Made by a program: the position numbers and the translations under genes. Positions 1 through 64,000 of a DNA stretch of 64,000 bases are shown one piece after another (positions within the stretch are counted from its first letter, which is position 1; the number at the start of each line of letters is the position of its first letter). Below the pieces are notes generated by a model. The model saw only the letters and a list, made by a program, of their open reading frames with translations. It did not search any database and had not been told where the DNA came from. Source of the DNA: a virus (lineage: Duplodnaviria; Caudoviricetes); the IMG/VR virus record IMGVR_UViG_3300032270_001157, positions 1 through 64,000 of that record. One strand, 5' to 3'.

Positions 1-1
1 A

Positions 2-574
2 TTTGCTGGACGAAAACAATCTGGTAAAACCACATGCTCAGAAGCCACTCTTGCCTATTTTAAATCATTAGGTGGTAAATCAGGGAAGATATATAATTTT
101 GCTGATCCTCTTAAGCAAGATATTTGTGTTAATATTTTGGGCTTAACTCACCAGCAATGTTATGGCGAAGATGTAGATAAGAATACCATGACAGATATTG
201 TATGGGAAGGTAAAAACCTAACGGCTAGAGAAGTTATGCAATTTGTGGGAACTGATTTATTTCGTAAAATGAAAAACGATGTCTGGACTAGTGCTACCCT
301 TAACAAAATTAATCAAGACAAGCCAGACCTAGCTATTATAGCTGATTGTCGTTTTCCTAACGAAGTAGAAGCAGTTCAATCCGCTGGTGGACTAGTCATA
401 AAGCTCAATAGAAATCCCTATAATTCTACACATGCCAGCGAGACAGCACTAGATGTTCTGGTATATCCTCAAAATCTTTTTGATCTATTTGTACCCAACG
501 AATTATTAGATATTCCAACCCAACTCGATCTTATCCTTTCTTTTCTGCAACACAAAGGGGTGTTCTCATTATAG
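2..574 (+). CDS. Deoxynucleoside monophosphate kinase (5'-truncated by window edge)
   Basis: The frame is open from nt 2 (FAGRKQSGKTTCSE, P-loop), upstream of the track ORF at 137. It also has NFADPLKQ, REVMQFVGTD and IIADCRFPNE, typical of phage dNMP kinases. Confidence 0.88.
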   Translation, partial: FAGRKQSGKTTCSEATLAYFKSLGGKSGKIYNFADPLKQDICVNILGLTHQQCYGEDVDKNTMTDIVWEGKNLTAREVMQFVGTDLFRKMKNDVWTSATLNKINQDKPDLAIIADCRFPNEVEAVQSAGGLVIKLNRNPYNSTHASETALDVLVYPQNLFDLFVPNELLDIPTQLDLILSFLQHKGVFSL

Positions 575-641
575 TTAAATAATTTTGTGTCTAAATATGT
601 ATCTAGTGTATATCTTATTAGACACTTTAAAAGGATATAAT

Positions 642-1160
642 ATGAAACAAAAACACATCATTACTAAAGACTACTTATTAGAACACTATGTCAAACAAAG
701 AAAACCAGCACAACAAATTGCTAAAGAATTAAATATTTCATCAAAAACTGTAGTGCTAAGGTATTTAAAAAAATATAAGATAAAACCAAATAGTAGATTT
801 GGCAAGGCTAAAAAAAATACAATAAAATATGGAGAAATACACAGGTCTTACTTATATCTTCTAAAAAATAGAGCTCATAGAAAAAATTTAACTTTTAATC
901 TTAATGGAGATTATTTATGGAAATTATTTTTGAAACAAGACAAAAAATGTTCATTATCTGGAATTGAATTAAATTTTCCAGAAGCCTGGGGATCCAAATC
1001 TAAAACACATATTACCGCATCTTTAGATAGAATAGATTCTAGCAAAGGATATGTTGTTGATAATGTGCAATGGGTACACAAAACAATAAATACTATGAAA
1101 ATGGATATGTCAGATAAACAATTTATTTCCTTATGTAAAATGGTAGCTAATAATAAATGA
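642..1160 (+). CDS. Free-standing HNH-type homing endonuclease with N-terminal HTH
   Basis: HTH-like AQQIAKELNISSKTVVLRYLKKY and C-terminal ASLDRIDSSKGYVVDNVQWVHKTINTMK. ATG 642 is preferred because AAGGA lies at 631-635. Confidence 0.8.
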   Translation: MKQKHIITKDYLLEHYVKQRKPAQQIAKELNISSKTVVLRYLKKYKIKPNSRFGKAKKNTIKYGEIHRSYLYLLKNRAHRKNLTFNLNGDYLWKLFLKQDKKCSLSGIELNFPEAWGSKSKTHITASLDRIDSSKGYVVDNVQWVHKTINTMKMDMSDKQFISLCKMVANNK

Positions 1161-2197
1161 TAATTACATACTTACGAAGCTCTAGTTATAGCACTCATTC
1201 TATGTGCCCCATGCAATATATGTTTGAATATATTCTTGGATTACGATCTCCTTCTAATAAGAAAGCAGATAAAGGCACTATTTGTCATAAGGCGCTAGAA
1301 ATTTTAGCGTTTATTAAACTAAATACCCAAAATAATAATCCGATTTTTGAAGATGATGTTGTTGGAACAGTAGATATTAATAATTACAGTATCACCACCA
1401 TCACTGATCAAGTATATAAGTATTATACTTCTCAATTCACTCATCATATATGGGAGCCAAAAGACCATAAGGATTGTCATGCATGGATTAAGAAGGCCCT
1501 AGAATATAATAAGGGTATGTTTGATCCTAGAAATAGACATATTGTTCAGCCAGAGCAACGCTTTGATCTTGAGATCAAGAAACCTTGGTCATCCTACCGA
1601 TATGAAACCAAAGATGGAATCCTCGAAGGGAATCTTGCTATCAAAGGAACTATTGATCTTATAACTAAGGTTAATGATAATACTCTAGAAGTTATTGACT
1701 GGAAAACGGGAAGAAGATTAGACTGGGCAACTGGGGAAGAAAAGACCCTAGAGAAATTACAAAACGATCCTCAATTAAGAATATATCATTACGCAATTCA
1801 ACATATGTATCCGGAGATTGAACATGTAATGATATCTATTAATTTTATTAATGATGGTGGGGCATTTACTATTTGTTTTGATAAGACTGATTTGTATAAA
1901 ACAGAAATTATGTTAAAACAAAAATTTGAAACTATTAAAAATACCCAAAAGCCACAATTAAATAAAAGCTGGAAATGTAGTAAATTATGTCATTTTGGAA
2001 AAAGCACATTTGCTAATAGTCCAATAGAACCATTAATAGAATATAGAGATGGTCAACTAACATCTAAAGATCAATGTATGACCAAGTGTGAACAAGTTAA
2101 GCATGATGTAGACACAACTGGAATGAAAGCTGTCATTGACAAGTATCAGGCTCCCGGTTATAGTATAGGTCACTACAAGGCACCCGGCACCGTATAA
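1157..2197 (+). CDS. PD-(D/E)xK exonuclease, Cas4/AddB/RecB-like
   Basis: SSYSTHSMCP, GTICHKALE, IKGTIDLI..EVIDWKTG, QLRIY and a C-terminal CSKLC. Flanking Cys residues suggest an Fe-S cluster. Confidence 0.85.
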   Translation: MIITYLRSSSYSTHSMCPMQYMFEYILGLRSPSNKKADKGTICHKALEILAFIKLNTQNNNPIFEDDVVGTVDINNYSITTITDQVYKYYTSQFTHHIWEPKDHKDCHAWIKKALEYNKGMFDPRNRHIVQPEQRFDLEIKKPWSSYRYETKDGILEGNLAIKGTIDLITKVNDNTLEVIDWKTGRRLDWATGEEKTLEKLQNDPQLRIYHYAIQHMYPEIEHVMISINFINDGGAFTICFDKTDLYKTEIMLKQKFETIKNTQKPQLNKSWKCSKLCHFGKSTFANSPIEPLIEYRDGQLTSKDQCMTKCEQVKHDVDTTGMKAVIDKYQAPGYSIGHYKAPGTV

Positions 2198-2236
2198 TAT
2201 TTTGGATAAAACAACTAAATAAGGAGACAATTAGAT

Positions 2237-2281
2237 ATGGACATGACTAGAGGATATGTGCCTCTGCATGTCCATTCTTAG
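2237..2281 (+). CDS. dnaE: 14-aa N-terminal fragment of DNA polymerase III alpha (MDMTRGYVPLHVHS-stop)
   Basis: AAGGAG at 2221-2226 precedes ATG 2237. The peptide is the canonical DnaE start (F/Y)VxLHVHS and ends at TAG 2279-2281. It is not in the ORF track. Confidence 0.85.
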   Translation: MDMTRGYVPLHVHS

Positions 2282-2288
2282 GTGGGCT

Positions 2289-4130
2289 ATGTACTCACTT
2301 TTGGATGGACTTTCGCAGCCAAGAACTATTGCTGAAAGATGTCAAGAGATAGGAGCAACTTCTTGTGCATTAACAGATCATGGTAATATTGCTGGATCAG
2401 TTAAGTTTTATACAGAAATGAAAAAGAAGGGCATCAAGCCTATTCTTGGGTGTGAGGTTTATCTTTGCGATCAAGATCCTAAGATTAAAACCAAAGAGAA
2501 TAAAGACTTAACTCACTTCGTTATTCTAGCTAAGAATTATGAGGGGTGGAAGAGTCTTATTAGAATTGTATCCGAATCTAATCAACCAGATCATTTTTAT
2601 CATAAACCCAGACTAAATATCGAAACTCTTGCACAATATTGTAATAATAATATTATTGGATTTTGTGGTCATGCTGGATCTTACTTAGCAGATAAGATTA
2701 GTGAGAATAATCAGTTGATTGGAGACTGGAGAAATATTGGTATTGACCAAATTGGTAAACTTAAAGACATTTTTGGTAAGGATAATTTCTTCTTGGAGGC
2801 ACAATTGATGGATTCGGTCAATTCTCCTATTCAAACAGTTTTAACTGGTGCTATGAGGGATTTGGCCAAAATTACCAATACAAAAATCATTTCCACGCCA
2901 GACGCTCACTATTGCCGTAAGGAGGACGCTGTAGATCAAAGGGTGCTTCTCTGTAATAATTTAAAAACGACCTTCCCAGAGATCAGCAGAAAGATTAGCA
3001 ATGATGAGGAAGTGCCTCTTGGGTGCTTTTTTACATCCGACAACTTCCATATCCTGTCTTCAGAAGAAATGGGTCATTTTCATACCGAAGAAGAAATGGA
3101 AAATACCAAGCTAGTAGACGCATTGTGCGAAAACTATAATATCTTGGATAAGCCACATTTGCCTCCCTTTCCTTGTCCAGACGGGGCTAATCCAGATGAA
3201 TATCTAAGGCAGTTGTGTCGTAATGGATGGAGAGATAAAATTGCCAATGTTATAGATAAAGATCTTCAAAATGATTATGTGAATAGAATTAAGTACGAAC
3301 TAGAGGTTCTACAAGGAGCAGATCTTTCTAGCTACTTTTTAATAGTACAAGATATCGTCAATTATGTAAGAAGTAATAACTGGCTTCCGGGACCGGGAAG
3401 AGGTAGTGCAGCTGGTTGTTTGGTTTCTTACTTAATTGGTATTACTAGTATTGATCCTATCAAATATGGTTTATTGTTTGATAGATTTTATAATGCTGGA
3501 CGAAATAGTAAAGATCATATCTCTATGCCTGATATTGACGTAGACGTACCGATTAATAAGAGAGAAAATGTAATCGAATATATTAAGCAGTGTTATGGGG
3601 CTGATAAGGTTTCTCAAATGATTACATTTAATACTATTAAGGGTCGTGGAGCTATTAAGGACGTATTAAGAGTCTATGGTAATATATCTTTTGATGAAAT
3701 GAATAAGATTACTAAAAGTATTCCAGATGAAGCTAAAATTGCTGATGATCTTCAAGAAATGAAAGAAGAAACTGGCGAAGCATCCATTATTCGATGGGCA
3801 CTTGAAAATGAGCCAGATAAACTGAAAGAATGGTGCTATATAGATGAAAAAAACGAATTGCAAGGACCGCTTGCCAAACGATTTGAGCAGGCTATTAGAT
3901 TAGAAGGTACTAAGTCTAATCAGTCTAAACATGCGGCTGGTATTGCAATTAGTGCTCAACCATTAAATACTCTGTGTCCTATGGTCTATGACTCAAAAAA
4001 TGATCAACTCATAGCTGGTATGGAGATGCAGGATTTAGAAGCGTTAGGTATTATCAAGTTTGATATTCTTGGGGTGGCAATGTTAGATAAAATTATGACT
4101 ATTCAAGACATCTTAGCAAAAGGAGACTAA
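2289..4130 (+). CDS. dnaE: DNA polymerase III alpha, PHP + palm/thumb part
   Basis: MYSLLDG, ALTDHGN, GCE, YHKPR, TPDAHY, GPGRGSAAGCLVSYLIGIT, MPDIDVD, HAAG, KFDILG. The track start at 2256 (MCLCMSILRWA) is not DnaE-like. Confidence 0.95.
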   Translation: MYSLLDGLSQPRTIAERCQEIGATSCALTDHGNIAGSVKFYTEMKKKGIKPILGCEVYLCDQDPKIKTKENKDLTHFVILAKNYEGWKSLIRIVSESNQPDHFYHKPRLNIETLAQYCNNNIIGFCGHAGSYLADKISENNQLIGDWRNIGIDQIGKLKDIFGKDNFFLEAQLMDSVNSPIQTVLTGAMRDLAKITNTKIISTPDAHYCRKEDAVDQRVLLCNNLKTTFPEISRKISNDEEVPLGCFFTSDNFHILSSEEMGHFHTEEEMENTKLVDALCENYNILDKPHLPPFPCPDGANPDEYLRQLCRNGWRDKIANVIDKDLQNDYVNRIKYELEVLQGADLSSYFLIVQDIVNYVRSNNWLPGPGRGSAAGCLVSYLIGITSIDPIKYGLLFDRFYNAGRNSKDHISMPDIDVDVPINKRENVIEYIKQCYGADKVSQMITFNTIKGRGAIKDVLRVYGNISFDEMNKITKSIPDEAKIADDLQEMKEETGEASIIRWALENEPDKLKEWCYIDEKNELQGPLAKRFEQAIRLEGTKSNQSKHAAGIAISAQPLNTLCPMVYDSKNDQLIAGMEMQDLEALGIIKFDILGVAMLDKIMTIQDILAKGD

Positions 4131-4132
4131 TC

Positions 4133-4330
4133 ATGGCAATGCAAAAGTTTATGGACGTAGCAATCGGTGCAACTTTTAGACACGAAGGTAATGATTACCG
4201 AAAAATTCCAGAGGAGAGAATTAGCTGTTGTTCAGCTATTAATGCTCAGGGAATCAATAATGATCAACAAAGAATTCAAGTTTTACCATTAGTAGAGGTC
4301 GAAGTCCTAGGAGATACCACCCAAGCATGA
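4133..4330 (+). CDS. Small hypothetical protein (65 aa) between the dnaE halves
   Basis: AGGAG SD at 4121-4125. Its stop overlaps the next start (ATGA). Confidence 0.75.
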   Translation: MAMQKFMDVAIGATFRHEGNDYRKIPEERISCCSAINAQGINNDQQRIQVLPLVEVEVLGDTTQA

Positions 4331-5028
4331 TTAATTACAACAAAATTTGTGTGTTTGATTTTGAAACAGATGGCTCGGATCCAAAATCTTGTAGTCCTGT
4401 TCAAATTGCGGCAGTGATTATTGATCCTTTAAAATTGGAGATTGTTCCCAATTCTGAATTTAATATCTTTTTTAAACCAGAAGTATTATCGAATGATGAG
4501 CAATATCAGTATACCACAGATATCTTAGACTTTCATGCTAAGGTAAGAGGTTCCTCAAAAGAAGCTATCTTAGAAGAATGGAAGAAGTACCCTGCTCAAG
4601 ATCAGTCTTGGAAATTGTTTACCAACTATCTAACAATGCATCATACTCGGTCTAGCAAAAAGAGCCAATTTAGCGCTCCTATTGCTGCTGGTTACAATAT
4701 CAATAGATTTGACTTGCCAATTATTGATAGGTTAAGTCGTAAGTATGGCAATACAAATAAGGAAGAACGAAGTGATATTTTTTATCCCAGAGACGTATTA
4801 GATATTATGAATCTAGTATTCTATTGGTTTGAAAACAATGGAGATCTAAAAAATCTTTCTTTGGATACTCTTAGAGATTATCTAGGTATAAATAAAGAAG
4901 GGGCTCACGATGCTTTAAAAGACGTTAAAGACTGTGCAGAAATTTTGATTCGTTTTATGCGGCTACATCGTAATCTAGGTAATAAAATTAAGTTTAAGGA
5001 TTCATTCCAGTCACCATCACATGTCTAA
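4327..5028 (+). CDS. dnaQ: DEDDh 3'-5' exonuclease (DnaQ/epsilon-like)
   Basis: ExoI FDFETDG, ExoII GYNINRFD and ExoIII HDALKDV. Confidence 0.9.
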   Translation: MINYNKICVFDFETDGSDPKSCSPVQIAAVIIDPLKLEIVPNSEFNIFFKPEVLSNDEQYQYTTDILDFHAKVRGSSKEAILEEWKKYPAQDQSWKLFTNYLTMHHTRSSKKSQFSAPIAAGYNINRFDLPIIDRLSRKYGNTNKEERSDIFYPRDVLDIMNLVFYWFENNGDLKNLSLDTLRDYLGINKEGAHDALKDVKDCAEILIRFMRLHRNLGNKIKFKDSFQSPSHV

Positions 5029-6652
5029 AAAATTTCAATATAGTTGCGGATGTTCTTTTGATGTTCTGTCTGAACATGATGACAAAGACAGGATGACTCT
5101 TAAATTTAATCCAAAAATAGAAGAGATTAGTTTGGAGTGTCAGAAGACTTGGGATCTAATTTCAGATGGAAATACCAAGGGGTGTTTCCAATTGGAGTCT
5201 AGGCTTGGTAAATCTATGGCTAAAAAATTAAAGCCAGAGAATATCGAACAGCTTTCTGCCTTAATTAGTATTATGAGGCCGGGATGCTTGGAAGCTTTTA
5301 GAGATGGTAAATCAGTTTCTAACCATTTTATAGATAAAAAGAATGGTCAAGAATCGGTAGACTATTATCATCCGTCTTTAGAGCCTATTTTAAAGGGGAC
5401 ATATGGTGAAATGATTTATCAAGAGCAAGCTATGGAAATTGCTAAAATCGTAGCTGGCTTTGATCTTCAAGAAGCAGATATGTTAAGAAAAGCTATTGGT
5501 AAGAAAAAGCCAGAAGAGATGGCTAAGATTAAGATTAAGTTTTTAGAAGGTACAGAAAAAGTTGGAACAGTAGCCACTTCTCAGGCAGAAGAAATTTTCG
5601 GCTGGATTGAAAAGTCTCAGAGATATTCTTTTAATAAATCTCATGCCGTTAGTTATGCTATTAATAGTTATTTGTCTGCTTATACTAAGGCTCACTTCCC
5701 CAAGATCTTTTTTGCAGCATACCTAAGATTTGCAAAAGACAAGATTGATCCAAAAGCAGAGATTAAAGAATTGGTGCAGAATGCTAATGAAATGGATGTT
5801 TCTGTTTGTATACCAGACATAAGAAACTTAAATCAACTATTCATCCTCAAAAATAATAAGATCTATTTTGGCCTAACAGACATTAAAGGTTTCGGACAGT
5901 CTGTGTTTGACAAATTGGTTAAACTGAAAGAAGAGAAGAAGCTAGATTTTGACACAATGAACTGGATAGAAATGCTCATGATGGTTTTGATCAATATCAA
6001 TTCTACATCTGCTAAAGCATTAATACAAAGTGGTGCAATGTCATTCTTGGGTAAGAACAGGGTGGCTATGCTATTTGAATTTGGTTTAGTATCAGAGTTA
6101 ACTAAAAAAGAATCAGACTTTATTATAGCTAATCTATATAAATATAAATCAATAGGAGATGCTCTTCATGATCTATACCATAATGGAAAGTCTAATAAGA
6201 ACAGAAAAGCTATTATACTGGATTTAATTAACAGTCATAACAAACCGCCGTATTCTTTAGAAGACAATCCAGACTGGATCGCTGATGCTGAAGATGCCTT
6301 TTTAGGATGCAGTATCACATGTTCCAAAGTTGATATGTATGATATCACCATGACTAATACCACCTGTAAAGACTTTAAAAATACCACTCTCAAAGACAAT
6401 ATTTTGTTGTGTGGAGAAATTGAAAGTGTGGGTGTTACTAAAACTAAATCTGGTAAGACACCGGGACAAGAGATGGCGTTTGTTACTATGAGTGATGGCA
6501 CAGGAGTAATAGACTCTGTTGTATTCTTCCCAGAAGCCTACAAAGCTTATCGAAATATTTTATTTGATGGTAATGTTATTATTGTAAAGGGCAACAGAGC
6601 AAAGTCTGGCGACTCGCTAATAGTTGAAAAGACGTATATTCCTAAAACTTGA
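5021..6652 (+). CDS. dnaE: DNA polymerase III alpha, fingers/HhH/OB part
   Basis: TKGCFQLES, IMRPG, IYQEQ, ADMLRKAIGKK, YSFNKSHAVSY, FGLTDIKGFG and the OB fold EMAFVTMSDGTG. Confidence 0.95.
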   Translation: MSKKFQYSCGCSFDVLSEHDDKDRMTLKFNPKIEEISLECQKTWDLISDGNTKGCFQLESRLGKSMAKKLKPENIEQLSALISIMRPGCLEAFRDGKSVSNHFIDKKNGQESVDYYHPSLEPILKGTYGEMIYQEQAMEIAKIVAGFDLQEADMLRKAIGKKKPEEMAKIKIKFLEGTEKVGTVATSQAEEIFGWIEKSQRYSFNKSHAVSYAINSYLSAYTKAHFPKIFFAAYLRFAKDKIDPKAEIKELVQNANEMDVSVCIPDIRNLNQLFILKNNKIYFGLTDIKGFGQSVFDKLVKLKEEKKLDFDTMNWIEMLMMVLININSTSAKALIQSGAMSFLGKNRVAMLFEFGLVSELTKKESDFIIANLYKYKSIGDALHDLYHNGKSNKNRKAIILDLINSHNKPPYSLEDNPDWIADAEDAFLGCSITCSKVDMYDITMTNTTCKDFKNTTLKDNILLCGEIESVGVTKTKSGKTPGQEMAFVTMSDGTGVIDSVVFFPEAYKAYRNILFDGNVIIVKGNRAKSGDSLIVEKTYIPKT

Positions 6653-6676
6653 CGCGGACGGCCCTCAAACTATAAT
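6649..6676 (+). promoter_or_regulatory. Sigma70-type promoter for ssb
   Basis: TTGACG (6649-6654), 16-nt spacer, TATAAT (6671-6676). The -35 box overlaps the dnaE-C stop codon. Confidence 0.75.
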
Positions 6677-6726
6677 ATGGAGCAGTGTGTGTTGGACCTT
6701 GGTTTTTTAATTTTAAGGAGAACTTG

Positions 6727-7098
6727 ATGAATATTAATATTCTACGTGGTAATTTAGCTAGAGATCCAGAGATGCGAGTAGTTAACACTGGCGGAAAGCA
6801 GACATCAGTAGTGAATTTTACTGTTGCTGTTTCTCGTGAATACACTAAGGCGAATGGTGAACGAGATAAGGTGACTACATTCGTGCCTTGTGAAGCATGG
6901 GATAGTGGTGCCGAGATTATCGGACAGTCCTTTAAGAAGGGCGATTTTGTTCTGGTGGAAGGTTCACTAAGGAATGACTCATGGGAGAAGGATGGTGTCA
7001 AGCACAATTCTCTCAAGGTTAGAGTAAATAACTTTTCTAAGATCACTAAGCTATCAAAGAAGAGTAAGGAACAGTCGGAAGAAGTAGTCAGCTTCTAA
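6727..7098 (+). CDS. ssb: Single-stranded DNA-binding protein
   Basis: LRGNLARDPEMR, NFTVAVSR, FVPCEAW, VLVEGSLRNDSWE. AAGGAG at 6715-6720 supports ATG 6727. Confidence 0.95.
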   Translation: MNINILRGNLARDPEMRVVNTGGKQTSVVNFTVAVSREYTKANGERDKVTTFVPCEAWDSGAEIIGQSFKKGDFVLVEGSLRNDSWEKDGVKHNSLKVRVNNFSKITKLSKKSKEQSEEVVSF

Positions 7099-7127
7099 TT
7101 ATATTCTAATCTTATCACTTTAAAGAG

Positions 7128-7155
7128 ATGGGGGTGGTAACACCCCCCATTTTTT
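7128..7155 (+). terminator. Rho-independent terminator after ssb
   Basis: ATGGGGGTG-GTAA-CACCCCCCAT followed by a T run. Confidence 0.8.
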
Positions 7156-8823
7156 ATGTCTAACAAAAAACTCAAAATTTTAATGTGTTCTGAAGCCAGT
7201 TTTTTAAGTTCGGGCTTTGGTACTTATGCCAAAGAAATCTTAAAAAGACTCCACGCTACTGGTAAATATGAAATAGCAGAATTTGCTTCTTATGGGAAAG
7301 TTAATGATCCCAAAGACGTAGATATTCATTGGAGATATTATGCCAATGCTGTGGACGATAGAGATCCAAGACATAAAGAATATAATAGCTCAATGGAAAA
7401 TCAGTTCGGGAGATGGAGGTTTGAAAGAGTTCTTTTAGACTTTCAACCAGACATCGTATTTGATGTAAGAGACTATTGGATGAATTCTTATCAGCAGTTT
7501 TCACCACTACGCCCATTTTATCATTGGGCACTTATGCCAACAGTAGACTCTGCTCCACAACAAGAGGAGTGGATTGATACTTTTATGCACGCTGATGCTA
7601 TCTTTACATATTCTGACTTTGGTAAAGACACCGTATTAGAACAAAGCAATAATCAAATTAAGTATATTGACACAACATCTCCCGGTGTTGATCTTGATAC
7701 TTTTAATATTATTGCAGATAAGAAGTCTGTGAAAAAAGCTTTAGGCTTAGATGAAAATAGTTTCATTATCGGCTCTGTGATGCGTAACCAAAAGAGAAAG
7801 CTTATTCCAGAGCTTTTTGTTTCTTTGCGTAAATTGCTAGATAGGTTTCAGTCAGAAAATAATCCTATTGGGGAAAAAACATATCTATATTTACATACCA
7901 GCTATCCAGATGCCGGTTGGGACTTGCCACAATTATTAAAAGAATATAAGGTAGGTAATAGGGTTCTATTTACATATAGTTGTAAAAATTGCTCATTTCT
8001 TCAGCCATCTTTGTTTCAGCACCCTTTGGCGTTCTGTCCAAGATGCGGACAAAAGTCTTTTTCCATGCCGAATGTAAGCTCTGGAGTAAAATCTCAGGCT
8101 TTAGCTACTATTATTAATAGCTTTGATATTTATGTTCAATATGCTATTTGCGAAGGCTTTGGTATGCCTCAAGTAGAAGCAGCAGCTTGCGGAGTACCAA
8201 TAGCTTCCGTAGACTATAGTGCTATGAGTGACGTAGTGAGAAAAGTCAATGGTTATCCAGTCAAAATTAATCAATTTTTTAAGGAACTAGAAACCAAAGC
8301 GGTTCGTGCATACCCAGACAATGATCATCTTGTAGAAATACTACATAATTATCATAGCCTTCCTGATTTCTTAAAAGAACAAAAAAGATTTGAAACCAGA
8401 AAGCTAACAGAAGAACACTATAATTGGGACCATATTGCCCAAAAGTGGGAAAAATATTTTGATAATGTTAAGCTTACTGGGACACAAGGCAAATGGTCAG
8501 AAAATCTACCAATGCTAGAACCCATCAAAGAACCAAAAGATAGAGTGAATCCATATGATTTTATGACGCACTCAGTATCCAAGAATATGCCACAACACCA
8601 GCTTGCATCATCTATGATACTATTAAATATGATTAAAGATTTGGACTATGGATTTGCTATAAATGGAATACAAACAGAGCCATATGATTTACAAAAGGCT
8701 CTAGATGTGGTTAATAACCTTATCAATAATAATAATTTAGCACAAAATGCAAAGGCAAATCAGGAAAATCTAAGAACTGATGACTTTATTCAATATGCTC
8801 ATATGAAAGAAAATCTAAAATGA
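7156..8823 (+). CDS. GT-B (GT4-like) glycosyltransferase with inserted CxxC...CxxC motif
   Basis: SGFGTYAKE, RNQKRK, EGFGMPQVEAAACGVP. CKNC/CPRC at 7981-8046. Confidence 0.9.
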   Translation: MSNKKLKILMCSEASFLSSGFGTYAKEILKRLHATGKYEIAEFASYGKVNDPKDVDIHWRYYANAVDDRDPRHKEYNSSMENQFGRWRFERVLLDFQPDIVFDVRDYWMNSYQQFSPLRPFYHWALMPTVDSAPQQEEWIDTFMHADAIFTYSDFGKDTVLEQSNNQIKYIDTTSPGVDLDTFNIIADKKSVKKALGLDENSFIIGSVMRNQKRKLIPELFVSLRKLLDRFQSENNPIGEKTYLYLHTSYPDAGWDLPQLLKEYKVGNRVLFTYSCKNCSFLQPSLFQHPLAFCPRCGQKSFSMPNVSSGVKSQALATIINSFDIYVQYAICEGFGMPQVEAAACGVPIASVDYSAMSDVVRKVNGYPVKINQFFKELETKAVRAYPDNDHLVEILHNYHSLPDFLKEQKRFETRKLTEEHYNWDHIAQKWEKYFDNVKLTGTQGKWSENLPMLEPIKEPKDRVNPYDFMTHSVSKNMPQHQLASSMILLNMIKDLDYGFAINGIQTEPYDLQKALDVVNNLINNNNLAQNAKANQENLRTDDFIQYAHMKENLK

Positions 8824-9941
8824 ATGTATTGTTCGTAGGACCGTATAGACAACAAGACGGATGGGGTTTAGCTACCCAAAGCTATATTAGGGCTTTAGCT
8901 TCTCAAAAGCACAACCTAACAACTAGACCTGTGTTTTTAGGTTCTCCATCCAACGTAATAGCTGATGATATTTTAGCTTATGAAAACTCATTATATGATT
9001 CTTATGATGTAGTTATTCAAAAGACCCTACCTCACGGCCTATTCTATAATAAAAGGTTTAAGAAAAATATCGGCTTATTCGTTTTAGAAACTAATCATAT
9101 AGGTAATTCATCCTGTTTGTTCAATATTAATCAAATGGATGAAATTTGGGTACCTAGTAAACAAGAACAGAAGTGCTTGTTAAAGTCTGGAGTGACTAAA
9201 CCAGTCAAGGTAGTATCTCAGCCTTTAGATGTAGACTTTATTAACAATAATAGAGAGCATACTCTAGATCTTCATTCATTAGTAAAAAAGACCTTTAAGT
9301 TTTATTTTATCGGTGAATATGTTGAACGTAAAAATATTCAAGATTTAGTAACAGCTTTTCATTTAGCTTTCGATATGACCCAATCAGTATCTCTAATTAT
9401 TAAAACTAATATATCTGGTATGTCTGTTGTCGATTCTCAAAAAATTATTGAGAAAGACATTGAGACTATTAAAAAACAGCTGAATATTAGTAAAAAATAC
9501 AAACAAGAAATTGTAATTACAGATAGACTATCAGATAAAGATATTATTGGGCTACATAATTCTTGTGACTGTTTTGTTATGCCTTCATATGGAGAGGCAT
9601 TCTGTCGCCCAGCAGCGGAAGCTCTTGTATTAGGTAAAACCCCCATTGTAACAGACAATACTGGCATGATAGACTATGTTAATCATGACAATGGTTTTAT
9701 AGTTCAAAGCCACAGGACTCCGGTCGTCATCAATCAAAGAACTTTGTCAGCGGACTATGATATATACAACGCTAATGAATATTGGTACAGAGTTAATATG
9801 TATGATCTGATCGAAAAAATGAGATCCGCATATACTATGAATAAAACCGAGCAAAAAAAGCTTGAAGAAAAAAGATCACTAGGAAGAAACATCATCAATC
9901 AATTTAGTTATCAACACATCGGGGACAATCTATGTATCTGA
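8820..9941 (+). CDS. GT-B (GT4-like) glycosyltransferase
   Basis: DGWGLATQSY, FYFIGEYVERKNI, CDCFVMPSYGEAFCRPAAEALVLGKTPIVT. Confidence 0.9.
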   Translation: MNVLFVGPYRQQDGWGLATQSYIRALASQKHNLTTRPVFLGSPSNVIADDILAYENSLYDSYDVVIQKTLPHGLFYNKRFKKNIGLFVLETNHIGNSSCLFNINQMDEIWVPSKQEQKCLLKSGVTKPVKVVSQPLDVDFINNNREHTLDLHSLVKKTFKFYFIGEYVERKNIQDLVTAFHLAFDMTQSVSLIIKTNISGMSVVDSQKIIEKDIETIKKQLNISKKYKQEIVITDRLSDKDIIGLHNSCDCFVMPSYGEAFCRPAAEALVLGKTPIVTDNTGMIDYVNHDNGFIVQSHRTPVVINQRTLSADYDIYNANEYWYRVNMYDLIEKMRSAYTMNKTEQKKLEEKRSLGRNIINQFSYQHIGDNLCI

Positions 9942-10852
9942 GCTTTATTACTGGTAATATTCTAGAAAAATTTACAGACGATAAGCACAATATAGTATAT
10001 TATCCTCAAAATAATATGTTTGATCATCTTTTAGCTAGTATTAATGATCATACGTACTATATATTTGGGCAAGGTAAGAATAACTATAGAACAAATAATA
10101 TTATCAATTTACCAAATGATCTTATTTCTCTGTATAATTATAACTTATCTATTACGAATAATATTCTTGGATATACATCTAATAATCTTAAACATTTGCA
10201 TTTAAACAGTATTATCTGTACACATTCTCACAAGCCTCCGTATATTAAAAAAGAAGATTCTCTACTCATGGATCAAAGACTAGTCCAAGAAACCAAAGTC
10301 TTTTTTACAGAATCTAGTAAGGAGTCTTGGAGAACCAGTAATGGACATGTTATTAAGTATGGTATTCCAGAAATATTTGTAAATGATACTCCTTCAGAAA
10401 ATAGAAAAGATGTCTTAGTGCTGAATTTTGAAGATACTCCCTACGCTAAACAAATTCAACAAGCTCTGGTGAATAATAATTATTCTTGTGATATCATGGA
10501 ATCATGCTCCATGAGCACTCAAGAGATTGCTCAAAAATTTAATAATTACAAGGTTTGTGTGGATCTCTCTGAACATAATATTATTAATCTTTTGTGTGCT
10601 ATTGCCGCTGGTTGCTCAACTATTACTATGATGCCTCAAACACTAGCTACAGAATATACTAATTTAGATGGTTTGGTTTTTATTGAATCGGCTAATCAGA
10701 TAGGGGAAGCTATTAAATTAGCTCTTCCTATATCAGACCAACAAAGAAAAGACAATAGAGACCAAGTAATAGAGAGGTTTCCTTTACAGAACTTTAAAAC
10801 GCAATTTAATTCTTTAATTACCAAAGCTAATATGGAGGCATTTATACTATGA
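9932..10852 (+). CDS. Divergent GT-B-like protein
   Basis: C-terminal FNNYKVCVDL...LLCAIAAGC resembles the GT4 donor-binding segment but lacks the EAxAxG Glu. Confidence 0.5.
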   Translation: MYLSFITGNILEKFTDDKHNIVYYPQNNMFDHLLASINDHTYYIFGQGKNNYRTNNIINLPNDLISLYNYNLSITNNILGYTSNNLKHLHLNSIICTHSHKPPYIKKEDSLLMDQRLVQETKVFFTESSKESWRTSNGHVIKYGIPEIFVNDTPSENRKDVLVLNFEDTPYAKQIQQALVNNNYSCDIMESCSMSTQEIAQKFNNYKVCVDLSEHNIINLLCAIAAGCSTITMMPQTLATEYTNLDGLVFIESANQIGEAIKLALPISDQQRKDNRDQVIERFPLQNFKTQFNSLITKANMEAFIL

Positions 10853-11265
10853 TTCATCAACTTAATATAGTAGTCAATCCCGAAACAGATGTTCTTGATG
10901 GATATTCTAATTTAGAAATTGACAATGTTCCACAAATTACTAATGGCTTTGTTAATGCTATTGTTTTTACTACAATAGATAAAGTTTCGCAGCAAAAAAG
11001 AGATAAGATATTTGTGGAGTTACTCAAAAAGCTGACTCGTGGAGGATCTTTAACGGTTAGGTTTTTAAATCCAGAATCCATTTGTCACAAGATCAAAAAC
11101 GGAACCTGTTCAGGATCATCATTCGCTTCAATGGTAAGTAATATTCAGTCATCATGGATGGAAACAGAATTTTTATCTCTAATATCATCTATCCAGGGAG
11201 TTGACCTAATTAAACATGTTCATGAAGATGTTTACTCTATAGCTGTGATAGAAAAGAGCAAATGA
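10849..11265 (+). CDS. Hypothetical protein, possible truncated class I methyltransferase-like fold
   Basis: LLKKLTRGGSLTVRF resembles the post-motif-IV segment of SAM MTases. No glycine-rich motif I is seen. Confidence 0.35.
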   Translation: MIHQLNIVVNPETDVLDGYSNLEIDNVPQITNGFVNAIVFTTIDKVSQQKRDKIFVELLKKLTRGGSLTVRFLNPESICHKIKNGTCSGSSFASMVSNIQSSWMETEFLSLISSIQGVDLIKHVHEDVYSIAVIEKSK

Positions 11266-11954
11266 GTAAGATATCTTCAGTAATACTATCCTATGAAATT
11301 ACTAAAGGAATGAAGTCTTTTGGTCCTATTGGATTATTAAAATCTAAAGCTAATGGCAAAGAATTAATTCTATGTCAAATGGAGGGACTAGAAAAACTAT
11401 TCAAAAATACTGATATTTTTGTAGTCTCTGGATTTGGCTATGAAAAGCTCAATAAAATTATGCCCAAAGACACCCACACCATTCTGAATAATGAATTTCA
11501 AAATAAGAGTCATGGATATGCTATTAAACTAATATTAGCCCAGCACGACCTAGACAAGTATGCCGGGGTTTTTATTATCAATAATGGAGTAATCATAAAG
11601 GCTCAGACACTCTCCAAGAAGCTGCCATTTAATCACTCTTGGGTGTTGTCCAAAAATATTAAAGCAAACCAGCAAAACAGCAAATTCTTGGGTTCTGTGA
11701 CCAACGAAGAAGGTTTGATGGAGTATATTTTCTATAATGTCGGACAACATTCTTGGTGCGAAGGAGTTTATCTCTGTAATAAAGATATTAAAAAAATATT
11801 GTCGTCAATAGATAGTTATTATGATAATATGTTTTTATTTGAGATCATTAATAAGTCAATATCGCAAAACATAAAATATCAACAAATAGTCTTGGGGTCA
11901 GATGACGTTATAAGTATTTATGGAATGAAAGACAAACACAAAATTAAAGTATAA
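11262..11954 (+). CDS. Divergent sugar-phosphate nucleotidyltransferase-like (GT-A/LicC-like) protein
   Basis: VILSYEITKGMKSFGPIGLLK, IFVVSGF and ILNNEF resemble the NTP-transferase N-terminus. The GxG loop is degenerate. Confidence 0.55.
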   Translation: MSKISSVILSYEITKGMKSFGPIGLLKSKANGKELILCQMEGLEKLFKNTDIFVVSGFGYEKLNKIMPKDTHTILNNEFQNKSHGYAIKLILAQHDLDKYAGVFIINNGVIIKAQTLSKKLPFNHSWVLSKNIKANQQNSKFLGSVTNEEGLMEYIFYNVGQHSWCEGVYLCNKDIKKILSSIDSYYDNMFLFEIINKSISQNIKYQQIVLGSDDVISIYGMKDKHKIKV

Positions 11955-11957
11955 ATT

Positions 11958-12746
11958 ATGAAGAAAAAACTCAAAGTAATTACTCACATTTCAGCAGATA
12001 GCGAGTATAGATCATTTATTAAAAATCTATATCACGACAATGATATGCTGGAAGTATCATCTACTAATGCCCACGGCAATCTTTTTGAAATATATTATCA
12101 ACATAAGCCAGATGTTATAGTATTGTGTGCCAGTGAATATACTCAAGAGTTTCATGATTTCATTAGTGAGCACGAAAAACATCTACAAATAGTTTTGTTT
12201 ATTAATGTTCCTATTAATAATGAGCAATTAATAGATTTTTGGAATAATACTTCTATACTTGGAGTAGGACGCAAAGACTATTTAACAACTAAGTCATTGA
12301 ATAATGATACGCTATTTTATGATAAACTATATGATGATACTATTTTCTCTAAAGAAGATGGTGGTCAGAGAAATGACAAAATAGCTGTTCTCTTATCAAA
12401 AAATGATGAGATCAATGACAAGATCATAGGACCATATTTATATCCGGCCACTAAAGAAAAGCTAGTATTATTTAATTCCCAGACATATAAAAAATTTCAG
12501 AACGTGGGAACATTGAATGCTCCTGATGTTTGTTTGATTTTTAATACCTATAAGTGTCTGGTAGACCTGGATAACAATTATGAATTAGAAGCGAAGGTTT
12601 GCGAAATAGATAATATTTCTCTTGATGGAAACCTACTCGAAAATATTCAGAATCGTATTTTAAAAAATACTGATATAAATATTAAAGAGTCTTCTTATGA
12701 ATATTTTATTAAAAACAAATTTCTTCCTAAACTTATAAAGGGATAA
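11958..12746 (+). CDS. Hypothetical protein, possibly GT-B-derived
   Basis: Full ORF in the operon. FNTYKCLVDL...LEAKVC echoes the GT-B C-terminal motif. Confidence 0.45.
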   Translation: MKKKLKVITHISADSEYRSFIKNLYHDNDMLEVSSTNAHGNLFEIYYQHKPDVIVLCASEYTQEFHDFISEHEKHLQIVLFINVPINNEQLIDFWNNTSILGVGRKDYLTTKSLNNDTLFYDKLYDDTIFSKEDGGQRNDKIAVLLSKNDEINDKIIGPYLYPATKEKLVLFNSQTYKKFQNVGTLNAPDVCLIFNTYKCLVDLDNNYELEAKVCEIDNISLDGNLLENIQNRILKNTDINIKESSYEYFIKNKFLPKLIKG

Positions 12747-12748
12747 TC

Positions 12749-13216
12749 ATGGATATAGGTTTTTATTTATTGGATGTTGAACCAGATAATGCTGTTCAAA
12801 ATAAAATTATTACAGCTATTAACGACCTCTGTCGTCTATGTCCATATGATAATATAGTCTTGTTTAATAATCAATTTAATAAGATAGATGTTGGACACAA
12901 ATATTATACGTTACATATCCAACAGGCTAAATACTTTGACGGTATTCTTTTTGTTTTTGATGTTAAGAGCGCCATGCTAACTCAGACCTTCCCATCTCCC
13001 AAAAAACAAATACTATATGTCTCGAATCCAGAGTGGCACAATAACGGATCTATTCCTCATGGTTTTTGGCATAACATATATTTGAAGAATAATTTTGAAC
13101 TTATTACCGATAATCAGCAGACATATGACTTGTGTGAAATCTGCTGGAAGAAACCCCTTAGTTTAATTCAAGATATTAATAGTCAGGAGCTTCAAGGTGT
13201 CATCTCACAAATATAA
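12749..13216 (+). CDS. Hypothetical protein
   Basis: 155-aa ORF tightly packed in the operon. Confidence 0.6.
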   Translation: MDIGFYLLDVEPDNAVQNKIITAINDLCRLCPYDNIVLFNNQFNKIDVGHKYYTLHIQQAKYFDGILFVFDVKSAMLTQTFPSPKKQILYVSNPEWHNNGSIPHGFWHNIYLKNNFELITDNQQTYDLCEICWKKPLSLIQDINSQELQGVISQI

Positions 13217-13988
13217 AAAATTAACTGATACAGATAAAATAGCAGTTTTACAACAGCATTATGTTAAAGAAAAACTAAGTTTCCAAGATATTGCTGAACT
13301 ATATGGAACATATGCTAATCAGATAAGAAGAGATGCTAAGAAATTCGAAATTCCCATTAGAGATAAGAGTGAGGCTCAAAAAAATGCTTTGTCTTCTGGG
13401 AAACATAAGCATCCAACAAAAGGAATAGCTCGTAGCGAAGAAACTAAAGAAAAAATTGGTTCTGGAGTTATGGGAGCATGGAATAATCTTAGTCCAGATG
13501 AATTACAAAAAAGACAAGATAAAAGTAGGCAAAATTGGGAAAAGCTAAGTGAAGAAGAGAAGGGGAATATTGTAAAAGCTGCAAATACCGCAGCTAGACT
13601 AAGTAGTAAAACTGGTTCAAAATTAGAAAAATTTATCCTAAAAAAGCTTTTAACAGATGGATACTCTGTGGAATTGCACAAGGAGCAATTGCTATCAAAT
13701 ACCAAGTTGCAAATTGACCTGTTCTTGCCTACAATGAACGTAGCGATAGAAGTTGATGGGCCGTCTCATTTTTCTCCCATATGGGGAGAGGATGCTCTTA
13801 AAAAGAATCAGAGTTATGACGAGAAGAAGAATGGATTGATTATCGGTAGGGGATTGTCGTTGATTAGGATAAAGCAGTGTAGGGATTTTTCTAATGCTAG
13901 AGCTAATTTAATTTACTCAAGACTATTAGACTGTTTACAAAATAAAACATATCAGAATAATACTATAACAAACATAGAGGATGAATAA
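13197..13988 (+). CDS. HTH/NUMOD3-like + DUF559/Vsr-type endonuclease (homing-endonuclease-like)
   Basis: HTH-like SFQDIAELYGTYANQIRR, NUMOD3-like GIARSEETKEKI and nuclease motif QIDLFLP..VAIEVDGPSH. Confidence 0.75.
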   Translation: MSSHKYKKLTDTDKIAVLQQHYVKEKLSFQDIAELYGTYANQIRRDAKKFEIPIRDKSEAQKNALSSGKHKHPTKGIARSEETKEKIGSGVMGAWNNLSPDELQKRQDKSRQNWEKLSEEEKGNIVKAANTAARLSSKTGSKLEKFILKKLLTDGYSVELHKEQLLSNTKLQIDLFLPTMNVAIEVDGPSHFSPIWGEDALKKNQSYDEKKNGLIIGRGLSLIRIKQCRDFSNARANLIYSRLLDCLQNKTYQNNTITNIEDE

Positions 13989-14719
13989 TGGCTAAGGAAA
14001 AGAAGGTGGCGGAAGTGGCTAGTGCGTCTGTGGATTCAACAGAACCAACACCAGTAAAAGTCACACCTAATGATCTAGGATGGACCGATTATGTTTTGGG
14101 ATTATTGTCTGATGATGAAAAAATCGCTGGCAATCCTACCACAGACGGTTTAAGGCGTGTGTTTGAAATTGCTTTAAATTGTGATATGATTGATTCATCT
14201 AGTGAGGTTGTTCAAAGTCCTGATCCGTCTAATGAAAAAAGAGCCACGGTTTCTCACCGTATCTCCTATGTTTTAAAAGACGATTCTGTACCAGCAGATT
14301 CTAAATTTAGGTCTGTAACTGGCGCTGCGGACGTTTTTTGGGGAAATTGTGACAAGATATATCGTAATTATCCAGTAGCCGTAGCAGAAACTAGAGCAGA
14401 AGGCAGGGCTCTAAGAAGAGGTCTTAAACTTAGGAAAGTTGTTGCTGCTGAAGAAATGGCTAAAGAAATTGAGGATCATCCAGATGCAAATTCAGTATCT
14501 AAGATTAGTGTGAATCAAATCAACTTTATAGATGTAATTGCACAAAGATTAAATGTTAATGTTGTTAATTTAATAAAATCACTTGCAATTTCTGAGGAGA
14601 ACATATATAATATCTCACATGAGGACGCAGTAGGCGTTATCAGACATTTGACCTCGTATCAACAAGATATGAGTAAAATTACAGAAGAATTAACAGGGTA
14701 TCTACCAAACTGGAAATAA
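13988..14719 (+). CDS. Putative Rad52/Sak-like single-strand annealing protein
   Basis: GAAD...AVAETRAEGRALRR resembles the ETxAxGRAL helix of Rad52-like phage annealases. It lies in the replication module. Confidence 0.5.
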   Translation: MAKEKKVAEVASASVDSTEPTPVKVTPNDLGWTDYVLGLLSDDEKIAGNPTTDGLRRVFEIALNCDMIDSSSEVVQSPDPSNEKRATVSHRISYVLKDDSVPADSKFRSVTGAADVFWGNCDKIYRNYPVAVAETRAEGRALRRGLKLRKVVAAEEMAKEIEDHPDANSVSKISVNQINFIDVIAQRLNVNVVNLIKSLAISEENIYNISHEDAVGVIRHLTSYQQDMSKITEELTGYLPNWK

Positions 14720-14723
14720 TATT

Positions 14724-15056
14724 ATGAAAGTAACTTATACAGCCAACGATAAATTATCTTTTGAATTAGAAGCTGCTGGACAAAAGGAAATTTTTAAGGA
14801 ATTAGCCTTAATTCAGGAGATCTTTTCAGAAGATAAGTGCGGGTTGTGTAAGAGTACTAATTTGAAGTTTATAGTTCGTAATGTCGAAGGTAACGATTAT
14901 TATGAACTAAGATGTATGGACTGTGGGGCAATATTGTCTTTCGGTCAGCATAAAAAGGGTGGTACTCTATTTCCTAAGCGTAAAGATGACGAAAACAATT
15001 GGTTACCAAATAATGGTTGGCACAAATGGCAAAAAAATCAGGCAGACAAAACCTAA
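14724..15056 (+). CDS. Small zinc-ribbon protein
   Basis: CGLC ... CMDC pair. Confidence 0.65.
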   Translation: MKVTYTANDKLSFELEAAGQKEIFKELALIQEIFSEDKCGLCKSTNLKFIVRNVEGNDYYELRCMDCGAILSFGQHKKGGTLFPKRKDDENNWLPNNGWHKWQKNQADKT

Positions 15057-16006
15057 AGAATCGGTTGGACGAAGTTGTATATCAACTAAATAGGTGTGGA
15101 GTATTGCAAAGTTGTATTATTCACACACTTGTACTATTGGTTATGTCTTTAACCTTTTTTGTAGAAGAACCTCTTAAAAGAGTAAAAATAAGCCTATCTT
15201 TTAATGACGTAGAAACAGCATCTGTTGATTCTGAACCGGTTTTAGATATTTTGCCAACCACAGAATCTGTATCCGAAGAAGACATCAATGACAGTGTTGT
15301 TGATGGAACCATATCCGCAATGGATAGCGCACAGACTAATGATCAATTAGCAATTGCTGAAGAAGAAAATTTATCTCTAACAGATCTGGATTCAGCCTCT
15401 CTGTCAGACCCTATAATGAGCGTAGACACCAAAGAATTAGATCGCATAGTGGTACGAGAACCATCTCCAAAGCGAGTATCTGTTAAAACCAGTAATAAAA
15501 CCACCAACACCAATAGTAACTCCTCTGGAACAAACGCAGGTGGCACAGGGTTAGGTGCTGGTAATCAAGTTGTTGTAGATTCTATTGGAGAAAGATTAAA
15601 AATGGCAGGAGCAAAAACCGGAGATGTACAAGTCTCTATCGGTTGGAATACTATAGATGATATTGATTTGCATGTAAATTTTAAAAACAACTTTGGATTA
15701 TCTTTTATCAACTGGATGAGCCCAAATGGAGCGTGTGGAGGGGAGCTAGACGTTGATATGAATGCCAATCGCACATATCTTACTAATAAGCCAGTCGAAA
15801 ATGTTTATTGGCCAGCTGGTAAATCTTTAGATGGAGAATACATTGTAGGAATTCACCACTTCAGAAATTGGTCTGGACAAGCAGTTGTTCCAGTGACAAT
15901 CATTATTAAGGTTGGTGGATCTACCAAAGTGTTGCAAGTTAATGCTGTTTATGGTCAAGGGGTTACAGAAATAACTAGATTTAGTAAGGTTGGATCGGCA
16001 AAATAG
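15026..16006 (+). CDS. Membrane-anchored protein with SxxxH TM helix, acidic linker and C-terminal YfaP/DUF2135-like domain
   Basis: TM SCIIHTLVLLVMSLTFF, then a D/E/S-rich linker, then DVQVSIGWNTIDDIDLHV...GELDVDMNA...VENVYWP...GEYIVGIHHF. Confidence 0.7.
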   Translation: MAKKSGRQNLKNRLDEVVYQLNRCGVLQSCIIHTLVLLVMSLTFFVEEPLKRVKISLSFNDVETASVDSEPVLDILPTTESVSEEDINDSVVDGTISAMDSAQTNDQLAIAEEENLSLTDLDSASLSDPIMSVDTKELDRIVVREPSPKRVSVKTSNKTTNTNSNSSGTNAGGTGLGAGNQVVVDSIGERLKMAGAKTGDVQVSIGWNTIDDIDLHVNFKNNFGLSFINWMSPNGACGGELDVDMNANRTYLTNKPVENVYWPAGKSLDGEYIVGIHHFRNWSGQAVVPVTIIIKVGGSTKVLQVNAVYGQGVTEITRFSKVGSAK

Positions 16007-16472
16007 TTCCCCATTTATCTACAGGGCATTTTTGGTCTTTGTGAGCTAGTTTGTTCTGGTGGTTGGCTTCTCTTACAACTGTACATCCACACAATAAACA
16101 AGAATTATCTTTAAAATACTCACAGGCATTGCATATTGATAATCTTTGATCTATTTCCTCAGCGGAGCAAAGGTTTTCTGGAGTATTTTTAGCAGCTTTT
16201 TCTTTATCTATAGCTTCTTGTTTAATTTGATCCAATAAAATACTACCCATATTATCTGCCCCAGAAATATGCTGAGGCTTTTTCAGACTAGGGTTGTCGG
16301 TATGATTAACGTGTATTTGATGGGCTAAATCTTCTAGCTTTTTAAAGCACATAATTTTAGTGTCAGGTTGTTCTAACCCGACAGTCAATCCACAGTATTT
16401 ACATTTATAAAGTGGTTTATTATTAAAGCTAGTATCTAAGCTTTCTAGATCACAATATGCTGTTTTATTCAT
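15981..16472 (-). CDS. Cys-rich small protein
   Basis: CKYC and RLSICNACEY..CLLCGC...CPVDKW. ATG 16472 overlaps the upstream stop. Confidence 0.75.
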   Translation of the reverse strand: MNKTAYCDLESLDTSFNNKPLYKCKYCGLTVGLEQPDTKIMCFKKLEDLAHQIHVNHTDNPSLKKPQHISGADNMGSILLDQIKQEAIDKEKAAKNTPENLCSAEEIDQRLSICNACEYFKDNSCLLCGCTVVREANHQNKLAHKDQKCPVDKWGTILPIQPY

Positions 16473-19400
16473 AATTAGTCTTCCCGGCTCGACAACAATA
16501 ATTATCATTATCACATTTTGGAATATCAGTATTATAACATCCTGGTGCGCTATTGCAATCTACAGTTTTATATACTTCAGAGGTATTAACTGGGGCTGTT
16601 GATGGACAAGATGATCTTATATCATTACATTTTATTCTTACTTCATCTGTTTTTAATATATCTTGTATGGTTTTGGGTCTACGATATGAGTAAGTATAAT
16701 ATGCTACAGTATATGTTACGGATGTTTCTGAAAATACTGGATCAGCTAGAGTAGCTCTATATTTCATAGCAGGATAACTTACTGATGTATAAAGCACTTC
16801 CTGACTACAAGATCCGGGCACAACACCCTCTACTATATCATTCAGATTAAGTGTTTTATTATTATAGCATGGGGCTGTGTTCTTAAGAGTTTGATCCATT
16901 TGTTGTTTCCATAGTTGGATCATTCTGTTTAATGCTATTGGGTGGGAAGCTGGGAAACTAACACGAATATCGCATCCTGCCACTGTAGGTCTGGGATAAC
17001 GAGTATTTCCTCCAGTGCAAAGAGAAGGTCCTTCAAAAGATATACAAGTAGTCCATGGGAAAGATTCTGGGGCTTCTTTACCACACAGACCATATCCACC
17101 ATTAGTATCTTCGTCTACACAACACTGGTCGCTACAACACAAAGAGCAATATCCACATCCAATAGTCTGGGCTCCCATAGGAACAGGACCGTCTTCGTTA
17201 GGATTAGCACTAGTTAAAAAGTATCCAAGTATACATGTTCTAGTTTCAGTAACAATATCCCAATTTTGTGTTTGAGCCGTCATATTAATTTTATTAGGTT
17301 TAACTCCACAACTATCACAATTACTAGAAATAGAGTCTAAAACCGTAAAACTATTATCTGGTACAACTACTCTCACTACAGGACAATTATTTCTAATTTC
17401 CTGAGTAATACATTGAGCGGGGCCGCTTGGTAAATTAATCGTTAAAGTATTATTATCATAGTTAATAGAGCATAAATTTACTGGACAAGAAGGATTATAT
17501 GGTGTTTGTTGAGATATTGAAACAGCGTCGTATATGTACCACTTAGCTGCTGGTCCACCGTCACATTCTATCCAAGCGCATTCTTCTGTTGCATCTCCTC
17601 CATAATCACTAAAAGAACCAGCTACAACACCATTCTGAGTGGTTGAGCAATATGGGGTTCTGTTAATTGTTAATTGATTTTGTTCAGTATATTTTATTCT
17701 TCTCTTATGGCCTTTCAAAGATATATTATATCTACAATATTCAAAATTGTAATCAAACGGAGTATAGTCATATTGTAACGTACTACAAACACAATATGCA
17801 GCGTTATTAGAATTTCTACAATATCCATACTCCCAGTCTGCACACTCACAATGATCTCCAGTGTCTCCACCAGTAGGAGGATGAATCCTACCGTTTACAG
17901 AACTAAAATACCTATTATTGGTTATTGGATCTATATAGTCATGAGTAAAACAAGTGCCACAAACAGGAACAGAGGGAGATCTCGAATTAGGCACTCCTAC
18001 AGGCTGATTAATAATTACTCCTCCTATTACATCTTCGACACTGCCTTCATTTCTAGGAGTAACTCCTATACTTCCTTCAGCATAACAACCACTAAAAGTT
18101 CCTCTTGCTACCTTACCCAATTTAATCTTTTTAGTTTTTAGGGTTAAAATATTACAATTACTACTAAGACTATCTTTTACAGACAACTTAATACCTCTAT
18201 TTGTACAGCCATAAGTGGGAACAGCTGATGTCCAAGCACAACCCGGAGTAAATGTAGTAGCCACAAAAGGAATATCTCCAGGAGGATAATTGGGATTACA
18301 AACAGGATTATCTCCCCCATTCCAATTACCCGGAGAACATTGATATCCACTCCATAAATTTTGAAGTTGTTGAACTAAAGCTCCTATGGCAATATCAGTA
18401 GCTCTACCAGAAGAGGATTCTAGTCGCAAAGCGTCTATTTGATTTTGTAAAGATATAGCTTGATCTTGAGTTGCCCTATCCATCATTTTCCAATAGGGGA
18501 AAGATACTCCTTTAGTTCCATCGCATTTGGTTGCGTAATATATTTCGGCACTTATAAAACCTTGCCATAGACTAATGCTTTTTGTACCTAATTCTTGACA
18601 GATTTTTAATAAATTATATTCTGTGGAACTTGTATTTCCTAGTGGACTACTAGATACAACTAAATTATTATTGACTGTATATTCTGTATGTATTATACTT
18701 TCTATAGCTTTACCGTCTACTACTGCTTGTATTTTAATTTTACCAGAATCTCTAACTATAGAAAACACAATATTTTTATTACCAATAGTCACAGAAACAG
18801 TTTTACCAACCCTTAAAATTCCATTAATAGATAATGAACCAGATATTTTCCTATCACTAGAGTCGGCAGTAGTATCTAAATCATATGGAATATTATTATA
18901 TAGGTCTTTAGCTTCTATTTTTGGATCTGTATACTTGATTAAGTCATTAAATTTAATAGTTTGATCACTAGAGCTGTCCACCGTTTTTAAATTAATTTTT
19001 TGCTTCTCTCCATACGTTAATCTAAATAACATCTCATTTGCTAATATGTCTGTATTTTTTACTTCATCACTATGATCATCAATAATACTATTTTGCATAA
19101 TATTTTGATATTCTTCATTTAAAACTGAAATCCTGTTAATAGTCGGTCTTGGCGAAACACTATTATCGCATGTATTAGTGGTATATAAAGGATTATTGGG
19201 GTCAAGCTCTAGTCTTTGAATATAGTGTAATTGATGATTACCAATTGGATTATATAGACCAGCATCATAGGATATAATATAAGGAATATTATTAAGATCT
19301 GACGAGAGAGATTTCATTTTAGGCATTTGAATACTATATATTCCACTGAACGATACTGAGCCGATAGTATTTATACCACAACGTACGCTTGAACAAGTGC

Positions 19401-22400
19401 CTAGGGTGTCAGTGTCTCCATAAATCGGGAAAGTAATAAATGGTTTACTTGTATATTGAATATTTTGAAAATGTCCAAAATCAAATTTATCAGAAGGAAA
19501 CGTGATTGTTTCTGTGGGCACATTAGGCATGAAGCTACGATTAATGCCAGCATTATTAATGACCTGAGTAGATTCTATAGAATAAAGTTGGAATGGAACG
19601 TCGTCTATTCTAAAAGTATTACTATAAACAACTTTGTCTGGCTGAATAGTGATTGCTGATTTAAGCTTATTTCGTCTGTTTAAGTCTATAAAAAATAGTT
19701 CTTTATTATTAGGGTCTAAATAATTATTCTCCCATTTATGGTCAGCATCAAAGTTTTTATACACTCCACTAATTTGAATTAGACCGGAGCAAATCTTTGC
19801 TGAATCTTGGAGCATATCTTTTAGTAATGGCTTTAAAGTAGCTCTAGCTGAATTGTTATATGAGCCATAGTCTGGTAAAAAGTTAATATCCATAAATGGT
19901 AGATAGTTATGGTTATCTCTAAAAGTTTTCTTTGCCAAAGAGTTATTGCCATCTCCTATATTGTATTTTTGATGAATAACATAAGAGGTTACTCCATTGT
20001 AGCTTAGTAATGTATCTTTAATTTCACCAGTTTTAGTTTTAGTTTTAAGATTATAGTTATATAATTGAGTGTTGCAATTATTGATAATTGTTTTGATAAA
20101 ATTATTTTTATACAGACTGGCTGGGTATTTTGAATTTATATAGTCATTATTATGAACGTATTCTCCGAGTTCATTAACTAATTTTCCATCAAAGCCAAGC
20201 ATGTCTCCCCATTTGGTAATATATAGTGGGTTTCTTAGCATACTATCAAGTTCACTTTTTAAAGCTTCTGGTATATCTTGATAGATAATTAAAGAATCAG
20301 AGCCTAAATCAACATCCTCTGAAACATTAAAAGTATCTCCCCAATTAGTATCATCATCCGTTTTCTCTGGCACAACACCAAGAAGACTAAAATCCAAATA
20401 ACCTTGACTATATTTTACATTAGAATCAAAAACAAATTCAGTATAAATTTTAATATATTTATCAGTAGTATTGTCATTGTACTTTAAAACATTTCCATTT
20501 TTATCAACAGAGATAGTATATATGCTTTTTTCTATAATTCTACCGATATAGTAAAGTTTTGGATTTTCTATTGAAAATAAAACTACTTTTTGATCACAGG
20601 TTTTTTTAGTGTTATAAACATAACCTAGTTTATTTTTAATAGTATAATCAATCTGCAAATCACTAAAATTAGTATATAGTCTATCGTCCTGCGCTTCTTC
20701 TGCTACAAGAAAATATGGTCGAGAGCCTTCTATTCTGATTTTGGTTTTAGTAATTTTTCTAACAAATTTAGTATTAAGAATTGGATAAAAATTATTGTTA
20801 TATTTAAATTTGCTATTAAATAAGTAGGTAAAGTTATAGAAAAAATTAAAATTCAAATATTCTTTTGGAGCTACTGGAAGAATTGGTCCTGGTAAATTAG
20901 TTAAATTATCTTGCTCAGTATATTCAAATAGATATGGTTGGCCAATGTATTTTTCTTCTCCTTTTAGGAATCCAAAAATATTTGGGTCGTTATATTCATG
21001 CCATTGATTATCTATGCTTAAATAGAGTCTAAGTTTTTTATGATTATCAAATTCTGATATTTGTCTTAAAGTTTCTTTAAGCTTATCATTCATTTCACCA
21101 ATTAACATTTGACCTTGTTCGTATGTATCATCTGGTCTGAAGAGCTCTTTATCATAATCAATATAAGACGTTAAAAGAGTATTATCTCTAACTACTGATG
21201 TAACATCCGTATTATTTCCTCCGTATATTAATCCGCTATTGGGATGGAAAAACCCCTTTTTAAGAACACCCATAGCAACAGGAGATTGAATAGCAAAGTT
21301 TAATATTTGTTTGCGGGGGATTCTACTAAATTTGATAGCAAGATCTATACTTTGATCACCTAGTGTGCCAAAAACATTATTTGTAGAACAAAAATTACCA
21401 CTGGGAGGATATAGAACAAACTCTTGTCCAGCTAATGCTTCTAGATAGGGATTAGTGAGAGTGGCTGAAACAGAAGATGCTGATCCACCGCTTTTTGTGA
21501 ATAAAATCTTTTTTTGCTTATCATAAATAGAAACTGAATCATTTAATGTGACACGAGTAGCAAATCTTTGATATCCTATATTGGGTGATGCAGTAATATC
21601 CGAATTGCCGTCCTCATCGGTGGTTGTGGTATAATTAGTTGGTCTAAATAAGTCTACATTTTCCACAACTTCAGCCCATACGTCAGCATGATTAGTATCA
21701 TAGGATGGAAGAGAAAAGCTCCACTCTGTTTTAAAGTAATTCGATAAATTAATAGAAATAGATTGACTACAACCATACGGTTGTTCTGGGTTGATCTTTT
21801 TATTTAGAACAGATAAAGATGATCCTATGCTTGGATGATTAGGTATCCTGCTGTCTCCGATAAGAGACATTAGATACTCACTAGCAAATCCTCCATAAGC
21901 TTTAAATATTGGACTATAGACAGTAGATAGATTAGGAGTAAATAATAAAGGCTCATTACTATATGTAATAGAACCGCCATCATCACAAATATATGGATAA
22001 TCTGCTATAGTATTAATAGGAAAACATTGACAATTATTTTGGTTAGGAAAACCTAAACATTCATAAGTATCAGAATTGCTACTTCGTAATTTGTCTATTT
22101 TTAGATTATAGATTTTGATACCAGCATCTTTAGTAGTAAAAGTGATTCTACATTTACCAGTAGTTAGAGAAGAAATACTTCTACTAAAAACTGTACTATT
22201 ATTGGCCCCAAAAACTTTGCTATCATAATAAACGCCACCCTGATGATGAAATGCTGCTTTATCAATTCTAGGATTCATTGCTGCTGCATTATATTTCCTT
22301 TTATCATATAAGCTTCCATCTAAAATAGTTCTAGCTAATCTAGTTCCAGTAGTTACTCCTTGACTATTATTATAAAACCTAGCTAATGTAGCATCGCAAA

Positions 22401-24474
22401 AACTAGCTTCTCCTTGAAAGTTAGAACATAAACCAGGATTAAGTTTAAGAGCTAATTTATAAGACGATCCATCTTCACAAGCAGAACAAGATACTATTGG
22501 TGTGTCAATTATTGGTCTAGGATAAGTGTTTTGTAAAATAGAACAGCCGCTAAAATAAACTAGTTCTTTGAGTAAATTATCATTCAGAAAAATACCTGCC
22601 ATATTTGCCGATTGTGTTTGAGTCATCACTCCGTCGCTACAGGTAGCAGCATATCTTTTTCTAGTTTTTATTTTACTTTCTATTTTTAGATTACTCAGTT
22701 CAATAGCTTGATTATATGCAAATTCTTTGGGTATTTCACTATCTAGACAATCCATTGTGGACTGACAACTATCAAATCTTCTCGTATCATTAACTTTGAC
22801 ATTCATATCAAAACTTAGATCAATATAAGCTTGACTATCAATATCGTCTAGAAACTCTAATATTGAAGTAGATCGAGGAGGACACCATAAATAAGAACCA
22901 TATTTATTTCCAAGAGTATGTATCAAGTCATCATTAGAAGTTATAAAATTCATATGGCTTACAGAACCAATACTACTAGTAGACATATCTTGATTTAATT
23001 GTTTTCTTTGTCTATAGGCATTGATGTGCGAAGTATCTAAATCTGTGGTCTTAAATAAATCTACTGTAACAGCATCATATTGTGGTGCTGTGCTTAATAA
23101 AGCTGCTAGTTCAAATTTTTGCAGCGTTGTCATTGAGTTTGGTCTGGTTTTTGAGGCTTTATCAGCACTATCTATACGATCATATATTTCTAACATTAAC
23201 GGATAAATATTGGCTGAAATATGCGTAAAATATGAACCAGAAGGAATAACTCCAACTACTGTATTATTTTTGATCAACTTAATACCAGAAGGACAGGTTT
23301 TAATTACTGGACCCCCATCATCTGGAGTAGCCACAGTCTCAGATATTGGTTCTGGTCCATCATTTCTGGCATAAAAAACATCTCCGGGAGAGATATATAA
23401 ATCTATTCCGGGAATAGGTCTTTGATCATTAACTCTATCTTTATCATAATATCTATACCAACCAATAACACCAGAAGAATAGTTCCATCTCCAATAAGAA
23501 CCTAGTTTTTCTGTTTTCACAAAAATATTATTGTAAGTATTTTGAGCAAAACCGTAGGCTAAATTATTAAATTCTGTAGCAGAAGGGAGCAGGGTTGTTA
23601 TATCTCTTGATACGGCGGATGGTGCCAGAGGATAAATAGTAGGATCTACTTCTGAATCTAGTCCCATCAACCCACTAAATATATTATTTGTAGAATAAGA
23701 AACATTGTTCTCATTTGAGGTATGAATTTTGGTTAAAATAAAATTACCACAAGTTTTACCTGTCTGTATATATTTTTGATATGCTTTATTATGATCATCT
23801 TCATTATCATATTGAGAAGTCATAGAGTCATATGGTATCTCAGCCATTCTTGGCTTAAGTTCCCAGTCTATACATAACTGAGGGGTAGAAGAAGCATTGG
23901 TAAAACTATTTAAAGCTCCAAGACCATCATTAGAAAACTTAATAAATTGAAAAAATCCGAGTCCGGAACCAATAGCAGGAAACTGTTGCATATGCTTGAA
24001 ATCATAAAACTTATTCAAATATTTTTGGTTCAAGACAGGAATTTTTGGTAAATAATCATCCTTGTCCATTCTGACATCGCAAGCTCCATTGCAACAATTA
24101 GAGACAAGAGCAGATGACTCATTATTCTGTGTGTCTTTTAATTTCCAAGATATACTATGATTAGTATTATTCGATACAGAAGAACAGTAAGAACAACGAA
24201 AAGAATCATTAGCTTCTATTTCGTCATAAGAAGCAATTGTTGGAGAACATGAACAAGGATTAAAAGACGAATTAAGAGTAGAGTCGGGTTGTCTTAGAGG
24301 ATCTCCATACGCAATTGTAGAACGACTATCCTGAATAACTATAGGTTTCCACAAACCACTATTAGGAGCATCAAATGAACCAATTAAAGATTTTAATCTA
24401 CTAATTTCTATCTGTGCAGTATCTAAATTAGCATCAGCTAAAAAAGACTTATTGTATATAGAACAACAGCTCAT
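16465..24474 (-). CDS. Giant (about 2669 aa) Cys-rich putative virion/tail-tip protein
   Basis: Uninterrupted ORF downstream of the tail-tip genes. AGGA precedes ATG 24474. Both ends are Cys-rich. Confidence 0.7.
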   Translation of the reverse strand: MSCCSIYNKSFLADANLDTAQIEISRLKSLIGSFDAPNSGLWKPIVIQDSRSTIAYGDPLRQPDSTLNSSFNPCSCSPTIASYDEIEANDSFRCSYCSSVSNNTNHSISWKLKDTQNNESSALVSNCCNGACDVRMDKDDYLPKIPVLNQKYLNKFYDFKHMQQFPAIGSGLGFFQFIKFSNDGLGALNSFTNASSTPQLCIDWELKPRMAEIPYDSMTSQYDNEDDHNKAYQKYIQTGKTCGNFILTKIHTSNENNVSYSTNNIFSGLMGLDSEVDPTIYPLAPSAVSRDITTLLPSATEFNNLAYGFAQNTYNNIFVKTEKLGSYWRWNYSSGVIGWYRYYDKDRVNDQRPIPGIDLYISPGDVFYARNDGPEPISETVATPDDGGPVIKTCPSGIKLIKNNTVVGVIPSGSYFTHISANIYPLMLEIYDRIDSADKASKTRPNSMTTLQKFELAALLSTAPQYDAVTVDLFKTTDLDTSHINAYRQRKQLNQDMSTSSIGSVSHMNFITSNDDLIHTLGNKYGSYLWCPPRSTSILEFLDDIDSQAYIDLSFDMNVKVNDTRRFDSCQSTMDCLDSEIPKEFAYNQAIELSNLKIESKIKTRKRYAATCSDGVMTQTQSANMAGIFLNDNLLKELVYFSGCSILQNTYPRPIIDTPIVSCSACEDGSSYKLALKLNPGLCSNFQGEASFCDATLARFYNNSQGVTTGTRLARTILDGSLYDKRKYNAAAMNPRIDKAAFHHQGGVYYDSKVFGANNSTVFSRSISSLTTGKCRITFTTKDAGIKIYNLKIDKLRSSNSDTYECLGFPNQNNCQCFPINTIADYPYICDDGGSITYSNEPLLFTPNLSTVYSPIFKAYGGFASEYLMSLIGDSRIPNHPSIGSSLSVLNKKINPEQPYGCSQSISINLSNYFKTEWSFSLPSYDTNHADVWAEVVENVDLFRPTNYTTTTDEDGNSDITASPNIGYQRFATRVTLNDSVSIYDKQKKILFTKSGGSASSVSATLTNPYLEALAGQEFVLYPPSGNFCSTNNVFGTLGDQSIDLAIKFSRIPRKQILNFAIQSPVAMGVLKKGFFHPNSGLIYGGNNTDVTSVVRDNTLLTSYIDYDKELFRPDDTYEQGQMLIGEMNDKLKETLRQISEFDNHKKLRLYLSIDNQWHEYNDPNIFGFLKGEEKYIGQPYLFEYTEQDNLTNLPGPILPVAPKEYLNFNFFYNFTYLFNSKFKYNNNFYPILNTKFVRKITKTKIRIEGSRPYFLVAEEAQDDRLYTNFSDLQIDYTIKNKLGYVYNTKKTCDQKVVLFSIENPKLYYIGRIIEKSIYTISVDKNGNVLKYNDNTTDKYIKIYTEFVFDSNVKYSQGYLDFSLLGVVPEKTDDDTNWGDTFNVSEDVDLGSDSLIIYQDIPEALKSELDSMLRNPLYITKWGDMLGFDGKLVNELGEYVHNNDYINSKYPASLYKNNFIKTIINNCNTQLYNYNLKTKTKTGEIKDTLLSYNGVTSYVIHQKYNIGDGNNSLAKKTFRDNHNYLPFMDINFLPDYGSYNNSARATLKPLLKDMLQDSAKICSGLIQISGVYKNFDADHKWENNYLDPNNKELFFIDLNRRNKLKSAITIQPDKVVYSNTFRIDDVPFQLYSIESTQVINNAGINRSFMPNVPTETITFPSDKFDFGHFQNIQYTSKPFITFPIYGDTDTLGTCSSVRCGINTIGSVSFSGIYSIQMPKMKSLSSDLNNIPYIISYDAGLYNPIGNHQLHYIQRLELDPNNPLYTTNTCDNSVSPRPTINRISVLNEEYQNIMQNSIIDDHSDEVKNTDILANEMLFRLTYGEKQKINLKTVDSSSDQTIKFNDLIKYTDPKIEAKDLYNNIPYDLDTTADSSDRKISGSLSINGILRVGKTVSVTIGNKNIVFSIVRDSGKIKIQAVVDGKAIESIIHTEYTVNNNLVVSSSPLGNTSSTEYNLLKICQELGTKSISLWQGFISAEIYYATKCDGTKGVSFPYWKMMDRATQDQAISLQNQIDALRLESSSGRATDIAIGALVQQLQNLWSGYQCSPGNWNGGDNPVCNPNYPPGDIPFVATTFTPGCAWTSAVPTYGCTNRGIKLSVKDSLSSNCNILTLKTKKIKLGKVARGTFSGCYAEGSIGVTPRNEGSVEDVIGGVIINQPVGVPNSRSPSVPVCGTCFTHDYIDPITNNRYFSSVNGRIHPPTGGDTGDHCECADWEYGYCRNSNNAAYCVCSTLQYDYTPFDYNFEYCRYNISLKGHKRRIKYTEQNQLTINRTPYCSTTQNGVVAGSFSDYGGDATEECAWIECDGGPAAKWYIYDAVSISQQTPYNPSCPVNLCSINYDNNTLTINLPSGPAQCITQEIRNNCPVVRVVVPDNSFTVLDSISSNCDSCGVKPNKINMTAQTQNWDIVTETRTCILGYFLTSANPNEDGPVPMGAQTIGCGYCSLCCSDQCCVDEDTNGGYGLCGKEAPESFPWTTCISFEGPSLCTGGNTRYPRPTVAGCDIRVSFPASHPIALNRMIQLWKQQMDQTLKNTAPCYNNKTLNLNDIVEGVVPGSCSQEVLYTSVSYPAMKYRATLADPVFSETSVTYTVAYYTYSYRRPKTIQDILKTDEVRIKCNDIRSSCPSTAPVNTSEVYKTVDCNSAPGCYNTDIPKCDNDNYCCRAGKTNYE

Positions 24475-24482
24475 TTGATTTC

Positions 24483-27400
24483 CTAGCAATTAACTGATTG
24501 TAATATCCAAGACCCATTAATAAAATTAAACATTCCTAAGTCTCCATTTGATACACTGAATCCCATGGGATTACCAAAAGTAGTTAAATATGAAATATCA
24601 ATTGTATTATTTGGGTCTTGATAAATATTATAAATAGATACTGAAGTATTTCCTTGAATAGTACCTGATGTAGTATAGGTTTTATTATAAACTGGTTCAT
24701 AGAAGCCATTTTGTCCATTATATTTACAGTATACTGGTGCTTTTCTTGGTGCTGGATTTATTCCAAGATTATCTTGTACAAATACTAATTTTCTTAAGCC
24801 TTCTGGTAATGGGTCATTAGTATATGAATCTTCTATAATAGCTCCCCTAGAAGGTTGTCTATTTACTAAATCAGTTTCAAGAACCACCCATACTGGTTTA
24901 TAATTAGCTCCTACTGTCCAAACACCAGCATTAGCATCCCATCTTAAATCAACAGGACCAACAGGCCATGTGCTAGGTAGTTGTCCCCAGCCTTTATAAA
25001 ACTGATGCTCCTTATAAGGCTCTGTCCATGTTCCATCAGGTTTTTGAGTTTGATTTTTGTATATAATTTTCCCGGTGACTCTATCTTTAACTATTTCTCC
25101 ATTAACAACTTTTGGCTCACCTGAAGCATTAGGTACTGGATAGCCCTCTAAATCATAACCCCATCCGTGAACCATCAACGGACCACGCAAACCAAAGTAT
25201 CTCATGTTATTGGCAGGAACAGTAGCAGGATTCATTCCTCTAAGACGAGTAAAATCCATGTAGTTTTGATCATAATCTAAAAAGCTACGTTCTATATTCT
25301 TAGAATATGCGGGCTTTAAGCCATTATCTCCTTCTGGTGCGGTTAAGCCCTGACCAATCAAATCTATACTATGACCAGTTAAATCATTTAATTGCCTATT
25401 AGGATAACTACTAAATTCTCCCACAGACATTAATACTGGATTTAATGTACCATAATTAATAATGGGGTTTCCACTTAATCCACTCACGGTGCCCAAATTA
25501 TTTTTACCAATTAAAGTCAAATCATCTCCACTAGCAAGAATATACGGAGGATTAGTTTCTTTGGGAGAAGCAGAGACTAGCTGCTTTTTAGTTTTATCTT
25601 CTATAGTTTCGCAAAATGGACAATCTACTGTTTTAGAGGTAATTGAATTTGTTATAGTATTAATATTTATATTAGAAGATGTAATAGAAGCATCAGGATC
25701 TATGAAATTATATGAATATTTTGCAGTTCCTTTGCAGAAAGGACATCCGGGCCTTGGATATTTGGTAATACTAAACGTAGCTCCGTGTGGAGTAGGATAA
25801 AATGAAATAGGAGATAACAAACCATCCAAACTCATCATGGATTTATTTGCGTAGCCATGTTTTAATTCCCTAGGAAGTTCTTGAACGTCTTGCAAAGAAA
25901 CATTGGTTGATTCTCTAATCATATTCTTAGGGTCATATGATATATTATTCGCCACAAAAGGCATCTTTGACCAACCGGGAGAATAATTCAAGTCTCTATA
26001 TATGTCTCCTATAGCACTATCAGGATGTACTATGGGAGAATTGGCACCAGCCAAAATTTCAAATGGGCTCCATTGATACATCTTAGGTTGTTGAGTATGA
26101 TTTAATATAGCATCAAAAATATTGCCAGGACCAGAATTTATCGATGAACCATACCGTGGACCATTATTTAGAGTGCCAAGAACATTTAATAAGCTGGTAC
26201 TAAGTTCTTTTCTTCTCTTCAGTGATTCTGCTCCAATAGCTTTGATTCGGTCAGCATTTTCTTTATTATAAAACCCTAATTTTCTAGTATAGGTTCTCAT
26301 ATTATAGTTGGTGGTGATACCTCCCTCACCCACCTGAACCTGAATACTACTAATAATAGGACCGCCAAAACCATCATTAGAAGAGGCTAGAGCATGTCCT
26401 AAATTAAAGGCTTTTCCAGCTAGATTCAATAAGATTGCTCCTGGAACTTGAATAGATCCCTGCTCGGTAGTTTGCTGATAATTAACATCGTCTTTAATTT
26501 TTGCCATCACAGCAGCATCTAAAGCGTCCATTCCTCCATAATTCCAAGGAACCAATCCAGCATCATGGTTAACTTTAATTCCACCTACTAAATTATTAAC
26601 ATCATTAGAGGGGTTTGTTCGTCCACCAAAAATATTATTTTCTATTAAACCAGGATGATTAGTCCAAGGTCCATAGGTAGCTAAAACGCTCTCAACAGGA
26701 ATAGCAGCAAAAAATGGATTTGCTGCTTTATTTAAAACAGAAGTATTCTCTGAGGATTCGTTGGTAATTTGTCCACCATTAGAACCAAAAAGAATTTCAA
26801 TAGTTGAACTATCATTAAACCTATGCATGATTAAAGATCTAGCATCCATATACACATAGTCTGGATAAGGATAGCGTCTTAGGCCACCATGAGTAGTTTG
26901 TCCAGCTGCTAGTGGATTAATCATAGGAGTTGGTATCGATGATCCTTTAACTACCTTATTCAAAGCATCTCCTTGCATTATATGAATCAAACCAACATCT
27001 TCAAAATTTCTATGATTTCCAATATAAACTGGAGAAGATACCGATATTACTACTCTTAATTCAGCTTCTGGTTCTAAAAACACAAAATCTTGTTGACAAG
27101 AAGCCTTAGTATAAGTTTTATAAACTTTATCTTGAGGCATTGGTTTACCGTGAGCTGTTGCATAACTAATAGAAGGAACTCCTCTATATGGTATATCTAC
27201 ATATTCTTCTGCTGGTAAAGAATGATGGATAGAAGTATAATAGTTATTTCTTTCGTCTGTAGCAGAAGTAGCGTTCCTACCATTCAATAGAGCAACCCAA
27301 TCGGTCATAATATGACTACCACAATCTGCGCTATTAATTAGACTAGCAGCCATAATATTTTTTTCTGCTACCCATTTTTCTCTACAATTAACTTCTGGAT

Positions 27401-29933
27401 GAGAACTAAAGCCTAAGATTGGTGGAATTTTGCCTTGGTCATCACTCATAGCGTTAACAATAGTTGATCCTACAATCAAAGTATCATCAATCCAATTTCC
27501 TGGCTCTTCCCATGCTCCATCAGCTGATATTTGCCATTCTGGATAAATTTTACCAGTTCCTTGTTTAGCATAAATCCCGTCTGCTATCATTACAGAACCA
27601 TTATCAAATAATGATGTGTCTTGATAATATCTTGGACTAGGAATTTTTACCATATACGTTTTGCCATAATGCTCCATAGCAATATTAGCAAAAAATTTAT
27701 GTATTGCTTGTAAATTAGAATATAAAGTTTTAGTAAAAGGTGTTAAATTTTCTAAGCCAACCTGTCCACCTCTAGCATTACCATTTTGAACAGCTACTTG
27801 TTTTGACTTATTTGCCCAATTTATTGAACGTAAACCGCTGATAAATTCGGACTTGGATCCATAATTTCCATATGACTGTCTAAATGCTTGATAACAAATT
27901 TCAGAAATATCTGTACTAAAAAAATTATCAAAGCAATATGTTAACCATTGATCAAAGCCTTTACCAGCAGCTCTAAGCTCATTTTCTAAAACTAAAAATT
28001 TAGGGTTAACACTAATAATACCATCAAATATAGGAGCTGATACTAATCCTTTAAGATCGTTCATATCGAACAAAATTTGCACTTGACTAAGACCAGGATC
28101 AAAATAAACTTTACGAGCTAAACCATCAGCTCCTTGTCCAAAATATGGACAAATCATATCGGTATATAATGGATGATTTTTTAATGTAGATGAAGCTACT
28201 AAGTTAATAACAGTGGAAATACTAACTCCATCTGTATAGTTACCTCTAGAGAAAGTTCTAGAATTAGTCCAAGGATCTATTGGATTTGGACCAGTGGTAA
28301 ATGCCACTTGATCATTATAATTTCCGGGTGGATTTTCAGCCACGGCCGCACCACCACTATATAAACTAGAATATCTTCGTGTACTTAAAAAACTAGGCAT
28401 TCTAGCTTGATTAGTTCCTGGCTGTCCCAGATTGCCATAATTTAAAAATGATCCAACACCGCCATTGGAAAAGGGGTCAAAAACTAATGTTGTCTGATTA
28501 GATACTAAAGATGTAGTTTTAAATTGTAATAATCTTTTTTGTGGACCACCCAAATACATTGATCTTGTAGTTTGATCAGCATATTCTTGTCCATAGCTAT
28601 ATGAACTAATATTTAATCCATTAGCTGCTAATGCTGATACAAAATTTTTGATGACATTTTTTTGTGGCTGTAATCTACGAGAAACAGTATTAATCTTAAA
28701 GACACCACTACAATTACTTCCTGCTGGTGCTGGTTCTAAGGAGATAAAGAAATCAAATCCGGCCCCGTCACAAATATCGCTGATAAATTGCATTAAGCTA
28801 ATAACTGGACCAGTGGTATATAGAGAGGGAGGAGGAGCTGGTACAGCACTTAGATCTAACTTATAAGCACCATGAAAAACTCCGTCTACATTATTAACGC
28901 CGGGACATATTCCACAATTCTTTAAAGTAACACGTCTTCCGTCAGCGTCGGTGATCACAGCTTGATTTACATTAACAAATGTTCCATTAGTTTCTGTGAG
29001 AGTACGACCCAAGATTGCCCCATAAGGAAAGAAGGGGTTGGTATCTGTTGTTCCTGGGGCGAGCATATTGACTAAAGCATTATAGATGTTTATTGCAGGA
29101 ATTCCGTTATCCGTTCTTCCAGCATTACCAAAACCAACTTGCTCCCAGTATCCATAAATATTAAAAACATTGGGTAAATTGCCTTGTCTTAAAGTAGCAT
29201 TATGAGGCAAAAAAGATGCTGATGCATCATAATGAGAGGGAACAGAGATATTCTCTCCAGTATAATTATCTGAGGTATTAGGCATACTAGAAGATACCGT
29301 ACCAGCATAAGCATCTATAATTAGTTGACATCCTTTTAATAAAGACGATCCATTCTTCATTTCAATTTCATATGTCGGGGAGCCACCTTGTGAACCCACA
29401 GCTTTCCACGAAGTAATTAATCCACCAAAATAAATATCTTCAAACCAGAAAACTGCGGGAACACCAATAAGATCATATCCGATAGAGGAAAATTTATTAG
29501 GTAAACCCAAAAATCCGGGATCTGGACCTAACCATCTGGCTGGAATACCATCAGATCCCTTGCATATTTTTCCAGGATCCATATTCTTTGCTGCTTGCTC
29601 TTCCAGATTTAAACTAATAGGTTTTAATAAATTTCTGGTTACGTCTGCACTAACCTCCTCTGTTGTAGCATCAAGTCTTAATGCCTCAGAAGATCTGCTA
29701 TTGGGTTGATTAACAGTAGATACTCTACCACTTAAAGGATTATATTTAGTAGAGGCGGGATGATATGCTGTATCTTCTACCAAAGTCACTGTTAAAGAGC
29801 TAGAGTCCTCGCCCCATGCTAAATTCATATTAAAGTTTGTTATACTGCATCCTAAAAACAATGATTGTTCAAGAGGACCGACTTCTCTATATGATCCAAC
29901 TGGACAAGAACTGCTAGACTGAATATTAGTCAT
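24483..29933 (-). CDS. Putative tail-tip/baseplate hub protein (1816 aa)
   Basis: Third gene after the TMP. N-terminal beta-rich segment LFLGCSITNFNMNLAWG..SSLTVTLVED. Contains a CPFC...CPFC pair. Confidence 0.55.
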   Translation of the reverse strand: MTNIQSSSSCPVGSYREVGPLEQSLFLGCSITNFNMNLAWGEDSSSLTVTLVEDTAYHPASTKYNPLSGRVSTVNQPNSRSSEALRLDATTEEVSADVTRNLLKPISLNLEEQAAKNMDPGKICKGSDGIPARWLGPDPGFLGLPNKFSSIGYDLIGVPAVFWFEDIYFGGLITSWKAVGSQGGSPTYEIEMKNGSSLLKGCQLIIDAYAGTVSSSMPNTSDNYTGENISVPSHYDASASFLPHNATLRQGNLPNVFNIYGYWEQVGFGNAGRTDNGIPAINIYNALVNMLAPGTTDTNPFFPYGAILGRTLTETNGTFVNVNQAVITDADGRRVTLKNCGICPGVNNVDGVFHGAYKLDLSAVPAPPPSLYTTGPVISLMQFISDICDGAGFDFFISLEPAPAGSNCSGVFKINTVSRRLQPQKNVIKNFVSALAANGLNISSYSYGQEYADQTTRSMYLGGPQKRLLQFKTTSLVSNQTTLVFDPFSNGGVGSFLNYGNLGQPGTNQARMPSFLSTRRYSSLYSGGAAVAENPPGNYNDQVAFTTGPNPIDPWTNSRTFSRGNYTDGVSISTVINLVASSTLKNHPLYTDMICPYFGQGADGLARKVYFDPGLSQVQILFDMNDLKGLVSAPIFDGIISVNPKFLVLENELRAAGKGFDQWLTYCFDNFFSTDISEICYQAFRQSYGNYGSKSEFISGLRSINWANKSKQVAVQNGNARGGQVGLENLTPFTKTLYSNLQAIHKFFANIAMEHYGKTYMVKIPSPRYYQDTSLFDNGSVMIADGIYAKQGTGKIYPEWQISADGAWEEPGNWIDDTLIVGSTIVNAMSDDQGKIPPILGFSSHPEVNCREKWVAEKNIMAASLINSADCGSHIMTDWVALLNGRNATSATDERNNYYTSIHHSLPAEEYVDIPYRGVPSISYATAHGKPMPQDKVYKTYTKASCQQDFVFLEPEAELRVVISVSSPVYIGNHRNFEDVGLIHIMQGDALNKVVKGSSIPTPMINPLAAGQTTHGGLRRYPYPDYVYMDARSLIMHRFNDSSTIEILFGSNGGQITNESSENTSVLNKAANPFFAAIPVESVLATYGPWTNHPGLIENNIFGGRTNPSNDVNNLVGGIKVNHDAGLVPWNYGGMDALDAAVMAKIKDDVNYQQTTEQGSIQVPGAILLNLAGKAFNLGHALASSNDGFGGPIISSIQVQVGEGGITTNYNMRTYTRKLGFYNKENADRIKAIGAESLKRRKELSTSLLNVLGTLNNGPRYGSSINSGPGNIFDAILNHTQQPKMYQWSPFEILAGANSPIVHPDSAIGDIYRDLNYSPGWSKMPFVANNISYDPKNMIRESTNVSLQDVQELPRELKHGYANKSMMSLDGLLSPISFYPTPHGATFSITKYPRPGCPFCKGTAKYSYNFIDPDASITSSNININTITNSITSKTVDCPFCETIEDKTKKQLVSASPKETNPPYILASGDDLTLIGKNNLGTVSGLSGNPIINYGTLNPVLMSVGEFSSYPNRQLNDLTGHSIDLIGQGLTAPEGDNGLKPAYSKNIERSFLDYDQNYMDFTRLRGMNPATVPANNMRYFGLRGPLMVHGWGYDLEGYPVPNASGEPKVVNGEIVKDRVTGKIIYKNQTQKPDGTWTEPYKEHQFYKGWGQLPSTWPVGPVDLRWDANAGVWTVGANYKPVWVVLETDLVNRQPSRGAIIEDSYTNDPLPEGLRKLVFVQDNLGINPAPRKAPVYCKYNGQNGFYEPVYNKTYTTSGTIQGNTSVSIYNIYQDPNNTIDISYLTTFGNPMGFSVSNGDLGMFNFINGSWILQSVNC

Positions 29934-29944
29934 AATTTATCCTA

Positions 29945-31621
29945 TTAAGGGTCTGTTATACACTTCACCCATTCCCATGATTTAATCTTAGTGAAACGTC
30001 CTTCGCTCACATTCCAATTAGATTGATCCGCTTTTACATAAGCTCTTACACCACGAACGTCTGGATTATTTGTTAAATTGGTTGGATTAAAACTTTCTAC
30101 TATTCCTGTAATAGCTTTATAATGTTCGATTGGAAATGTTAAATTTCTTAATCCGGTTGGTCTCGGTAATACTACTTCAAAAGTTACATTTCTATTAGAA
30201 GCACTAACTGTGCCAAGGTCTTGTAAAATAGGGCCTAGTTTTCTTCCTAATACAAAAATAGACGCAACAAGAGGTAAAGCAAAACCATCTTCAATAGATA
30301 ATGTTTCGCTAATTGAACCAGCAATAAGATTAAGAGGTCTATTATTAAAAGACCAACTATAAGTAATAGTTCCTTCTGAGGGATTCATTCCTTCTGTGAT
30401 TGTTACTGGAATTGGATTTAAATTAGCTTCATATCTTGTAACAGCAGGATTGAATGTACTAAAAGCATTAGTGAAATTAAAACCACCAGTACTAGCAGTA
30501 GTTAGTGGGGCCGGAGTAGTTGTTGTTGGAGTATTACGAACATTATATGCAAAACCAGCAGCCCTATTATACATAGCCATTTTGATACCGCTATAACCAC
30601 TAACAGCATAGTAAAATTTTGTACTAGTATTATTATTGAATTTCAGAGTGTTGTTGTTATATAGATCCGCGATAGAACCACTCAGAGACCCAGATAAATA
30701 AGGAGCATTATTAACATTGTATATATTTCCACTATTAAAAGGCTCTAATCCCTTAACTGTCCCATTAATAGTTACAGTTCTTAACATAGAAGTATCTAAA
30801 GTACTTTCTACAGTAAAGGTCTCTGTATATGGTTTTAGTCCAGTACCAGAAGGCACTCCCAACCAATTATCTGTAATTTTATAAGATCCCTCAGTATCAC
30901 TAGAACTGATACTTCTGACAAAATTATACAAAACTAGTCCACTAATCATTCCACTATATTTAACACTATTATTTAACTGATAATTAACCCAGTCTTTAGC
31001 ATTTTTAACAGGACTATCTCCCGATACCATGCCTCCAGTTCCAGTTGGAACAAATTTACCAACTGCTCCTAAAGTTCTAGAAATACGATAGAACGGATAA
31101 TTTGAACCAACACCAAATTCTATATTGCCTCCATAGCCTAATAATGCAGCATTTAGTGGGGATTTAGCAAAAGAATTCTCTTCTAGTGTCTCTATGCTCC
31201 AATCATCTTGGGTGCTACTAACATAAAATATTCCACTACCAGTATTCATTACTTCTGATTGTAATTCAATACTATAGTCTATGGTGGTGGTCCAATTATC
31301 ATCTGTGCGACTGGCCGCATATTTATTTATTTTAATACCAGAATATATTGTGGTGGTACTTCCGCAACCTATAGTTAAAGTCTGACCATCACTAGAAAAA
31401 GCGTTTCGTAATCCGCTTTCTAGTACCAACAAATGATTAAAACCAGCATTACCACTACCAGTATAAATTTTACCTTCTAAAGAAATAGATACCAGAGCAC
31501 CAATTGGTCTACCAGCACCATCTCTTTGTTGATCTCTAGAAATACCCACAAATGGAACAGGATATCCACTAACTCCGGAAAAACTAAAGCCCCCGTACTG
31601 TATAAATGCTGATGTTGCCAT
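29945..31621 (-). CDS. Putative distal tail (Dit-like) protein
   Basis: Lies downstream of the TMP. Repeated tube-like beta motifs (ISLEGKI, YSIELQ, GTITYSWSF). Confidence 0.45.
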   Translation of the reverse strand: MATSAFIQYGGFSFSGVSGYPVPFVGISRDQQRDGAGRPIGALVSISLEGKIYTGSGNAGFNHLLVLESGLRNAFSSDGQTLTIGCGSTTTIYSGIKINKYAASRTDDNWTTTIDYSIELQSEVMNTGSGIFYVSSTQDDWSIETLEENSFAKSPLNAALLGYGGNIEFGVGSNYPFYRISRTLGAVGKFVPTGTGGMVSGDSPVKNAKDWVNYQLNNSVKYSGMISGLVLYNFVRSISSSDTEGSYKITDNWLGVPSGTGLKPYTETFTVESTLDTSMLRTVTINGTVKGLEPFNSGNIYNVNNAPYLSGSLSGSIADLYNNNTLKFNNNTSTKFYYAVSGYSGIKMAMYNRAAGFAYNVRNTPTTTTPAPLTTASTGGFNFTNAFSTFNPAVTRYEANLNPIPVTITEGMNPSEGTITYSWSFNNRPLNLIAGSISETLSIEDGFALPLVASIFVLGRKLGPILQDLGTVSASNRNVTFEVVLPRPTGLRNLTFPIEHYKAITGIVESFNPTNLTNNPDVRGVRAYVKADQSNWNVSEGRFTKIKSWEWVKCITDP

Positions 31622-31642
31622 AATTAGTCCTGTAATTTATTC

Positions 31643-34600
31643 CTAGTTCAAATACAATGGATCACTACCAATATGATTCAACTGATTAATTTTTGCTGTG
31701 GCTGACCAAATGGCAGTATATCCTGCTGCTCCACTAGCTACGATACTTAATCTAGGAGGATTAGAGTCAACAACTTGTGTACCAATTGACATGCCAGCAG
31801 GCATAGTGTCTCCATATGTTCTGGTAAGTTCTGTTCCCAATTTAGAAAATCTAATACCACTAGCTGTTCTAATAAGGGCACCTTCGATAAAGATTCCAGC
31901 GCCATTTCTAGTAGCATTTGGATTAACAGAACTAGAACTACCTAATTGCCATAATGCAGAGATATCTATCTTGTAAGTCCAAACTCTATCATATTCATAA
32001 CTTGTAGCATCAGAGAAAGCACTTAAATTAATGCAATTTGCTGTTGTTTCTGTGGTCACAACAGTACTACCAACTGCTGGTTTTGTCCAATCAGTTACTA
32101 GTGGTCTAACTTGTCCACCGTCTGTAGTGCGAGTTCTAAGATAATATTGAGCATATTGTGAGGAGCCGTTATACTTCTCATCAGATGCCTTAATTGATCC
32201 GCCAGCAAAAACATGGTTATGTCTAGTTTGTGTGACTTGTGGTTTATAACCAAATTCTATACCTCTTACACTATTGGGATCATTAGCTATTGTTTGATTT
32301 TGATAAACTTTTAATCCACTAGAGCTAACCCAAGCGTCTCCTCTCCAAATTAGCATGGTGCCATCATTATTGGCTCCCATATTAGTGCCATCAGTTAACT
32401 TGCTACTAAGTCCAATATCTACTCTAAAGGAAGCATCTCCTTGTGAGGTATATGTAATATTCATTGGATATAAACCAGAAAATTGTGTTTTCAAGTCTAT
32501 ATCACTAAAGCGTAAATTACCAAACTGGTCGGTTCTTAAATAATAACCAGAGGCAGTGGCACCCTCTCCGATTTTTAAACTCTTGAACCATGCTTTACCA
32601 TTGGCATAAAGAACAACTCCACTGCTATTTGAATTAGCAATATCTGATGATGAAGCATTGATAGTCACGGATCCAGTTGGACTAATGTGAAAACCTATGC
32701 GATTATTTAAAGAACCAGAGTTGATGACTGAAAATTTATTTCCAAGTCCACGATTATTAAATACTGTATCAATACTATCGGTAGAACTTAAAATGATATT
32801 GTAGAAACTATCTGGGATATTAGTAAACAAGCTGTCATAAGATACAATTCCAGTAGCTCCTAAAGCTAAAGTTTGCTGAGAATTAATCCATCTTATACTA
32901 GTATTTCCAGTAGCCCATGAGTTTTCGTTGGCGAAAATAATGCTATTAGCTCTTGTTGCAGCCGAGTTGAGCCTACCACTATTATTAACAAATAAGAATG
33001 TTCCAGTGAGACTGGGAGGTAAATTAACTCCACTATTAACAGTGAAATTATTAAAGGTTCCTGAGTTACCACTTACGTTATGGAAATCAATTCTTTGATG
33101 ACCAAAATTGGTATCTAATAGAACTCTAGCAAATTCAACTCCGCCACTACCCCTAACTCTTAGTCTGTATGTTGACGCTTCATCATTAACAAAGACACCA
33201 GTAGAAGTAATATAAAATCCATTATTTCCACCAAGGTTGAAATTCATTTGTTTAGTGCTGGGACTATATAGTATTTCAGAAATACCACTAGCTACTTTAT
33301 CATTAACTCTATACATTAACCCAGTATCTGTACCAGAGATTCTCACAGGTAGCTGCCATGTTCCAACACCATTAGTGTTAGTTGTTAATACATAAGCATC
33401 TGGAGCAGAGAATCCGACTCTAAGAGATGAGGTCGTTGTTAATCCACTAACTGCTAGGTCAGAAGTGGGATTATCAGTATTGATACCTACTCTATTAGAA
33501 TTAAGACCGATATTTAAAACACTAGTAGCATCATTGCTAGACTTAACAACAAAATTATCCTGTACGGCCCCTGAATTAAAGACCACCTTATCATTGTCTA
33601 ATATCATCTTATTAGAATTATTAGTACCCATATATAGAGTATTATCAGCTAGTCCACTAATGTTATATCCTATTACAACATTACGAACGCCAGAAACATT
33701 ATTATTATAACCCACAATAACGCCACTACTATATAAGTATGTGTTATTCGTTCCAACAACTATATTATTAGAACCATAGATTGGGTTGGTTTCAGTTCCA
33801 CCAGCACCACCTAATCGCTGATATGGCATTACTAAACCACTAACTATAGTTGTGTTGGGACTATTATTATCATCAAAAGCATTATTAACAGAATAATAAC
33901 CATTTGCTCTATCTATTGCTACAGGGGCTCCGATAGATATTGTGGTAGTGTTATCAATACTATTTTCTACTACATTAGAGATTTCTCTAACAAATGTATT
34001 ATTAACAGATGGTGGACTTTGAACACAAAGTAAAATCTTGTCTCCCACCAAATACTTGGATGTAATTCCTAGTGTTGGTACAGTGATATTAAGACCAACA
34101 CTATCTACAACACACTGATTTCTTGTGGACCCTAAAGTATTTTCACGACCATAAACGATATTATTGATACCGTTCAATTTATTTGCTGTACCTATTATGA
34201 TGCCACTAGACACCATTTGATTATAGCCTACAACAATATTACCACTACCAAATACGTCCATTTTTGTGTTTGCAGTATTAAAGACCATAGATTCTTGGCC
34301 TACTACTGCTATCTTTGATCCAACAGTTCCTATCTGATCTCCAACTAAGAAGTTTGAGTTACCGATAGCATAAGCATTAGAAGCATTCTTTAAATTATTA
34401 TAGGAACCAATGGCGCTAATATTAGATCCAGATGCAACATTCTTGTTTCCTAAAATTACATTACTATTACCAGACTGTGCTAAATTGTTAATACCAACAA
34501 TGATGGAATTATTTACTGTCCCAGCTGTTCTACTAGGGTTGCCGCTAATAGCGCCTACCGAGTTAATATAGACACCAGTTTGATTATTTAGTATACCTAC

Positions 34601-35986
34601 GACTAAGTTATTATTGCTAGTTGGAGGAACAGCATTGATACTACCTAATACTAAATTATTACTAACTGTACCACTTAAATTATTAGTATTGCCTACTACA
34701 AGAGAACCATTAATATCTCTAAGAACATTAGCCTGACCAATTAATAATAGTTGGGATGGCGCACCACTAGCAAGATTATTATTAATACCTAAAAGAATAC
34801 TTTGATCAAGACCAGAATTAGTAGCGTTACCTAGTCCGATAACAATAGACTTGGTAGTATCTTGCAGATTGATATTATTACCAACAAAAATACCACTAGA
34901 AATATTAGTGAGTGTTTGATCAGAACCGATACAGATTAGCTTGGTGCCGGTAATTACGTCTGAGCTACCATATACTTTATTAGAATTTCCACTTAGACTA
35001 ACATTAGAACCTACAACACTATTATCGTTACCAAGTAAACTATTAACATTTCCAATATAAATATTATTGTTGCCAGTATTGCTGACATAAGAACCTAACA
35101 CAACACCAGAAGCGCCAGAACTCACACCAACCTGAACTAGTCCAACGCTAGTAGAAGTATTCAGACTATTATTACTTCCTAAAAGAATATTATAATTGCC
35201 AGTAATACTACTAGAATTACCAACAAAAATATTGGATAATCCACTAAGATTAACCGAATCACCCAAAGCAGTATTATTTGCACCAATTAACCTAGAGTTA
35301 TTTACTAGAGCAAAAACTTTGGCTCCATTAAAATAATTTGAACTACCGATAACGATACCAGTATTAGATATTCCTGTGTTACTTGAACCGATATTTGTTA
35401 ATCCTACTCCCGTTACAGCATTACTAACACCTACTACTGTATATGTATAGCCGGATACGCTATTACTACCACCAAGAATTACGTTTCTTAAATTAGCACT
35501 AAATACAGGCTTATTGGTTCCTTTATCATCAACAGTAAATAATATTTCACCACTAGTAGATCCGGTAACAGGATCAAGAATCTTGGACATGATCTGTCCA
35601 TAAACAACCTCATTATAGTTAGTATCTCGACCGGCTAAATTAACAATAGCAGGATAACTACCAGAAAGTGGAGTAGTTTGTGGATTATGCACTAGTAATA
35701 GAGTTACGCCGGTAGGGCAGTTTGTGATACTCTCTACAATCAAACCATCTTTTGAGCATGGAGCTACAACGTGTAATACAGCATCGGGTAATCCTGTTCC
35801 AACTCCTAGTCTACCGGTAGAAGCATCAAAATATACTAATCCATTGCCGGTGCCACGAATACTAAAATCAATATCTTGTTTAAGAGCATTAAAAGAAGTA
35901 CTAATACCAGAAGTTTCTGATAATATAATTGATGGATTAACACCAGAACCAACATATAGTGTACCAGATACTGTTTGACTACTCAT
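31643..35986 (-). CDS. Tail fibre/adhesin with YadA-head-like Gly/Asn repeats
   Basis: Long run of (I/V)xxGxxN repeats at about 33690-35500, plus GRLGVGT..P and RVGINT..P fibre motifs. Confidence 0.7.
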   Translation of the reverse strand: MSSQTVSGTLYVGSGVNPSIILSETSGISTSFNALKQDIDFSIRGTGNGLVYFDASTGRLGVGTGLPDAVLHVVAPCSKDGLIVESITNCPTGVTLLLVHNPQTTPLSGSYPAIVNLAGRDTNYNEVVYGQIMSKILDPVTGSTSGEILFTVDDKGTNKPVFSANLRNVILGGSNSVSGYTYTVVGVSNAVTGVGLTNIGSSNTGISNTGIVIGSSNYFNGAKVFALVNNSRLIGANNTALGDSVNLSGLSNIFVGNSSSITGNYNILLGSNNSLNTSTSVGLVQVGVSSGASGVVLGSYVSNTGNNNIYIGNVNSLLGNDNSVVGSNVSLSGNSNKVYGSSDVITGTKLICIGSDQTLTNISSGIFVGNNINLQDTTKSIVIGLGNATNSGLDQSILLGINNNLASGAPSQLLLIGQANVLRDINGSLVVGNTNNLSGTVSNNLVLGSINAVPPTSNNNLVVGILNNQTGVYINSVGAISGNPSRTAGTVNNSIIVGINNLAQSGNSNVILGNKNVASGSNISAIGSYNNLKNASNAYAIGNSNFLVGDQIGTVGSKIAVVGQESMVFNTANTKMDVFGSGNIVVGYNQMVSSGIIIGTANKLNGINNIVYGRENTLGSTRNQCVVDSVGLNITVPTLGITSKYLVGDKILLCVQSPPSVNNTFVREISNVVENSIDNTTTISIGAPVAIDRANGYYSVNNAFDDNNSPNTTIVSGLVMPYQRLGGAGGTETNPIYGSNNIVVGTNNTYLYSSGVIVGYNNNVSGVRNVVIGYNISGLADNTLYMGTNNSNKMILDNDKVVFNSGAVQDNFVVKSSNDATSVLNIGLNSNRVGINTDNPTSDLAVSGLTTTSSLRVGFSAPDAYVLTTNTNGVGTWQLPVRISGTDTGLMYRVNDKVASGISEILYSPSTKQMNFNLGGNNGFYITSTGVFVNDEASTYRLRVRGSGGVEFARVLLDTNFGHQRIDFHNVSGNSGTFNNFTVNSGVNLPPSLTGTFLFVNNSGRLNSAATRANSIIFANENSWATGNTSIRWINSQQTLALGATGIVSYDSLFTNIPDSFYNIILSSTDSIDTVFNNRGLGNKFSVINSGSLNNRIGFHISPTGSVTINASSSDIANSNSSGVVLYANGKAWFKSLKIGEGATASGYYLRTDQFGNLRFSDIDLKTQFSGLYPMNITYTSQGDASFRVDIGLSSKLTDGTNMGANNDGTMLIWRGDAWVSSSGLKVYQNQTIANDPNSVRGIEFGYKPQVTQTRHNHVFAGGSIKASDEKYNGSSQYAQYYLRTRTTDGGQVRPLVTDWTKPAVGSTVVTTETTANCINLSAFSDATSYEYDRVWTYKIDISALWQLGSSSSVNPNATRNGAGIFIEGALIRTASGIRFSKLGTELTRTYGDTMPAGMSIGTQVVDSNPPRLSIVASGAAGYTAIWSATAKINQLNHIGSDPLYLN

Positions 35987-35998
35987 TATAGTTACTCC

Positions 35999-38900
35999 TT
36001 ATGTTCGGAGCACTCCTTCTGTTTGAATTGCTAGTTTGTTCATGGCTACATTTACTTCACCTAAGATCATTCTCTGAATAGGCTCTTGCATATTAGCGAA
36101 TGCTGCTCCTCCATTAATAACAACCTCTACCTTGTGTGTGCCTTGAATAGTAATCTGTGGTGGTAAGTTAAGTGCTGCAAGTTGACCAATAAATTTATTG
36201 AATGTGTTAGTAAATTGGCTTAATCCATCCATATTTGGATTATTTGAGCCAGTATTATTAGATACACTATTTGTGGTACCTGAGGATAGTTGTTTTTGGT
36301 AATCGGACAGCATGGAAACTGCTAGTTGTAGGCTATTTGTGAACTGTTTGGTAGTTTGTGATAGAGATATAAATATTTGACCTAAATTAAACATACTACC
36401 ACTCCTAACTCCAGGTATTCCTCCTTCGGATAAATAAGCCATACCACCACGACTCATATGATTGACGCCACCATTTATAGATTGTAGTAATGGTAGATTT
36501 TGCTGGGTGGCTTGACGATTAACAACAAATTCTCCCGGAGTCAACATTGCTGGGATAGTATCAGTTCCGCGAGGCTGATAGTTAACTAAAGTTCCACGGG
36601 AAGCATAAATCATACCACCAGAGCTACGAAATGCTGGGTTACCAGCTGCTACTTGTGGATATAAAAAGCCTACAGTATTATTAATATTAAAAGGAGCTAA
36701 TCTAGCAGCATTATCTTCATCACTATTTTGTGGATTAATATAACCCATCTTAGTTAATTGTTTACTAATATTATTTTTTAGCATGGCTTGTTGGGCTCGG
36801 TTCATCCCTTGTCCTCTTGCAGCCATTCTATCAATACTGCTAAAATTTCTTAATAGCTTAGAAAATGTTTTTTCTTGAGCTTTTTCTAGTTTTTTACGCT
36901 CATCCATATTACCTTGAAGATAAGTATCTCCATTATTAATTCTTAAAGCTAATGCTTCAATTTGATCTGGATTCATTCTTAATATAGCAATATCTCTAGC
37001 GCTATATTTGTAATTACCACCAGATGTTTCCTGACTCATTGCTTGAATTAATGCTTCAGCTTGATCTGGAGTAAATGGATGGAATAAATCTTGTGCGGCC
37101 CCTGCTGATAATCCGTACTGAGTTAGTAGCTTTTCATCTATCTTGTTACTACCGGTTAAATTAAACTTTTTCTTGAGTTTGGATAAAGCCTGTTCTCTCC
37201 AACCCATAAAAGCTTCTGGACTAGTAAACTTATTGGGGGCTCCCATGCCCACAGCTTGTCCAACTGCTAACTCTAATCTGAATCGTTTAGCATTAGCCCT
37301 ATTTGATGCTGCAATCTGTGCTTTATTAGCGTCCTGCTCTTGCTTTTTCCCGTGCATTTTCCACTGTTGATCTCTTTCTCTCATGGGCACATCAACAGCT
37401 ATCATTCTATTTAATTTAATAATTTCAGAATTAATCTGGTCTCTTTCTCTAAGCAATCTTTCTTTATCTTTTTTCTGCTCCTCTGTCATATCCGCAGGAT
37501 CAACAAAAGAGTACTGTTCTAGTTCTAGTTCTTTGTCTTTTTTCTTCTTGTTTAAAGATTGAGTTTGTTTATTAGGATCAACAGTTTGACCAGACTTTAA
37601 TTTAACTGGTCCCGGTGTTGCTGGTTGGTGAACCCATCTATTGGCTTCTCTCTGATTTTCTGCTTGATTTCTGATTCTATTTGCTGTATCTACTTTATTT
37701 TTACCCCTTTGAGCAGAAGCTGTGAGGCCGTAGGTGTCTCCCGGCATTGATGTATCTGTTGCTACAGTAGCAGCGTCAACATCTCTTCCGTCTATTCTAA
37801 ATACTGAAGAACTAGCTCTGGCTTGAACTCTCTGATTTTCTAGTTCTTGTTCTCTTTTTCTCTCTTGAGCAGCTTGTTCGGCTTGTTTTTTCTCTTCTAT
37901 TTTAGCTATTCTAGCTTCTTCACTCGCTGCGTGTTGTCTCTCTAAATACTGTTCTTGAGCACTAACCGCTGATTGGAATACCTCATTAGTACTATGTGTA
38001 TTCCGGCCTTTGACTACTTTTCGATCACGCCCAAAAGGTACTGAAATAGTATCTTCACTATTTAAACTATCATAAATATTAGATATCTGTTGATCTATAA
38101 ATGCTTGTGTCATTAAATTGCCAACAGCGTCTTTGCGAGGTTTTGCTCCCTTTTGTAATCTTCTGCTTTCTATGTTAAATTCTGCTAATCTTTCAGCATC
38201 TCTTCTGTCCATTACATTTAATTTAAATTCAGCTAGTGGATCATCAGCACTGCTAGATATAGTACTATTTTTGAGCATTCGGTCAGTATTGTTGTTAGAA
38301 GTGTGCATCTTTTTTGCATCACCATACAATCCAACAGTTTCTTGTGTCAGCATATTTGCAGAAGCTATTAAGCCTGCTGTTGCTGGATCCAAACCAAATC
38401 CCATGTAGTATCCTGTGGTCAAACCTAATTGACTAAAATTCCCTAATTGTGTATCCAACATAGTTCCTTGTTGAACACCAGTAGCTCGACCAAGCAGAGA
38501 GTGAGCACCAACATCTCCCATAGTTTCCCCAGTACCTGTAACCACCCCCAGAACAGTATTTACTGCTCTATTTCTACCAGTCTTATTAGGATCAGCCATG
38601 GCTCCACTGATAGCTCCAAAAGTTGGACCTATTAACCTACCAACATAAGGAGCAGCCATTCTTGCAGCGCCAGAGGCTTGAGTGCCTATGTATTTTAAAG
38701 CTGTTGTAGAGGCTGCTCTAGGATTTTTAATAGCAGAACTAATATTAGAACCAACACTCTTAACTCCTTGATAAAGATTATCTAAGCCATCCATAGTGCT
38801 AGTTAGCCATCCTGGAAGTTTGGGACTTTTATAATTACTAGCCATTTCCAAAGCCCCTTGACTAGAATAAGCTCCTCGTTGACTAGTAGAGTTAATCCAG

Positions 38901-41900
38901 TTTCGGTAGTTGTCAAGCCATGCTTTTGCTCTTGGGTCTGTTGGTGCCATTTCTTCAACTTTTTTAACCTTATTAGCAAAATCAGACATATAATTAGCTA
39001 TGGTTGAATCCCAAGTATCGGCGAGCGGATCCATAGTTCCACCTGATAAATAAACCACTCCACCCTTAGCATAATTACCAGCATTAATACTCTTGAGCAA
39101 TGGCAGATTGCGCTGAGTAGCTTGTCTATTAACTACAAACTCACCCGGAGTTAACATTGCAGGAACAGTATCAGTTCCTCTTGGTTCATAATTTACTAAG
39201 GTTCCACCAGCAGCATAAACTGGACCACCTTGTGATCTTGTCATAACAGTGCCGGGTCTGGCCAATCCCAAGTTTTGATTATTAGTCTGAGCTCCATTAA
39301 AAGCATTGGTTAATTTATCTAAAGCTGAGATCAAAGCTGTATTAGCAGTATTTAATATTTGACCCTGTTTTTCTAATAATGGATTAATAGCTCTTTGAGT
39401 AGCTTCTCCCAATGCCATTTGCTGTTGTTTGTATAAATTTTCTAGAGCTTTAATTTGTGGGTCTTGTGCTGGAGCGGCCCTTAGATTAGCAAGAATTTCT
39501 TTAAGGAAAGGATTATTCTCAACATTAAGACCTTGAGCCCGAGCAGTATTTTGGATTAAGTCTGCTCTTAAAGTGTTTGCTCTTTGCTTATCTGTAGTGT
39601 CTAAACCAGAAACTTGAATCATTTCGTTGAATAGACTAAAAGAATTTTTAGCATCAGCAGCAAAGGCATCCTGAGCAGCAGCCATAGCCTCTAAATTAGT
39701 ACCACCATCTTGAATAGTTTTTCTATAAGCTTGTTGAGCAGATATTGATTGGTTGATAGTGGTGATTTGACCATTTAGTGTTCTATTAAGAAGATCATAG
39801 GTGGAATTGAGATTTCTTAATTCTGTGGGGGTGCTGGTGACTAATTTTTCTCCAAAAGAAGCACCAGCTTGAGTACGACTTTCTCTTTCTTGTACTAGCT
39901 GACCAATTTTACTCAGGGTGTCTTGCATATCTTGCTTAATAAGATCTGGTAAACCCTCTAGCCCCTTTTCAGTAGCCTCAATTTGTCTATTTAAACTAGC
40001 AAGAGCATCTTTTTGTTTGGCTATAAGAGAGATTACGGCTGGATCTGCTAAGTTCCCTGAACTATTTAATCTTTCAATATTACCTTCTACAGAACTTCTC
40101 TGATTAATGAGCATGGTTCTTTGATTAGTCAAATTAGCAGCTGTTAAAGAACCGGGCTTAACACCAGCATTTATAGCCGCTTCTGTATATCTGCCTGCTG
40201 ATCTTTCTGTAAGAGATGTTCTACGTCCTTCTCCTAAGGCTTCTCTAAGAGATACCATGCTATCTGAAAGATAACCTTGTAAACTAGCAAACTTAGCAGT
40301 AGCTTGAGTTTGAAGTTCTGCTGCTTTTTGAACAGCATTACCATATGTATCTAAAGCTTTTTCGATAAAAGCATATTGTTTCATCATAGTGTCGAAGGCT
40401 TTTTTCTGAGAATCAATTAATTGCTTAAGCCCACCAACACTATCTATTAATGATTGAGGATCTAATACTCCGTCATTTTGTTTAATATTATCTTTAACAG
40501 CACCTTTTAATTGATTACGAATAGCATCAGAGATTCTATTATCTCCAAAAGTATTTATAAGCTGCTGAGTCAAATCTCTTGTAATATTTTCGCCTAATAC
40601 TTCACCACTAGCTCCGGTCTGTTGTGCTTGAACAGCAATTCTGGTTATAGTATCTTCAGCCGAAGCACCAAATGTAGATAGTCCCTCCACAAACTTTTTA
40701 TCTGTACCAAACATGCCGCTGACTTGACTAACTGCTGTTTGGCGTTCTCTTGCTGAGTAAGCATTAGGATTCTTTAATATGTCGGTAGATTGAAACTGCG
40801 TTTTGAGAGATACTTGACCACTAGCAATATCATCAATTCTTTGACTAGCTCTGTCTAATCCTGTTGTGGCTGAGTCTATAGCCTGATCCATATTCTCAAA
40901 AGTTTTAGCTATACTAACAGATGATAGATTTAATACTCTGGCAGATTGTTGTAGAGCTGTAACCCGTGCTCTTTCTGCTACCGTAGCTTGTAGTGTTGCT
41001 GTTTCTTCTTTAAAGTAGGTATCTATTAATTCTTTTTGTCTCTGTTCAATTTCTGCTCTGATTTGTGGATCTTGACCTGCTGTTTTCTTAAGAGCTTCCA
41101 ATTCTTGATTTTTAGTATTAAACTGCTTATTTGTTTGAGCGATATTAAGCTTTGCTAATCCTTGATCTCCACCAAAAGATGATAAAGCTTGCTCAATATT
41201 TAGTCCACTTTCAACTTTAGCGGCTAGTGTTTTTAGAGCTATCTCACCACCAACTTTTTGATTAGCAGTTTCTTCTTCTCCGATTTGTGCATTGGTTGGT
41301 CGTGAGGCTTTATAAAAACCAAATGAAGCAGCTTCTAATCCACGAGTAAGCATACTAGGCTGGCGTAGCTCTGCTTGTTTAGCTGATATTTTTTCTTCTT
41401 CAGCAGCAATATCCTTGAAGTTTTTAACTATCGAGGAGGTTAGAGCAGCATCTCTTGGATTCTTATTTAGTTTTTCTAACTGACCTTCTGCTGTAGTAGC
41501 ACTATTTTCTATTTTCTTTTTGCTTAAATCAATATCTGCTTCTTTAATAGCATTACGAAAACTATCAACAGCTAGTACAGTACCAGCTATTGCTCCTGCT
41601 AATGCTCCCCATGGACCAGCTTGTGCTCCTACAGCTATAGCTCCACCAAAAGCTGTACCAGCAGCAGCAACACCACGACCTGTGCTGCCCCCGACTGCTG
41701 CTCCAGCGGCTTCTGCTGCCATAGGAGCAGCAAATGCTAATGCTAAACCAGTATTCATATATGAAGCTCTACGATTTCTTTTAGCATCATATTGTGCTCT
41801 TTGAGCATCAGACATATTACCAACTTCTTCATCTGATGGTCCCATAACTTTACTTCTTAAAGAAGAAATGCTGCTACTGATAAAACCAGTAGTTTTAGAA

Positions 41901-44900
41901 GCAACACTTTGAACAGCTTGGAAGATAGTTTGTGTTTGTCGTGATGACTGAGCAACTTGTTGCGATGACTGAGCTGCTCTTTGTAGATTTTGATCAATAA
42001 TTCTAGCAGAAGCTGCTGCTATATCTGATGTGCTATCTCTTCTGGCTCCTTGAGGAAGAGGACCTATTAAAGTAGCATTGGAACGAGCAGTATCTATCCT
42101 ATTTTGAATATAGCTATCTGTAGCTACTTTTTGGCTATTCTGAGCATTTTGTCTAGCTTCTTGAAATCCCATTCCTTTAGATCTATTGAAATTTAAAGCT
42201 TGTTGGTAAATTGCGTCCCCAAACTGCTCTATTTCCATCATTACTTTTTGTATTCTAGCTTCAACATCTCCTGGATTTGCTGATCCACCTACATTAAATC
42301 TTTGTATTCCACGAACAGCACCACCAGAACGAAAGCCTAAAGCCTTTGTTGCAGCTTCACGAATAATGAAACTACCTACTGGTAACGATACTGGTCCAAT
42401 ACTATCACTAGTTCCTGATCCCGGACCCTTAAAAACACCAATACCTCCAGCAGAGAACGAACTCATTCCATTACGATCTGCTTGATTCATTTCTCTTAAT
42501 TTGCCATATCCTATTGCTTTTGCTGTCTCTGGTGGAACAAAAGCTTCTCCATTAGAAACCATAGCTGGAACATTTCCACCCGCTGCATATCCTCGCATTT
42601 TCTTGAAAGATTTTTGATCACTGTTAATCTCGTAATCTCTAACAGTGCGACCATCTTTCTTTGCATAGTCTGCAATTCTATTTTGTTTATTTATTATTGC
42701 TGCTCCAACTTTTTCTTGAATAGCAGAAGGCGGAGCTTTGTATGGTTTTAAAGAAACAGGCATAGGAATTGATCCTTCACCAAATCCTCCTACTTTCCAC
42801 TGCTCTCCATAACCACCGGGAACAGGAATTTGTTCCATAAACTGAGCTTCAGTTAAACCAGCCTTAATAATATCTTCTAGACTATACTTAAATCCTCCTC
42901 TTTGAATTAATTTTGGAGTTCCTCCTTCAGCAAACCTTTGAATAGCTCCACCACTCTTATATCCTTGAGTTTTTAGATAAGTAATAATATTATCTTCTAC
43001 TGTTGATGGTCCACTAATAGTTCTTTTTGCGTCTGTTGCTATATTGCCTGGAATACCAAAATATTTAGCTGCCCCTTTTAATCCCTGTGGAAAGTCCATT
43101 CCTTGACCCTTAAGCGCTCCTGGCCCACCGAGTTTCTGAATCATTTTTTCAAACAACACACCCTGAGCCGTAGCTTCTGCATTAGAATTGCCTGAGATTT
43201 TCCTATTTCCATAACGATATGCTTGTATGCCTTCTTTGGATCTTGCTCTTGCAGCTTTAATATTTCTAGCATCATCATCAACAAATAATGAGCCTGGACT
43301 TAATAACGCTGCTTTAAGTTTAGCTATTTGAGATCCAGATACTCCTGGTCCTCCTAGTCCCTTAAATTGGGTAAGGGGGATTGGAAGTCCCTTGCTAGAC
43401 AACCATTCTTGAACTAAGTCTAGGGTTGAAGCAGGTCGTGCTGTTATGAGTTTTAGATTGCTTAATAGCTCTGGTTTTTTAGATACGAGACCAGCTAATT
43501 CTTGTCCTAATGCGCTTAATTTGGCGCCCCTTAGTGCGGCCGATACCTTGTTTCTATCTCCAAACTCAGCAAACTTGGGAGTTCTTGGGTCAGATAAAAT
43601 CTTGTCGGCACCGAAGGCTAATGTTCTATCAAAGTCTAGATTTAATTCTTTGCCAAGACCAGTTTTAGCTAGAATATCAGCAATCATAACCTTTTTAGCG
43701 GCTCTTCCTGCACTTTTATTAAGGGAAGAATTAAAGGATTCTTCTATAGAACTAGCTACCGCAGGATCCATTATGCCACTAACAATTCTAACATCAACAG
43801 GAGCTTTAAGCTGATCAGAAGTGATTTTTTTATTGATTGGAGAGAATGGAGACCCTAACATACCAGCCGCCCCGAATAATAATCCCTTAGACGTTATTCT
43901 GGTTGTTCTGGCTTGTTGCGCTCCAGATAATCTATTTTGTTTTTTGGTGAATTCTGCTAGAATAGCTGCTTTACTTGCTGCTTGGGCTTCTGTTGGAGCG
44001 CGCTTATTTAATGTAGTATATACATCTGTTGCACTAATACCTCCAGCCTTAGCAGCTGTTTCTAGACCTAATAATTTAATGATTTCACTAGTTGTTGCTT
44101 TTTTACCAGATGTTGGGGTTACTACGCCAGCATCCGCAAATTTAGAAATTGATCCGCCACTAGCAAGATATTTTCTCATTTCTTGTGTGGTCTTTTTTCT
44201 ACCAGCTACATTCTCTAATTTATAAACACTTTTTTCTTCAAACCCCTTAATTAAATTAGTTGCATCTGCTTTACTTAAAACATTTTTAATACTTTTTGAT
44301 AACAGACCGGGCATAATCTTGCTGACATCATTAGCATCTGTATCATAAAATGTTGGATATGACGCAACAGAGTTTGCTAGTTCTTGTTGAATAGCAGGAT
44401 AGTTATTGTTTAATAATTGTTGAGCTATTGATGAGGACTGCCCTGTGAATCGATATTTTTTACCACCAGACTTTAATGTTTTAAATACATCCTTAGATCT
44501 AATATAAGAAGCAAGTTTACTACTCAAAACTCCTTGTAAATCTGGTGCCTTAGCCCAATTGCTGTTCCATGACTGTGGTAAATCTAAACCCATATTTGAA
44601 TATATGCCAGCAACGGATAATTGTTTTTTCTGTAAATACTTTTTCAGTTTAGGAGAAAAAGAGTCTGGTTCCAGTCTAGCGTCTAAATGAGTAAAATGAG
44701 TAGCTGATGATGTTGGGAGTTCTTGTTTTTTCTTTGCTGCTTTCCCTGCTCCAGCCCTGTTTAAATCATAAAGTCTGTTGAGCCCAATATTACGAACAGC
44801 CTTTTTGTTCATAACAAACTCTCCCGGCGTTAACATTGCCGGAACAACATCTCCGTCTCCATAACCCGGAACATGACCACCAGAAGCAAAGGCTCTAATT

Positions 44901-46471
44901 GGTCCACCTTGACTATTTCTATTGGGTCTCATTCCACCAATAAATCCTCTACTAAACTGACCTAGTGCAGATAATCCTCTTAATGCGAAAATAGCTCCTA
45001 AAGCTGGTAGTGCTCCTTTAGCAGCATCTGTGAGTCTAATTAAATTACTAGTTAAGTCTAAAGATAGTTTAACGAAGGATTGAAATCCAGAGCTTTGTCC
45101 AATAGATCGAACTAAACCTACAAATTCATTTCTTACTTTTGCCATTTGAACAGCTAATGATTGTTGTGCTGTTGCGGCATCAGTAGCTAAAGAGTCTTGT
45201 CCTGTTTGAGCAACTTTTAATGCTGCTTGGGCAGTTGCGAACTGTTGAATTAATGGAATCACCTTACCAATCTGACGAAAGCCACCAAGTTCTTCTACGA
45301 TTCTGGAGAACTTTAAATCTCTGGGGTCTAATTGAGATAATCCTTCGCTCAATCTTCTAACAGCCTCATATGGTCCAACGAACTTACCTTGTAAATCTGT
45401 TAATGTAACACCATATTCTTTAAGGGCATCGATTGTATCCCCTCTTTGAATTCTGGTAAAAATTGTTCTTAAACCAGTAGCAATGGTTTCGGCGCTTTCA
45501 CGAGTTGTAGCACGAACACTGGTGAACACAGCCATGAATTCATTTAGGGCTTGAGTACCTTCACTAACTCCCTTACTAGCTGTAGCAAACACACCACCGG
45601 TACGCTGAATAGCAGTAATAATGTCACCGGCTTCAACAGCAAACTTAGCAGCTACCGCATTTACTGAACCTAATGCTCGATCTAATTCGCCAGCACTAAT
45701 ACCGAACTGTCTCATCAATGCGATACTACCTTCTACGGTACTATTCAAGTTATCGAATGATGGAGCTAATGCACTAAGAGCCAAAGCTTTTAATGCCTTC
45801 TCTGTATCTCTAGCACTTAAGCCAGCCTGAGCCAATGTACTAGATACTTTAATTAATTCATTAGATGACACACCGAACTTAGTAGATAAATCAGTAATTT
45901 CGGCAACTAATCCACCAAGATTTTTAACTGATGTATCAGTAACCTGAGATACTCTAACCAATTCTTGATTAAAAGCAATAAAGTCTGTTGTTGCAGATGT
46001 TAGGGCGTTAGATACTTTATAAATCACTCCTGTTACTGTGGCAAAGGCGGCAAATCTACGAACAGCCAATGCTGACTGCTGACCAAACTCTCTAAATGCT
46101 GAAGTAGTCCCATGAACAGCAGCAGTAGCAGCAGCATTTTGTTGAGTTACATTTTGTGTGGCATTATTTATTTGTTGTAAATTAGCTGGTAAATTACCAG
46201 CACTATTATTAACTTGTTGTATAGCAGTCCCAAGATTTCTCAGAGATATTGCTGTAGCGTTTGCTGAAGCATTAGTGGCCTGTAGAGTATTATTAAAAGC
46301 TCTAAAAGTTTGATTAAGAGCACCGATATTGCGGGCCACACCGGGATCCAAGCGAACATTAACATTAGCATTAATAGTTCCTAGTTGTCGCCTAATATCG
46401 GCAACAATAGTCCTAATGTTAGATGGTCCTCGTAAATTTAACTCAGCTGTAAGATTAAAACCTCTAGCCAT
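35999..46471 (-). CDS. Tail tape measure protein (3490 aa) with cargo domains
   Basis: N-terminal TP901-type core (ELVRVSQVT, LAQAGLS, ATTRESAETIATGLRTI), a Gly/Ala-rich hydrophobic segment at about 41570-41760, coiled-coil regions and repeated PAMLTPGEFV modules. Confidence 0.92.
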   Translation of the reverse strand: MARGFNLTAELNLRGPSNIRTIVADIRRQLGTINANVNVRLDPGVARNIGALNQTFRAFNNTLQATNASANATAISLRNLGTAIQQVNNSAGNLPANLQQINNATQNVTQQNAAATAAVHGTTSAFREFGQQSALAVRRFAAFATVTGVIYKVSNALTSATTDFIAFNQELVRVSQVTDTSVKNLGGLVAEITDLSTKFGVSSNELIKVSSTLAQAGLSARDTEKALKALALSALAPSFDNLNSTVEGSIALMRQFGISAGELDRALGSVNAVAAKFAVEAGDIITAIQRTGGVFATASKGVSEGTQALNEFMAVFTSVRATTRESAETIATGLRTIFTRIQRGDTIDALKEYGVTLTDLQGKFVGPYEAVRRLSEGLSQLDPRDLKFSRIVEELGGFRQIGKVIPLIQQFATAQAALKVAQTGQDSLATDAATAQQSLAVQMAKVRNEFVGLVRSIGQSSGFQSFVKLSLDLTSNLIRLTDAAKGALPALGAIFALRGLSALGQFSRGFIGGMRPNRNSQGGPIRAFASGGHVPGYGDGDVVPAMLTPGEFVMNKKAVRNIGLNRLYDLNRAGAGKAAKKKQELPTSSATHFTHLDARLEPDSFSPKLKKYLQKKQLSVAGIYSNMGLDLPQSWNSNWAKAPDLQGVLSSKLASYIRSKDVFKTLKSGGKKYRFTGQSSSIAQQLLNNNYPAIQQELANSVASYPTFYDTDANDVSKIMPGLLSKSIKNVLSKADATNLIKGFEEKSVYKLENVAGRKKTTQEMRKYLASGGSISKFADAGVVTPTSGKKATTSEIIKLLGLETAAKAGGISATDVYTTLNKRAPTEAQAASKAAILAEFTKKQNRLSGAQQARTTRITSKGLLFGAAGMLGSPFSPINKKITSDQLKAPVDVRIVSGIMDPAVASSIEESFNSSLNKSAGRAAKKVMIADILAKTGLGKELNLDFDRTLAFGADKILSDPRTPKFAEFGDRNKVSAALRGAKLSALGQELAGLVSKKPELLSNLKLITARPASTLDLVQEWLSSKGLPIPLTQFKGLGGPGVSGSQIAKLKAALLSPGSLFVDDDARNIKAARARSKEGIQAYRYGNRKISGNSNAEATAQGVLFEKMIQKLGGPGALKGQGMDFPQGLKGAAKYFGIPGNIATDAKRTISGPSTVEDNIITYLKTQGYKSGGAIQRFAEGGTPKLIQRGGFKYSLEDIIKAGLTEAQFMEQIPVPGGYGEQWKVGGFGEGSIPMPVSLKPYKAPPSAIQEKVGAAIINKQNRIADYAKKDGRTVRDYEINSDQKSFKKMRGYAAGGNVPAMVSNGEAFVPPETAKAIGYGKLREMNQADRNGMSSFSAGGIGVFKGPGSGTSDSIGPVSLPVGSFIIREAATKALGFRSGGAVRGIQRFNVGGSANPGDVEARIQKVMMEIEQFGDAIYQQALNFNRSKGMGFQEARQNAQNSQKVATDSYIQNRIDTARSNATLIGPLPQGARRDSTSDIAAASARIIDQNLQRAAQSSQQVAQSSRQTQTIFQAVQSVASKTTGFISSSISSLRSKVMGPSDEEVGNMSDAQRAQYDAKRNRRASYMNTGLALAFAAPMAAEAAGAAVGGSTGRGVAAAGTAFGGAIAVGAQAGPWGALAGAIAGTVLAVDSFRNAIKEADIDLSKKKIENSATTAEGQLEKLNKNPRDAALTSSIVKNFKDIAAEEEKISAKQAELRQPSMLTRGLEAASFGFYKASRPTNAQIGEEETANQKVGGEIALKTLAAKVESGLNIEQALSSFGGDQGLAKLNIAQTNKQFNTKNQELEALKKTAGQDPQIRAEIEQRQKELIDTYFKEETATLQATVAERARVTALQQSARVLNLSSVSIAKTFENMDQAIDSATTGLDRASQRIDDIASGQVSLKTQFQSTDILKNPNAYSARERQTAVSQVSGMFGTDKKFVEGLSTFGASAEDTITRIAVQAQQTGASGEVLGENITRDLTQQLINTFGDNRISDAIRNQLKGAVKDNIKQNDGVLDPQSLIDSVGGLKQLIDSQKKAFDTMMKQYAFIEKALDTYGNAVQKAAELQTQATAKFASLQGYLSDSMVSLREALGEGRRTSLTERSAGRYTEAAINAGVKPGSLTAANLTNQRTMLINQRSSVEGNIERLNSSGNLADPAVISLIAKQKDALASLNRQIEATEKGLEGLPDLIKQDMQDTLSKIGQLVQERESRTQAGASFGEKLVTSTPTELRNLNSTYDLLNRTLNGQITTINQSISAQQAYRKTIQDGGTNLEAMAAAQDAFAADAKNSFSLFNEMIQVSGLDTTDKQRANTLRADLIQNTARAQGLNVENNPFLKEILANLRAAPAQDPQIKALENLYKQQQMALGEATQRAINPLLEKQGQILNTANTALISALDKLTNAFNGAQTNNQNLGLARPGTVMTRSQGGPVYAAGGTLVNYEPRGTDTVPAMLTPGEFVVNRQATQRNLPLLKSINAGNYAKGGVVYLSGGTMDPLADTWDSTIANYMSDFANKVKKVEEMAPTDPRAKAWLDNYRNWINSTSQRGAYSSQGALEMASNYKSPKLPGWLTSTMDGLDNLYQGVKSVGSNISSAIKNPRAASTTALKYIGTQASGAARMAAPYVGRLIGPTFGAISGAMADPNKTGRNRAVNTVLGVVTGTGETMGDVGAHSLLGRATGVQQGTMLDTQLGNFSQLGLTTGYYMGFGLDPATAGLIASANMLTQETVGLYGDAKKMHTSNNNTDRMLKNSTISSSADDPLAEFKLNVMDRRDAERLAEFNIESRRLQKGAKPRKDAVGNLMTQAFIDQQISNIYDSLNSEDTISVPFGRDRKVVKGRNTHSTNEVFQSAVSAQEQYLERQHAASEEARIAKIEEKKQAEQAAQERKREQELENQRVQARASSSVFRIDGRDVDAATVATDTSMPGDTYGLTASAQRGKNKVDTANRIRNQAENQREANRWVHQPATPGPVKLKSGQTVDPNKQTQSLNKKKKDKELELEQYSFVDPADMTEEQKKDKERLLRERDQINSEIIKLNRMIAVDVPMRERDQQWKMHGKKQEQDANKAQIAASNRANAKRFRLELAVGQAVGMGAPNKFTSPEAFMGWREQALSKLKKKFNLTGSNKIDEKLLTQYGLSAGAAQDLFHPFTPDQAEALIQAMSQETSGGNYKYSARDIAILRMNPDQIEALALRINNGDTYLQGNMDERKKLEKAQEKTFSKLLRNFSSIDRMAARGQGMNRAQQAMLKNNISKQLTKMGYINPQNSDEDNAARLAPFNINNTVGFLYPQVAAGNPAFRSSGGMIYASRGTLVNYQPRGTDTIPAMLTPGEFVVNRQATQQNLPLLQSINGGVNHMSRGGMAYLSEGGIPGVRSGSMFNLGQIFISLSQTTKQFTNSLQLAVSMLSDYQKQLSSGTTNSVSNNTGSNNPNMDGLSQFTNTFNKFIGQLAALNLPPQITIQGTHKVEVVINGGAAFANMQEPIQRMILGEVNVAMNKLAIQTEGVLRT
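36480..36625 (-). repeat. TMP internal repeat copy (TLVNYQPRGTDTIPAMLTPGEFVVNRQATQQNLPLLQSIN)
   Basis: Near-identical in protein to the copy at about 39085-39230. More diverged copies lie at about 44800-44890 and 42350-42590. Confidence 0.9.
39085..39230 (-). repeat. TMP internal repeat copy (TLVNYEPRGTDTVPAMLTPGEFVVNRQATQRNLPLLKSIN)
   Basis: See the partner copy at about 36480-36625. Confidence 0.9.
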
Positions 46472-46487
46472 AATTTAATATGCCCTC

Positions 46488-46525
46488 AAAAAAATAACAC
46501 CACACTGCTATTTGACAGTATGGTG
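46488..46525 (-). terminator. Intrinsic terminator-like hairpin just upstream of the TMP gene
   Basis: Minus strand CACCATACTG-TCAAATAG-CAGTGTGGTG (10 bp including one G-U) followed by TTATTTTTTT. Confidence 0.75.
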
Positions 46526-46555
46526 CTATAGGTTAAACAAAATATAGAAAGAATA

Positions 46556-47419
46556 TCAGGTAGGAGTCTCTGGGGCTGATGGAGTTGGTGTTGTTTCATC
46601 TTGTTTAGTTTCTTCTTTATTGCTTTCTAATACAACGGGCTTTCCTTCTTCGTCCAAAAATGGCTGTGCTTCAACTACATAGTCACCTTCTAGATCTACC
46701 CTATTGCCGAACTTATCAACAAAGTTACCCTGCTCATCAATGAAACGATTATTCTCATCGATCAACCTACCTTCTGCATCAACCAAACGACCCTGCTTAT
46801 CAACAAGCCTTAGTTTATCATCAACAAATTTATACTTCTGTAAAAACTTGTTTTCTGGTAAAGTTTTCTCAAAATTATTATCCAATCCATAAATTATGTT
46901 AGCCAATTTTTGAGCACCGAGCAAAGCTACTGGATCATCTGCTTTGTTCAAATACTCTTCCAAACTCTTAAAATAAGGCTCATTAGTATCTTTATACACC
47001 ACACAAACAGATACTAAATAATTAAACCTAGCATTATCAGCTTGACCTTCGGCACTATGATTATCTAGAGATGTACGAACACTAATTAGGTCTCTTATTT
47101 CAGCCCTAATTTCTTTCATCTTTAAAGCAAGGTCTTTAGCATCCTTTAGACCGAAACCACCCTTAGCTAATCTTTTTTCTCCGTCTAATAGTTCTTGTTG
47201 CAGGTCAGAGAACTTCTTCTGCTTTTCTCTATTCCATAATCCTTGTTCTTCTAAGAGATCATCCATCTTGGCTCTAACCACAGACTTGCTCTTAATAGCG
47301 TCTGTGAAGGCTTGGTTATAAGTCTTCTGAGCTTCTCTCTGATCATTTAAAGAGGGTGAACGAACAAGGAAATGCTTCTCTACATTATCAACAACCACAC
47401 TAAAGGTATCAGTTTTCAT
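46556..47419 (-). CDS. Putative tail assembly chaperone with 7-aa (L/F)(V/I)DxxG repeats
   Basis: Immediately upstream of the TMP. Repeats at about 46640-46830. Confidence 0.55.
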   Translation of the reverse strand: MKTDTFSVVVDNVEKHFLVRSPSLNDQREAQKTYNQAFTDAIKSKSVVRAKMDDLLEEQGLWNREKQKKFSDLQQELLDGEKRLAKGGFGLKDAKDLALKMKEIRAEIRDLISVRTSLDNHSAEGQADNARFNYLVSVCVVYKDTNEPYFKSLEEYLNKADDPVALLGAQKLANIIYGLDNNFEKTLPENKFLQKYKFVDDKLRLVDKQGRLVDAEGRLIDENNRFIDEQGNFVDKFGNRVDLEGDYVVEAQPFLDEEGKPVVLESNKEETKQDETTPTPSAPETPT

Positions 47420-47420
47420 A

Positions 47421-47714
47421 TTAATTGTCCTTTTTAATTACCGGAAATGAATAGCTATATTGTGTCTTAAATACTCCACCGTACTTATAGAAGTCTTCTT
47501 TGATATTTCTAATCTGAGTATTGCCATGATTTAAAATTTGATTGCGAGTATAATCCCACATATCTGCAAACTCTTCTTCTTTTTCTGTGAGATCTCCATC
47601 TTTATCGTGGCCCCACAAAAAACCAAAATTTTCCTCCATACGAGCTAATGCTCCAATCATGGTTGTTTGAATTCTTTTTTCCATATAAAATCTAAGTCTC
47701 TCTGGATCGTACAT
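47421..47714 (-). CDS. Hypothetical protein (tail assembly region)
   Basis: 97-aa ORF packed in the operon. Confidence 0.65.
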   Translation of the reverse strand: MYDPERLRFYMEKRIQTTMIGALARMEENFGFLWGHDKDGDLTEKEEEFADMWDYTRNQILNHGNTQIRNIKEDFYKYGGVFKTQYSYSFPVIKKDN

Positions 47715-47718
47715 AAAA

Positions 47719-48759
47719 CTATTCCTTATTATTTAATTGTTGCATTATCCTTTGTTTAACATCTGGCAATTGAGCATCCGGAATCCTCGTCCCTATATTT
47801 GAGTTTGTTACAAAGTCCACCTTTTGTTTAAGAGTAGACAAACCCAGTTCGTTATTAAGTCCAATTATATCGTCTGCTTGTTCTTTATTTCCTGCCATCA
47901 AAAATACTTCTGAAGCATTCTTCAATTTACCTGTCAGTATATTTTCTACACCCTTTTCCTTTTTTTGTCTATCATTTTCTTGTTTATGAAATAACATCCA
48001 ACCATCTAGAGCATCATCATCATTAATAATATCTTGTGGAGGACATTCAGGATGTTCATATATTCTATCATACATATATGAAATATTTATCAAGCTTTTT
48101 TGTTCTTCAGACCATTCTTTAACACAATCATCTAATATGTTACTTTTATTATTATTCCAATAATTTCTCCAGTATTCACTTCTGGCGATACTCTTAAATG
48201 TTACTACATCTATCATGTTTTGAGAGATATGAGAAGCTAAACTATTGAAAGTATTATAGTTAATATTAGTATTATCAAAAATTAAATTGTTTGTATCATA
48301 CTCATATAAAGTATTACTAATTAAAAATTCATTTTTAATATTATCACAATAATGTTCTAAAGTAATATAATCTAAGCAATGTTGTTTTTGTAAAAATTGA
48401 TCAATTTCTTTTTTTAGATCTTTAATTTTACTTTGAATTTTCTTTTTTTTAGTATTATCGAAATACTGTTGATATAATAAAATTTTATTAGACTCTAAGC
48501 TTTTTTCTATTTTAGCTACTATTTTTTTATAGTCCCACGGCAAGAGCTGCAAATCAAATAATAGATTTTCAATATCTTCTAGAAACCAAAAATCGCTATA
48601 TAGATTATCATTATAAGCAGAAGAGTAAAGAATATCTGCTTGGAGCTTTAAAGATAAAGAAGGTTTCCTAAGCTCATAAATAACATCGTCATAAACAAAA
48701 ACTTGCTTACCAGATAAAATCCTATGAACTAGTATCTCATTTTTTCTAGATTCATTCAC
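47719..48759 (-). CDS. Hypothetical protein, possibly tail-chaperone-related
   Basis: 346-aa ORF between the tube and TMP genes. Its GTG start overlaps the upstream stop. Confidence 0.6.
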   Translation of the reverse strand: MNESRKNEILVHRILSGKQVFVYDDVIYELRKPSLSLKLQADILYSSAYNDNLYSDFWFLEDIENLLFDLQLLPWDYKKIVAKIEKSLESNKILLYQQYFDNTKKKKIQSKIKDLKKEIDQFLQKQHCLDYITLEHYCDNIKNEFLISNTLYEYDTNNLIFDNTNINYNTFNSLASHISQNMIDVVTFKSIARSEYWRNYWNNNKSNILDDCVKEWSEEQKSLINISYMYDRIYEHPECPPQDIINDDDALDGWMLFHKQENDRQKKEKGVENILTGKLKNASEVFLMAGNKEQADDIIGLNNELGLSTLKQKVDFVTNSNIGTRIPDAQLPDVKQRIMQQLNNKE

Positions 48760-48908
48760 ATTGATTGTTCTTGAGAAATAATAGAAGCTTGTAATTTAGA
48801 GATGTCTTTTTCTCTATCTTCTAATTTTTTTTGTAAATTTTCTATTATTTTTTGACTTTGCAACAAATCTAAATACAACTTACCGATTGTTGAAAAAATT
48901 TCATCCAT
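48756..48908 (-). CDS. 50-aa coiled-coil protein missed by the ORF track
   Basis: MDEIFSTIGKLYLDLLQSQKIIENLQKKLEDREKDISKLQASIISQEQSM. GAGGA lies upstream and the stop overlaps the next GTG. Confidence 0.8.
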   Translation of the reverse strand: MDEIFSTIGKLYLDLLQSQKIIENLQKKLEDREKDISKLQASIISQEQSM

Positions 48909-48962
48909 AATAGTCCTCGAACCATGTTCTTTTGATATAAATTTACTCTAGCAACTGTGTTA

Positions 48963-50018
48963 TTAGTAGTCAGTACCAATAACTGGTAGACCAGCTTCAA
49001 TAACATCTGCAAAGTTTTGGCCAATACCGCCAGTGGGTGGAGTATAGGTAAAATCACTATAAGTTTGATAGCTATAAGTGATTGTAGCATTACCACCGTC
49101 TGTACCACCACCAGCATAGCTAACTGACTGGAGCTTGTTTTTAGTTCCAAGATCAAGTCTAGTACCATCGCATAATGCAATAAGAATCTTTTTATTACTA
49201 AGAGCCTTAGGATTACTGCAATTAGCATTACTTGAACCTTCGACACCAACCATATCGCCAGTATTAGCAGTTACTTCAATTTCGGTTGAAATTTCAACTG
49301 GGAATTTGATATAACGATAGAAAGGTGTTCTACTACCTAGCTCACGAATTTGTTCACGACCAAGATTCATGCTAACCTTAACACTATTAATCTTAATACC
49401 GGCTGGAATTCCTCCAGAAACTGATCGAACATTTACGTCTCCAGTAGTTCCGGTTGGAAGAACAGTAAGAGCTTGACTCCATAAACCACGACGCAAAATA
49501 CCAACACCCGATGGGCTGTCGGCAACAGGAGCGCTAGCAGTTGAAGTTAGTGAAGTAGCCCATGTTTTATCATTACTAACTATTGTAACTTCTTCTGTAA
49601 AATTGCCGTCTGTTGGGAAATTATAGCTTACAGAAGATAAATAAGAAGGTGTGCATTCTACTACAGCAGCGGGAACTCCAGTAGCATTAGTATTGGTGTC
49701 AGGATATAGAAGTAATTTAACACCACAACGATTGTTAGCTAAGTCAGCTAAATTACCACTACCCATAGCCATTTGATAGATTGTGGGAAAACCGTCTAGA
49801 ACCTTATTGAGAGTAATTTCAACTTCTGGAATTTCTTCATAGTTGTCATAAAGAGATAATTGACCAAGTTGATATACTGGCTCAAGATTGAAATTAGTAT
49901 TCATGCCTACACTTTGTAGACCTTGTACGGAGTCATAATCAGGATTTTTAACGCCCTTGGTTCCTGATGGACCAGCTAATTGAACAGATTGGCAGGCATA
50001 ATAAATACGATTGGCCAT
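48963..50018 (-). CDS. Major tail tube protein
   Basis: GLQSVGMNTNFNLEPVYQLGQ, EVEITL and REQIRELGSRTPFYRY..PVEISTEIEV. It lies upstream of the chaperone/TMP genes. Confidence 0.75.
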   Translation of the reverse strand: MANRIYYACQSVQLAGPSGTKGVKNPDYDSVQGLQSVGMNTNFNLEPVYQLGQLSLYDNYEEIPEVEITLNKVLDGFPTIYQMAMGSGNLADLANNRCGVKLLLYPDTNTNATGVPAAVVECTPSYLSSVSYNFPTDGNFTEEVTIVSNDKTWATSLTSTASAPVADSPSGVGILRRGLWSQALTVLPTGTTGDVNVRSVSGGIPAGIKINSVKVSMNLGREQIRELGSRTPFYRYIKFPVEISTEIEVTANTGDMVGVEGSSNANCSNPKALSNKKILIALCDGTRLDLGTKNKLQSVSYAGGGTDGGNATITYSYQTYSDFTYTPPTGGIGQNFADVIEAGLPVIGTDY

Positions 50019-50040
50019 GAGGGTGTCTCCATTAATTTGG

Positions 50041-51003
50041 CTAAATGATAACTTCAGTCGTTAATCTTAAAGTACACCAATATAAATTTTTATTTCTGCT
50101 TTCCATGTCTAAAATTGATACTTCTTTCAAATAACACCTTTTCCATCTGTACGATGGATTAAGGACTAAATCGCAATAATTTTTACCATTATTATTGATA
50201 GAACCCTGGTAATTTAATGGATTTACTCCGCTGTTTATTACCTTTTGGATATCATATAGCCATAAAGTTTTTTGTTTTTGCAAGCGTATAATATCGGCTA
50301 TTTTATTTTTGTCAGAAGAGTTTTCTGCAAAAACATGCAATAATATATCCTGATTAACAGCAAAATCATGAGCACCCATTTGCCAAGGTTGAGAATAACT
50401 GCTAGCAATTGGTTCAATAACTACGCAGGGCATTTGAATTCTGTGATTAGAAGATATTGCATAATCACCTTTATCCTTTTGATTAATAGCTGGTGCTGGG
50501 CTATAGGTCATACTCTGTAGTTCCACCCAATAAGGATCCGTACTACTTTTGTATGTTTGACACCACCTATAAGAATATTCAAGTTTAACAGCCGATCCAG
50601 CTGCTAAGGGTTTATCGAATACTACTTGTCCAAGAGGATAATTTATACGATAACCAATAGACCCACTACCAGTTGGAGATGGATAAAAAGTAGTACCAAT
50701 ACTAACTCCAGAAATGCGTGTTGGTTGAGTACCATTAAATGCAACACCTGTTTCCCAAACCCAATCCTTTTTGGGACTCTGCCATATTTGACCCTTAGCA
50801 AAGCCGGGTTGTTCTGAGATTTTTAATTCATGGAATGAGCCACCATACAAACCACTAGTTGGAATTTTTACATTAACAAAACCACCTATATTTAGAAAGC
50901 CCCAGTCTAAAAATCCTTTTAAGTTTTCTTCTAGTTCGTTTAATAAGGTATTACCACCCAATGAGGTAATTGTATTAAATTTTGTATAGTCTTCACAACT
51001 CAT
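50041..51003 (-). CDS. Putative tail terminator/completion protein
   Basis: Precedes the tube gene. C-terminal MPCVVIE...QDILLHVFAE...LRLTTEVI resembles the terminator fold. Confidence 0.55.
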   Translation of the reverse strand: MSCEDYTKFNTITSLGGNTLLNELEENLKGFLDWGFLNIGGFVNVKIPTSGLYGGSFHELKISEQPGFAKGQIWQSPKKDWVWETGVAFNGTQPTRISGVSIGTTFYPSPTGSGSIGYRINYPLGQVVFDKPLAAGSAVKLEYSYRWCQTYKSSTDPYWVELQSMTYSPAPAINQKDKGDYAISSNHRIQMPCVVIEPIASSYSQPWQMGAHDFAVNQDILLHVFAENSSDKNKIADIIRLQKQKTLWLYDIQKVINSGVNPLNYQGSINNNGKNYCDLVLNPSYRWKRCYLKEVSILDMESRNKNLYWCTLRLTTEVII

Positions 51004-51647
51004 ATATTTTTCTCAATTTCTGTTTGTATCATAGTTGGTATTTTATTATCGTCTAATTTATCTAGAGCTCTAGTTACCCAGTTATTATTTTGTGTACCAG
51101 CAAATTCAGGAGGAACTCTCCAGTTTTCTTTTGATGGTTTCATGATAGCTAATCCAGTTCTAGAATATGGATTAGGACCAACCTGTACAGTATAGTTTTT
51201 TACAATAATTTTATTACCGTATAACAATAGCCACTCTAGCCATGGTAGTACAGCTTTACTTAAGCCGTCAAATACTAGAGCACTATCGCTAGTTAAAACA
51301 TCCTCATAATTAGATTGAATCATTCCAATATTGAATCCACCCTTTAATCCAGATCCACTCAGTGTAATTGGGGTTACATTTACTATTACATTATTAGTCC
51401 ATATATTTACTATCTCATTTACCTTTTGGGCAGCTTCGGGAATTCCAAATTCATATCTGAGCTTGCCAGTTAATAAAGACTGATATTCTGGTTCAGAGAC
51501 TATGGCTTTGTAAATTTCAGCTGGTATAGTTTTGGCTAGAACCATACGAGCTTTATAAAAAGCGGTCTGTAGGTGGTCTTTAATGCTATCTAGGACCATT
51601 TGTTTGATTGCTGACTCAGATTCTAATAGTCTTAATGAGAATTGCAT
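51000..51647 (-). CDS. Putative neck/tail-completion protein
   Basis: Position in the head-tail joining block. Ends WRVPPEFAGTQNNNWVTRAL. Confidence 0.45.
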   Translation of the reverse strand: MQFSLRLLESESAIKQMVLDSIKDHLQTAFYKARMVLAKTIPAEIYKAIVSEPEYQSLLTGKLRYEFGIPEAAQKVNEIVNIWTNNVIVNVTPITLSGSGLKGGFNIGMIQSNYEDVLTSDSALVFDGLSKAVLPWLEWLLLYGNKIIVKNYTVQVGPNPYSRTGLAIMKPSKENWRVPPEFAGTQNNNWVTRALDKLDDNKIPTMIQTEIEKNI

Positions 51648-51649
51648 TG

Positions 51650-52183
51650 TTATGCCCTTGACCACATGGTAACAATATATCTATTATCTCCAAAACCACA
51701 AGGTTGGGGGTCTCCAGCAGTCACATATGTATAACCACCATAATTAGCTATGTTTTTATCTATAGTGATATATTGAGCATTTTTAATTTTGGGAAGAAGA
51801 GAGATTGAGCAGATAGTCTGAACCATACCATCGGCTATATTAACAGCATCTGATTTAGTTGACCAATTAAACCAATATTTACTATCAAAAAGAACTGCCA
51901 TGTATATGGTTTCGTTATTAGCTTTATCAACTAGTCCATATCCATTACAAACTGGACAAATAGTGTCTGTGGTGAAAGATACGGGTCCGGTACCATTGTA
52001 TTTATTAGCGGATCTGATAGAGATAGGATCAAATATGCAATTATTACATGGATTATTATTGGAAGATCCATAAGAGATAACGCACGGAACAGTTAATCCT
52101 GTTGTGGATAATAATGAATCTATGGCTTGGTTATATATGTTTTTATATTCAGCCGATATTAAAGCTTCAAAAGGATTAGCCAT
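51650..52183 (-). CDS. Putative head-closure/neck protein with CxxC...CxxC
   Basis: CNNC and CPVCNGYG. GAGGA precedes ATG 52183. Confidence 0.5.
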   Translation of the reverse strand: MANPFEALISAEYKNIYNQAIDSLLSTTGLTVPCVISYGSSNNNPCNNCIFDPISIRSANKYNGTGPVSFTTDTICPVCNGYGLVDKANNETIYMAVLFDSKYWFNWSTKSDAVNIADGMVQTICSISLLPKIKNAQYITIDKNIANYGGYTYVTAGDPQPCGFGDNRYIVTMWSRA

Positions 52184-52227
52184 TTTAATTATCCTCAAAG
52201 TAAAAATACTAATGTAAAATACACATT

Positions 52228-53172
52228 TTACCAACTACTATGAGCAGAACGTCTCCAGAGATTGTTTGCTATACAAATATATAAGTATGATGAATCCCAT
52301 ACTATATCTCCTGGATTTCCAGAAGAGGATGAGGACGCTATCATTCTATATGGTATATTAGTAGTGGATCTAGAAAAATCTATAATATCAGATAAATAAT
52401 GTTGGTGTCCACTAATAGCATAATTACCAACAGGCTGTGGAATGTAATTTAAAGCCCCGCTAATATCTGTAAAAGATAAATTCACAACACCAGATCTAGA
52501 ATTAAATGATGTAACACCACTGTTTCCTAAGGAATCAATAGTGATAGTATTAGAGCCATTATCGTAGTAAATATTAGTATATCCACTACCAACAATATTT
52601 AATCTATCTACGGTAGAATAATTTATAACAGACGATGAGCCGTTACCAATTGTAAGATTGTGTGTATGTCCGCTAGCAGCATATAGTCCTGTTGGTTGTT
52701 TATTATCTAGAGCTAGTTGCAAGCCGCTCACTTGGTCAATAGAATGAGTATGATTAACCAGACTATAATTACCAGAAATCTGTGGAACATATCCTAATCT
52801 ATTAATAATATTGGGGGCAGTTAAGAAGCCAGAACCAGAGCGACTCTCAATAATTAATCCCTTTGAGGCACTATTGTAAGAAATAGTTGTATCCCCGGAA
52901 CCCAAAACATTTAAATATTCTCCACTGGATAAATTTACAGCAATTCTCGGATCAGCACCATCTGCTATAGATAAATAAATTTGCGGAAAATTAATTGTTA
53001 CTGGTGGATTATCAATGTAGGATAGTCCAGACCATCTAGTGACTCCATCTCCAACCTTTATATATCTGGTCTCTGTTTCATATCCGGGTTCTCCTAGTCC
53101 TAGAATTGGATTAGCAGACATCCATTCTCCACTCGGCGCTCTTCTTAATCTTATTCTACGAAAATCGCTCAT
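52228..53172 (-). CDS. Fibre protein with Mtd/hyaluronidase-type N-terminal domain
   Basis: IRLRR..EWMSANPILGLGEPGYETETRYIKVGDGVTRWSGL, three HxH motifs and C-terminal GNPGDIVWDSSYLYIC..WRR. Confidence 0.8.
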   Translation of the reverse strand: MSDFRRIRLRRAPSGEWMSANPILGLGEPGYETETRYIKVGDGVTRWSGLSYIDNPPVTINFPQIYLSIADGADPRIAVNLSSGEYLNVLGSGDTTISYNSASKGLIIESRSGSGFLTAPNIINRLGYVPQISGNYSLVNHTHSIDQVSGLQLALDNKQPTGLYAASGHTHNLTIGNGSSSVINYSTVDRLNIVGSGYTNIYYDNGSNTITIDSLGNSGVTSFNSRSGVVNLSFTDISGALNYIPQPVGNYAISGHQHYLSDIIDFSRSTTNIPYRMIASSSSSGNPGDIVWDSSYLYICIANNLWRRSAHSSW

Positions 53173-55628
53173 AGTTTTTTGACTCCAAAAATTATTCCTG
53201 AAACTTCTGAAACTAACCAATTTTGTTGTGTTACTGGATTTTTATTCATGTAATATTGATAGGTTTTATAAGTGGTTTTATTTACAGAATGTTCTGGGCC
53301 TATTTCTACATAGTCATCTATTTTAGTTTTAAAAGGCTCGGTCGATGGAGTAAAGCTATCAGTATAACGAGCTACTCCGGAGGTTATTCTAAATTCATCA
53401 ATATATCCTCCTTTACCAATAGCAGCTAAGTTTGCAACAACCTGATTATATCCATCACTAAAAAATTCAGAATAAATATTAGAAGAATTATTAAGATTCG
53501 GTGAGTATGTGGTACTGAATGTGCCTGTTGTTTCAAGAGTACTTACGAAATTAGACATATTTCCACTATTAGCTAAATAGTAAGAATTACCTGGTTCCCC
53601 ATTCAGATAACAAATAATCTTATTAGCACTATTCCTTGTAATAGCAACATGATGCCAAGTTCCTGTAGTTGCTGTGCTTGGAAAGAATAATTGTCTCTTT
53701 ACCATAGCCTCTGGTGAGCTTATATTCTGAAGTGGGACACCACCATCGTCACCAACATATCCAAAAGTAGATAGGTATTGTATACCACTAATATTAGCAG
53801 CAAACGAGTAGGTTCTAAAGGAATAAAGAGGAGTATTGTGTAGTGGGATTTTGTCAAATAATGAAATATTGGTTGTATTATTAGGAAAATATATCCAAGA
53901 TTCTATTGTAAAAGGAGAAGTAGATAGGTCTGGATAGTTATTTAGATATAAATAAGAACTTTGATTTCCAAAACTAATACTTCTAGTTCCTATTTTACTG
54001 GGAGTAGTAGTAGATGTTACATTACCCGTATAACTAATTGGTCTTAAATATGTAGAACTATCCACAATGGGACTAGATTCTCCACGCAATAATAATGTTA
54101 CATTAGCTTCATAAATGTCACTAGTCCCAGAGTACATTACATTAATGAATTTGGTATCCAGATATTTTTTTCTAGCGCTATTATAAATTTTCATACCACC
54201 AATAGTATCATTCAAGTTTCCTCTCCATGCTGAATTCGAGTCAAAACGATTGAAAGTGTTATATTGTAAATAGTTAGGTTGGCTCATTTTAATTGCGTCT
54301 ATATTTCCACTAGCAATAGTTTCTATACTATTTCCATCTGCGTCTGGTATTAATAATGCTCTTCTATGACTACTAAAGTCTGTAAAAGAAGATGAATTAT
54401 CATTAGATATTATTCTTGGGGCTCCAAGAGACCATTTTAATAATCCATCGGAACATGTTCCATTATCTACTAAGTTACCTCCACAACCAGGAAATATAGA
54501 CATAACTTTTGCAGAACTACCTAGCCAGAAGGAGGGTGGAGGATCGGTATTATCTATTAAAATTAAATCATCTAGCAGCCATGTTCTACCTTGCATATAA
54601 TACCAAGAATCTTTCCAGCCTCCCTGTCCTGGGTCTGATTCTGTTATGCCATTCATTACAGAACTAGAATATGTACGATTATAAAAACGTAAATTATTAA
54701 AATTAAATCCACTTATAGGTAAACTTAAATCCCATGATGATTTGAGTATGTTAGAATCTGGATTAACAACTGGTAAATTAATATCTTCAAGATTGATATA
54801 TAAAAGAGGGGGACTAGAAGACTGGTCTACAGAAAATTCTAAATGGGCCCATCGACTAATCATAGCGCTAAAACCAGGACCAGAGTTGGTGTCTGTTATA
54901 GTTAATATTTTATTATTGGTAGTATTAAAAACAGAACTAATTTGATAACGATTAATTAAGCCAGAAATATTTAGATCGAAGTAACCTAGAGTTTGATTAT
55001 TTTGTTGTATTTCTAAAGCTAGAGTAGTTTTTACATTATTAATAGGTGTTAAATTATTTCCAGTAATTTTTACAACATTAACTGTTAAAGCAGGTAAGTC
55101 TCCACTATTATAGCTAAATAAAGTATGTCTGTATGGATATGTAGAATAATCACTATTCTTAGATTCTAATCCCAGACATCTCATAGATAAGTAAGAAATA
55201 TTTCCTGACGGAAGAGGAAATCCACTAGCTTGTAAATATGTTGGGGTTTCTAAATTATTACTATTTTCTATATCTATATTTGTAAAAGCTAAAAAACCAA
55301 GAGGACTTCCAAAACCAGGATAACTATTTTTAGTAAAAAAATATGTATAATAATATGAAAAATATGCTCTATCATCCACATATCTGCCGCTAGGTACTAA
55401 TCCATTAATTCCTTCTGGAGTACTATAGTTATAAACAAAAGAAAGTTTAACAGGATCGGAATCGTTCCCGACATAGAAGGCTGGATCGGCTCTATTATCT
55501 AATGAGATAGGAGTATAACCGCCAAAAGCATATTTAGGAAAAGCTTTATATTGAGTAGACCAGTATGTGGAATCTAGCTCATTTAGAACTACTCCTTTAT
55601 CAAAACCTTCAAAAAATAAAGTAGACAT
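53169..55628 (-). CDS. LamG/concanavalin-like domain virion protein
   Basis: FTIESWIY, WHHVAITR, CYLNG and GYIDEFRITSGVARY. Confidence 0.85.
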   Translation of the reverse strand: MSTLFFEGFDKGVVLNELDSTYWSTQYKAFPKYAFGGYTPISLDNRADPAFYVGNDSDPVKLSFVYNYSTPEGINGLVPSGRYVDDRAYFSYYYTYFFTKNSYPGFGSPLGFLAFTNIDIENSNNLETPTYLQASGFPLPSGNISYLSMRCLGLESKNSDYSTYPYRHTLFSYNSGDLPALTVNVVKITGNNLTPINNVKTTLALEIQQNNQTLGYFDLNISGLINRYQISSVFNTTNNKILTITDTNSGPGFSAMISRWAHLEFSVDQSSSPPLLYINLEDINLPVVNPDSNILKSSWDLSLPISGFNFNNLRFYNRTYSSSVMNGITESDPGQGGWKDSWYYMQGRTWLLDDLILIDNTDPPPSFWLGSSAKVMSIFPGCGGNLVDNGTCSDGLLKWSLGAPRIISNDNSSSFTDFSSHRRALLIPDADGNSIETIASGNIDAIKMSQPNYLQYNTFNRFDSNSAWRGNLNDTIGGMKIYNSARKKYLDTKFINVMYSGTSDIYEANVTLLLRGESSPIVDSSTYLRPISYTGNVTSTTTPSKIGTRSISFGNQSSYLYLNNYPDLSTSPFTIESWIYFPNNTTNISLFDKIPLHNTPLYSFRTYSFAANISGIQYLSTFGYVGDDGGVPLQNISSPEAMVKRQLFFPSTATTGTWHHVAITRNSANKIICYLNGEPGNSYYLANSGNMSNFVSTLETTGTFSTTYSPNLNNSSNIYSEFFSDGYNQVVANLAAIGKGGYIDEFRITSGVARYTDSFTPSTEPFKTKIDDYVEIGPEHSVNKTTYKTYQYYMNKNPVTQQNWLVSEVSGIIFGVKKL

Positions 55629-55696
55629 TATATCTCCTAGAGCAGATTATATGGTAAAAAATATGGCTAATAGTCCTATGCTTTTAATACACCGGT

Positions 55697-56005
55697 TTAA
55701 ATTATTGAAATCTGTAAGTCGCAAGAAGGAGAATTAAATGATAAAACATCAATTGAAAGGTATGATAATAGAGCAGGATTGGTGGGCCGTTGGTAGTTTA
55801 AGATATCATGAGATAAATAAGACATTAGTAATATTTTAGATTTTGCTGTATAGGTTAATATATCGTGCGATAAATATGATATTGATGCTGTTTGTGTTGG
55901 GAGTCTAAAGGTAAAGCAATCATTAGATAAATATGAGCAATATAACCTATAAATTTCTCTGTCTTGATATGATAGAGGATATCCAAAAAATGGAGGTAAA
56001 ATCAT
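55697..56005 (-). CDS. Small protein with four SYLSxD repeats
   Basis: SYLSNDCF, SYLSHDIL (twice) and SYLSIDVL at 19-20-aa spacing. AAGGA lies upstream. Confidence 0.6.
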   Translation of the reverse strand: MILPPFFGYPLSYQDREIYRLYCSYLSNDCFTFRLPTQTASISYLSHDILTYTAKSKILLMSYLSHDILNYQRPTNPALLSYLSIDVLSFNSPSCDLQISII

Positions 56006-56016
56006 TAAATTTTTCC

Positions 56017-57171
56017 TTATTCTGGTCCGCCATTTGCATCTGTGGTGTCTCCAGATAATATCATAATATTTTCTCCAACCTTCACCAATGTAGCAACAGA
56101 GAATTGTCCAACTAATTTAGAGTGGCCTAGTCTATTTGCTAATCCAGCACTGGTAAATCTTACTTGTCCGGAACCAAGTTGGGAAACCAAGCAATTAAAT
56201 CCTAAAGATAAATTATTATTGAATTGAACATTAATTGAGCGAACGTTATTGGTAAAAGTTAAAACTTTTCCATTATCTGCTTGAGATATTGTGTAACCAG
56301 AACCAGATATACTTTGTAGAGAGGCTGAGAATCTTGTTAGTTGTCCATCTCCTAAAGATTGTGTTCCAGTAAAACTATTTCCCCCACTTAGTTTAGCAAA
56401 AAGACCAGACGATAGTGTGGCTATATCTCCCAATCCCAAGGTGTCTCTTTGAGCAGAGGCTGACGCATCGTTGATTAATATCTTTCCGGCATCTGTTATA
56501 GATATTGTTCCATATTTATCAACTCCGGTTCCACAAATCAGCTTATTTTGAGTCATAGACAAATTACTAAGCTCATTCAGTCTATTACTATAGGCTTGTA
56601 CATTTGTTCCAATAGTTAATCCTGTAACTGATATAGTTAAAGCATTAAGGTCTTGATCTGCATAACTTAGTTGAAGATAATTACCCGGCTGTAGTAAATT
56701 CGCTACTCTATCATCTACCGATTCATTAAAATTATCAATATCGCTGGGATTGTGATGATGTCCTATTGGAGAATATTGTGAACTCAAACTATCAGATGAA
56801 ATATTGATAGTTTTAGTATTGGGAACAAATGAAACAACAGTGCCTCCAGCTCCAACAATATTCAAAGTATCATTTTCTTGAATAGTAATATTACCAACAT
56901 TTAATTTGGTTAATCCGGTCCCCGGTGGACCCTGCAAGCCTGATGGTCCGATTGGGCCGCTTGGTCCTGCTGGACCAACTTCTCCACGCAAACCGCTTGG
57001 ACCTGTTAATCCAGTTAAACCTCTCTCAACATAAACAACACCAACAGTATTATCAAAACCATCTACTATATTAAGGTTTGTAGTAATAACACCGGTACTA
57101 TCAGAACCATCTATGGATTGATTAATAACTAAAATTTTAGGAGATGATGGTGTGATATTAACAGTAGCCAT
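56017..57171 (-). CDS. Collagen-like tail fibre protein
   Basis: About 11 G-X-Y triplets at about 56920-57021, an HxH motif and a C-terminal fibre domain (YTISQADNGKVL...LVSQLGSGQV). Confidence 0.85.
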   Translation of the reverse strand: MATVNITPSSPKILVINQSIDGSDSTGVITTNLNIVDGFDNTVGVVYVERGLTGLTGPSGLRGEVGPAGPSGPIGPSGLQGPPGTGLTKLNVGNITIQENDTLNIVGAGGTVVSFVPNTKTINISSDSLSSQYSPIGHHHNPSDIDNFNESVDDRVANLLQPGNYLQLSYADQDLNALTISVTGLTIGTNVQAYSNRLNELSNLSMTQNKLICGTGVDKYGTISITDAGKILINDASASAQRDTLGLGDIATLSSGLFAKLSGGNSFTGTQSLGDGQLTRFSASLQSISGSGYTISQADNGKVLTFTNNVRSINVQFNNNLSLGFNCLVSQLGSGQVRFTSAGLANRLGHSKLVGQFSVATLVKVGENIMILSGDTTDANGGPE

Positions 57172-57187
57172 AATTTAATTTTTATCC

Positions 57188-60100
57188 TTATGGTTGATTT
57201 AAAGTTACTGTTGTGGTAGACAAGCCAGTATCATCGTAAGCTTTAATAGTAAAGCTAGTTGCATTTCTCCAATCATATCCTACAGAATTATTACTAGATA
57301 AACTAATTGTTAATCTATCGGTAACACTATTGTAAGAGTCATTCATATTTTGAACATTTAAAGTTCTAGTAAAATTACACATACTGTTATTAATTAATAT
57401 CTCTGGAATATTTTTATCAATAGGTCTAACTCCACCATCTATTTCAAAACTAAGGCTCCATGAACCATTATTATTCGTAATACCAGAAGAAATCACAGAC
57501 GGAGGTAGAATAATTTGTATAGGCTTATTGATAAATAGTGGGTATTCTGTTACGTATTTTTTAGGCACTAAAGTAGTTCCAGAAAAAGCTGGGAGACCAG
57601 TATTCTCTAAGGAAATCATCTTATAAGTATAGTCTTTATATAGTCCTGTGGGAGTTCCGCTCAATCCAAATCTCCATTCTCCATCTTTAATTTGAGTAAT
57701 GTTATTGATATTAATTTGATCATAATAATTTTTTCTAAGATCATAAAAGCCAGATATACTCAACCCACTAGAGAATGGATAATTAGTAGGACCACTGAAA
57801 GAAGCTACCAGAGTTCTGTTGTCTCCAGAAACTATTGATAGCCTATAGTTAAAAGGTAAAAGATTGTTGTTCTCGGTAGAGACAGAAGAACTATCCAATA
57901 TGTCTATGTAGTTTCCAGTAACATAAGATAGATTATTATGTTTAATTGTTATTAAACTATTATCGATAGATTGTATGAAGCATTTATCTTGTGCGGTTAC
58001 TGAGCCAGAGATTGCTAATCCATTTCTTTGGAAAGGTAGACTGATATTAGTAGAATAATTACTTTCTAAAATTATACCTGTGGTAAAAGACAGATCTCCA
58101 CTGAAAGTTAAAGTAATAGAATCATTAGGATTAAATCCTGTTGGTAAAACAATATTAAGATTTTGCCCATTAACTCCACCAAGGAAACCAGAATGTAGGT
58201 ATGTGCCAACCAAGATTTTTTTATTGAGTTTTTCTTGTATCATGCCAGTAAACGATGGGAGATAGTCTATTAAACTCCAAACGCTGTTATCTTGTAATTG
58301 ATAAAATGGAATTTTTTGACTACCACCACTAAATGGAATATATCCACCAATTGCTCTAATAGAGTATCCTGATATGGGCTGTCCACTCATGCAACTAATG
58401 CTATTTTTGATACCAGTAATGATAACTGGGGGGAAGCTCGATTGGATTGGATTATCATCTCTATTTCCTCCCTTATGAATCCAAAAATATTCATTTTCCG
58501 CATAGGGTAGAGCGTTATATTTGTAAGTTGGAAATGTGTCGGATGGCTTATCGATGAACAAAGATAAAACAGCACCAGAATTAAAAATATAATTGAATTG
58601 AATTGGTGTGCCGCCAGCAGCACCAGCAGGAGAGGTGGATGCAGAACCACTATTGATAGGGATGCCTGAAGCGCAATGTTTAATCAGATAATTAATAGAT
58701 ACTGGTCTAAAGTTTTCAGCTAGTACTTTTTCATATTCAGAATTACCATAAGCACATTTACTTAAGAGAGAATATGCCTGATTATTATATGAGAATGGAA
58801 CACTGTCTCCTCCTTGTGCTGGTGGAGGAGCGAATAATTCTACAGATGGCTTTGGAACACTAATTCCACTGATTCTAATATATCCTGTTTCCCAGCAATT
58901 AGAAGTTTTGATAGTATAAACAGTTGGGTCAGCACTATATTCTGGAATAGGAGTTACATTTAATCCTGAGAATGAAATGTCATTATTATTAAAGCTACCA
59001 GATAACGGTATAGCAGCGATAAACGATGGCTTCATTCTGCCAAATAAACCATAAGATGGTGGTCCGCCAACACTGGGCTTAAGCTTGAAAGTACCACAAC
59101 CCATAATACCAACAGTTGTATTTGAGTCTAGTGTACCATTAAACTTTTGCATATTAGTTGTATCATATAGCCTAAATGTGGATTTAACCAATCTACCAGT
59201 ACCAGTGGTAAATGTATGTCCTGGTACTACTATATAGCCAGAATTACCTATGGTTTGTGCTCTATATCCTCTATTAAATTGGTGAGAAGGATTATTATCA
59301 AACTCAAAATAAGTATCAGAAGAATTATTCGAGCCGATGTCTATTCTTGTGTTAGAGATATATACTTTAGTATCACCTGCTTCGTAGTTTCCACCGCTAT
59401 AGCTAAAAGTAGAAGTTTGGCAATTAGAGTGTGGTAGAATACTGGTGCATAATAATGAAACTGGGTCTGATGGTGGCCAATATGTATTAAAAGATAAATC
59501 AGATAGAGCCATAGTTCCTGATGGTTGTTCTACATTATTTATCTTTAATGCTCTTGGAGTATAAGCAGGTTTGTTATTTTCAAAATAAACAGTAACATTG
59601 ATTGGAGATGCAGGATTTGCAGTAGAAGTATCTGTGAAAGTAAACTGTTTATTTGCAGACTTATTTCTGGCGTCAAACACAGTTAAAGTTAATTTTTCAT
59701 TATACAAACCACCACTAGCAAAAGTTGATGGAACACCGTATATTCTTAAAGTGCCGCTAGATATATTATTCCATGGGGCAGAGGGCGCTCCTCCTGGGAA
59801 GGTGATACTATAATTTAGACCGGGAGGCAATGATCCACTAACTATCCACCCAGTAATACCTGTGGGGATTGGACAGCTTCCTCTATTTCTGATACCAAAC
59901 CTATAAGACCTATCAATAGAAACATCTCCGCAAAGAGGATATAATTCAATAGGATTCTGAGCCTGCTGAGATGGAGCCTCTATAATTTGTGGCGATGGAT
60001 GTGTTATGCCAGCAGCATCTAAAGAAGTATATAGTATAGAAGAAAAAACTGTATCAGAATCTAAGTACCGATTTTGGTTTGTGTCTGTGTCTATTGCGGT

Positions 60101-63100
60101 AATACTAAAAGGCTTTAAGCCACTAATATTACATAAAGGCATACCGTTGAAAACGAAATCCCATTTTTTATTAGTATTATCCCAAGCTCTACTAGTGAAA
60201 CAGGAGTTTTGTAACTCTATAGTAGCTTTAGGGTCATATCCACTACAGGGAGAGGGTAATCCAGAAAATAGTATTGTTGGAGGATAATTTGGATTAGCTA
60301 AACCTCCGCTAGTACTAAATTCAACATTCCATGCAGAACCTTCTGTTGCAATATAGTATGGTTCATCAATATTAATAATTTTTAAACGATCAGAAGTTGA
60401 AGATAGGGATGCGATAGTATTACTATCTAATTCTATTAAATTTAATTTAGCTATACCATATAATTTATCTGTTGAAATACCTTTACAGCTTAAAACCATA
60501 GAAGATGTTGTTGAGTCTGCAAGAGGAGAATTAATATTAGTAATAGCTAAATTGACATCCCATCTATCGTATATAGGACTACCAGAATAGGCATATTCCC
60601 ATAATCCTAAATTAGCATCATACTTATAATGTGATCTAGTAAGCGTAACCGTTGTTTCTTTTAATGCATCTGGGATCTTTATTATAGGAGGATCATTTGG
60701 GTTGGGACTAGACGCCTTAATATCTATAGTTGAAAAATATGGTTTATTAGGTGTAGTATAAATCAAATTTTTAATATTGTCTACATAAGGAGATCTGGTA
60801 AATAAAACGTTAACAGTATTATAGCTGGTAGAATAATCATCCTCGACATAAATCTTAATAAGATATTCACCTGTCGTTTTGCGATATTTGCCAAAAGAAT
60901 CTTTTTTAGCAAAGGCAACAAAGTTCCATCTATTATCTGTCTCGTGTGAGGATATTAATAAATATTCCAAGGGCTGTCCGCTGTACGATCCTATTGTTGG
61001 CAAATTAGAAAGTCTAACTCTAGGAGGTAAATCAGAACGATAAGCCCCTATTCCGTGATCCACCTTAAATTGAATGGCCCATGGTTCTTCTATATCAAAA
61101 GTTAATGGTTCTATTAGTTGTGTTTTATTAATCTCTAGATTTTTGTATAGAATTAGATTTATATTTTTAGTATAGTTATATCTTACCCAAGTAACCTCAT
61201 CATTTGCTCCGTAGACTGGTTGAGAAATAGCAATATTGATACTTTGGCCTTGATAATAACCAGCTGAACCATTTACTGTGGCCGTAACCCGATATCTTTT
61301 AGCACTAGTACTGTATTCTGTGGTTGGTGTTATAGTATATCCTGTATTTTGTCCAAACGTTACTACTAAATTAGTATTACTTACATTAGTGTCTGATGGA
61401 ATATAAAAAACAAAAGACTGTGTATTATTTGTGGTAATATTTAAGTATATACTATCGTCTAAATTTTGTGGCTGGATAGAGTACGTGGGAGCAGGAGCGT
61501 TGAGAGGAAGGATATTAATGGTTCCGGTTTGTGAGGAAAGTATCTCACCACTTACAAAATCTCTAATAGTAAGAACAGGATTAAAAACTCCTGTAGTGGA
61601 ACCTGCTGAACCAATTAAAATTTTACTATTAGAAGTAGGAGATAATCCATCATCAGAAATAGAGTATGTACTGCCAGGATAGTTGGTAGCAGTGATAGTG
61701 ATTGGTGTGCTAGGAAGATCTTTAATGTCGTATGGAATTACCCACTGCTCTACGCTGTTCTGATAGCTATAAACACTAACTGGAGATTTGATTACTGGAA
61801 TAATTTTAGAAGTTAAGAATATCTTTGTGGATACTGATCCACTTTCGTCTGTGGCTGTAAGTGTGATCTCTTTATTGGTTACTAATTGAGTAAGATTTTC
61901 TATAATCGCTACAATAGACCATTTTTTAGTAGTAGTATCATAACTAATATTAGTAGTGTCTATATTATATGTTCCTACTCCGTAAATATTAATTCTTGGA
62001 GCGGTGAGTGTAAGATTGTTATTCCATTTACCTGCTCCGTCAGCGATGGTAAATCTCAAATAAACAACTGACTTATTAGAAGGAAGCAATAAGGTGTCAT
62101 TACTATCAATACTATCATAGGATATGCCACTATCTAAAGAATACTCTATTTGAGAAATTTTAATAATTTCTGGAGACAAAGATATTAGTTGAGCCTGACT
62201 GGATTCATTGAATATAGCATTATATCCCCCAAATGTATTTATCTCTTTATTAAAATGTACTAAATGTTTCCATCTCTTAGATCCTGTATTATATGAATTA
62301 ATATAGGAATCTACGACCCCGTTAGCTCCTAAAGAGACTCTGCCACTAGAAACTACAAAAGAATTATCTAAATTTGGAAGTCTATTGGATTTTATATTAA
62401 AATCACTATCTACCAAATAAACCAAACCACTCCTATTGAAATAGTTTTCATTATATGGAATATTAATAGTAATTATTGATGGATTTAATTTATCTACAAC
62501 ATAATATAAACCATTAATTTCTGGACAATCATCTGAAAAATCAAAATATAATTTCTTATTAACTCCCCAAGGTCTGACATATCCAGATATGTTGTTGTTT
62601 TGCAATAGATTTGGCTGAGAGCCGAAACTGGATCTGTCTGTAGTATCTGAAACATTATTAAAAATAGTATTAGTAAAGCCCGTAATTCTGACACATAAAG
62701 AACCTGAAGAGCAGCCAATATTATTAGTGCCTATAGAATATACTCCAGTAACCGGAGCAGGAACGACAACTCCAGAAGGATCCATAGGCCACGAAGCAGT
62801 AGTTCCTCCGTATGTGTGGTAGTAAATATTATTACTAAAAGGAATATTACAATATCCAGAGACAGAACCCACAAAAGAAAGAGTACCTGTGGTAGATAAA
62901 TATTCTGTTAAACTATGACCTAAAGGATTAGTGAAACCAATTTTCTTGTTAAATGTCGAATTATTTAATATCACACTATCATTACCATTAATAATTACTC
63001 CAGTAAAAGCTGTATTTCTAGCATTTGAGTCAGTAACCCTGAGACTTCTGCTCACTCCAGAACTAAAACTAGAATTATTATTGTAATGTAAAACAGTTAG

Positions 63101-64000
63101 TTGATCTCCGACATTTAAATAGCTTCTTGGAGTAGACAAATTATCTATATAAATAGTATCGCCATTATAAAAATAACTATTAATATACTTAAGTCCATAA
63201 TAACTATTTATACAGGCGATGTCTTTGGTGAATATTTTAGGTAATCCACTCGTTGTAATTGCATATGTTTTAGCTGCATTTTCATTATATAAATCAGGAA
63301 TAGCATTATCTAAAATTAAAGAATTATCTGGGGTTATACCTGTAGTATAGATGTTATATAGATCAAAAAAGCAATATATTGGATATATGTCTGTGTTATA
63401 GGCTATTTGGTTACTAATATTAAGATATGGAGTAACATGAGTAATAGAACCAGATATAGCTTTAATTTCTATAACATCTCTAGGATATACAGAAGTATTG
63501 ATAGTTATTGGAATTTTCATAGCCAGAGAGTACGGTCTGGTATGATCATTAGATAACGGATATGGGAATGGACTACCAGAAGCTTGGGCACTAGCAGAGT
63601 TAATTAAATTAGCAGGTAGAATAGTACTAGTATTAAATAATGTGTTTGTACTAGAAGATGTTCCATTAATATACTTAATAGTACCTTGACTAGGATTAAT
63701 AGATAGTGTTTCAGAAGCAGATCTTGATGGACCACCAACATATTCTGGAGCGAAAGTATATGTTTGAGGATAGCCTCCTATTCCACTAACAGTATAAAAG
63801 TAACAATATCCAGACAGGCTAATAGAACCAGGAGTGCAGCCTCTAACTATATAGTTTTTTGTATAATCTAGTCCAGTATTAGGAGTAGAAGAAGCAGAAA
63901 AATTATAAGATAGGGCTGGAGAATCTATAGTGTTTTTGTCCAAAGCAATAGATTCTAGAGTATGCGTATTAACTATATGATTAGCTATAGTGATTCCGTT
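57188..64000 (-). CDS. Giant Ig/cadherin-like repeat virion protein (>2270 aa, 5'-truncated)
   Basis: The frame is open to the window edge (NGITIANHIVNTHTLESIAL precedes the track start). Putative-Ig signature GSLPPGL...GVP...LTVFD, with further ITLTATD/ITAID/IKAYD strands. Confidence 0.75.
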   Translation of the reverse strand, partial: NGITIANHIVNTHTLESIALDKNTIDSPALSYNFSASSTPNTGLDYTKNYIVRGCTPGSISLSGYCYFYTVSGIGGYPQTYTFAPEYVGGPSRSASETLSINPSQGTIKYINGTSSSTNTLFNTSTILPANLINSASAQASGSPFPYPLSNDHTRPYSLAMKIPITINTSVYPRDVIEIKAISGSITHVTPYLNISNQIAYNTDIYPIYCFFDLYNIYTTGITPDNSLILDNAIPDLYNENAAKTYAITTSGLPKIFTKDIACINSYYGLKYINSYFYNGDTIYIDNLSTPRSYLNVGDQLTVLHYNNNSSFSSGVSRSLRVTDSNARNTAFTGVIINGNDSVILNNSTFNKKIGFTNPLGHSLTEYLSTTGTLSFVGSVSGYCNIPFSNNIYYHTYGGTTASWPMDPSGVVVPAPVTGVYSIGTNNIGCSSGSLCVRITGFTNTIFNNVSDTTDRSSFGSQPNLLQNNNISGYVRPWGVNKKLYFDFSDDCPEINGLYYVVDKLNPSIITINIPYNENYFNRSGLVYLVDSDFNIKSNRLPNLDNSFVVSSGRVSLGANGVVDSYINSYNTGSKRWKHLVHFNKEINTFGGYNAIFNESSQAQLISLSPEIIKISQIEYSLDSGISYDSIDSNDTLLLPSNKSVVYLRFTIADGAGKWNNNLTLTAPRINIYGVGTYNIDTTNISYDTTTKKWSIVAIIENLTQLVTNKEITLTATDESGSVSTKIFLTSKIIPVIKSPVSVYSYQNSVEQWVIPYDIKDLPSTPITITATNYPGSTYSISDDGLSPTSNSKILIGSAGSTTGVFNPVLTIRDFVSGEILSSQTGTINILPLNAPAPTYSIQPQNLDDSIYLNITTNNTQSFVFYIPSDTNVSNTNLVVTFGQNTGYTITPTTEYSTSAKRYRVTATVNGSAGYYQGQSINIAISQPVYGANDEVTWVRYNYTKNINLILYKNLEINKTQLIEPLTFDIEEPWAIQFKVDHGIGAYRSDLPPRVRLSNLPTIGSYSGQPLEYLLISSHETDNRWNFVAFAKKDSFGKYRKTTGEYLIKIYVEDDYSTSYNTVNVLFTRSPYVDNIKNLIYTTPNKPYFSTIDIKASSPNPNDPPIIKIPDALKETTVTLTRSHYKYDANLGLWEYAYSGSPIYDRWDVNLAITNINSPLADSTTSSMVLSCKGISTDKLYGIAKLNLIELDSNTIASLSSTSDRLKIINIDEPYYIATEGSAWNVEFSTSGGLANPNYPPTILFSGLPSPCSGYDPKATIELQNSCFTSRAWDNTNKKWDFVFNGMPLCNISGLKPFSITAIDTDTNQNRYLDSDTVFSSILYTSLDAAGITHPSPQIIEAPSQQAQNPIELYPLCGDVSIDRSYRFGIRNRGSCPIPTGITGWIVSGSLPPGLNYSITFPGGAPSAPWNNISSGTLRIYGVPSTFASGGLYNEKLTLTVFDARNKSANKQFTFTDTSTANPASPINVTVYFENNKPAYTPRALKINNVEQPSGTMALSDLSFNTYWPPSDPVSLLCTSILPHSNCQTSTFSYSGGNYEAGDTKVYISNTRIDIGSNNSSDTYFEFDNNPSHQFNRGYRAQTIGNSGYIVVPGHTFTTGTGRLVKSTFRLYDTTNMQKFNGTLDSNTTVGIMGCGTFKLKPSVGGPPSYGLFGRMKPSFIAAIPLSGSFNNNDISFSGLNVTPIPEYSADPTVYTIKTSNCWETGYIRISGISVPKPSVELFAPPPAQGGDSVPFSYNNQAYSLLSKCAYGNSEYEKVLAENFRPVSINYLIKHCASGIPINSGSASTSPAGAAGGTPIQFNYIFNSGAVLSLFIDKPSDTFPTYKYNALPYAENEYFWIHKGGNRDDNPIQSSFPPVIITGIKNSISCMSGQPISGYSIRAIGGYIPFSGGSQKIPFYQLQDNSVWSLIDYLPSFTGMIQEKLNKKILVGTYLHSGFLGGVNGQNLNIVLPTGFNPNDSITLTFSGDLSFTTGIILESNYSTNISLPFQRNGLAISGSVTAQDKCFIQSIDNSLITIKHNNLSYVTGNYIDILDSSSVSTENNNLLPFNYRLSIVSGDNRTLVASFSGPTNYPFSSGLSISGFYDLRKNYYDQININNITQIKDGEWRFGLSGTPTGLYKDYTYKMISLENTGLPAFSGTTLVPKKYVTEYPLFINKPIQIILPPSVISSGITNNNGSWSLSFEIDGGVRPIDKNIPEILINNSMCNFTRTLNVQNMNDSYNSVTDRLTISLSSNNSVGYDWRNATSFTIKAYDDTGLSTTTVTLNQP

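Follow-up and report, generated by a model that had tools for sequence, protein, structure and literature searches.

A probable translational bypass cassette interrupting the DNA polymerase III alpha gene of environmental phages

Introduction

The translational bypass in gene 60 of phage T4 and the MobA homing-endonuclease element that accompanies it were reportedly described by Huang in 1988 and by Bonocora in 2011. Later work on gene 60 lists as its features a stop codon that follows the one used for take-off, stem-loops at take-off and on the 5' side, matched codons and the link to MobA (Manning & Atkins, bioRxiv 10.1101/2022.08.31.505936), and pairing of the exiting mRNA has been proposed as the forward driver of the bypass (Wills et al., bioRxiv 10.1101/2024.12.09.627546). 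Shorter hops are known from E. coli. The part of a review that deals with them describes synthetic or low-level stop-hops (Weiss et al. 1987) between matched codons in any frame, with 9 nt giving rise to one amino acid, in artificial constructs with an efficiency of ~1%, for which that part of the review gives no stimulatory signals (PMC5009743). Natural stop-hops have, according to the same review, long been expected, and natural in-frame ones are not known (PMC5009743). Its account of mitochondria in Magnusiomyces capitatus concerns the 'byp' elements, mobile non-coding inserts that ribosomes bypass (Lang 2014; Nosek 2015; PMC5009743). In the terminase gene of Streptomyces phage phiHau3, a 10-nt bypass triggered by UUA has been proposed to serve a regulatory role connected with tRNA limitation (PMC10732093). 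Very few systems with natural programmed bypassing have been published: besides the T4 gene 60 family they comprise one lineage of yeast mitochondria and the one proposed Streptomyces phage case.

Here we describe an interruption of dnaE, the DNA polymerase III alpha gene, that recurs among environmental phages. Comparison of the interrupted and uninterrupted alleles makes it probable that region 2221-2312 of the DNA analysed, at the 5' end of the gene, is a programmed translational bypass ('stop-hop') cassette. A literature search found no publication on the dnaE cassette.

Results

The dnaE reading frame is broken within the first PHP strand

In the window, by which we mean the whole 64,000-nt stretch of DNA that was analysed, a 39-nt spacer (2198-2236; all features lie on the plus strand) follows a PD-(D/E)XK nuclease gene and holds a strong Shine-Dalgarno sequence, AAGGAGA (2221-2227). 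The spacer leads into ORF1 (2237-2278), a reading frame of 14 codons that starts at ATG 2237 and encodes MDMTRGYVPLHVHS, ending in HVHS. Codons 7-14 specify the canonical first PHP-domain strand with its HxH metal ligands, and codons 1-6 form a cassette-specific extension. ORF1 is closed by TAG 2279-2281, and the N-half of dnaE picks up 10 nt on, in the +1 frame, at ATG 2289-2291, the Met at position x of HVHS-x-YSLLDG. From there the frame begins MYSLLDG and is open to 4130, encoding the remaining PHP domain and then the palm/NTPase domain (2289-4130). AGGTGG (2280-2285) lies 3 nt 5' of ATG 2289, and further in-frame AUGs are present at 2256 and 2268. An earlier note on this DNA, made from its letters, had read the same ORF1, stop codon, +1-frame resumption and two Shine-Dalgarno motifs, the second at a distance of 3-4 nt, and the coordinates were confirmed on the sequence.

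The downstream ORF matches the Pfam PHP profile only from position 8, whereas an uninterrupted relative that is 85% identical (L006) matches from position 2; ORF1 is therefore exactly the missing HxHS strand. Excision of 2279-2288 gives the spacing of 59 uninterrupted relatives, as had been predicted. Long ORFs in the window are ended by TAA 17 times, by TGA eight times and by TAG seven times, and since all three stops terminate long ORFs the genetic code is standard, in line with the earlier view of TAG as a normal stop here. No tRNA genes, including any suppressor tRNA, were found in the window, and a window-wide scan for further ORF pairs that might hide hops returned just ordinary overlapping genes.

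The interruption recurs at one point with gaps in all three frames

The dnaE gene is interrupted at exactly the same point in ~60 independent environmental phage contigs, drawn from 57 IMG/VR contigs and 33 metagenome records, two partly overlapping sets assembled from many samples; one metagenome match (L146) was discarded as spurious. Because the interruption recurs in contigs assembled from many different samples, an assembly error is excluded, and a private mutation was rejected on account of the ~60 contigs that share it. Contiguous HVHSxYS in all close relatives, which had been named as the sign of such a mutation, was not what was found: the closest relatives, 96-98% identical, all carry the identical 10 nt. 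Megablast against phages gave no match and tblastn against cultured relatives gave matches all of 35% identity or less, so there is no annotated reference for the locus. A pattern scan of isolate genome contigs yielded two chance matches only (L172 and L173), both in contigs without dnaE.

Twenty-two distinct gaps are known, with lengths of 6, 8, 9, 10, 11 and 12 nt, so that the insert proved identical in position and variable in length when related dnaE 5' ends were compared. At every gap the 5' edge is TAA or TAG directly after H-V-H-Ser(UCY), and the 3' edge abuts the canonical x-Y/F-S-L-L-D-G. Since the lengths range from 6 to 12 nt at one site, all three frame relations occur, and skipping the gap yields the canonical HVHS-x-YSLLDG whatever the frame. 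A +1 frameshift, one of the options raised earlier, consequently cannot serve as the general mechanism, since there are also in-frame and +2 gaps and since in one variant (L100) a UGA stands in the shifted +1 frame inside the gap. The same observations bear on a wider scheme of lineage-specific recoding, in which 10-nt gaps would be crossed by a +1 shift, 8- and 11-nt gaps by a -1/+2 shift and 6-, 9- and 12-nt gaps by readthrough, leaving 2-4 extra residues after HVHS. Most out-of-frame variants, the window included, have an open shifted frame through the gap, and an A-site stop beside an SD-like sequence recalls prfB. Such a scheme nevertheless has to call on three mechanisms for cassettes that are homologous and share their flanking stems, and it would insert a varying number of residues within a strictly spaced motif. 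Moreover, a tRNA-Ser that leaves UCU cannot pair again with CUU, the SD-like sequence is found on the 3' rather than, as in prfB, the 5' side of the shift, and readthrough has to contend with a standard code, a window that carries no suppressor tRNA and gaps that are mostly out of frame. We regard recoding of this kind as scarcely credible.

Serine codons border most gaps

The 10-nt gap of the window (2279-2288), which we propose is left untranslated, consists of the stop UAG (2279-2281), the overlapping SD-like AGGUGG (2280-2285) and the triplet GCU (2286-2288), the proposed landing site. The proposed take-off codon is UCU, encoding Ser14 (2276-2278). At this position every interrupted allele has TCT or TCC, whereas uninterrupted alleles have TCG, TCA, TCT, TCC, AGT or AGC. 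Counted by gap type (n=22), the landing triplets are TCT (11), TCA (4), TCC (1), ACT (3), GCT (2) and GCC (1); all 22 have C as the middle base, and in 16 a UCY take-off codon is matched by a Ser landing codon (UCU, UCA or UCC), while the window has only a 2/3 match, UCU to GCU. The wobble base often differs between take-off and landing codons, which are therefore synonymous codons and not a simple direct repeat. Variants with Ser landing have as their landing codon the first UCN triplet 3' of take-off; in the ACU variants a cognate UCA shares bases with the proposed landing site but stands in the wrong frame. In the window the nearest cognate triplet is UCA 2295-2297, which it would take a 19-nt hop to reach.

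Two features of the window count against a hop in this particular variant: GCU mismatches tRNA-Ser at the first codon position, and decoding would resume at an AUG that AGGUGG precedes by 3 nt. They invite the alternative that translation terminates at UAG and restarts at AUG 2289, aided by AGGUGG, so that DnaE-N would lack the HxH strand, which would be dispensable or supplied in trans by the free 14-codon peptide. Re-initiation had been put forward before and is possible in the window, but half of the unique elements do not allow it: in 18 of 36, the stretch from the closest in-frame stop upstream to the resume codon contains no ATG, GTG or TTG in frame. Resume codons in other variants are CAT, CAC or GAA, and L168, whose DnaE is just 50% identical in protein, has the identical 10-nt gap and resumes at GAA instead of AUG. 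AUG at the x position is common in uninterrupted relatives too and therefore did not evolve for restarting; the 3-nt spacing between SD and AUG is short; and re-initiation leaves the Ser codons at the gap ends unexplained. An in-frame AUG or GUG at or beside the resume codon nonetheless accompanies five of the six non-Ser-landing gap types versus three of the 16 Ser-landing types (Fisher ~0.011, calculated by hand and uncorrected for phylogeny). Because non-Ser landing goes with a nearby start codon, re-initiation may replace or add to hopping in the window's own type of variant. As the explanation of the cassette it is unlikely.

Both halves of dnaE are constrained at the protein level

In 39 unique elements the ORF1 codons for Y, P, L, H, H and S show synonymous changes only, and the downstream codons for Y/F, S and L likewise vary only synonymously. 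By this codon evidence, both sides of the gap are translated. The conserved part of the 13-14-residue nascent chain before the break is the PHP strand itself. Downstream ORFs are intact (609-617 aa) across lineages down to 50% protein identity. Alignment with Taq Pol III alpha indicated that the other seven PHP metal-ligand positions are kept, and loss of the two His ligands is therefore unlikely to be neutral. Both this retention and the amino-acid-level selection on the PHP strand of ORF1 speak against re-initiation.

The intact halves also bear on the view that the gap is removed from the mRNA, by unconventional cleavage and ligation or by polymerase skipping, or that the interrupted dnaE genes are inactive relics of endonuclease damage. 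The two hairpins that flank the break could in principle mark processing sites, and the cassette is tied to a selfish element (see below). Against this, purifying selection acts on both halves down to 50% protein identity, the Ser codons at the gap end point to tRNA re-pairing, and a search of 2000-2600 at E values up to 1 gave no match to an Rfam or other family. No bacterial or phage system is known to excise 6-12 nt from mRNA, and we consider removal or decay very improbable. An intron, an intein or a known structured RNA was likewise rejected, with no Rfam match and with 6-12 nt far below the size of any intron or intein.

Covarying RNA structures flank the break

Folding and covariation define a 5' hairpin (2237-2275) in which the first three codons (2237-2245), start codon included, are base-paired to the H-V-H codons (2267-2275) around an inner stem (2249-2253 with 2261-2265). 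In the window this 39-nt hairpin has a folding energy of -19.0 kcal/mol (z -4.4) and ends at position -1 of the take-off codon. Its mean across the interrupted alleles is -17.7 kcal/mol (z -5.7), compared with about -1 to -2 kcal/mol in uninterrupted relatives, which lack the hairpin. Nine pairs are 100% paired in 37 sequences, one of them, by compensatory change, being AU in 18 and GC in 18.

A second structure, the stop/gap stem-loop (2280-2300), is formed by seven pairs between 2280-2286 and 2294-2300, the latter comprising the last base of the Tyr codon and the Ser and Leu codons (-5.7 kcal/mol); its loop contains the resume codon and, before it, the second and third bases of the landing triplet. 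Taken alone in the window this stem is not significant (z -1.5). It is found in 25 of 26 distinct variants, with 90% pairing and four pairs changed on both sides. For both the 5' hairpin and the stop/gap stem, the covariation score exceeded that of 500 of 500 shuffles and of all slid controls, in an alignment built by CM search with a strict cut-off to shut out weak reverse-strand and uninterrupted matches. When gaps and downstream segments were exchanged between variants, the native stop/gap stems averaged -5.4 kcal/mol and the chimeras -3.0 kcal/mol, with 56 of 368 chimeras at least as stable as the native; the test is supportive and not clean, because G-U pairs blur it.

The stop/gap stem is enclosed by an extended take-off hairpin (2270-2312), which holds the take-off and stop codons and pairs the V-H-S codons (2270-2277) with the L-D-G-L codons (2303-2310). 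It reaches -20.5 kcal/mol in the window (z -6.2) and a mean of -17.6 kcal/mol over 39 elements (z -5.6), versus -3.8 kcal/mol in uninterrupted alleles, whose values for the two hairpins run from -0.7 to -3.8 kcal/mol. The octamer of its 3' arm is present in 26 of 30 interrupted and two of 40 uninterrupted alleles (sign test p ~0.004). Because both use 2270-2275, the 5' hairpin and the extended hairpin are mutually exclusive; they are about equally stable.

The cassette is associated with an endonuclease gene and scattered among phages

A 238-aa endonuclease ORF, HNH/EndoVII-like (phrog_3322, 1e-22; HNH phrog_374, 2e-18), lies directly 5' of the cassette in four lineages, and endonuclease remnants of 80, 56 and 51 aa lie there in at least three further lineages. 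The cassette-adjacent endonuclease was not recognised by Pfam but was by PHROGs. An ORF or remnant of this type never stands beside an uninterrupted allele. The spacer upstream of the cassette measures 769-808 nt in relatives with the intact 238-aa ORF, 141-249 nt in those with C-terminal remnants and 39 nt in the window, where its last ~20 nt align with the 3' ends of the relatives' endonuclease genes and look like what is left of the 3' end of an HNH-like homing endonuclease gene since lost. Another HNH-like gene, at 585-1157 in the window itself, was rejected as the responsible nuclease: the closest interrupted relatives lack it, and it occurs next to uninterrupted alleles.

In a 70-row DnaE-N tree the supported branches force at least 11 changes of the interrupted state, and the cassette is scattered over the tree without following the phylogeny of its host gene. 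The cassette probably arrived with a free-standing HNH-like homing endonuclease that inserted just upstream of dnaE, the nuclease gene being lost later from the window's lineage. The idea of an intron remnant, considered in the earlier note, would thus hold in so far as the locus is a remnant of a lost element, and not as regards the kind of element, which would be free-standing and not an intron. By analogy with T4 mobA and gene 60, the gap would break the nuclease target in a conserved motif and thereby confer immunity.

A ribosome hop accounts for the variants together

As the earlier note had suspected, comparison of relatives supports a recoding, bypass or re-initiation element, and of the options that it listed bypass from UCU to GCU is the best supported, in view of the three-frame gaps, the mostly Ser landing codons and the covarying flanking stems. 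A ribosome hop, as modelled from these comparisons, is the only single mechanism that fits all frames, the L100 stop, the elements that lack a start codon and Ser landing. Most likely, then, ribosomes hop over the gap; we infer the hop, and whatever efficiency it may have, from the comparison of alleles. Initiation at AUG 2237 would give the 14-residue peptide ending in HVHS. With peptidyl-tRNA-Ser on UCU 2276-2278 and UAG in the A site, the tRNA would let go of its codon, the mRNA would slide by 10 nt, and the tRNA would re-pair at the gap end, at a 2/3 match (GCU) in the window and at a true Ser codon in most relatives. Decoding would restart at 2289 and produce one polypeptide with canonical HVHS-MYSLLDG.

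Each stem may have a part in this. The extended hairpin, as the alternative fold, would keep the start codon accessible until translation begins; termination would be hindered by the stem in which the stop codon lies; and the 5' hairpin would re-zip as its 3' arm exits the ribosome, pulling the mRNA forward by about the gap length. We tentatively picture the cassette, with rather less confidence than the hop itself, as a minimal bypass machine whose two exclusive hairpins act as switch and ratchet, giving a 6-12-nt pull over the stop to the next Ser-like triplet, and which spread with an HNH nuclease as target-site immunity.

Discussion

If the bypass reading is right, the dnaE cassette is a second, unrelated phage bypass family, and one whose signals together occupy only ~90 nt. 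More than 20 natural gap variants and the matched uninterrupted alleles amount to built-in mutational controls, so that take-off, sliding distance, landing choice and the exiting-mRNA driver are directly testable with reporters. It would also mean that an essential gene can receive an immunity scar from a homing endonuclease within its metal-binding motif without lethal consequences and, should the switch-and-ratchet picture hold, that efficient short stop-hops offer phages a general means, so far overlooked, of living with endonuclease scars. Gene callers will label such polymerases truncated or pseudogenes.

Among the described systems, the phiHau3 terminase shares with dnaE an insert of ~7-10 nt that breaks a conserved phage protein, a flanking stem-loop with SD-like signals, and a case built on conservation of the junction. 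The proposed trigger differs, being the rare sense codon UUA in phiHau3 and a stop codon in dnaE, which also has the homing-endonuclease link and many more independent variants. The byp elements of M. capitatus are mobile, non-coding inserts, as the dnaE cassette appears to be, and bypass is proposed here as well. Unlike the dnaE cassette, byp elements, in the review's account of them, measure 27-55 nt, occur in many copies across the mitochondrial genes of a eukaryotic organelle and have no endonuclease link. The E. coli stop-hops resemble the proposed event most directly, as short hops over a stop codon between matched codons, whereas the dnaE site is natural, conserved, located in an essential gene and flanked by covarying structures.

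The differences from T4 gene 60 begin with the gene, dnaE rather than a topoisomerase gene and without sequence homology, and extend to the gap (6-12 nt versus 50), the tRNA that would hop (Ser on UCY versus Gly on GGA) and the nascent chain, which has 13-14 residues versus 46 and no evident KKYK-like signal. In dnaE, furthermore, the stem that contains the stop codon closes a loop holding the landing codon, which in T4 lies 3' of the stem, and the start codon is part of the 5' hairpin, whose stability equals that of the competing extended hairpin. In the main features of the site the two are alike: a stop codon directly 3' of take-off, a take-off codon in the 5' side of a stem-loop, matching take-off and landing codons in most dnaE variants, SD-like sequence just 5' of landing in many, and a 5' stem-loop able to form from the exiting mRNA, whose role as driver we infer for dnaE. 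As with T4 gene 60 and mobA, the interruption lies close to the 5' end of a replication gene that is both essential and split, its distribution is patchy, and a free-standing HNH-type endonuclease gene, often decayed or lost, adjoins the cassette in several relatives.

The first strand of the DnaE PHP domain is encoded separately

A strong Shine-Dalgarno sequence (2221-2227, + strand) precedes ORF1, a reading frame on the same strand that starts at ATG 2237, encodes MDMTRGYVPLHVHS and stops at TAG 2279-2281. Ten bases past ORF1, in the +1 frame, the N-half of dnaE (2289-4130, + strand) opens at ATG 2289 with MYSLLDG. Re-examination of the sequence agrees with this layout as the earlier note had described it, and TAG is, as claimed there, a normal stop in the window, where TAA, TGA and TAG all serve as ordinary stops. 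The downstream ORF encodes the N-half of DNA polymerase III alpha, with PHP and palm/NTPase domains. Its PHP match starts at Pfam profile position 8, whereas that of an uninterrupted relative (L006, 85% identical) starts at position 2; ORF1 thus supplies exactly the absent first strand with the HxH metal ligands. The alignment to Taq Pol III alpha likewise starts one residue past that strand (query Tyr2 = Taq Phe16), and the remaining PHP ligand positions are retained. A search of the window, whose parent is an 86-kb uncultured virus contig, found no tRNA genes.

A second dnaE split, at the palm/fingers boundary, is common to the relatives. In the window, two reading frames separate the halves: 4133-4330, a 65-aa ORF without a family match, and 4327-5028, which encodes a DnaQ-like RNase_T exonuclease; the C-half (5021-6652) contains the finger, HhH and OB domains. 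The 3' end of the nuclease gene contains a promoter-like site (2136-2164; TTGACA, 17 nt, TATAGT; 11/12 matches) ∼70 nt upstream of ORF1; two such sites occurred in the 600 nt scanned, no excess over shuffles.

The interruption is conserved in position and varies in length

A protein-guided scan of viral contigs yielded 80 related loci, 21 interrupted at the same point and 59 continuous; the window is the 22nd interrupted case. A DNA pattern of the interrupted form matched 57 viral contigs and 33 metagenome records (sets that partly overlap), and 39 unique elements with 22 distinct gap sequences were recovered. The gap (2279-2288 in the window) always lies 3' of the His-Val-His-Ser codons, with Ser encoded by TCT or TCC only, and its first codon is always TAA or TAG. 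Directly 3' of each gap is a canonical next codon (CAT, CAC, ATG or GAA), then Tyr/Phe-Ser-Leu-Leu-Asp-Gly. Gaps of 6, 8, 9, 10, 11 and 12 nt were seen, placing the downstream frame at 0, +1 or +2 depending on lineage. In the checked variants whose loci include the stop, the downstream ORFs are intact (609-617 aa).

Of the constancy in position and length that the earlier note proposed to look for, position therefore holds and length (6-12 nt) does not. Nor are close relatives contiguous at HVHSxYS, which the note had associated with a private inactivating mutation: those 96-98% identical to the window carry the identical 10-nt gap. The same gap occurs in L168, a locus with a DnaE N-half only 50% identical, which resumes at GAA and not ATG. 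We conclude that the break in dnaE is real and conserved. Cultured relatives of the phage were sought, and none exceeded 35% identity.

One uninterrupted allele (L080:2989-3000) has H-V-H-S in cassette-type codons, the same 12 nt as interrupted alleles. It has neither gap nor MDM extension, its start is overlapping, and either recombination or a precise loss may have produced it.

A ribosomal hop would accommodate all gap variants

Only synonymous changes are seen in the ORF1 codons for Tyr, Pro, Leu, His, His and Ser and in those for Tyr/Phe, Ser and Leu past the gap, which indicates that both segments are translated; five different codons are used for Leu among the elements. A single frameshift was rejected because the gaps fall in three frames, so the proposed +1 shift fails as a single mechanism; in locus L100 the shifted frame also meets UGA within the gap. 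Readthrough cannot serve out-of-frame gaps. Termination and re-initiation has a start codon in the window (AUG 2289 with AGGUGG), but 18 of 36 unique elements contain no in-frame ATG, GTG or TTG from the nearest upstream in-frame stop to the resume codon, and L168 has no AUG; since re-initiation requires a start, it is a poor general fit.

The gap-final triplet is TCT in 11 of the 22 gap types, TCA in 4, TCC in 1, ACT in 3, GCT in 2 and GCC in 1, with C as the middle base in all 22. In every Ser-landing variant the landing codon is the first UCN triplet past the take-off codon in any frame. The landing codon often departs from the take-off codon at the wobble base, so their match is not a simple direct repeat from an insertion event. 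The gap end thus appears to bear the signature expected for peptidyl-tRNA re-pairing. In ACT-ending gaps (L020, L031, L055-L058, L068) a cognate Ser codon out of frame, UCA, straddles the junction two bases further along. Once relatives are compared, the three frames, the start-free elements and the Ser landing codons favor the bypass option of the earlier note: judged from sequence, the only single mechanism fitting all variants would be a ribosomal hop that leaves the Ser codon, crosses the stop and lands at the gap end.

The window belongs to a minority class with a near-match landing triplet (GCU 2286-2288; take-off UCU 2276-2278). It resumes at AUG, which AGGUGG precedes by 3 nt, and has further in-frame AUGs at 2256 and 2268. 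Across gap types, non-Ser landing is coupled with a nearby in-frame AUG or GUG (5/6, versus 3/16 with Ser landing; Fisher's test ∼0.011, by hand and uncorrected for phylogeny), so in the window's gap type re-initiation may supplement hopping or take its place. Against re-initiation as the full account, L168 combines the window's gap with no AUG, AUG at the resume position is common in uninterrupted relatives, and the PHP strand is kept in ORF1. For the window, the ribosome might also hop 19 nt, to UCA 2295-2297, the first cognate Ser codon; this landing is in frame and the product would be three residues shorter.

Interrupted alleles contain competing RNA pairings

Pairing A, a 5' hairpin (2237-2275, + strand), spans nearly all of ORF1. 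Its outer stem joins the first three codons, start codon included, to the His-Val-His codons, and its inner stem joins codons 4-6 to the Val-Pro-Leu region. Its nine outer pairs are 100% paired in 37 aligned elements, and one alternates as AU:18, GC:18 and GU:1, corresponding to Met/Val versus CAT/CAC His codons. Hairpin A averages -17.7 kcal/mol (z -5.7) in interrupted elements (window, -19.0 kcal/mol, z -4.4); the same test on uninterrupted alleles gave -0.7 to -2.3 kcal/mol (z about 0.1-0.2).

In pairing B, found in 25 of 26 distinct variants, the stop codon with the bases after it forms a stem with downstream sequence, namely the last base of the Tyr codon and the Ser-Leu codons. Stem B is 90% paired and both sides have changed at four pairs; for example, gap position 4 or 5 covaries with position 3 of the Ser codon, and TAG/CTA swaps with TAA/TTA. 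Alone, it gives -5.7 kcal/mol (z -1.5) in the window. The joint covariation score of A and B exceeded all 500 shuffles and every slid control.

Pairing C, an extended hairpin (2270-2312, + strand; -20.5 kcal/mol, z -6.2 in the window), joins the Val-His-Ser codons to the Leu-Asp-Gly-Leu codons and encloses stem B. The octamer forming its 3' arm occurs in 26/30 interrupted versus 2/40 uninterrupted alleles; in 11 phylogenetically independent contrasts ∼9 went with interruption and ∼0 against (sign test p about 0.004). Synonymous sites in the octamer are nearly fixed and adjoining codons vary freely. The pairing C codons give -3.8 kcal/mol in uninterrupted alleles. Hairpins A and C use six bases in common, for which they compete, and are equally stable (mean -17.7 versus -17.6 kcal/mol, 39 elements). 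An Rfam search of the region returned no family match.

The 3' arm of hairpin A ends at -1 of the take-off codon and would lie within the ribosome at take-off. It could zip with the emerged start-codon arm only after the mRNA advanced by ∼9 nt, the arm's own length. This matches gaps of 6-12 nt and fits exiting-mRNA pairing as a forward driver, as proposed for forward bypassing (bioRxiv 10.1101/2024.12.09.627546). Stem B, containing the stop, may slow termination, and hairpin C may leave the start codon accessible before the first ribosome. A hop, with these as putative stem roles, is the likely mechanism for the cassette (ORF1, the gap and the flanking pairings).

Endonuclease genes and remnants border the cassette in several relatives

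Four interrupted loci (L039, L040, L104, L085) contain a 238-aa ORF that separates the upstream PD-(D/E)XK nuclease gene from the cassette and whose stop codon falls within ORF1 codons 2-3. The ORF was not recognized by Pfam, and its PHROG matches are to endonuclease, HNH and endonuclease VII families (phrog_3322, 1e-22; phrog_374, 2e-18). Other lineages retain C-terminal remnants of 80, 56 or 51 residues. The nuclease-to-cassette distances line up as a decay series: 769-808 nt where the gene is complete, 249, 177 and 141 nt where remnants persist, and 11-102 nt with no trace (window, 39 nt). Endonuclease 3' ends align with endonuclease-free spacers, the window's included, over the ∼20 nt that lead up to the start codon and contain the Shine-Dalgarno sequence. 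The 238-aa gene was not found beside any uninterrupted dnaE allele, where the dnaE start overlaps the upstream stop. The interrupted state is dispersed over a tree of 70 DnaE N-halves, with at least 11 changes forced by supported branches. Taken together, the pattern appears to be that of a homing-endonuclease cassette spreading by recombination and then decaying, as for mobA/gene 60. There, the insert shields its carrier from nicking (bioRxiv 10.1101/2022.08.31.505936); the dnaE gap would similarly protect against this nuclease.

The window also encodes a 191-aa HNH/endonuclease VII-like protein (585-1157; phrog_3322, 2e-25). The gene is missing at that place in the closest relatives (L002-L005), and a 68% identical gene lies beside uninterrupted dnaE (L052/L053); the window's gene appears to be a second free-standing homing endonuclease, independent and unconnected with the dnaE gap. 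At L136:1274-3328 the upstream PD-(D/E)XK nuclease gene encodes 684 aa with a LAGLIDADG_3 domain (E 4e-07), which suggests an intein or endonuclease insertion there too.

Comparison with known bypassing systems

In the literature searched, neither bypassing in dnaE nor this cassette came up. According to the field's main review, no natural in-frame stop-hop is known, and the existence of shorter gene 60 counterparts has long been presumed (PMC5009743); the gene 60 preprint calls its own cassette unique (bioRxiv 10.1101/2022.08.31.505936). The closest proposed short case is a UUA-triggered 10-nt insert in phage phiHau3 (PMC10732093). In T4 gene 60 a stop lies directly 3' of the take-off codon, a stem-loop holds both, a 5' stem-loop forms from exiting mRNA, the codons are matched, and in many variants an SD-like sequence precedes the landing site by a few bases (bioRxiv 10.1101/2022.08.31.505936). 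The dnaE cassette parallels this layout in its stop after the take-off codon, its take-off stem-loop and its 5' stem-loop; unlike in T4, the landing codon is located in the loop of stem B.

Follow-up and report, generated by a model that had tools for sequence, protein, structure and literature searches.

The window analysed here (64,000 nt; positions 1 to 64,000 of the IMG/VR virus record IMGVR_UViG_3300032270_001157; Duplodnaviria, Caudoviricetes) carries a single dnaE gene, and the features that surround its start are collected in Table 1. A short leader ORF, which begins only 39 nt downstream of a PD-(D/E)XK gene, is separated by a coding gap from the long ORF that encodes the N-part of the polymerase, and this gap sits between the HVHS and M-YSLLDG segments of the dnaE PHP motif. 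An AAGGAG-like run is found at the position of the leader Shine-Dalgarno (SD) sequence in most of the interrupted variants listed. When the Pfam PHP profile was applied, an intact homologue covered profile positions 2-162, and the body ORF of the window only 8-162; the leader appears to supply the PHP strand that is absent from the body ORF. In annotation, the only replicative polymerase of these phages is routinely given an internal start (ORF 2256 or 2289), and an ORF called in this way therefore lacks two PHP metal ligands.

Table 1. Features at and upstream of the dnaE start in the window
Feature	Position	Strand	Description and basis
Free-standing HNH/His-Me endonuclease-like gene, N-terminal HTH	642..1160	+	PHROG 3322/1035/3118, E 1e-25 to 4e-14
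Shine-Dalgarno sequence AAGGAG of the leader	2221..2226	+	10 nt 5′ of ATG 2237; read in the sequence
Leader ORF, 14 codons (MDMTRGYVPLHVHS), proposed true DnaE N-terminus	2237..2278	+	Ends in UCU 2276-2278, the proposed take-off codon
5′ leader hairpin	2237..2275	+	AUGGACAUG 2237-45 with CAUGUCCAU 2267-75, C2247-G2266, AGAGG 2249-53 with CCUCU 2261-65; loop 2254-2260
Hairpin, proposed take-off stem-loop	2270..2310	+	Outer stem, UU/UU internal loop, inner stem, loop 2287-2293; folds and variant comparison
10-nt coding gap UAGGUGGGCU	2279..2288	+	Opens with stop UAG 2279-2281, at the base of the inner stem; proposed landing GCU 2286-2288 at its top
dnaE N-part body (PHP and pol III alpha palm)	2289..4130	+	Resumes with M-YSLLDG, +1 frame relative to the leader

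An insert at exactly the same codon boundary was found in 76 IMG/VR contigs, which correspond to about 50 distinct cassettes. Taken alone, one 10-nt indel right at the beginning of a metagenome-assembled gene might be put down to an assembly or sequencing error, or read as the mark of a decaying pseudogene. However, the same architecture recurs in these 76 independent contigs, in many samples and with proteins that diverge by up to ~35%, the 613-aa ORFs that follow are intact, compensatory changes are present (see below), and the window has no other dnaE; we regard a non-functional gene as almost certainly the wrong explanation. Searches of 50,697 deposited phage genomes with blastn and tblastn detected no relative above 35% protein identity, and therefore there is no cultured carrier to name. 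A scan of genome contigs gave one true match, to a contig of 8 kb in the bin of a Chitinophagia MAG. This is insufficient evidence for naming a host, and strong SD usage in the phage argues against Bacteroidota. In the literature we found no published description of the dnaE gap/hairpin cassette.

In intact homologues exactly one codon lies between HxHS and [YF]SLLDG, and this spacing is fixed in all 58 intact loci (39 distinct). Among the interrupted relatives the gap measures 6, 8, 9, 10, 11 or 12 nt, so that all three frames are represented and therefore no single frameshift or readthrough event fits. A mixture of conventional recoding events could be envisaged, i.e., a +1 shift for the 10-nt gaps, a -1 or +2 shift for the 8- and 11-nt gaps and readthrough for the 6-, 9- and 12-nt gaps, which would leave 2-4 extra residues in the PHP motif; UCU-UAG-G does resemble shifty-stop +1 sites, and AGGUGG could act as the SD stimulator of prfB reportedly does. 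Nevertheless, three different mechanisms would be needed at one homologous site, and the extra residues would fall between metal-ligand strands whose spacing is fixed in the intact loci. Furthermore, three cassettes (L090/L098, L112) have a TGA inside the gap in the dnaE frame, so that +1 shifting at the take-off site is excluded there, and the gap covaries at the RNA level, with no sign of conservation as coding sequence. To such a mixture we give hardly any credence. Code reassignment was rejected because all three stops occur and the frames differ. In addition, tRNA genes are absent from the whole 86-kb record, and therefore no phage-encoded Ser or suppressor tRNA is involved.

Both ends of the gap are constrained. 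In a complete scan with a pattern that carried no stop requirement, a stop codon opened the gap in 64 of 64 dnaE matches (TAA 32, TAG 30, TGA 2). The last triplet of the gap was NCN in all 34 distinct cassettes: in 25 it was a Ser codon (TCT 13, TCA 9, TCC 3), matching the Ser take-off codon, and in nine it was ACU or GCY. In this window, GCU as the proposed landing triplet and UCU as the take-off codon agree at only two of three positions, and one relative (L062) reads UCU-UAA-UCU, which has the look of a textbook stop-hop. If the gap were instead removed from the mRNA, be it as a micro-intron, by an endonuclease plus a ligase or by editing, a hairpin would present the two cut sites and the message would then be read conventionally. 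The hairpin described below does put both gap ends on one helix, and gap length would be free to vary, but neither the obligatory stop nor the Ser-like end triplet would be explained. The Rfam search gave only a chance-level match on the other strand (E 0.62, 20.5 bits versus a gathering score of 50), and excision of 6-12 nt from a bacterial or phage mRNA is not known to us from any system. Removal at the RNA level is thus very unlikely.

A hairpin across the gap had been drawn by eye in the first-pass annotation, and RNAfold (input 2265-2315) returned exactly this geometry both as the MFE and as the centroid structure, at -20.5 kcal/mol. It consists of an outer stem of 8 bp with one G-U (GUCCAUUC, 2270-2277, with GGAUGGAC, 2303-2310), a 2x2 UU/UU internal loop (2278-79/2301-02), an inner stem of 7 bp with two G-U (AGGUGGG, 2280-2286, with CUCACUU, 2294-2300) and a 7-nt loop, CUAUGUA, that contains AUG 2289. 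Of the take-off codon, U2276-C2277 lie in the outer stem, and of the stop, A2280-G2281 lie in the inner one. None of 200 dinucleotide shuffles of 2265-2315 folded as well (mean -8.6, sd 2.4; z -4.9), and when synonymous codons were redrawn, with the amino acids and the insert unchanged, 0 of 5000 shuffles were as low as the observed -19.3 kcal/mol (mean -8.0, sd 2.8); because the variants are kin, the shuffle controls overstate independence. When a 151-nt context was folded, the inner stem was kept, but GUCCAU paired with the upstream AUGGAC of the leader start. Hence, the outer stem is one of two competing pairings. Averaged over 50 variants, the fold with the leader hairpin forced had -26.0 kcal/mol versus -24.7 kcal/mol with the outer stem forced, i.e., the two folds are near iso-energetic.

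The competing 5′ leader hairpin spans the whole 14-codon leader and shares GUCCAU with the outer stem. Its pair 27-53 (alignment A1) was GC in 26, AU in 12 and GU in 3 variants, with none unpaired, and pair 25-55 was AU in 28 and GU in 13; this tolerance of G-U points to sense-strand RNA rather than DNA as the selected form. With synonymous shuffles, 36 of 5000 reached the observed energy of this hairpin. Its mean was -17.9 kcal/mol in interrupted and -1.1 kcal/mol in intact genes, and that of the take-off hairpin was -18.0 kcal/mol in interrupted genes versus -3.8 kcal/mol in intact homologues; GATGGAC was present in 45 of 53 interrupted but only 3 of 39 intact cassettes (p 2e-14). The two hairpins are peculiar to interrupted genes.

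For the inner stem, anchor-based folding and a swap test replaced MAFFT column counts, because two pairing registers (UAG with CUA, UAA with CUU) are misregistered in MAFFT columns and a column count understates the stem. The pair at the third base of the Ser codon was UA in 23, AU in 4, CG in 3, GU in 2 and UG in 2 cassettes, and UGA stops co-occurred with a CUC Leu codon. When inserts and coding segments were swapped, cognate pairs had -5.77 kcal/mol versus -3.72 (sd 0.26) for permuted ones, and 0 of 2000 permutations were as low. The outer stem showed no double changes among the variants, i.e., it was conserved without covariation, and since most variants were found by patterns that fix GTCCAYTCY and YTGGAYGG, the invariance of its arms is partly imposed. 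RNAalifold returned only this invariant outer stem, with no covariation term, which is not evidence against the other helices, as these either contest the same bases or are misaligned. The insert therefore pairs and covaries with the downstream Y-S-L codons in a hairpin confined to interrupted genes, which bears out the suggestion of the first-pass annotation that a structure has been selected and not a random error; the covariation to be looked for in homologues was found in the inner stem and was absent from the outer one. The fold itself stands, and what that account overlooked was the competing, covarying 5′ leader hairpin and the conserved landing triplet atop the inner stem.

The leader is constrained as protein too. 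Its final eight codons read Y-x-P-L-H-V-H-S in 50 of 50 variants, and because seven of these eight positions are invariant while five synonymous Leu codons are used, the leader shows purifying selection at the protein level. The leader is 13-14 codons long, and its first 5-6 residues vary (MDM/MDV/MGV...); these variable residues are dictated by the RNA pairing, and the remainder is an ordinary PHP strand.

Two mechanisms had been offered for the hairpin, namely that a ribosome terminating at the UAG melts the stem and makes DnaE synthesis dependent on the leader, or that the stem drives bypass. By the first, a 14-aa leader peptide would be released at UAG, the hairpin would melt and translation would restart at AUG 2289 by means of AGGUGG, so that DnaE either lacks the HVHS strand or is complemented by the peptide in trans. 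The arrangement in this window is suggestive, with the stop, the SD-like AGGUGG (2280-85, 5 nt before AUG 2289) and the AUG all within 13 nt and the AUG in the loop, and in 13 of 34 cassettes there is an ATG or GTG in frame. However, 21 of the 34 distinct cassettes have no in-frame ATG, GTG or TTG between the stop and the YSL codons, and an SD-like 4-mer is present in only 6 of 34 and absent from 28. An ATG at residue x is common in intact homologues also, where this codon is ATG, CAY or ACW, and the loop AUG is simply the residue-x codon. Furthermore, reinitiation leaves the conserved NCN/Ser triplet before x unexplained and sits poorly with protein-level selection on the PHP residues of the leader, and we know of no precedent for a 14-aa trans-acting strand. 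Termination followed by restart does not generalise, then, and we consider it unlikely as the mechanism of the family; the SD-like run in the stem and the AUG in the loop, which the first-pass annotation had stressed, are incidental to this sub-lineage. The restart context in this window is good, which is not so in most relatives, and some reinitiation may take place here. Since the SD-like run and the loop AUG are not conserved, bypass is favoured over restart, and of the two proposals it is the one that fits the family.

We propose that the hairpin is probably the take-off stem-loop of a programmed short translational bypass over the gap, a reading that we hold with reasonable confidence; the joined DnaE product is predicted from the sequence. 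Ribosomes would start at AUG 2237, read 14 codons to the Ser codon UCU 2276-78 and then meet UAG 2279-81, buried at the foot of the inner stem, without terminating. The peptidyl-tRNA-Ser would release UCU, the mRNA would slip by 10 nt, and the anticodon would re-pair with GCU 2286-88 atop the stem (two of three positions). Decoding would resume at AUG 2289 to give ...PLHVHS-M-YSLLDG..., identical to uninterrupted homologues, and the tryptic peptide predicted to span the junction of this hop product is GYVPLHVHSMYSLLDGLSQPR. The two hairpins may act in turn: GUCCAU would first be held by the downstream AUGGAC, in the outer stem ahead of the ribosome, and after take-off the upstream AUGGAC of the leader could capture GUCCAU as it leaves the ribosome. 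As the 5′ hairpin zips up, it would then draw the mRNA onward, in the manner of the ‘exiting-mRNA driver’ that has been suggested for T4 gene 60. Against such a hop stands the nascent chain of 14 residues with its variable N-terminus, in which there is no counterpart of the gene 60 peptide signal that holds peptidyl-tRNA, so that drop-off could be high. The imperfect GCU match of this window and the nine cassettes with ACU or GCY as landing triplet also count against it.

The cassette is associated with HNH endonuclease genes. Of 85 interrupted loci, 17 have an HNH gene directly next to the leader (11 full-length, 6 remnants), and of 58 intact loci none has (p 9e-5); in the three lineages with ORFs listed (L038, L119, L140) this gene overlaps the leader start by 10-17 nt. 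In this window the endonuclease-like gene lies one gene upstream of dnaE and is not adjacent; it is related to the leader-abutting endonuclease genes of some relatives, and tblastn found the same site occupied in both interrupted and intact relatives. Pfam gave HTH matches only for this gene and no endonuclease name, which came from PHROGs and from annotated Streptomyces-phage homologues. Interrupted and intact states are patchy on the tree, with at least 11-15 changes. A co-conversion tract, which would show as a surplus of similarity among interrupted genes immediately 3′ of the gap, was found in none of the segments compared (II 0.60-0.68 versus IU 0.59-0.67), and hence the case for mobility of the cassette is drawn from the patchy tree and the HNH adjacency, which echoes that of T4 mobA and gene 60. 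Most likely, the cassette had its origin in an HNH homing-endonuclease element, or moves together with one, and the gap would spoil the element's own target site; in this window the endonuclease gene is no longer adjacent. By analogy with the MobA system (10.1101/2022.08.31.505936), the endonuclease would cut the uninterrupted target and the gap would protect against cutting.

More tentatively, and at slightly less than even confidence, the cassettes could form a widespread natural family of programmed hops of 6-12 nt that use all three stops and no nascent-peptide signal, in which bistable hairpins hand GUCCAU from a downstream to an upstream partner, and which arose independently of T4 gene 60 as a self-immunity mark of HNH homing endonucleases. 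If so, homing endonucleases and bypass gaps would be linked a second time, independently, and ‘endonuclease plus bypass gap’ would be a general means by which the most strongly conserved coding sequences are invaded. The system is minimal (a cassette of ~75 nt with a 14-codon leader and a gap of 6-12 nt), and its ~50 natural variants are a ready mutational series in take-off codon, stop identity, gap length, landing triplet and the two hairpins. With such a family it could be tested directly whether mRNA that refolds behind the ribosome is able to drive slippage in the forward direction when no nascent peptide acts as an anchor.

To our knowledge, T4 gene 60 and its homologues are essentially the only cases in which programmed bypassing has bench proof; for yeast mitochondrial byps and phiHau3 the indications are strong. 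Synthetic ‘stop-hops’ in E. coli are reportedly inefficient. In these constructs a stop lies between matched codons, and 9 nt yield one amino acid (Weiss et al. 1987, as given in PMC5009743); a 2016 recoding review expected natural stop-hops and knew of no natural in-frame one (PMC5009743). The UCU-UAA-UCU of L062 has exactly this form. However, the dnaE cassettes are natural and conserved and have two dedicated hairpins, and most would hop more than 6 nt and change frame. In the terminase gene of Streptomyces phage phiHau3, blocks of 10-nt inserts were proposed to be bypassed at UUA, with some experimental support (PMC10732093). The two cases have in common a phage gene, disruptive inserts of ~10 nt, a predicted hairpin that brings the landing codon near to the take-off site and a 5′ stem-loop. 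In phiHau3 the trigger is the rare sense codon UUA, with a developmentally limited tRNA and a regulatory role, whereas in dnaE it would be a stop codon, with a link to an HNH element. The byps of Magnusiomyces mitochondria resemble the dnaE cassettes in their matching take-off and landing codons and in being short, mobile and hairpin-forming; they are reportedly 27-55 nt long, GC-rich and spread over many genes of one mitochondrial genome, in contrast to one site in one gene of many phages. Byps are short mobile hairpin inserts in coding sequence that ribosomes skip (PMC5009743; PMC5462505).

In T4 gene 60 a stop lies next to the take-off codon, a hairpin forms around take-off with an apical part that holds the stop in the A site, and there is a 5′ stem-loop (PMC5462505; 10.1101/2024.12.09.627546); its HNH gene and the N-terminal extension overlap in different frames (10.1101/2022.08.31.505936). 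The dnaE cassettes share with it the stop directly 3′ of the take-off codon, the hairpin around that codon with the stop in its apical part, the second stem-loop 5′ of take-off that can form from exiting mRNA, and the proposed landing triplet directly 5′ of the resume codon. Also shared are a short element-encoded N-terminal extension with a re-encoded conserved segment before the gap, an HNH gene that in some relatives overlaps this extension out of frame, and a patchy occurrence among close relatives with endonuclease genes decayed or lost. In contrast, the gap is 50 nt in gene 60 and 6-12 nt in dnaE, the take-off tRNA is Gly there and Ser here, and a 46-aa nascent chain with an essential signal is replaced by 14 aa with no conserved peptide signal. 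Furthermore, the dnaE cassettes have no conserved SD-like element before the landing site, their landing codon is not always matched, and their target is the dnaE PHP motif instead of a topoisomerase, with no sequence similarity between the two. Finally, it is only in dnaE that the take-off hairpin and the 5′ hairpin contest one shared GUCCAU.

The parent phage record is 86 kb long, of which the window (34% G+C) is the first 64 kb; no tRNA genes were found in either. The dnaE gene is preceded by a short leader ORF (see the table below). In all 50 variants compared, the last eight leader codons specify Y-x-P-L-H-V-H-S, through five synonymous codons for Leu and two each for Pro, His, Tyr and Ser, and the Pfam PHP match starts at profile position 2 in an intact homologue (i.e., a dnaE free of the insert) and at position 8 in the window's body ORF, so that the leader encodes PHP strand 1 together with both His ligands of that strand. 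The body ORF scores 10 bits below the intact homologue with this profile. The polymerase is also split as proteins (2289-6652, + strand), with tight overlaps between all parts, and the order N-part, 65-aa ORF, exonuclease and C-part is kept in nearly all relatives.

Features of the dnaE region in the window
Feature	Position	Strand	Remarks
dNMP-kinase-like gene	2-574		upstream of HNH-like gene
HNH/His-Me endonuclease-like gene	642-1160	+	free-standing; N-terminal HTH; PHROG 3322/1035
PD-(D/E)XK nuclease gene	1157-2197		downstream of HNH-like gene
Shine-Dalgarno AAGGAG	2221-26	+	strong SD, upstream of start at 2237
Leader ORF, MDMTRGYVPLHVHS	start 2237, UAG stop 2279-81	+	14 codons
dnaE body ORF	AUG 2289	+	613 aa, begins MYSLLDG; ten bases past codon 14 of leader, +1 frame; PHP and pol III alpha domains
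dnaE N-part	2289-4130	+	PHP + palm
65-aa ORF	4133-4330	+	no family
DEDDh exonuclease	4327-5028	+	RNase_T-type
dnaE C-part	5021-6652	+	fingers, HhH, OB

A protein-guided search of viral contigs yielded 80 loci, at which the dnaE N-part shares 58-98% identity with that of the window. All 58 intact loci (39 distinct sequences) carry exactly one codon (ATG, CAY or ACW) between HxHS and [YF]SLLDG, and the others carry extra bases at precisely this junction. Pattern scans enlarged the set to 76 contigs with ~50 distinct cassettes, in which take-off codon, insert and resume codon occur in 34 different combinations, with inserts of 6, 8, 9, 10, 11 or 12 nt; by sequence comparison, the insert is a family trait. 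When a complete scan left the first triplet unspecified, 64 of its 72 matches lay in dnaE, and a stop codon opened the insert in every one of these (TAA 32, TAG 30, TGA 2). Each of the 34 cassettes has a Ser TCY codon before the stop and C as the middle base of the final insert triplet, which is itself a Ser codon in 25 (TCT 13, TCA 9, TCC 3) and ACT, GCT or GCC in the remainder; the L062 lineage reads UCU-UAA-UCU. The two UGA cassettes (loci L194, 5986-6025, and L199, 3292-3331; gap TGAGTGTCA) have CUC as the downstream Leu codon, a C of which pairs with the G of UGA; in both a full-length HNH gene abuts the leader. Among 185,579 prokaryote genomes the sole match was a TAAGTGAACT cassette (L315, RFVO01000077.1, 1285-1323). 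The 8-kb contig that carries it had been assigned to a Chitinophagia MAG, probably as phage DNA caught up in the binning, and gives a weak host hint.

The gap is probably crossed by a programmed short hop, with the hairpin at 2270-2310 as the take-off stem-loop. The peptidyl-tRNA-Ser would let go of UCY, the mRNA would slip by 6-12 nt, and the tRNA would re-pair on an NCN triplet. This one mechanism fits all variants, and its predicted product gives back the intact-homologue sequence; removal of the gap at the RNA level is very improbable, and an artefact or pseudogene is scarcely credible. The first-pass annotation, which is partly supported, had proposed, besides a selected structure, which is confirmed, and possible bypass, which is likely, that the SD-like sequence and AUG of the hairpin couple dnaE synthesis to the leader. 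However, ahead of the conserved YSL codons 21 of the 34 cassettes lack any ATG, GTG or TTG in frame, and just 6 have an SD-like 4-mer, so that restart at the loop AUG cannot be general, and termination-reinitiation is unlikely. Nor can frameshifting be general, since every frame is represented among the gaps and the target frame of three cassettes contains a TGA; a mixture of frameshift and readthrough has a slimmer chance still than RNA-level removal. In L090/L098/L134 and L112 the TGA lies within the gap (…AAG TGA ACT ATG; …AGG TGA TCT CAC), and +1 frameshifting at their take-off site was ruled out by this TGA in the dnaE frame.

As to the hairpin itself, the pairing drawn by eye for 2270-2310 proved exact, i.e., the RNAfold MFE and centroid were both the same two-stem structure (-20.5 kcal/mol, z -4.9 vs dinucleotide shuffles), and none of 5000 synonymous recodings folded as low (-19.3 vs -8.0, sd 2.8). 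As had been noticed, the inserted bases pair with downstream coding sequence, namely the Tyr-Ser-Leu codons, over 5-8 bp in 36 of the 37 distinct sequences, all but the 6-nt gap, with a cognate folding energy of -5.77 kcal/mol vs -3.72 (sd 0.26) for permuted partners (0/2000 permutations as low). Inner-stem pairs change together, at the Ser (UA 23, AU 4, CG 3, GU 2, UG 2) and Tyr (GC 14, AU 10) third positions and at the stop/Leu codons (UAG with CUA, UAA with CUU, UGA with CUC), so that shuffle controls and covariation agree with the earlier view of a selected structure. The foot of the inner stem holds the stop codon, and at its top the landing triplet enters the closing pair with its first base and opens the loop with the other two; therefore, the proposed hop would span exactly the 5′ arm. 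The outer stem, which is the RNAalifold consensus, is 94.5% paired over 41 sequences, among which no double changes were found, an invariance partly imposed by the search patterns. This stem is supported independently by the Asp-Gly-Leu codons, spelled GATGGAC in 45/53 interrupted vs 3/39 intact cassettes (p 2e-14), the final AC having been left free by the patterns in all scans but one.

A second structure, absent from the first-pass annotation, was found in the leader, where AUGGACAUG, located at the start codon, forms a helix with CAUGUCCAU (His-Val-His codons) that AGAGG/CCUCU lengthens, so that the entire leader forms one hairpin. Its mean energy is -17.9 kcal/mol in interrupted vs -1.1 in intact forms, with non-overlapping ranges, and its pair 27-53 (alignment A1) is GC in 26 sequences, AU in 12, GU in 3 and unpaired in none, i.e., G-U is tolerated. 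GUCCAU is common to this hairpin and the outer stem, and the two conformers are nearly iso-energetic (means -26.0 and -24.7 kcal/mol, respectively). When UCU occupies the P site, the ribosome would cover the 3′ arm (15 nt) of the leader hairpin but not the 5′ arm, and zipping might pull out roughly the number of bases that the hop requires. The take-off UCU (2276-2278) can also pair with AGA 2233-2235, just 5′ of the start codon, adding 3 bp beyond a 1-nt bulge; this extension is not conserved among relatives.

Interrupted and intact forms are intermingled on the DnaE tree (78 distinct proteins), which requires at least 11-15 state changes. Of 85 interrupted loci, 17 have the leader directly at the end of an HNH/His-Me endonuclease gene that encodes an N-terminal HTH (eleven full length, six remnants of 36-80 aa); in the three lineages with ORFs listed, this gene overlaps the leader start by 10-17 nt. 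None of 58 intact loci has a gene inserted at this site (p 9e-5). In the window just 39 nt separate the PD-(D/E)XK gene from the leader. Homologues of the HNH-like gene at 642-1160 lie at this intergenic position in relatives of both kinds, interrupted and intact (L051/52, L149, L116/132), which marks it as a putative second homing site near dnaE; L008/9 hold a 48-aa remnant there. The intact locus L079 (about 2960-3010) encodes Val-His-Ser by GTC CAT TCC, as in interrupted forms, and L022/23/25/58 have a longer N-terminus (MTMPSY..., starting ATGACCATG); both are possible scars left when a cassette was lost ('hit and run'). No co-conversion signal was found 3′ of the gap.

Full-text literature searches returned no report of dnaE bypass, and a 2016 review described short gene 60 counterparts as long presumed and natural stop-hops as unknown (PMC5009743). 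The nearest published case is the terminase of phiHau3, in which the inserts are 10 nt long and UUA is the trigger (PMC10732093). In T4 gene 60 the stop adjoins the take-off codon, a hairpin surrounds that codon, its apical part keeping the stop in the A site, and a 5′ stem-loop is present (PMC5462505), with exiting-mRNA pairing as proposed forward driver (10.1101/2024.12.09.627546); the stop, proposed take-off hairpin and 5′ stem-loop of the dnaE cassette correspond to these parts, as would its exiting-mRNA pairing. The HNH gene abutting the dnaE leader, full length or as a remnant, mirrors the MobA element, in which the endonuclease has also decayed and been lost with the gap retained (10.1101/2022.08.31.505936).

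Follow-up and report, generated by a model that had tools for sequence, protein, structure and literature searches.

How does a phage come to have a tape measure protein (TMP) punctuated by pairs of glycine doublets, and do these pairs serve as cleavage sites, as joints for recombination or as structural elements? This question is raised by a 64,000-nucleotide stretch of DNA (the window) from an uncultured, marine-type phage whose genome is known from metagenomic data only. A sequence-only reading of the window had described a modular tape measure polyprotein at 35999-44920, built of unrelated globular segments separated by GG linkers. The lower end of this reading frame was placed correctly; the upper bound, however, dropped the N-terminal 511 aa, and the gene extends to 46471 (Table 1).

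The assignment as a TMP held. PF10145 (PhageMin_Tail) matched aa 191-384 (1.2e-24; 87.7 bits against a cut-off of 33.2) and TIGR01760 matched aa 151-460 (5.5e-23; 81.5 bits against a cut-off of 28.8). The PHROGs matches of the ORF were phrog_28 and phrog_167 (tail length tape measure protein), and its C-terminal region resembles lambda gpH. Judging from these matches, the 3490-aa ORF is a genuine giant TMP. The neighboring genes were without family assignment in Pfam and PHROGs, and the gene order (∼346, ∼97 and ∼290 aa, then the TMP, then large proteins) was seen again in loci L059-L063. Proteins of 1447 and 558 aa lie downstream of the present TMP.

Table 1. Features of the giant TMP; positions are those of the window, residues those of the protein
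Feature	Position	Strand	Residues (aa)	Remarks
TMP ORF (P0001)	35999..46471	-	3490 in all	Uninterrupted; stop codon included
N-terminal TMP domain	44939..46471	-	1-511	PF10145/TIGR01760
Module M1	44702..44938	-	512-590	Profile; SQGG..FASGG..VPAMLTPGEFV..LYDLN
GG pair SQGG/FASGG			520-532	
Stand-alone GG pair YLASGGSISKFADAG	44123..44173	-	767-783	
GG pair LASGG/FADAG			769-783	
Cassette S1b	42962..44116	-	786-1170	GG pairs on both sides
HAD-fold phosphatase-like domain	43199..43657	-	939-1091	AF2, Foldseek and motifs
Stand-alone GG pair YKSGGAIQRFAEGG	42920..42961	-	1171-1184	
GG pair YKSGG/FAEGG			1171-1184	
Tandem degenerate modules M2a and M2b	42257..42622	-	1284-1405	Profile
Single YAAGG			1295	
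Single FSAGG			1339	
GG pair FRSGG/FNVGG			1380-1396	
Segment S2	39260..42256	-	1406-2404	Helix-former composition
Module M3	39032..39259	-	2405-2480	Profile; best-scoring copy
GG pair SQGG/YAAGG			2413-2423	
GG pair YAKGG/LSGG			2467-2478	
Segment S3	36650..39031	-	2481-3274	
Module M4	36416..36649	-	3275-3352	82% identical to M3 over 49 aa
GG pair SSGG/YASRG			3283-3294	
GG pair SRGG/LSEGG			3340-3351	
C-terminal tail	36002..36415	-	3353-3490	

All eight paired and both single GG motifs of the sequence-only reading were found in the translation where it had located them. There were 10 GG pairs with a spacing of 5-13 residues, where shuffled sequences had 1.4 on average and none of 2000 shuffles reached 10. 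The [FYL]xxGG motif occurred 13 times against 3.7 expected (0/2000 shuffles), and the enrichment of GG in total was mild (36 against 26 expected from shuffles). Six of the eight pairs border a longer conserved module on its N- and C-terminal sides, and only two (aa 767-783 and 1171-1184) stand alone. The PAMLTPGEFV string, which had been associated with the GG motifs, is exact in M1, M3 and M4 and degenerate in two further copies (PAMVSNGEAFV and GPVSLPVGSFII). Rather than mere linkers, as they had been called, the GG motifs are conserved elements of a module that is presumably folded or oligomeric.

The module is ∼65-75 aa long and present in five copies (aa 512-590, 1284-1344, 1338-1405, 2405-2480 and 3275-3352), which score 53-119 bits against its profile. 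The copies were detected by BLAST of fragments against fragments; self-BLAST of the whole TMP gave the identity match only. From 795 copies we derived the consensus [KR][AS]xGG-hh-[YF]AxxG ... GTDTVPAMLTPGEFVxN-helix-LxxIN ... xGG-hhY-xxGG, where K/R and A/S stand at positions 8-9 before the first GG in ∼65% of the occupied copies. The slot of M2a and M2b is occupied by such a tandem pair in many relatives. An AF2 monomer of M4 with the tail (42-row alignment) reached a pLDDT of 58, too low for a fold search.

With a cut-off of E<=1e-3, the module profile matched 14,189 representatives of 50%-identity protein clusters; 615 remain if the cut-off is tightened to 1e-30. The best 150 of these matches are proteins of 935-7872 aa with 3-11 copies and the same layout. 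The start of the first module in these giants has its median at aa 512 (IQR 501-554); the tail beyond the last module measures 138 aa in the present TMP, 145 aa (median) in the giants and ∼65 aa in IMG/VR relatives. Ordinary TMPs have a single copy ∼70-150 residues before the C-terminus. A search of all PDB sequences with the profile gave mycobacteriophage Douge (1.7e-6) and JBD30 (2.5e-3), residues 729-782 of lambda gpH matched at 20.7 bits, and tblastn placed matches inside annotated TMPs of 159 cultured-phage records, with Gordonia phages Howe and Clark as examples that have two modules. In the family libraries, neither Pfam nor NCBIfam has a model that covers the module, and the sole PHROGs match was phrog_35029 (function not known), on three stretches. 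The Pfam model Tape_meas_lam_C was considered and rejected, since it spans gpH 627-701. From the profile matches, the module is homologous to lambda gpH 729-782, to JBD30 gp46 1016-1066 and, twice, to Douge gp16, and the layout of a ∼510-aa head domain, iterated module and ∼140-aa tail is common to a large uncultured family.

We compared the TMP with that of a closely related phage (locus L059), whose flanking genes are 93-96% identical to those of the window and whose TMP (P0024) has 4808 aa instead of 3490, a difference of 1318 aa. The breakpoints lie at aa 575, 772 and 1171-1184 and inside M4, each in a GG motif or module. Homology restarts at YLASGGSISKFADAG with 49% identity; the YKSGGAIQRFAEGG pair occurs twice in P0024, on either side of an extra ∼225 aa; and M4 is a chimera of P0024 modules 5 and 6. 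Segments of 196 and 728 aa replace each other between these phages with 95% identical tail genes. Mosaicism was also observed in the comparison with the TMP of locus L007 and in the pairs P0002/P0003 and P0005/P0006. Family-wide, 61% of 15,637 internal HSP ends fell within 15 aa of a module against 13% expected, with related pairs in this count not independent of each other. As every breakpoint against P0024 falls in a GG motif or module, the proposal that these elements are recombination joints was borne out: the alignments show that, in a ∼95% identical phage, segments were gained, lost and exchanged by unequal recombination, with modules or GG pairs as its sites. The slot order of the segments is largely conserved among relatives, so 'free cassette shuffling' would be an overstatement; in much of the variation, slots keep their order and their contents are gained, lost or replaced by another allele.

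The segments between the motifs were described as unrelated to each other, and alignment of the relatives' TMPs agreed with this and found them polymorphic. The N-terminal domain is common to 140 of ∼200 related giant TMPs, with 92% identity to P0024 and 55% to the L007 TMP. Cassette S1b is kept as a unit in at least five other giant TMPs; a search for related loci with the S1 cassette returned no locus. S2, whose composition favours helix formers and which is 78% identical to P0024, has a hydrophobic Gly/Ala-rich stretch at aa ∼1570-1640 (41552-41764 of the window) and is likely the ruler or channel part. S3 has homologues in only 10 of ∼200 relatives, is missing from the L007 TMP and gave no lead in the ESM Atlas. 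The C-terminal tail together with M4 is the counterpart of the lambda C-terminal fragment gpHC. On P0024 and P0111, Pfam matched PF10145 only, with no match on the extra cassettes, and the A4 profile gave only a weak LacI-HTH match against PDB sequences.

Within S1b, the domain at aa 939-1091 was modelled by AF2 with a pLDDT of ∼90. The Foldseek matches that we examined were HAD-superfamily phosphatases or carriers of a HAD domain, with a probability of 1.00 for PSPH, AphA and Lem4. VIA Z was 11.6 for the T4 Pnkp phosphatase (5uj0_B; rmsd 3.0 A over 126 aligned residues) and 10.8 for AphA. The four HAD catalytic motifs (DFDRT, ITAR, K and FVDDD) are in order and are kept in 6 homologues, one of which has S for T in motif II. 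In the 6 cassette members, Pfam HAD families gave no match at E<=1 apart from LNS2 at 0.052 in one, and the ESM Atlas returned viral DUF2608/HAD clusters only at 0.77. By modelled fold and motifs, this cassette is HAD phosphatase-like, with activity predicted, and part of the TMP is therefore globular cargo. The claim of globular segments stands for at least one of them. A folded HAD domain would be a poor fit for the tail lumen, which may require its storage in an unfolded state. Cell-wall hydrolase motifs embedded in TMPs (TM4 gp17 and the SPbeta type) were reportedly described by Piuri and Hatfull in 2006. Such TMPs set a precedent for built-in enzyme domains delivered at infection; their enzymes are muralytic, whereas the domain here has a phosphatase fold, with T4 Pnkp and AphA as its closest counterparts, and lies between repeated joints.

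Among known systems, the giant TMP of Thermus phage P23-45, gp96, likewise brings a working enzyme, the virion RNA polymerase, into the host (PMC10770324). Its enzyme, however, is N-terminal and not fenced by joints, no copy of the module was found in gp96 (filters off, E<=10), and its architecture is unrelated, so that it is not of the same family. The same module is found once or twice in JBD30 gp46, Douge gp16 and TMPs of Gordonia and Mycobacterium phages; these TMPs differ from the present one in their size (1158-1699 aa), in having at most two copies and in that no cassette exchange is described for them. For JBD30 gp46 the authors predicted a 'hook' with a cleavage site at its end (PMC11445458); the module region is not resolved in the cryo-EM structures of either JBD30 or Douge.

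The GG motifs had also been proposed as protease sites by analogy with adenovirus and ASFV. The search for a candidate protease gene gave no match: on the 86-kb, 58%-complete contig, none of six families was found (PF02902, PF03412, PF14464, PF01551, PF04586 and PF00574), and Pfam and PHROGs, which covered most of the tail-module proteins under study, showed no protease domain there. Nothing in this phage stands behind the adenovirus/ASFV analogy, and the maturation of lambda gpH and T5 pb2 offers the better one. These are the only TMPs with mapped maturation cuts, that of lambda being approximate (PMC12617516, PMC10038345). Lambda gpH loses ∼14 kDa 'from the glycine-rich region', and its cut site and protease have been unsolved for 50 years (PMC12617516). 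A loss of ∼14 kDa would place the cut near residues 710-725, in ASGG..FATGG at the N-flank of the module. Residues 729-782 of gpH have FATGG .. PAGIVHRGEFVFTKEATSRIGVGNLYRL .. YATGG; a VVINxxG strand and then a terminal helix come after them, as they do in relatives of the present TMP, and the removed fragment begins in the Gly-rich stretch at the module N-flank (PMC12617516). Unlike the present TMP, gpH is a protein of 853 aa with one copy and no enzyme cassette, and it lacks the consensus residues N60 and D30.

T5 pb2 is cut after R1127, immediately ahead of AEGGMMY, and the freed C-terminal piece (AEGGMMY..GTEVV) resembles the N-half of the module and carries a muralytic peptidase (PMC10038345). 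A relative in the present family (L027) has an M23 domain at the matching position. pb2 differs in its single cut and its length of 1219 aa and gave no significant match to two module HMMs with filters off, so the R|AEGGMMY resemblance, made by eye, is only a lead. By analogy, both mapped cuts would lie at or next to an equivalent (homologous or similar) element.

What, then, does the module do? A chance or low-complexity pattern, or a functionless by-product of recent internal duplication, can be given practically no credence. The M3/M4 identity, which points to at least one recent exchange, would fit duplication; however, no shuffle gave the observed number of GG pairs, the module is conserved across ∼14,000 protein clusters as well as in the TMPs of lambda and of actinophages, and core nucleotide differences between copies are often silent at the peptide level (alignment viewed, differences uncounted). 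The shuffles and the wide conservation together rule out chance or low complexity. It is possible, though short of an even chance, that the joints are never cut, and that each module acts as a knot for oligomerisation or docking, built of a helix and of beta strands separated by Gly turns. Such knots would keep the three or six chains aligned or attach to the tube or the hub; the chain would then stay intact and measure at full length a tail of ∼0.5 um, and recombination at joints would only tune tail length. The conservation pattern suits a small folded or oligomeric element, modules always lie within one ORF, and for the matching residues of JBD30 its authors predicted a hook, composed of two helices with a beta hairpin, and proposed binding to the baseplate core (PMC11445458). 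That a giant TMP can define a very long tail is seen in P23-45, where a protein of 5002 aa does so (PMC10770324); for this reason the earlier argument, which took an implied tail of ∼500 nm as a sign that much of the protein may be cargo, is weak. On the other hand, a HAD-fold cassette, and the replacement of 196 against 728 aa where tail genes are 95% identical, are difficult to reconcile with a ruler, 1318 aa would imply a difference of ∼200 nm in tail length between near-identical phages, and lambda and T5 do cut in this region.

A true polyprotein, with each module or GG pair cut as the tail matures or ejects, whether autocatalytically or by a protease of phage or host, seems unlikely to us. 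The head domain, enzyme cassette, channel formers and a gpHC-like plug would then be freed as separate proteins and exit in order. The probable lambda cut at the module N-flank (PMC12617516), the likeness of T5 R1127|AEGGMMY to the module's [KR]|[AS]xGGhh[YF] (PMC10038345), the K/R and A/S preference before the first GG and the M23 peptidase after the last module in L027, as in T5 pb2C, are consistent with this, and in several myophage structures TMP cleavage was deduced from the combination of a 6-fold body with a 3-fold C-terminus (PMC11972413). Against it, the protease searches were empty, the T5 resemblance is without statistical support, and conservation of the whole 75-aa module, including the helix and D/E/N positions, goes far beyond the needs of a cleavage site. 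The lambda cut depends on assembly and lies near the tip, whereas internal modules would sit deep in the tube lumen; and none of ∼55 loci of relatives has a gene split at a module. A bolder and quite doubtful extension of the lambda analogy would make the ∼70-aa module a self-contained maturation determinant that directs or catalyses a cut of the gpH-to-gpH* type. Each copy in a giant TMP would then be processed, and the lumen would be loaded with an ordered series of individual proteins (the plug, the channel formers, the HAD enzyme and further cassettes) to be injected before the DNA.

We therefore favour, as the probable explanation, a giant TMP in which a lambda-type module has been iterated and fences recombining segments, including the HAD cassette, with maturation or hand-off as its primary role. 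The modules fence segments of differing kinds, and homology blocks among relatives start and stop at them. The long helical and hydrophobic segments would do the ruler and channel work. The TMP would fill the tail lumen and exit before the DNA, so that the enzyme cassette would be delivered to the host. The primary role of the module, conserved from lambda, would be in maturation or hand-off of the TMP at the tail tip, where it probably marks or presents the site of cleavage, docks within the hub, or does both. That the gene is recombinogenic would be a by-product of its iteration. Since the segments between joints can be exchanged, and one has the fold of a phosphatase, ready-made proteins may be delivered as cargo through the tail.

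These results indicate an annotation gap, as the module is absent from Pfam and NCBIfam though ∼14,000 cluster representatives match it. A conserved element, present in thousands of TMPs, probably lies right at the unsolved cut place of lambda, and this makes the cleavage question testable by mutating a defined motif. Near-identical phages with TMPs that differ by 1318 aa show that the payload changes fast through recombination at joints, and the iterated module points to phage tails as carriers of exchangeable enzyme cargo, in this case a HAD-fold phosphatase nearest to T4 Pnkp and the class B acid phosphatases. This cassette extends the single published case, a TMP-fused RNA polymerase. If the module should prove to be a maturation determinant, siphophage-like tails would possess effector delivery that is programmable by recombination.

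The tape measure protein (TMP) gene is the ORF that the sequence-only reading had described, but its coordinates covered only the last 2980 residues. The protein matched Pfam PhageMin_Tail (residues 191-384, 1.2e-24), TIGR01760 tape_meas_TP901 (residues 151-460, 5.5e-23) and two tape-measure families in PHROGs. The window comprises bases 1-64000 of an 86,428-bp IMG/VR contig rated 58% complete, and no close relative was found among 50,697 deposited phage genomes. A near-identical phage is present on a much longer JGI contig (L059; 3300043504, Ga0480319_0000020, 199,419 bp), whose tail genes, of the same sizes around the TMP, are 93-96% identical in amino acids to those of the window. This contig would supply the missing ~40% of the genome. 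Downstream of the TMP gene lie four very large ORFs (window 16465-35986; 1447, 558, 1816 and 2674 aa). The first three were scanned with Pfam without a match and keep their sizes in L059; PHROGs matched none of the four. Another ORF of ~4034 aa (window 57188-64000, running past the window end to bases 1-5292 of L003) had no PHROG match, and genes near it, upstream of the tail-tube region, gave collagen-like and Mtd_N/BppU-like fibre matches.

All of the eight paired and two single GG motifs noted earlier were found at their positions. The TMP has 10 GG pairs with a spacing of 5-13 residues, against 1.4 when the sequence is shuffled at constant composition (none of 2000 shuffles reached 10); for [FYL]xxGG the numbers are 13 and 3.7. 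The observation holds and lies far from chance expectation. Two of the pairs stand alone, but the other six form the flanking parts of a longer module that is repeated, as fragment-versus-fragment BLAST and alignment revealed. Identity between the third full copy (aa 2405-2480) and the fourth (aa 3275-3352) is 82% over 49 aa.

When a profile built from the five copies was searched against 1.84 billion cluster representatives, it matched 14,189 proteins at E<=1e-3; at 1e-30 the number was 615. The best 150 (the giants) are 935-7872 aa long, carry 3-11 copies each and share a fixed layout: the median start of the first module is residue 512 (IQR 501-554), and the stretch between the last module and the C-terminus has a median length of 145 residues. 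The N-terminal TMP domain is common to 140 of about 200 related proteins. Over 795 copies the consensus reads [KR][AS]xGG-hh-[YF]AxxG, 8-10 variable residues, GTDTVPAMLTPGEFV[VI]N[KR]xAT..L[GP]L..L..IN and then xGG-VVYL-xxGG. Because G39, E40, F41, V42, P33, D30 and N60 are conserved at 91-99%, the pattern is that of a small structured element and not of a linker; the AF2 monomer model of the module was poor. Among all PDB chain sequences, only phage tape measures matched the profile significantly, namely Douge gp16 (two matches, E 1.7e-6) and JBD30 gp46 (1016-1066, E 2.5e-3). Neither region is resolved in the cryo-EM maps; for theirs, the JBD30 authors predicted a 'hook' that ends in a cleavage site (PMC11445458; PMC13033339). 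With a richer profile, one copy was found in lambda gpH (729-782, 20.7 bits), downstream of Pfam Tape_meas_lam_C (gpH 627-701), and the module therefore has no Pfam model.

Features of the window TMP and their counterparts in P0024, the TMP of L059
Feature	Window	P0024	Remark
TMP ORF	nt 35999-46471, minus strand		uninterrupted, 3490 aa
Module copy	aa 512-590		
Module copy	aa 1284-1344		
Module copy	aa 1338-1405		
Module copy	aa 2405-2480		
Module copy (module 4)	aa 3275-3352	modules 5 and 6	chimera
Stand-alone GG pair	aa 767-783		
Stand-alone GG pair, single YKSGGAIQRFAEGG	aa 1171-1184	two copies of the motif	~225 extra P0024 residues between copies
N-terminal part	aa 1-575	aa 1-575	92% identical; stops just past LxxhN of module 1
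Replaced segment	aa 576-771 (196 aa)	aa 576-1303 (728 aa)	unrelated
Resumed homology	aa 772-1185	aa 1304-1749	back at stand-alone pair, only 49%
Downstream part	aa 1165-3353	aa 1959-4213	78% identical

The modules and GG pairs are recombination joints, as had been suggested: the changes of identity between the window TMP and the 4808-aa P0024 fall at one or the other. In module 4 the upstream part resembles P0024 module 5 (34 of 37 nt) and the downstream part module 6 (64 of 67 nt), and the 453 aa between those two modules are absent from the window TMP. The modular architecture read from the sequence and the polymorphism of the intervening segments were also borne out. Modules fence different segments in the window TMP and its relatives, the replaced segment above being one case; in the related locus L007 the TMP N-terminus is 55% identical, and the fenced segments S1 and S3 are unrelated. 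For the relatives' TMP pairs P0002/P0003 and P0005/P0006, collinearity ends where a module ends. When the 150 giants were compared in all pairings, 61% of the 15,637 internal HSP ends fell inside a module or within 15 aa of one, versus 13% expected, related pairs being non-independent. Slot order is conserved in relatives (the N-terminal head, S1, tandem module, S2, S3, extras towards the C-terminus), so segments have been gained, lost or replaced by other alleles within a set order rather than freely shuffled. A TMP gene split at a module was not found in any relative, in about 55 loci.

The suggestion of globular cargo holds in part. Five other giants, retrieved as DNA, have the cassette at aa 786-1170 as one block between GG pairs, with conserved DFDRT, ITAR (T or S), K and FVDDD motifs. 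With cassette homologues as input, AF2 modelled aa 939-1091 at a pLDDT of about 90. The Foldseek matches examined were HAD-superfamily phosphatases or proteins with a HAD domain, and VIA-align gave Z 11.6 to T4 Pnkp 3'-phosphatase (rmsd 3.0 A, 126/142 residues) and Z 10.8 to AphA. As no Pfam HAD model matches the cassette, we call aa 939-1091 a HAD-fold domain with intact motifs and do not assign it to any named HAD family. At the cassette start, three short helices (window 43920-44090, aa ~795-850; pLDDT 80-86) show a weak LacI-type helix-turn-helix likeness (E 0.33 against PDB sequences; PF00356 0.026 in one homologue). After the HAD core, window 42962-43198 (aa 1092-1170) carries QG.L.E..I..LGGP..G.DFP.GL..AAKYF..TD.KRT, conserved in six homologues, with low model confidence. 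The segments S2 (aa 1406-2404) and S3 (aa 2481-3274) have many helix formers, and S2 includes a hydrophobic stretch rich in Gly and Ala, as is typical of TMPs; the two segments are likely the ruler or channel part. The ESM Atlas gave no lead for S3. Tail length is a weak argument for cargo, since a TMP of 5002 aa sets the extraordinarily long tail of P23-45 (PMC10770324). The P23-45 protein contains no module and is thus a functional analogue only.

For proteolysis at the GG motifs, the adenovirus/ASFV analogy is better replaced by the maturation cut of lambda and T5. The exact cut site and the protease of lambda gpH are unknown in the literature (PMC12617516). We calculated that the fragment of about 14 kDa, which gpH loses in its Gly-rich stretch, places the cut near residues 710-725, within ASGG(718-721)..FATGG(733-737), which forms the N-flank of the module in lambda; with a cut past the module, only 7.4 kDa would come off. 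In T5 pb2 the cut follows R1127 (PMC10038345), and the residues just past it, AEGGMMYPG..GTEVVTP, resemble the module pattern [KR]|[AS]xGGhh[YF]..GT[DE]xV. Because neither module HMM detects T5 pb2, this likeness is taken as a lead and not as a result. In the related locus L027 (IMGVR_UViG_3300028025_003610, 13361-14425), M23/LytM-type peptidase motifs (..YAHLS.., ..GDHLHFE..) lie between the last TMP module and the C-terminal helix, an order shared with T5's released pb2C fragment. No protease was found on the 86,428-bp contig (58% complete) or in the tail genes. We infer that the last module copy is rather probably the site of a cut of the type that releases gpH's C-terminal fragment; cutting at the internal copies seems doubtful.

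The module is also carried by cultured phages. With one copy as the query, tblastn matched 159 deposited cultured-phage records (Gordonia 90, Mycobacterium 28; also Brevundimonas, Nodularia, Burkholderia, Ralstonia and Shewanella), and in every annotated row among the matches listed the underlying feature was a tape measure protein. Many Gordonia phages have two match places per record, and these two-copy phages may offer laboratory systems for the module.

Follow-up and report, generated by a model that had tools for sequence, protein, structure and literature searches.

A predicted HAD-superfamily phosphatase domain carried as an optional cassette in a giant phage tape measure protein

The giant tape measure protein (TMP) encoded in an IMG/VR virus record appears to contain a phosphohydrolase domain of the HAD superfamily at residues 929-1094, of a small-insert type that comes closest, in its predicted structure, to the Pnkp-phosphatase/T5-Dmp group of phages and the class B/C acid phosphatases. 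Residues D946, D948, T1010, R1012, K1053 and D1065/D1066 make up a full catalytic set kept by selection, and the domain is an optional in-frame cassette, placed between flanks that are contiguous in relatives lacking it. Taken as a whole, we consider it fairly probable that this optional TMP cassette is a HAD phosphohydrolase that is ejected with the TMP and acts as a phosphomonoesterase in the host. TMPs are usually seen as rulers of tail length, sometimes with wall-degrading motifs, and our search of the literature found no paper on TMPs with a HAD domain or a phosphatase domain. A published survey of polyvalent proteins mentions neither TMPs nor phosphatases (PMC5512222).

The tape measure protein and its HAD motifs

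The window, by which we mean the whole stretch of 64,000 nucleotides analysed here, covers the first 64 kb of an IMG/VR virus record that is 86 kb long and about 58% complete and has a G+C content of about 35%. A single ORF on the minus strand of the window encodes the protein studied here, and the positions of its features are given in Table 1. In the Pfam search this protein matched PF10145 (PhageMin_Tail) over residues 191-384 with an E-value of 1.2e-24, and in the PHROGs search it matched phrog_28 and phrog_167, both of which are families of tail length tape measure proteins. The gene order, in which genes of about 346, 97 and 290 amino acids lead to the giant TMP gene, is kept in two relatives (L009 and L010). 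Because of the PF10145 match, the TMP PHROGs and this conserved gene order, we assigned the ORF as a TP901-type TMP. In addition, it lies in the tail block and has the hydrophobic Gly/Ala segments of such proteins, at residues 486-505 and from residue 1575. Searches with the genes neighbouring the TMP gene found no family matches.

An original prediction, made by a model from the sequence alone, had placed a HAD-superfamily phosphatase domain inside this TMP, with all four HAD motifs in order. The minus-strand translation bore this out: DFDRT, ITARP, K1053 and FVDDD all lie in frame in one ORF, at coordinates that agree with the predicted ones to within a codon. With an intact catalytic set, a HAD-like predicted fold and a TMP recognized by PF10145 and PHROGs, the central claim of a HAD domain inside a TMP held. 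The extent proposed at the time (43230-43660) was correctly placed and slightly narrow, as the indels in the relatives give limits of about 43190-43687. Written as a regular expression, the ordered set of four motifs matched the real TMP once, at residues 945-1066, and the same pattern was present in 8 of 5,000 shuffles of the TMP sequence.

Table 1. Positions in the window of the tape measure protein (P0001) and its features, followed by the extent of the cassette flanks in four relatives
Feature	Residues of P0001	Window positions	Strand	Basis or remark
Tape measure protein gene		35999..46471	(-)	single ORF, 3,490 aa (P0001)
PhageMin_Tail (TP901-type TMP) core	191-384	45320..45901	(-)	PF10145
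Variable slot	582-1295	42587..44728	(-)	between first and second PAMLTPGEFV-type modules
Upstream flank	772-928	43688..44158	(-)	blastp vs P0171, P0130, P0108, P0112
Predicted HAD-fold phosphatase domain (cassette)	929-1094	43190..43687	(-)	AlphaFold2 fold; indels vs HAD-less relatives
Motif I, LDFDRT	D946 (nucleophile position), D948, T950	43622..43639	(-)	follows model strand, residues 943-945
Motif II, ITARP	T1010, then R1012	43433..43447	(-)	T1010 ends model strand 2, residues 1006-1010
Motif III Lys	K1053 (second Lys of QIAKLK)	43313..43315	(-)	model helix, residues 1046-1055, before strand 4
Motif IV, FVDDD	D1065, D1066	43271..43285	(-)	end of model strand 4, residues 1062-1065
Downstream flank/module	1095-1192	42896..43189	(-)	E1108 ... 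D1126-F-P ... D/E1147-x-K1149-R-T, alignment A3
Flanks in P0171	upstream 772-925, downstream 1095-1192			gap 15 aa
Flanks in P0130	upstream 772-928, downstream 1095-1181			gap 10 aa
Flanks in P0112	upstream 758-939, downstream 1101-1212			gap 1 aa
Flanks in P0108	upstream 795-914, downstream 1095-1184			gap 35 aa

Distribution and conservation of the domain

We searched 1.84 billion cluster representatives exhaustively with phmmer, with clusters defined at 50% identity. The search returned 83 clusters, nearly all of which are giant TMPs of 2,000-7,900 amino acids, in which the N terminus and the match are about 900-2,400 residues apart. The few short matches that were checked lie on contigs of 1-4 kb. 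The HAD family is almost confined to giant TMPs of uncultured phages, on contigs of 100-250 kb, and all of the relatives are annotated with PF10145 only. No match to the segment was found among the INPHARED phages by tblastn or blastn. A scan of the GTDB bacterial and archaeal genomes likewise found no relatives, and it therefore provided no prophage and no clue to the host.

The positions expected to be catalytic are held almost without exception among these sequences. In motif I, D946 and D948 are present in all 83 clusters and T950 in 82 of them. Position 1010 of motif II is a threonine (70 clusters) or a serine (13 clusters) in 83/83, and it is followed by A1011 and R1012 in every cluster (83/83 for each). 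K1053 of motif III is likewise kept in 83/83, and the neighbouring K1051 is not conserved. In motif IV, D1066 is invariant (85/85) and D1065 is found in 84/85, the one replacement being a glutamate. The overall identity within the family falls to about 30% with the catalytic positions held, which suggests a functional active site.

The comparison with close relatives shows that the domain is an optional piece of the TMP, because some of these relatives are without exactly that piece. The two flanks of the domain are 166-169 amino acids apart here and 1-15 amino acids apart in three HAD-less relatives. No direct repeats around the cassette rose above imperfect matches at chance level. The cassette lies within a larger variable slot. 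In P0110, which is 92% identical to our protein over residues 1-581 and collinear with it again from residue 1296, this slot is filled by an unrelated segment of 770 amino acids, located exactly between the two PAMLTPGEFV-type modules. The TMP core (residues 1-570) is common to more than 1,751 proteins of 1,919-6,108 amino acids; the best 120 of these core relatives were examined, and among the 91 that were newly found the HAD domain is present in only 11, whereas 67 have the downstream module without it. The domain is dispensable for making a tail.

A FastTree phylogeny of the TMP core was built from 184 proteins, 103 of which have the HAD domain. Its presence or absence requires at least 21 changes on this tree, as compared with 51-69 when the labels are shuffled, in a sample of which half was retrieved via the HAD domain itself and in which core and cassette can become separated through recombination.

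The downstream module is itself highly conserved, with D1126 and K1149 present in 86/86 sequences and D/E1147 in 85/86. A profile search of the PDB and searches of Pfam and the Atlas found no match to it. In an AlphaFold2 model of residues 921-1190, the module was predicted with low confidence (pLDDT 42-61) and as helices only, and a PD-(D/E)xK fold is proposed for it here as a candidate.

Predicted fold and links to named families

The structure of the HAD domain was predicted by AlphaFold2 from alignment A2, which consists of 13 sequences built from the DNA references of 12 loci. The resulting model has a pLDDT of 89.2 and a pTM of 0.85. In the model, motif I is at the end of strand 1 and motif II at the end of strand 2, and motifs III and IV are also in place; from this placement on the secondary structure we infer that the catalytic residues would meet in space. 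A Foldseek search of the segment had been suggested as a check on the prediction, with the lack of a HAD Rossmannoid fold counting against it. Searched against the PDB, the model matched almost only HAD enzymes (best E-value 1e-4), and three fold searches in all agree on a Rossmannoid three-layer fold for the model.

When the Foldseek matches were aligned with VIA-align, the T4 Pnkp 3'-phosphatase (PDB 5uj0) came first, with a Z score of 11.9 and an rmsd of 2.9 over 125 residues, followed by AphA (Z 10.7 over 156 residues), Pnkp1 (Z of about 10.5) and class C acid phosphatases (Z of about 10). A search of 48,161 chains that was independent of Foldseek gave nearly the same ranking, with 5uj0 again first (Z 11.6). 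The class B/C acid phosphatases have Z scores of 9.4-10.7 with 150-157 residues aligned, as compared with about 125 for T4 Pnkp, and the lead of 5uj0 over them, about 1 Z unit, amounts to nearly a tie. In a library of viral structures, the best named matches were phage phosphatases and PNKP phosphatase domains. Thus, of the cap-less, PNKP-phosphatase-like arrangement claimed by the original prediction, the likeness to PNKP stands, T4 Pnkp being the nearest solved fold, but cap-less is too strict a word for the domain. Short helices amounting to about 40 residues separate motif I from strand 2 in the model, and motifs I and II lie 64 amino acids apart here vs. 46 in T4 Pnkp.

Links to named families at the level of sequence are faint. 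The HAD segment alone gave nothing meaningful against Pfam, PHROGs and PDB sequences. In Pfam, the domain of the window had no match up to an E-value of 10 and matched no curated HAD model, and PF00702 was found in two of the 13 family members (E 0.019). The best match of a profile search against PDB sequences was a HAD, at an E-value of only 0.36. In PHROGs, three of the 13 members matched phrog_2643 (5'-3' deoxyribonucleotidase; best E 1.7e-4) and four matched phrog_415 weakly (E 0.0057). The latter family includes T5 Dmp (E 4e-57) and the phosphatase domain of T4 Pnkp (E 3e-24), and a match to it is absent from the domain and the genome of the window. Current Pfam and PHROG models miss the HAD family defined here. 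Because the domain of the window is without a significant match to a named family, its assignment as a HAD phosphohydrolase rests on the predicted structure and the motifs.

The family HMM was also compared with the two phage enzymes directly. Against T5 Dmp, 76 residues were aligned with a score of 8.1 bits, which is below database-wide significance; the alignment spans motif I, a D..G..D...Y insert and the shared T-A-R of motif II. Against T4 PseT the same HMM scored 0 bits, and hhalign aligned motif IV only (FVDDD on IDD, D277/D278) with a probability of 7%.

Proposed delivery and possible functions

Since the domain is part of the TMP polypeptide, it would be stored in the tail and expelled from it, and on this ground we infer its delivery into the host. 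The tail tube would hold about three copies, most likely in an incompletely folded state, and these would be expelled along with the TMP at DNA ejection. The expelled domain would then act as a Mg-dependent phosphomonoesterase, through an aspartyl-phosphate intermediate, and would do so ahead of all phage gene expression. To judge from the fold neighbours, its substrates would most likely be nucleotides (dNMP/NMP, those of T5 Dmp) or nucleic acids ending in a 3'-phosphate (those of T4 Pnkp). If folded, three copies of the domain, each of about 18 kDa, would be a tight fit in the lumen of the tail tube, which counts against this reading. The small size of the domain, its confidently predicted fold and an obvious inactive control (D946N) make the proposal directly testable at the bench.

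It is possible, if tentative, that the domain is a nucleotidase, similar to T5 Dmp or to the class B/C acid phosphatases, which, at the very start of infection, acts on (d)NMPs or on a signal or metabolite derived from nucleotides. The family HMM fits T5 Dmp better than T4 PseT, the phrog_2643 matches point in the same direction, and the acid phosphatases align over the largest part of the model, including its N-terminal helix and helical insert (Z 10.5-10.7). T5 Dmp, a deoxynucleoside-5'-monophosphatase, has weak collinear similarity to the family, and its motif II, CTAR, parallels ITARP. In addition, Dmp is annotated in its record as a pre-early function of T5, and it acts at the earliest stage of infection, as is proposed for the cassette, but it is expressed from first-step-transfer DNA and is not carried in the tail. 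However, the sequence links to nucleotidases are all below database-wide significance, and a few enzyme copies per infection would contribute little to bulk nucleotide turnover. Motif IV is DD here, as opposed to the GDxxxD of AphA. The acid phosphatases that match the fold (AphA, e(P4), the enzymes of P. multocida and B. anthracis, together with the plant vegetative storage protein) also differ from the cassette in that they are secreted free enzymes, with 9-16% identity to it among the matches listed.

Less likely, the domain is a 3'-phosphatase of the T4 Pnkp kind that works on polynucleotides and is delivered to mend tRNA or DNA ends cut by host anticodon or abortive-infection nucleases. 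This follows the original prediction, in which the enzyme may act on DNA/RNA 3'-phosphates or nucleotide signals, for example to counter abortive-infection nucleases. T4 Pnkp (PseT; PDB 5uj0 and 1ltq) and Clostridium Pnkp1 (4xrp) are the best matches among solved folds. T4 Pnkp shares with the cassette the DxDxT, (S/T)-x-R, K and DD motifs in the same order, with the T-A-R of the family parallel to the S-G-R (VSGR) of T4 Pnkp; it is likewise a small HAD encoded by a phage, and the weak phrog_415 matches also favour this function. However, end healing also requires a 5'-kinase and a ligase. Searches of the 86-kb record, itself 58% complete, returned none of PF13671, PF09414 and PF09511 (the control for PF09511 matched nowhere), and on reading the flanking sequence no Walker A motif was apparent. 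Unlike T4 Pnkp, the cassette has no fused kinase, its spacing between motifs I and II is 18 amino acids longer, and it shows no detectable sequence homology to that enzyme in the HMM and hhalign comparisons given above. T4 Pnkp is a free early enzyme, whereas the cassette is embedded in a structural protein of the virion. The net charge of the domain, which is not conserved, family members having values between -7 and +15, also speaks against a nucleic-acid substrate of this kind.

The domain might instead stay with the TMP in the periplasm or wall, where it would dephosphorylate a phospho-sugar or a lipid-linked precursor and aid penetration. The best fold matches include the class B/C acid phosphatases, enzymes of the periplasm or outer membrane. 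In addition, the known enzyme motifs of TMPs act on the cell wall, and the TMP has no cysteine among its 3,490 residues; all of these agree with such a location. However, we know of no HAD enzyme that aids phage penetration, and the domain is optional in close relatives and is thus not needed for entry as such. We regard an envelope enzyme as improbable. That the domain has no catalytic function in the host, and is a spacer, an assembly aid or an enzyme of the producing cell removed before packaging, agrees with the processing known for the TMPs of some phages and with the packaging and ejection of the HAD part being deduced from its place in the TMP, but is equally improbable, as a spacer would not hold catalytic residues in 83/83 to 85/85 clusters and at least 21 gains or losses of the cassette left the TMP in place.

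The reading of an injected phosphomonoesterase can be carried further. The HAD cassette, possibly together with the E...D...(D/E)xK flank, could be a pre-made takeover or counter-defence enzyme that is injected and acts before transcription, with giant TMPs serving as its exchangeable carriers, although we consider this extension doubtful. Its target may, for example, be the phosphate of a nucleotide pool, of an immune signal made from nucleotides or of nucleic-acid ends left by cleavage. If this is true, giant TMPs would be exchangeable carriers of cytoplasm-directed enzymes, and not of wall hydrolases alone. An intact, selected domain that is freely gained and lost, present in more than 80 TMP clusters, suggests that the delivery of enzymes by TMPs is modular and broader than the single case known from phage P23-45.

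An architectural precedent for cytoplasm-directed cargo is available in Thermus phage P23-45, whose gp96 is a TMP of 5,002 amino acids with an N-terminal virion RNA polymerase (Chaban et al. 2024, PMC10770324). According to the proposal, this polymerase is injected and works at the entry pore during entry (PMC10770324), and it represents the single published case of a giant TMP with a cytoplasmic enzyme as cargo. The view in the original prediction that TMP cargo consists mainly of peptidoglycan hydrolases must be qualified in this respect, as it overlooked the TMP-fused polymerase (PMC10770324). As in our protein, a non-wall enzyme lies near the N terminus of a giant TMP; in P23-45, however, the enzyme is a two-barrel RNA polymerase with an experimentally shown activity, and no evidence links the two TMPs by kinship. 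A second parallel comes from the Sle1-type effectors of actinobacterial contractile injection systems, which are described as having a TMP-derived carrier with exchangeable functional domains (PMC13277306). These systems are not phage tails, and their functional domains are C-terminal and unrelated to HAD (PMC13277306).

The module directly downstream of the HAD domain

The phosphatase-fold HAD domain of the tape measure protein (TMP) is followed directly by a module (aa 1095-1192) in which E1108, D1126-F-P and D/E1147-x-K1149-R-T are near-invariant, and the order of these residues is that of PD-(D/E)xK. In most of the core relatives, which share TMP aa 1-570, this module was present without the HAD domain. 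It may form, together with the upstream flank (aa 772-928), a single domain that hosts the HAD insertion. AlphaFold2 modelled the module with a pLDDT of just 42-61, and Pfam, PDB and Atlas searches returned no family match for it.

Repeated modules and composition of the TMP

Four PAMLTPGEFV-type modules, each adjoined by Gly-Gly motifs, were found in the TMP, and they match phrog_35029, which is annotated as of unknown function. In the relative P0110, which is 92% identical over TMP aa 1-581 and collinear again from aa 1296, the swapped segment is bounded exactly by modules 1 and 2. No cysteine occurs among the 3,490 residues of the TMP (35999-46471, -).

Neighbouring genes

Downstream, the TMP gene is followed by four very large genes that presumably encode tail-tip or fibre proteins; none of them had a Pfam match, and the 1,447-aa gene, the only one scanned against PHROGs, had no match there. 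Upstream of the block that holds the tail tube and TMP genes are the fibre-like genes and an ORF of more than 2,250 aa (52228-64000, -). Two separate genes, on either side of an RNase T-like exonuclease gene, encode the parts of a DnaE-type Pol III alpha (2256-6652, +).

Features of the window
Feature	Position	Strand	Remark
PDDEXK_1 nuclease gene	1157-2197	+	replication-side module
Pol III alpha part 1	2256-4130	+	PHP + NTPase
RNase T-like exonuclease gene	4327-5028	+	between the Pol III alpha genes
Pol III alpha part 2	5021-6652	+	finger + HHH + OB
Two adjacent group 1 glycosyltransferase genes	7156-9941	+	replication-side module
Four very large genes	16465-35986	-	1,447, 558, 1,816 and 2,674 aa; downstream of TMP
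Post-HAD module of TMP	42896-43189 (aa 1095-1192)	-	near-invariant residues
PAMLTPGEFV-type modules (4)	44813-44842; 42539-42568; aa 2437; aa 3307		phrog_35029
Fibre-like genes	52228-53220; 56017-57171	-	tail-fibre PHROG matches
ORF >2,250 aa	57188-64000	-	extends past window end
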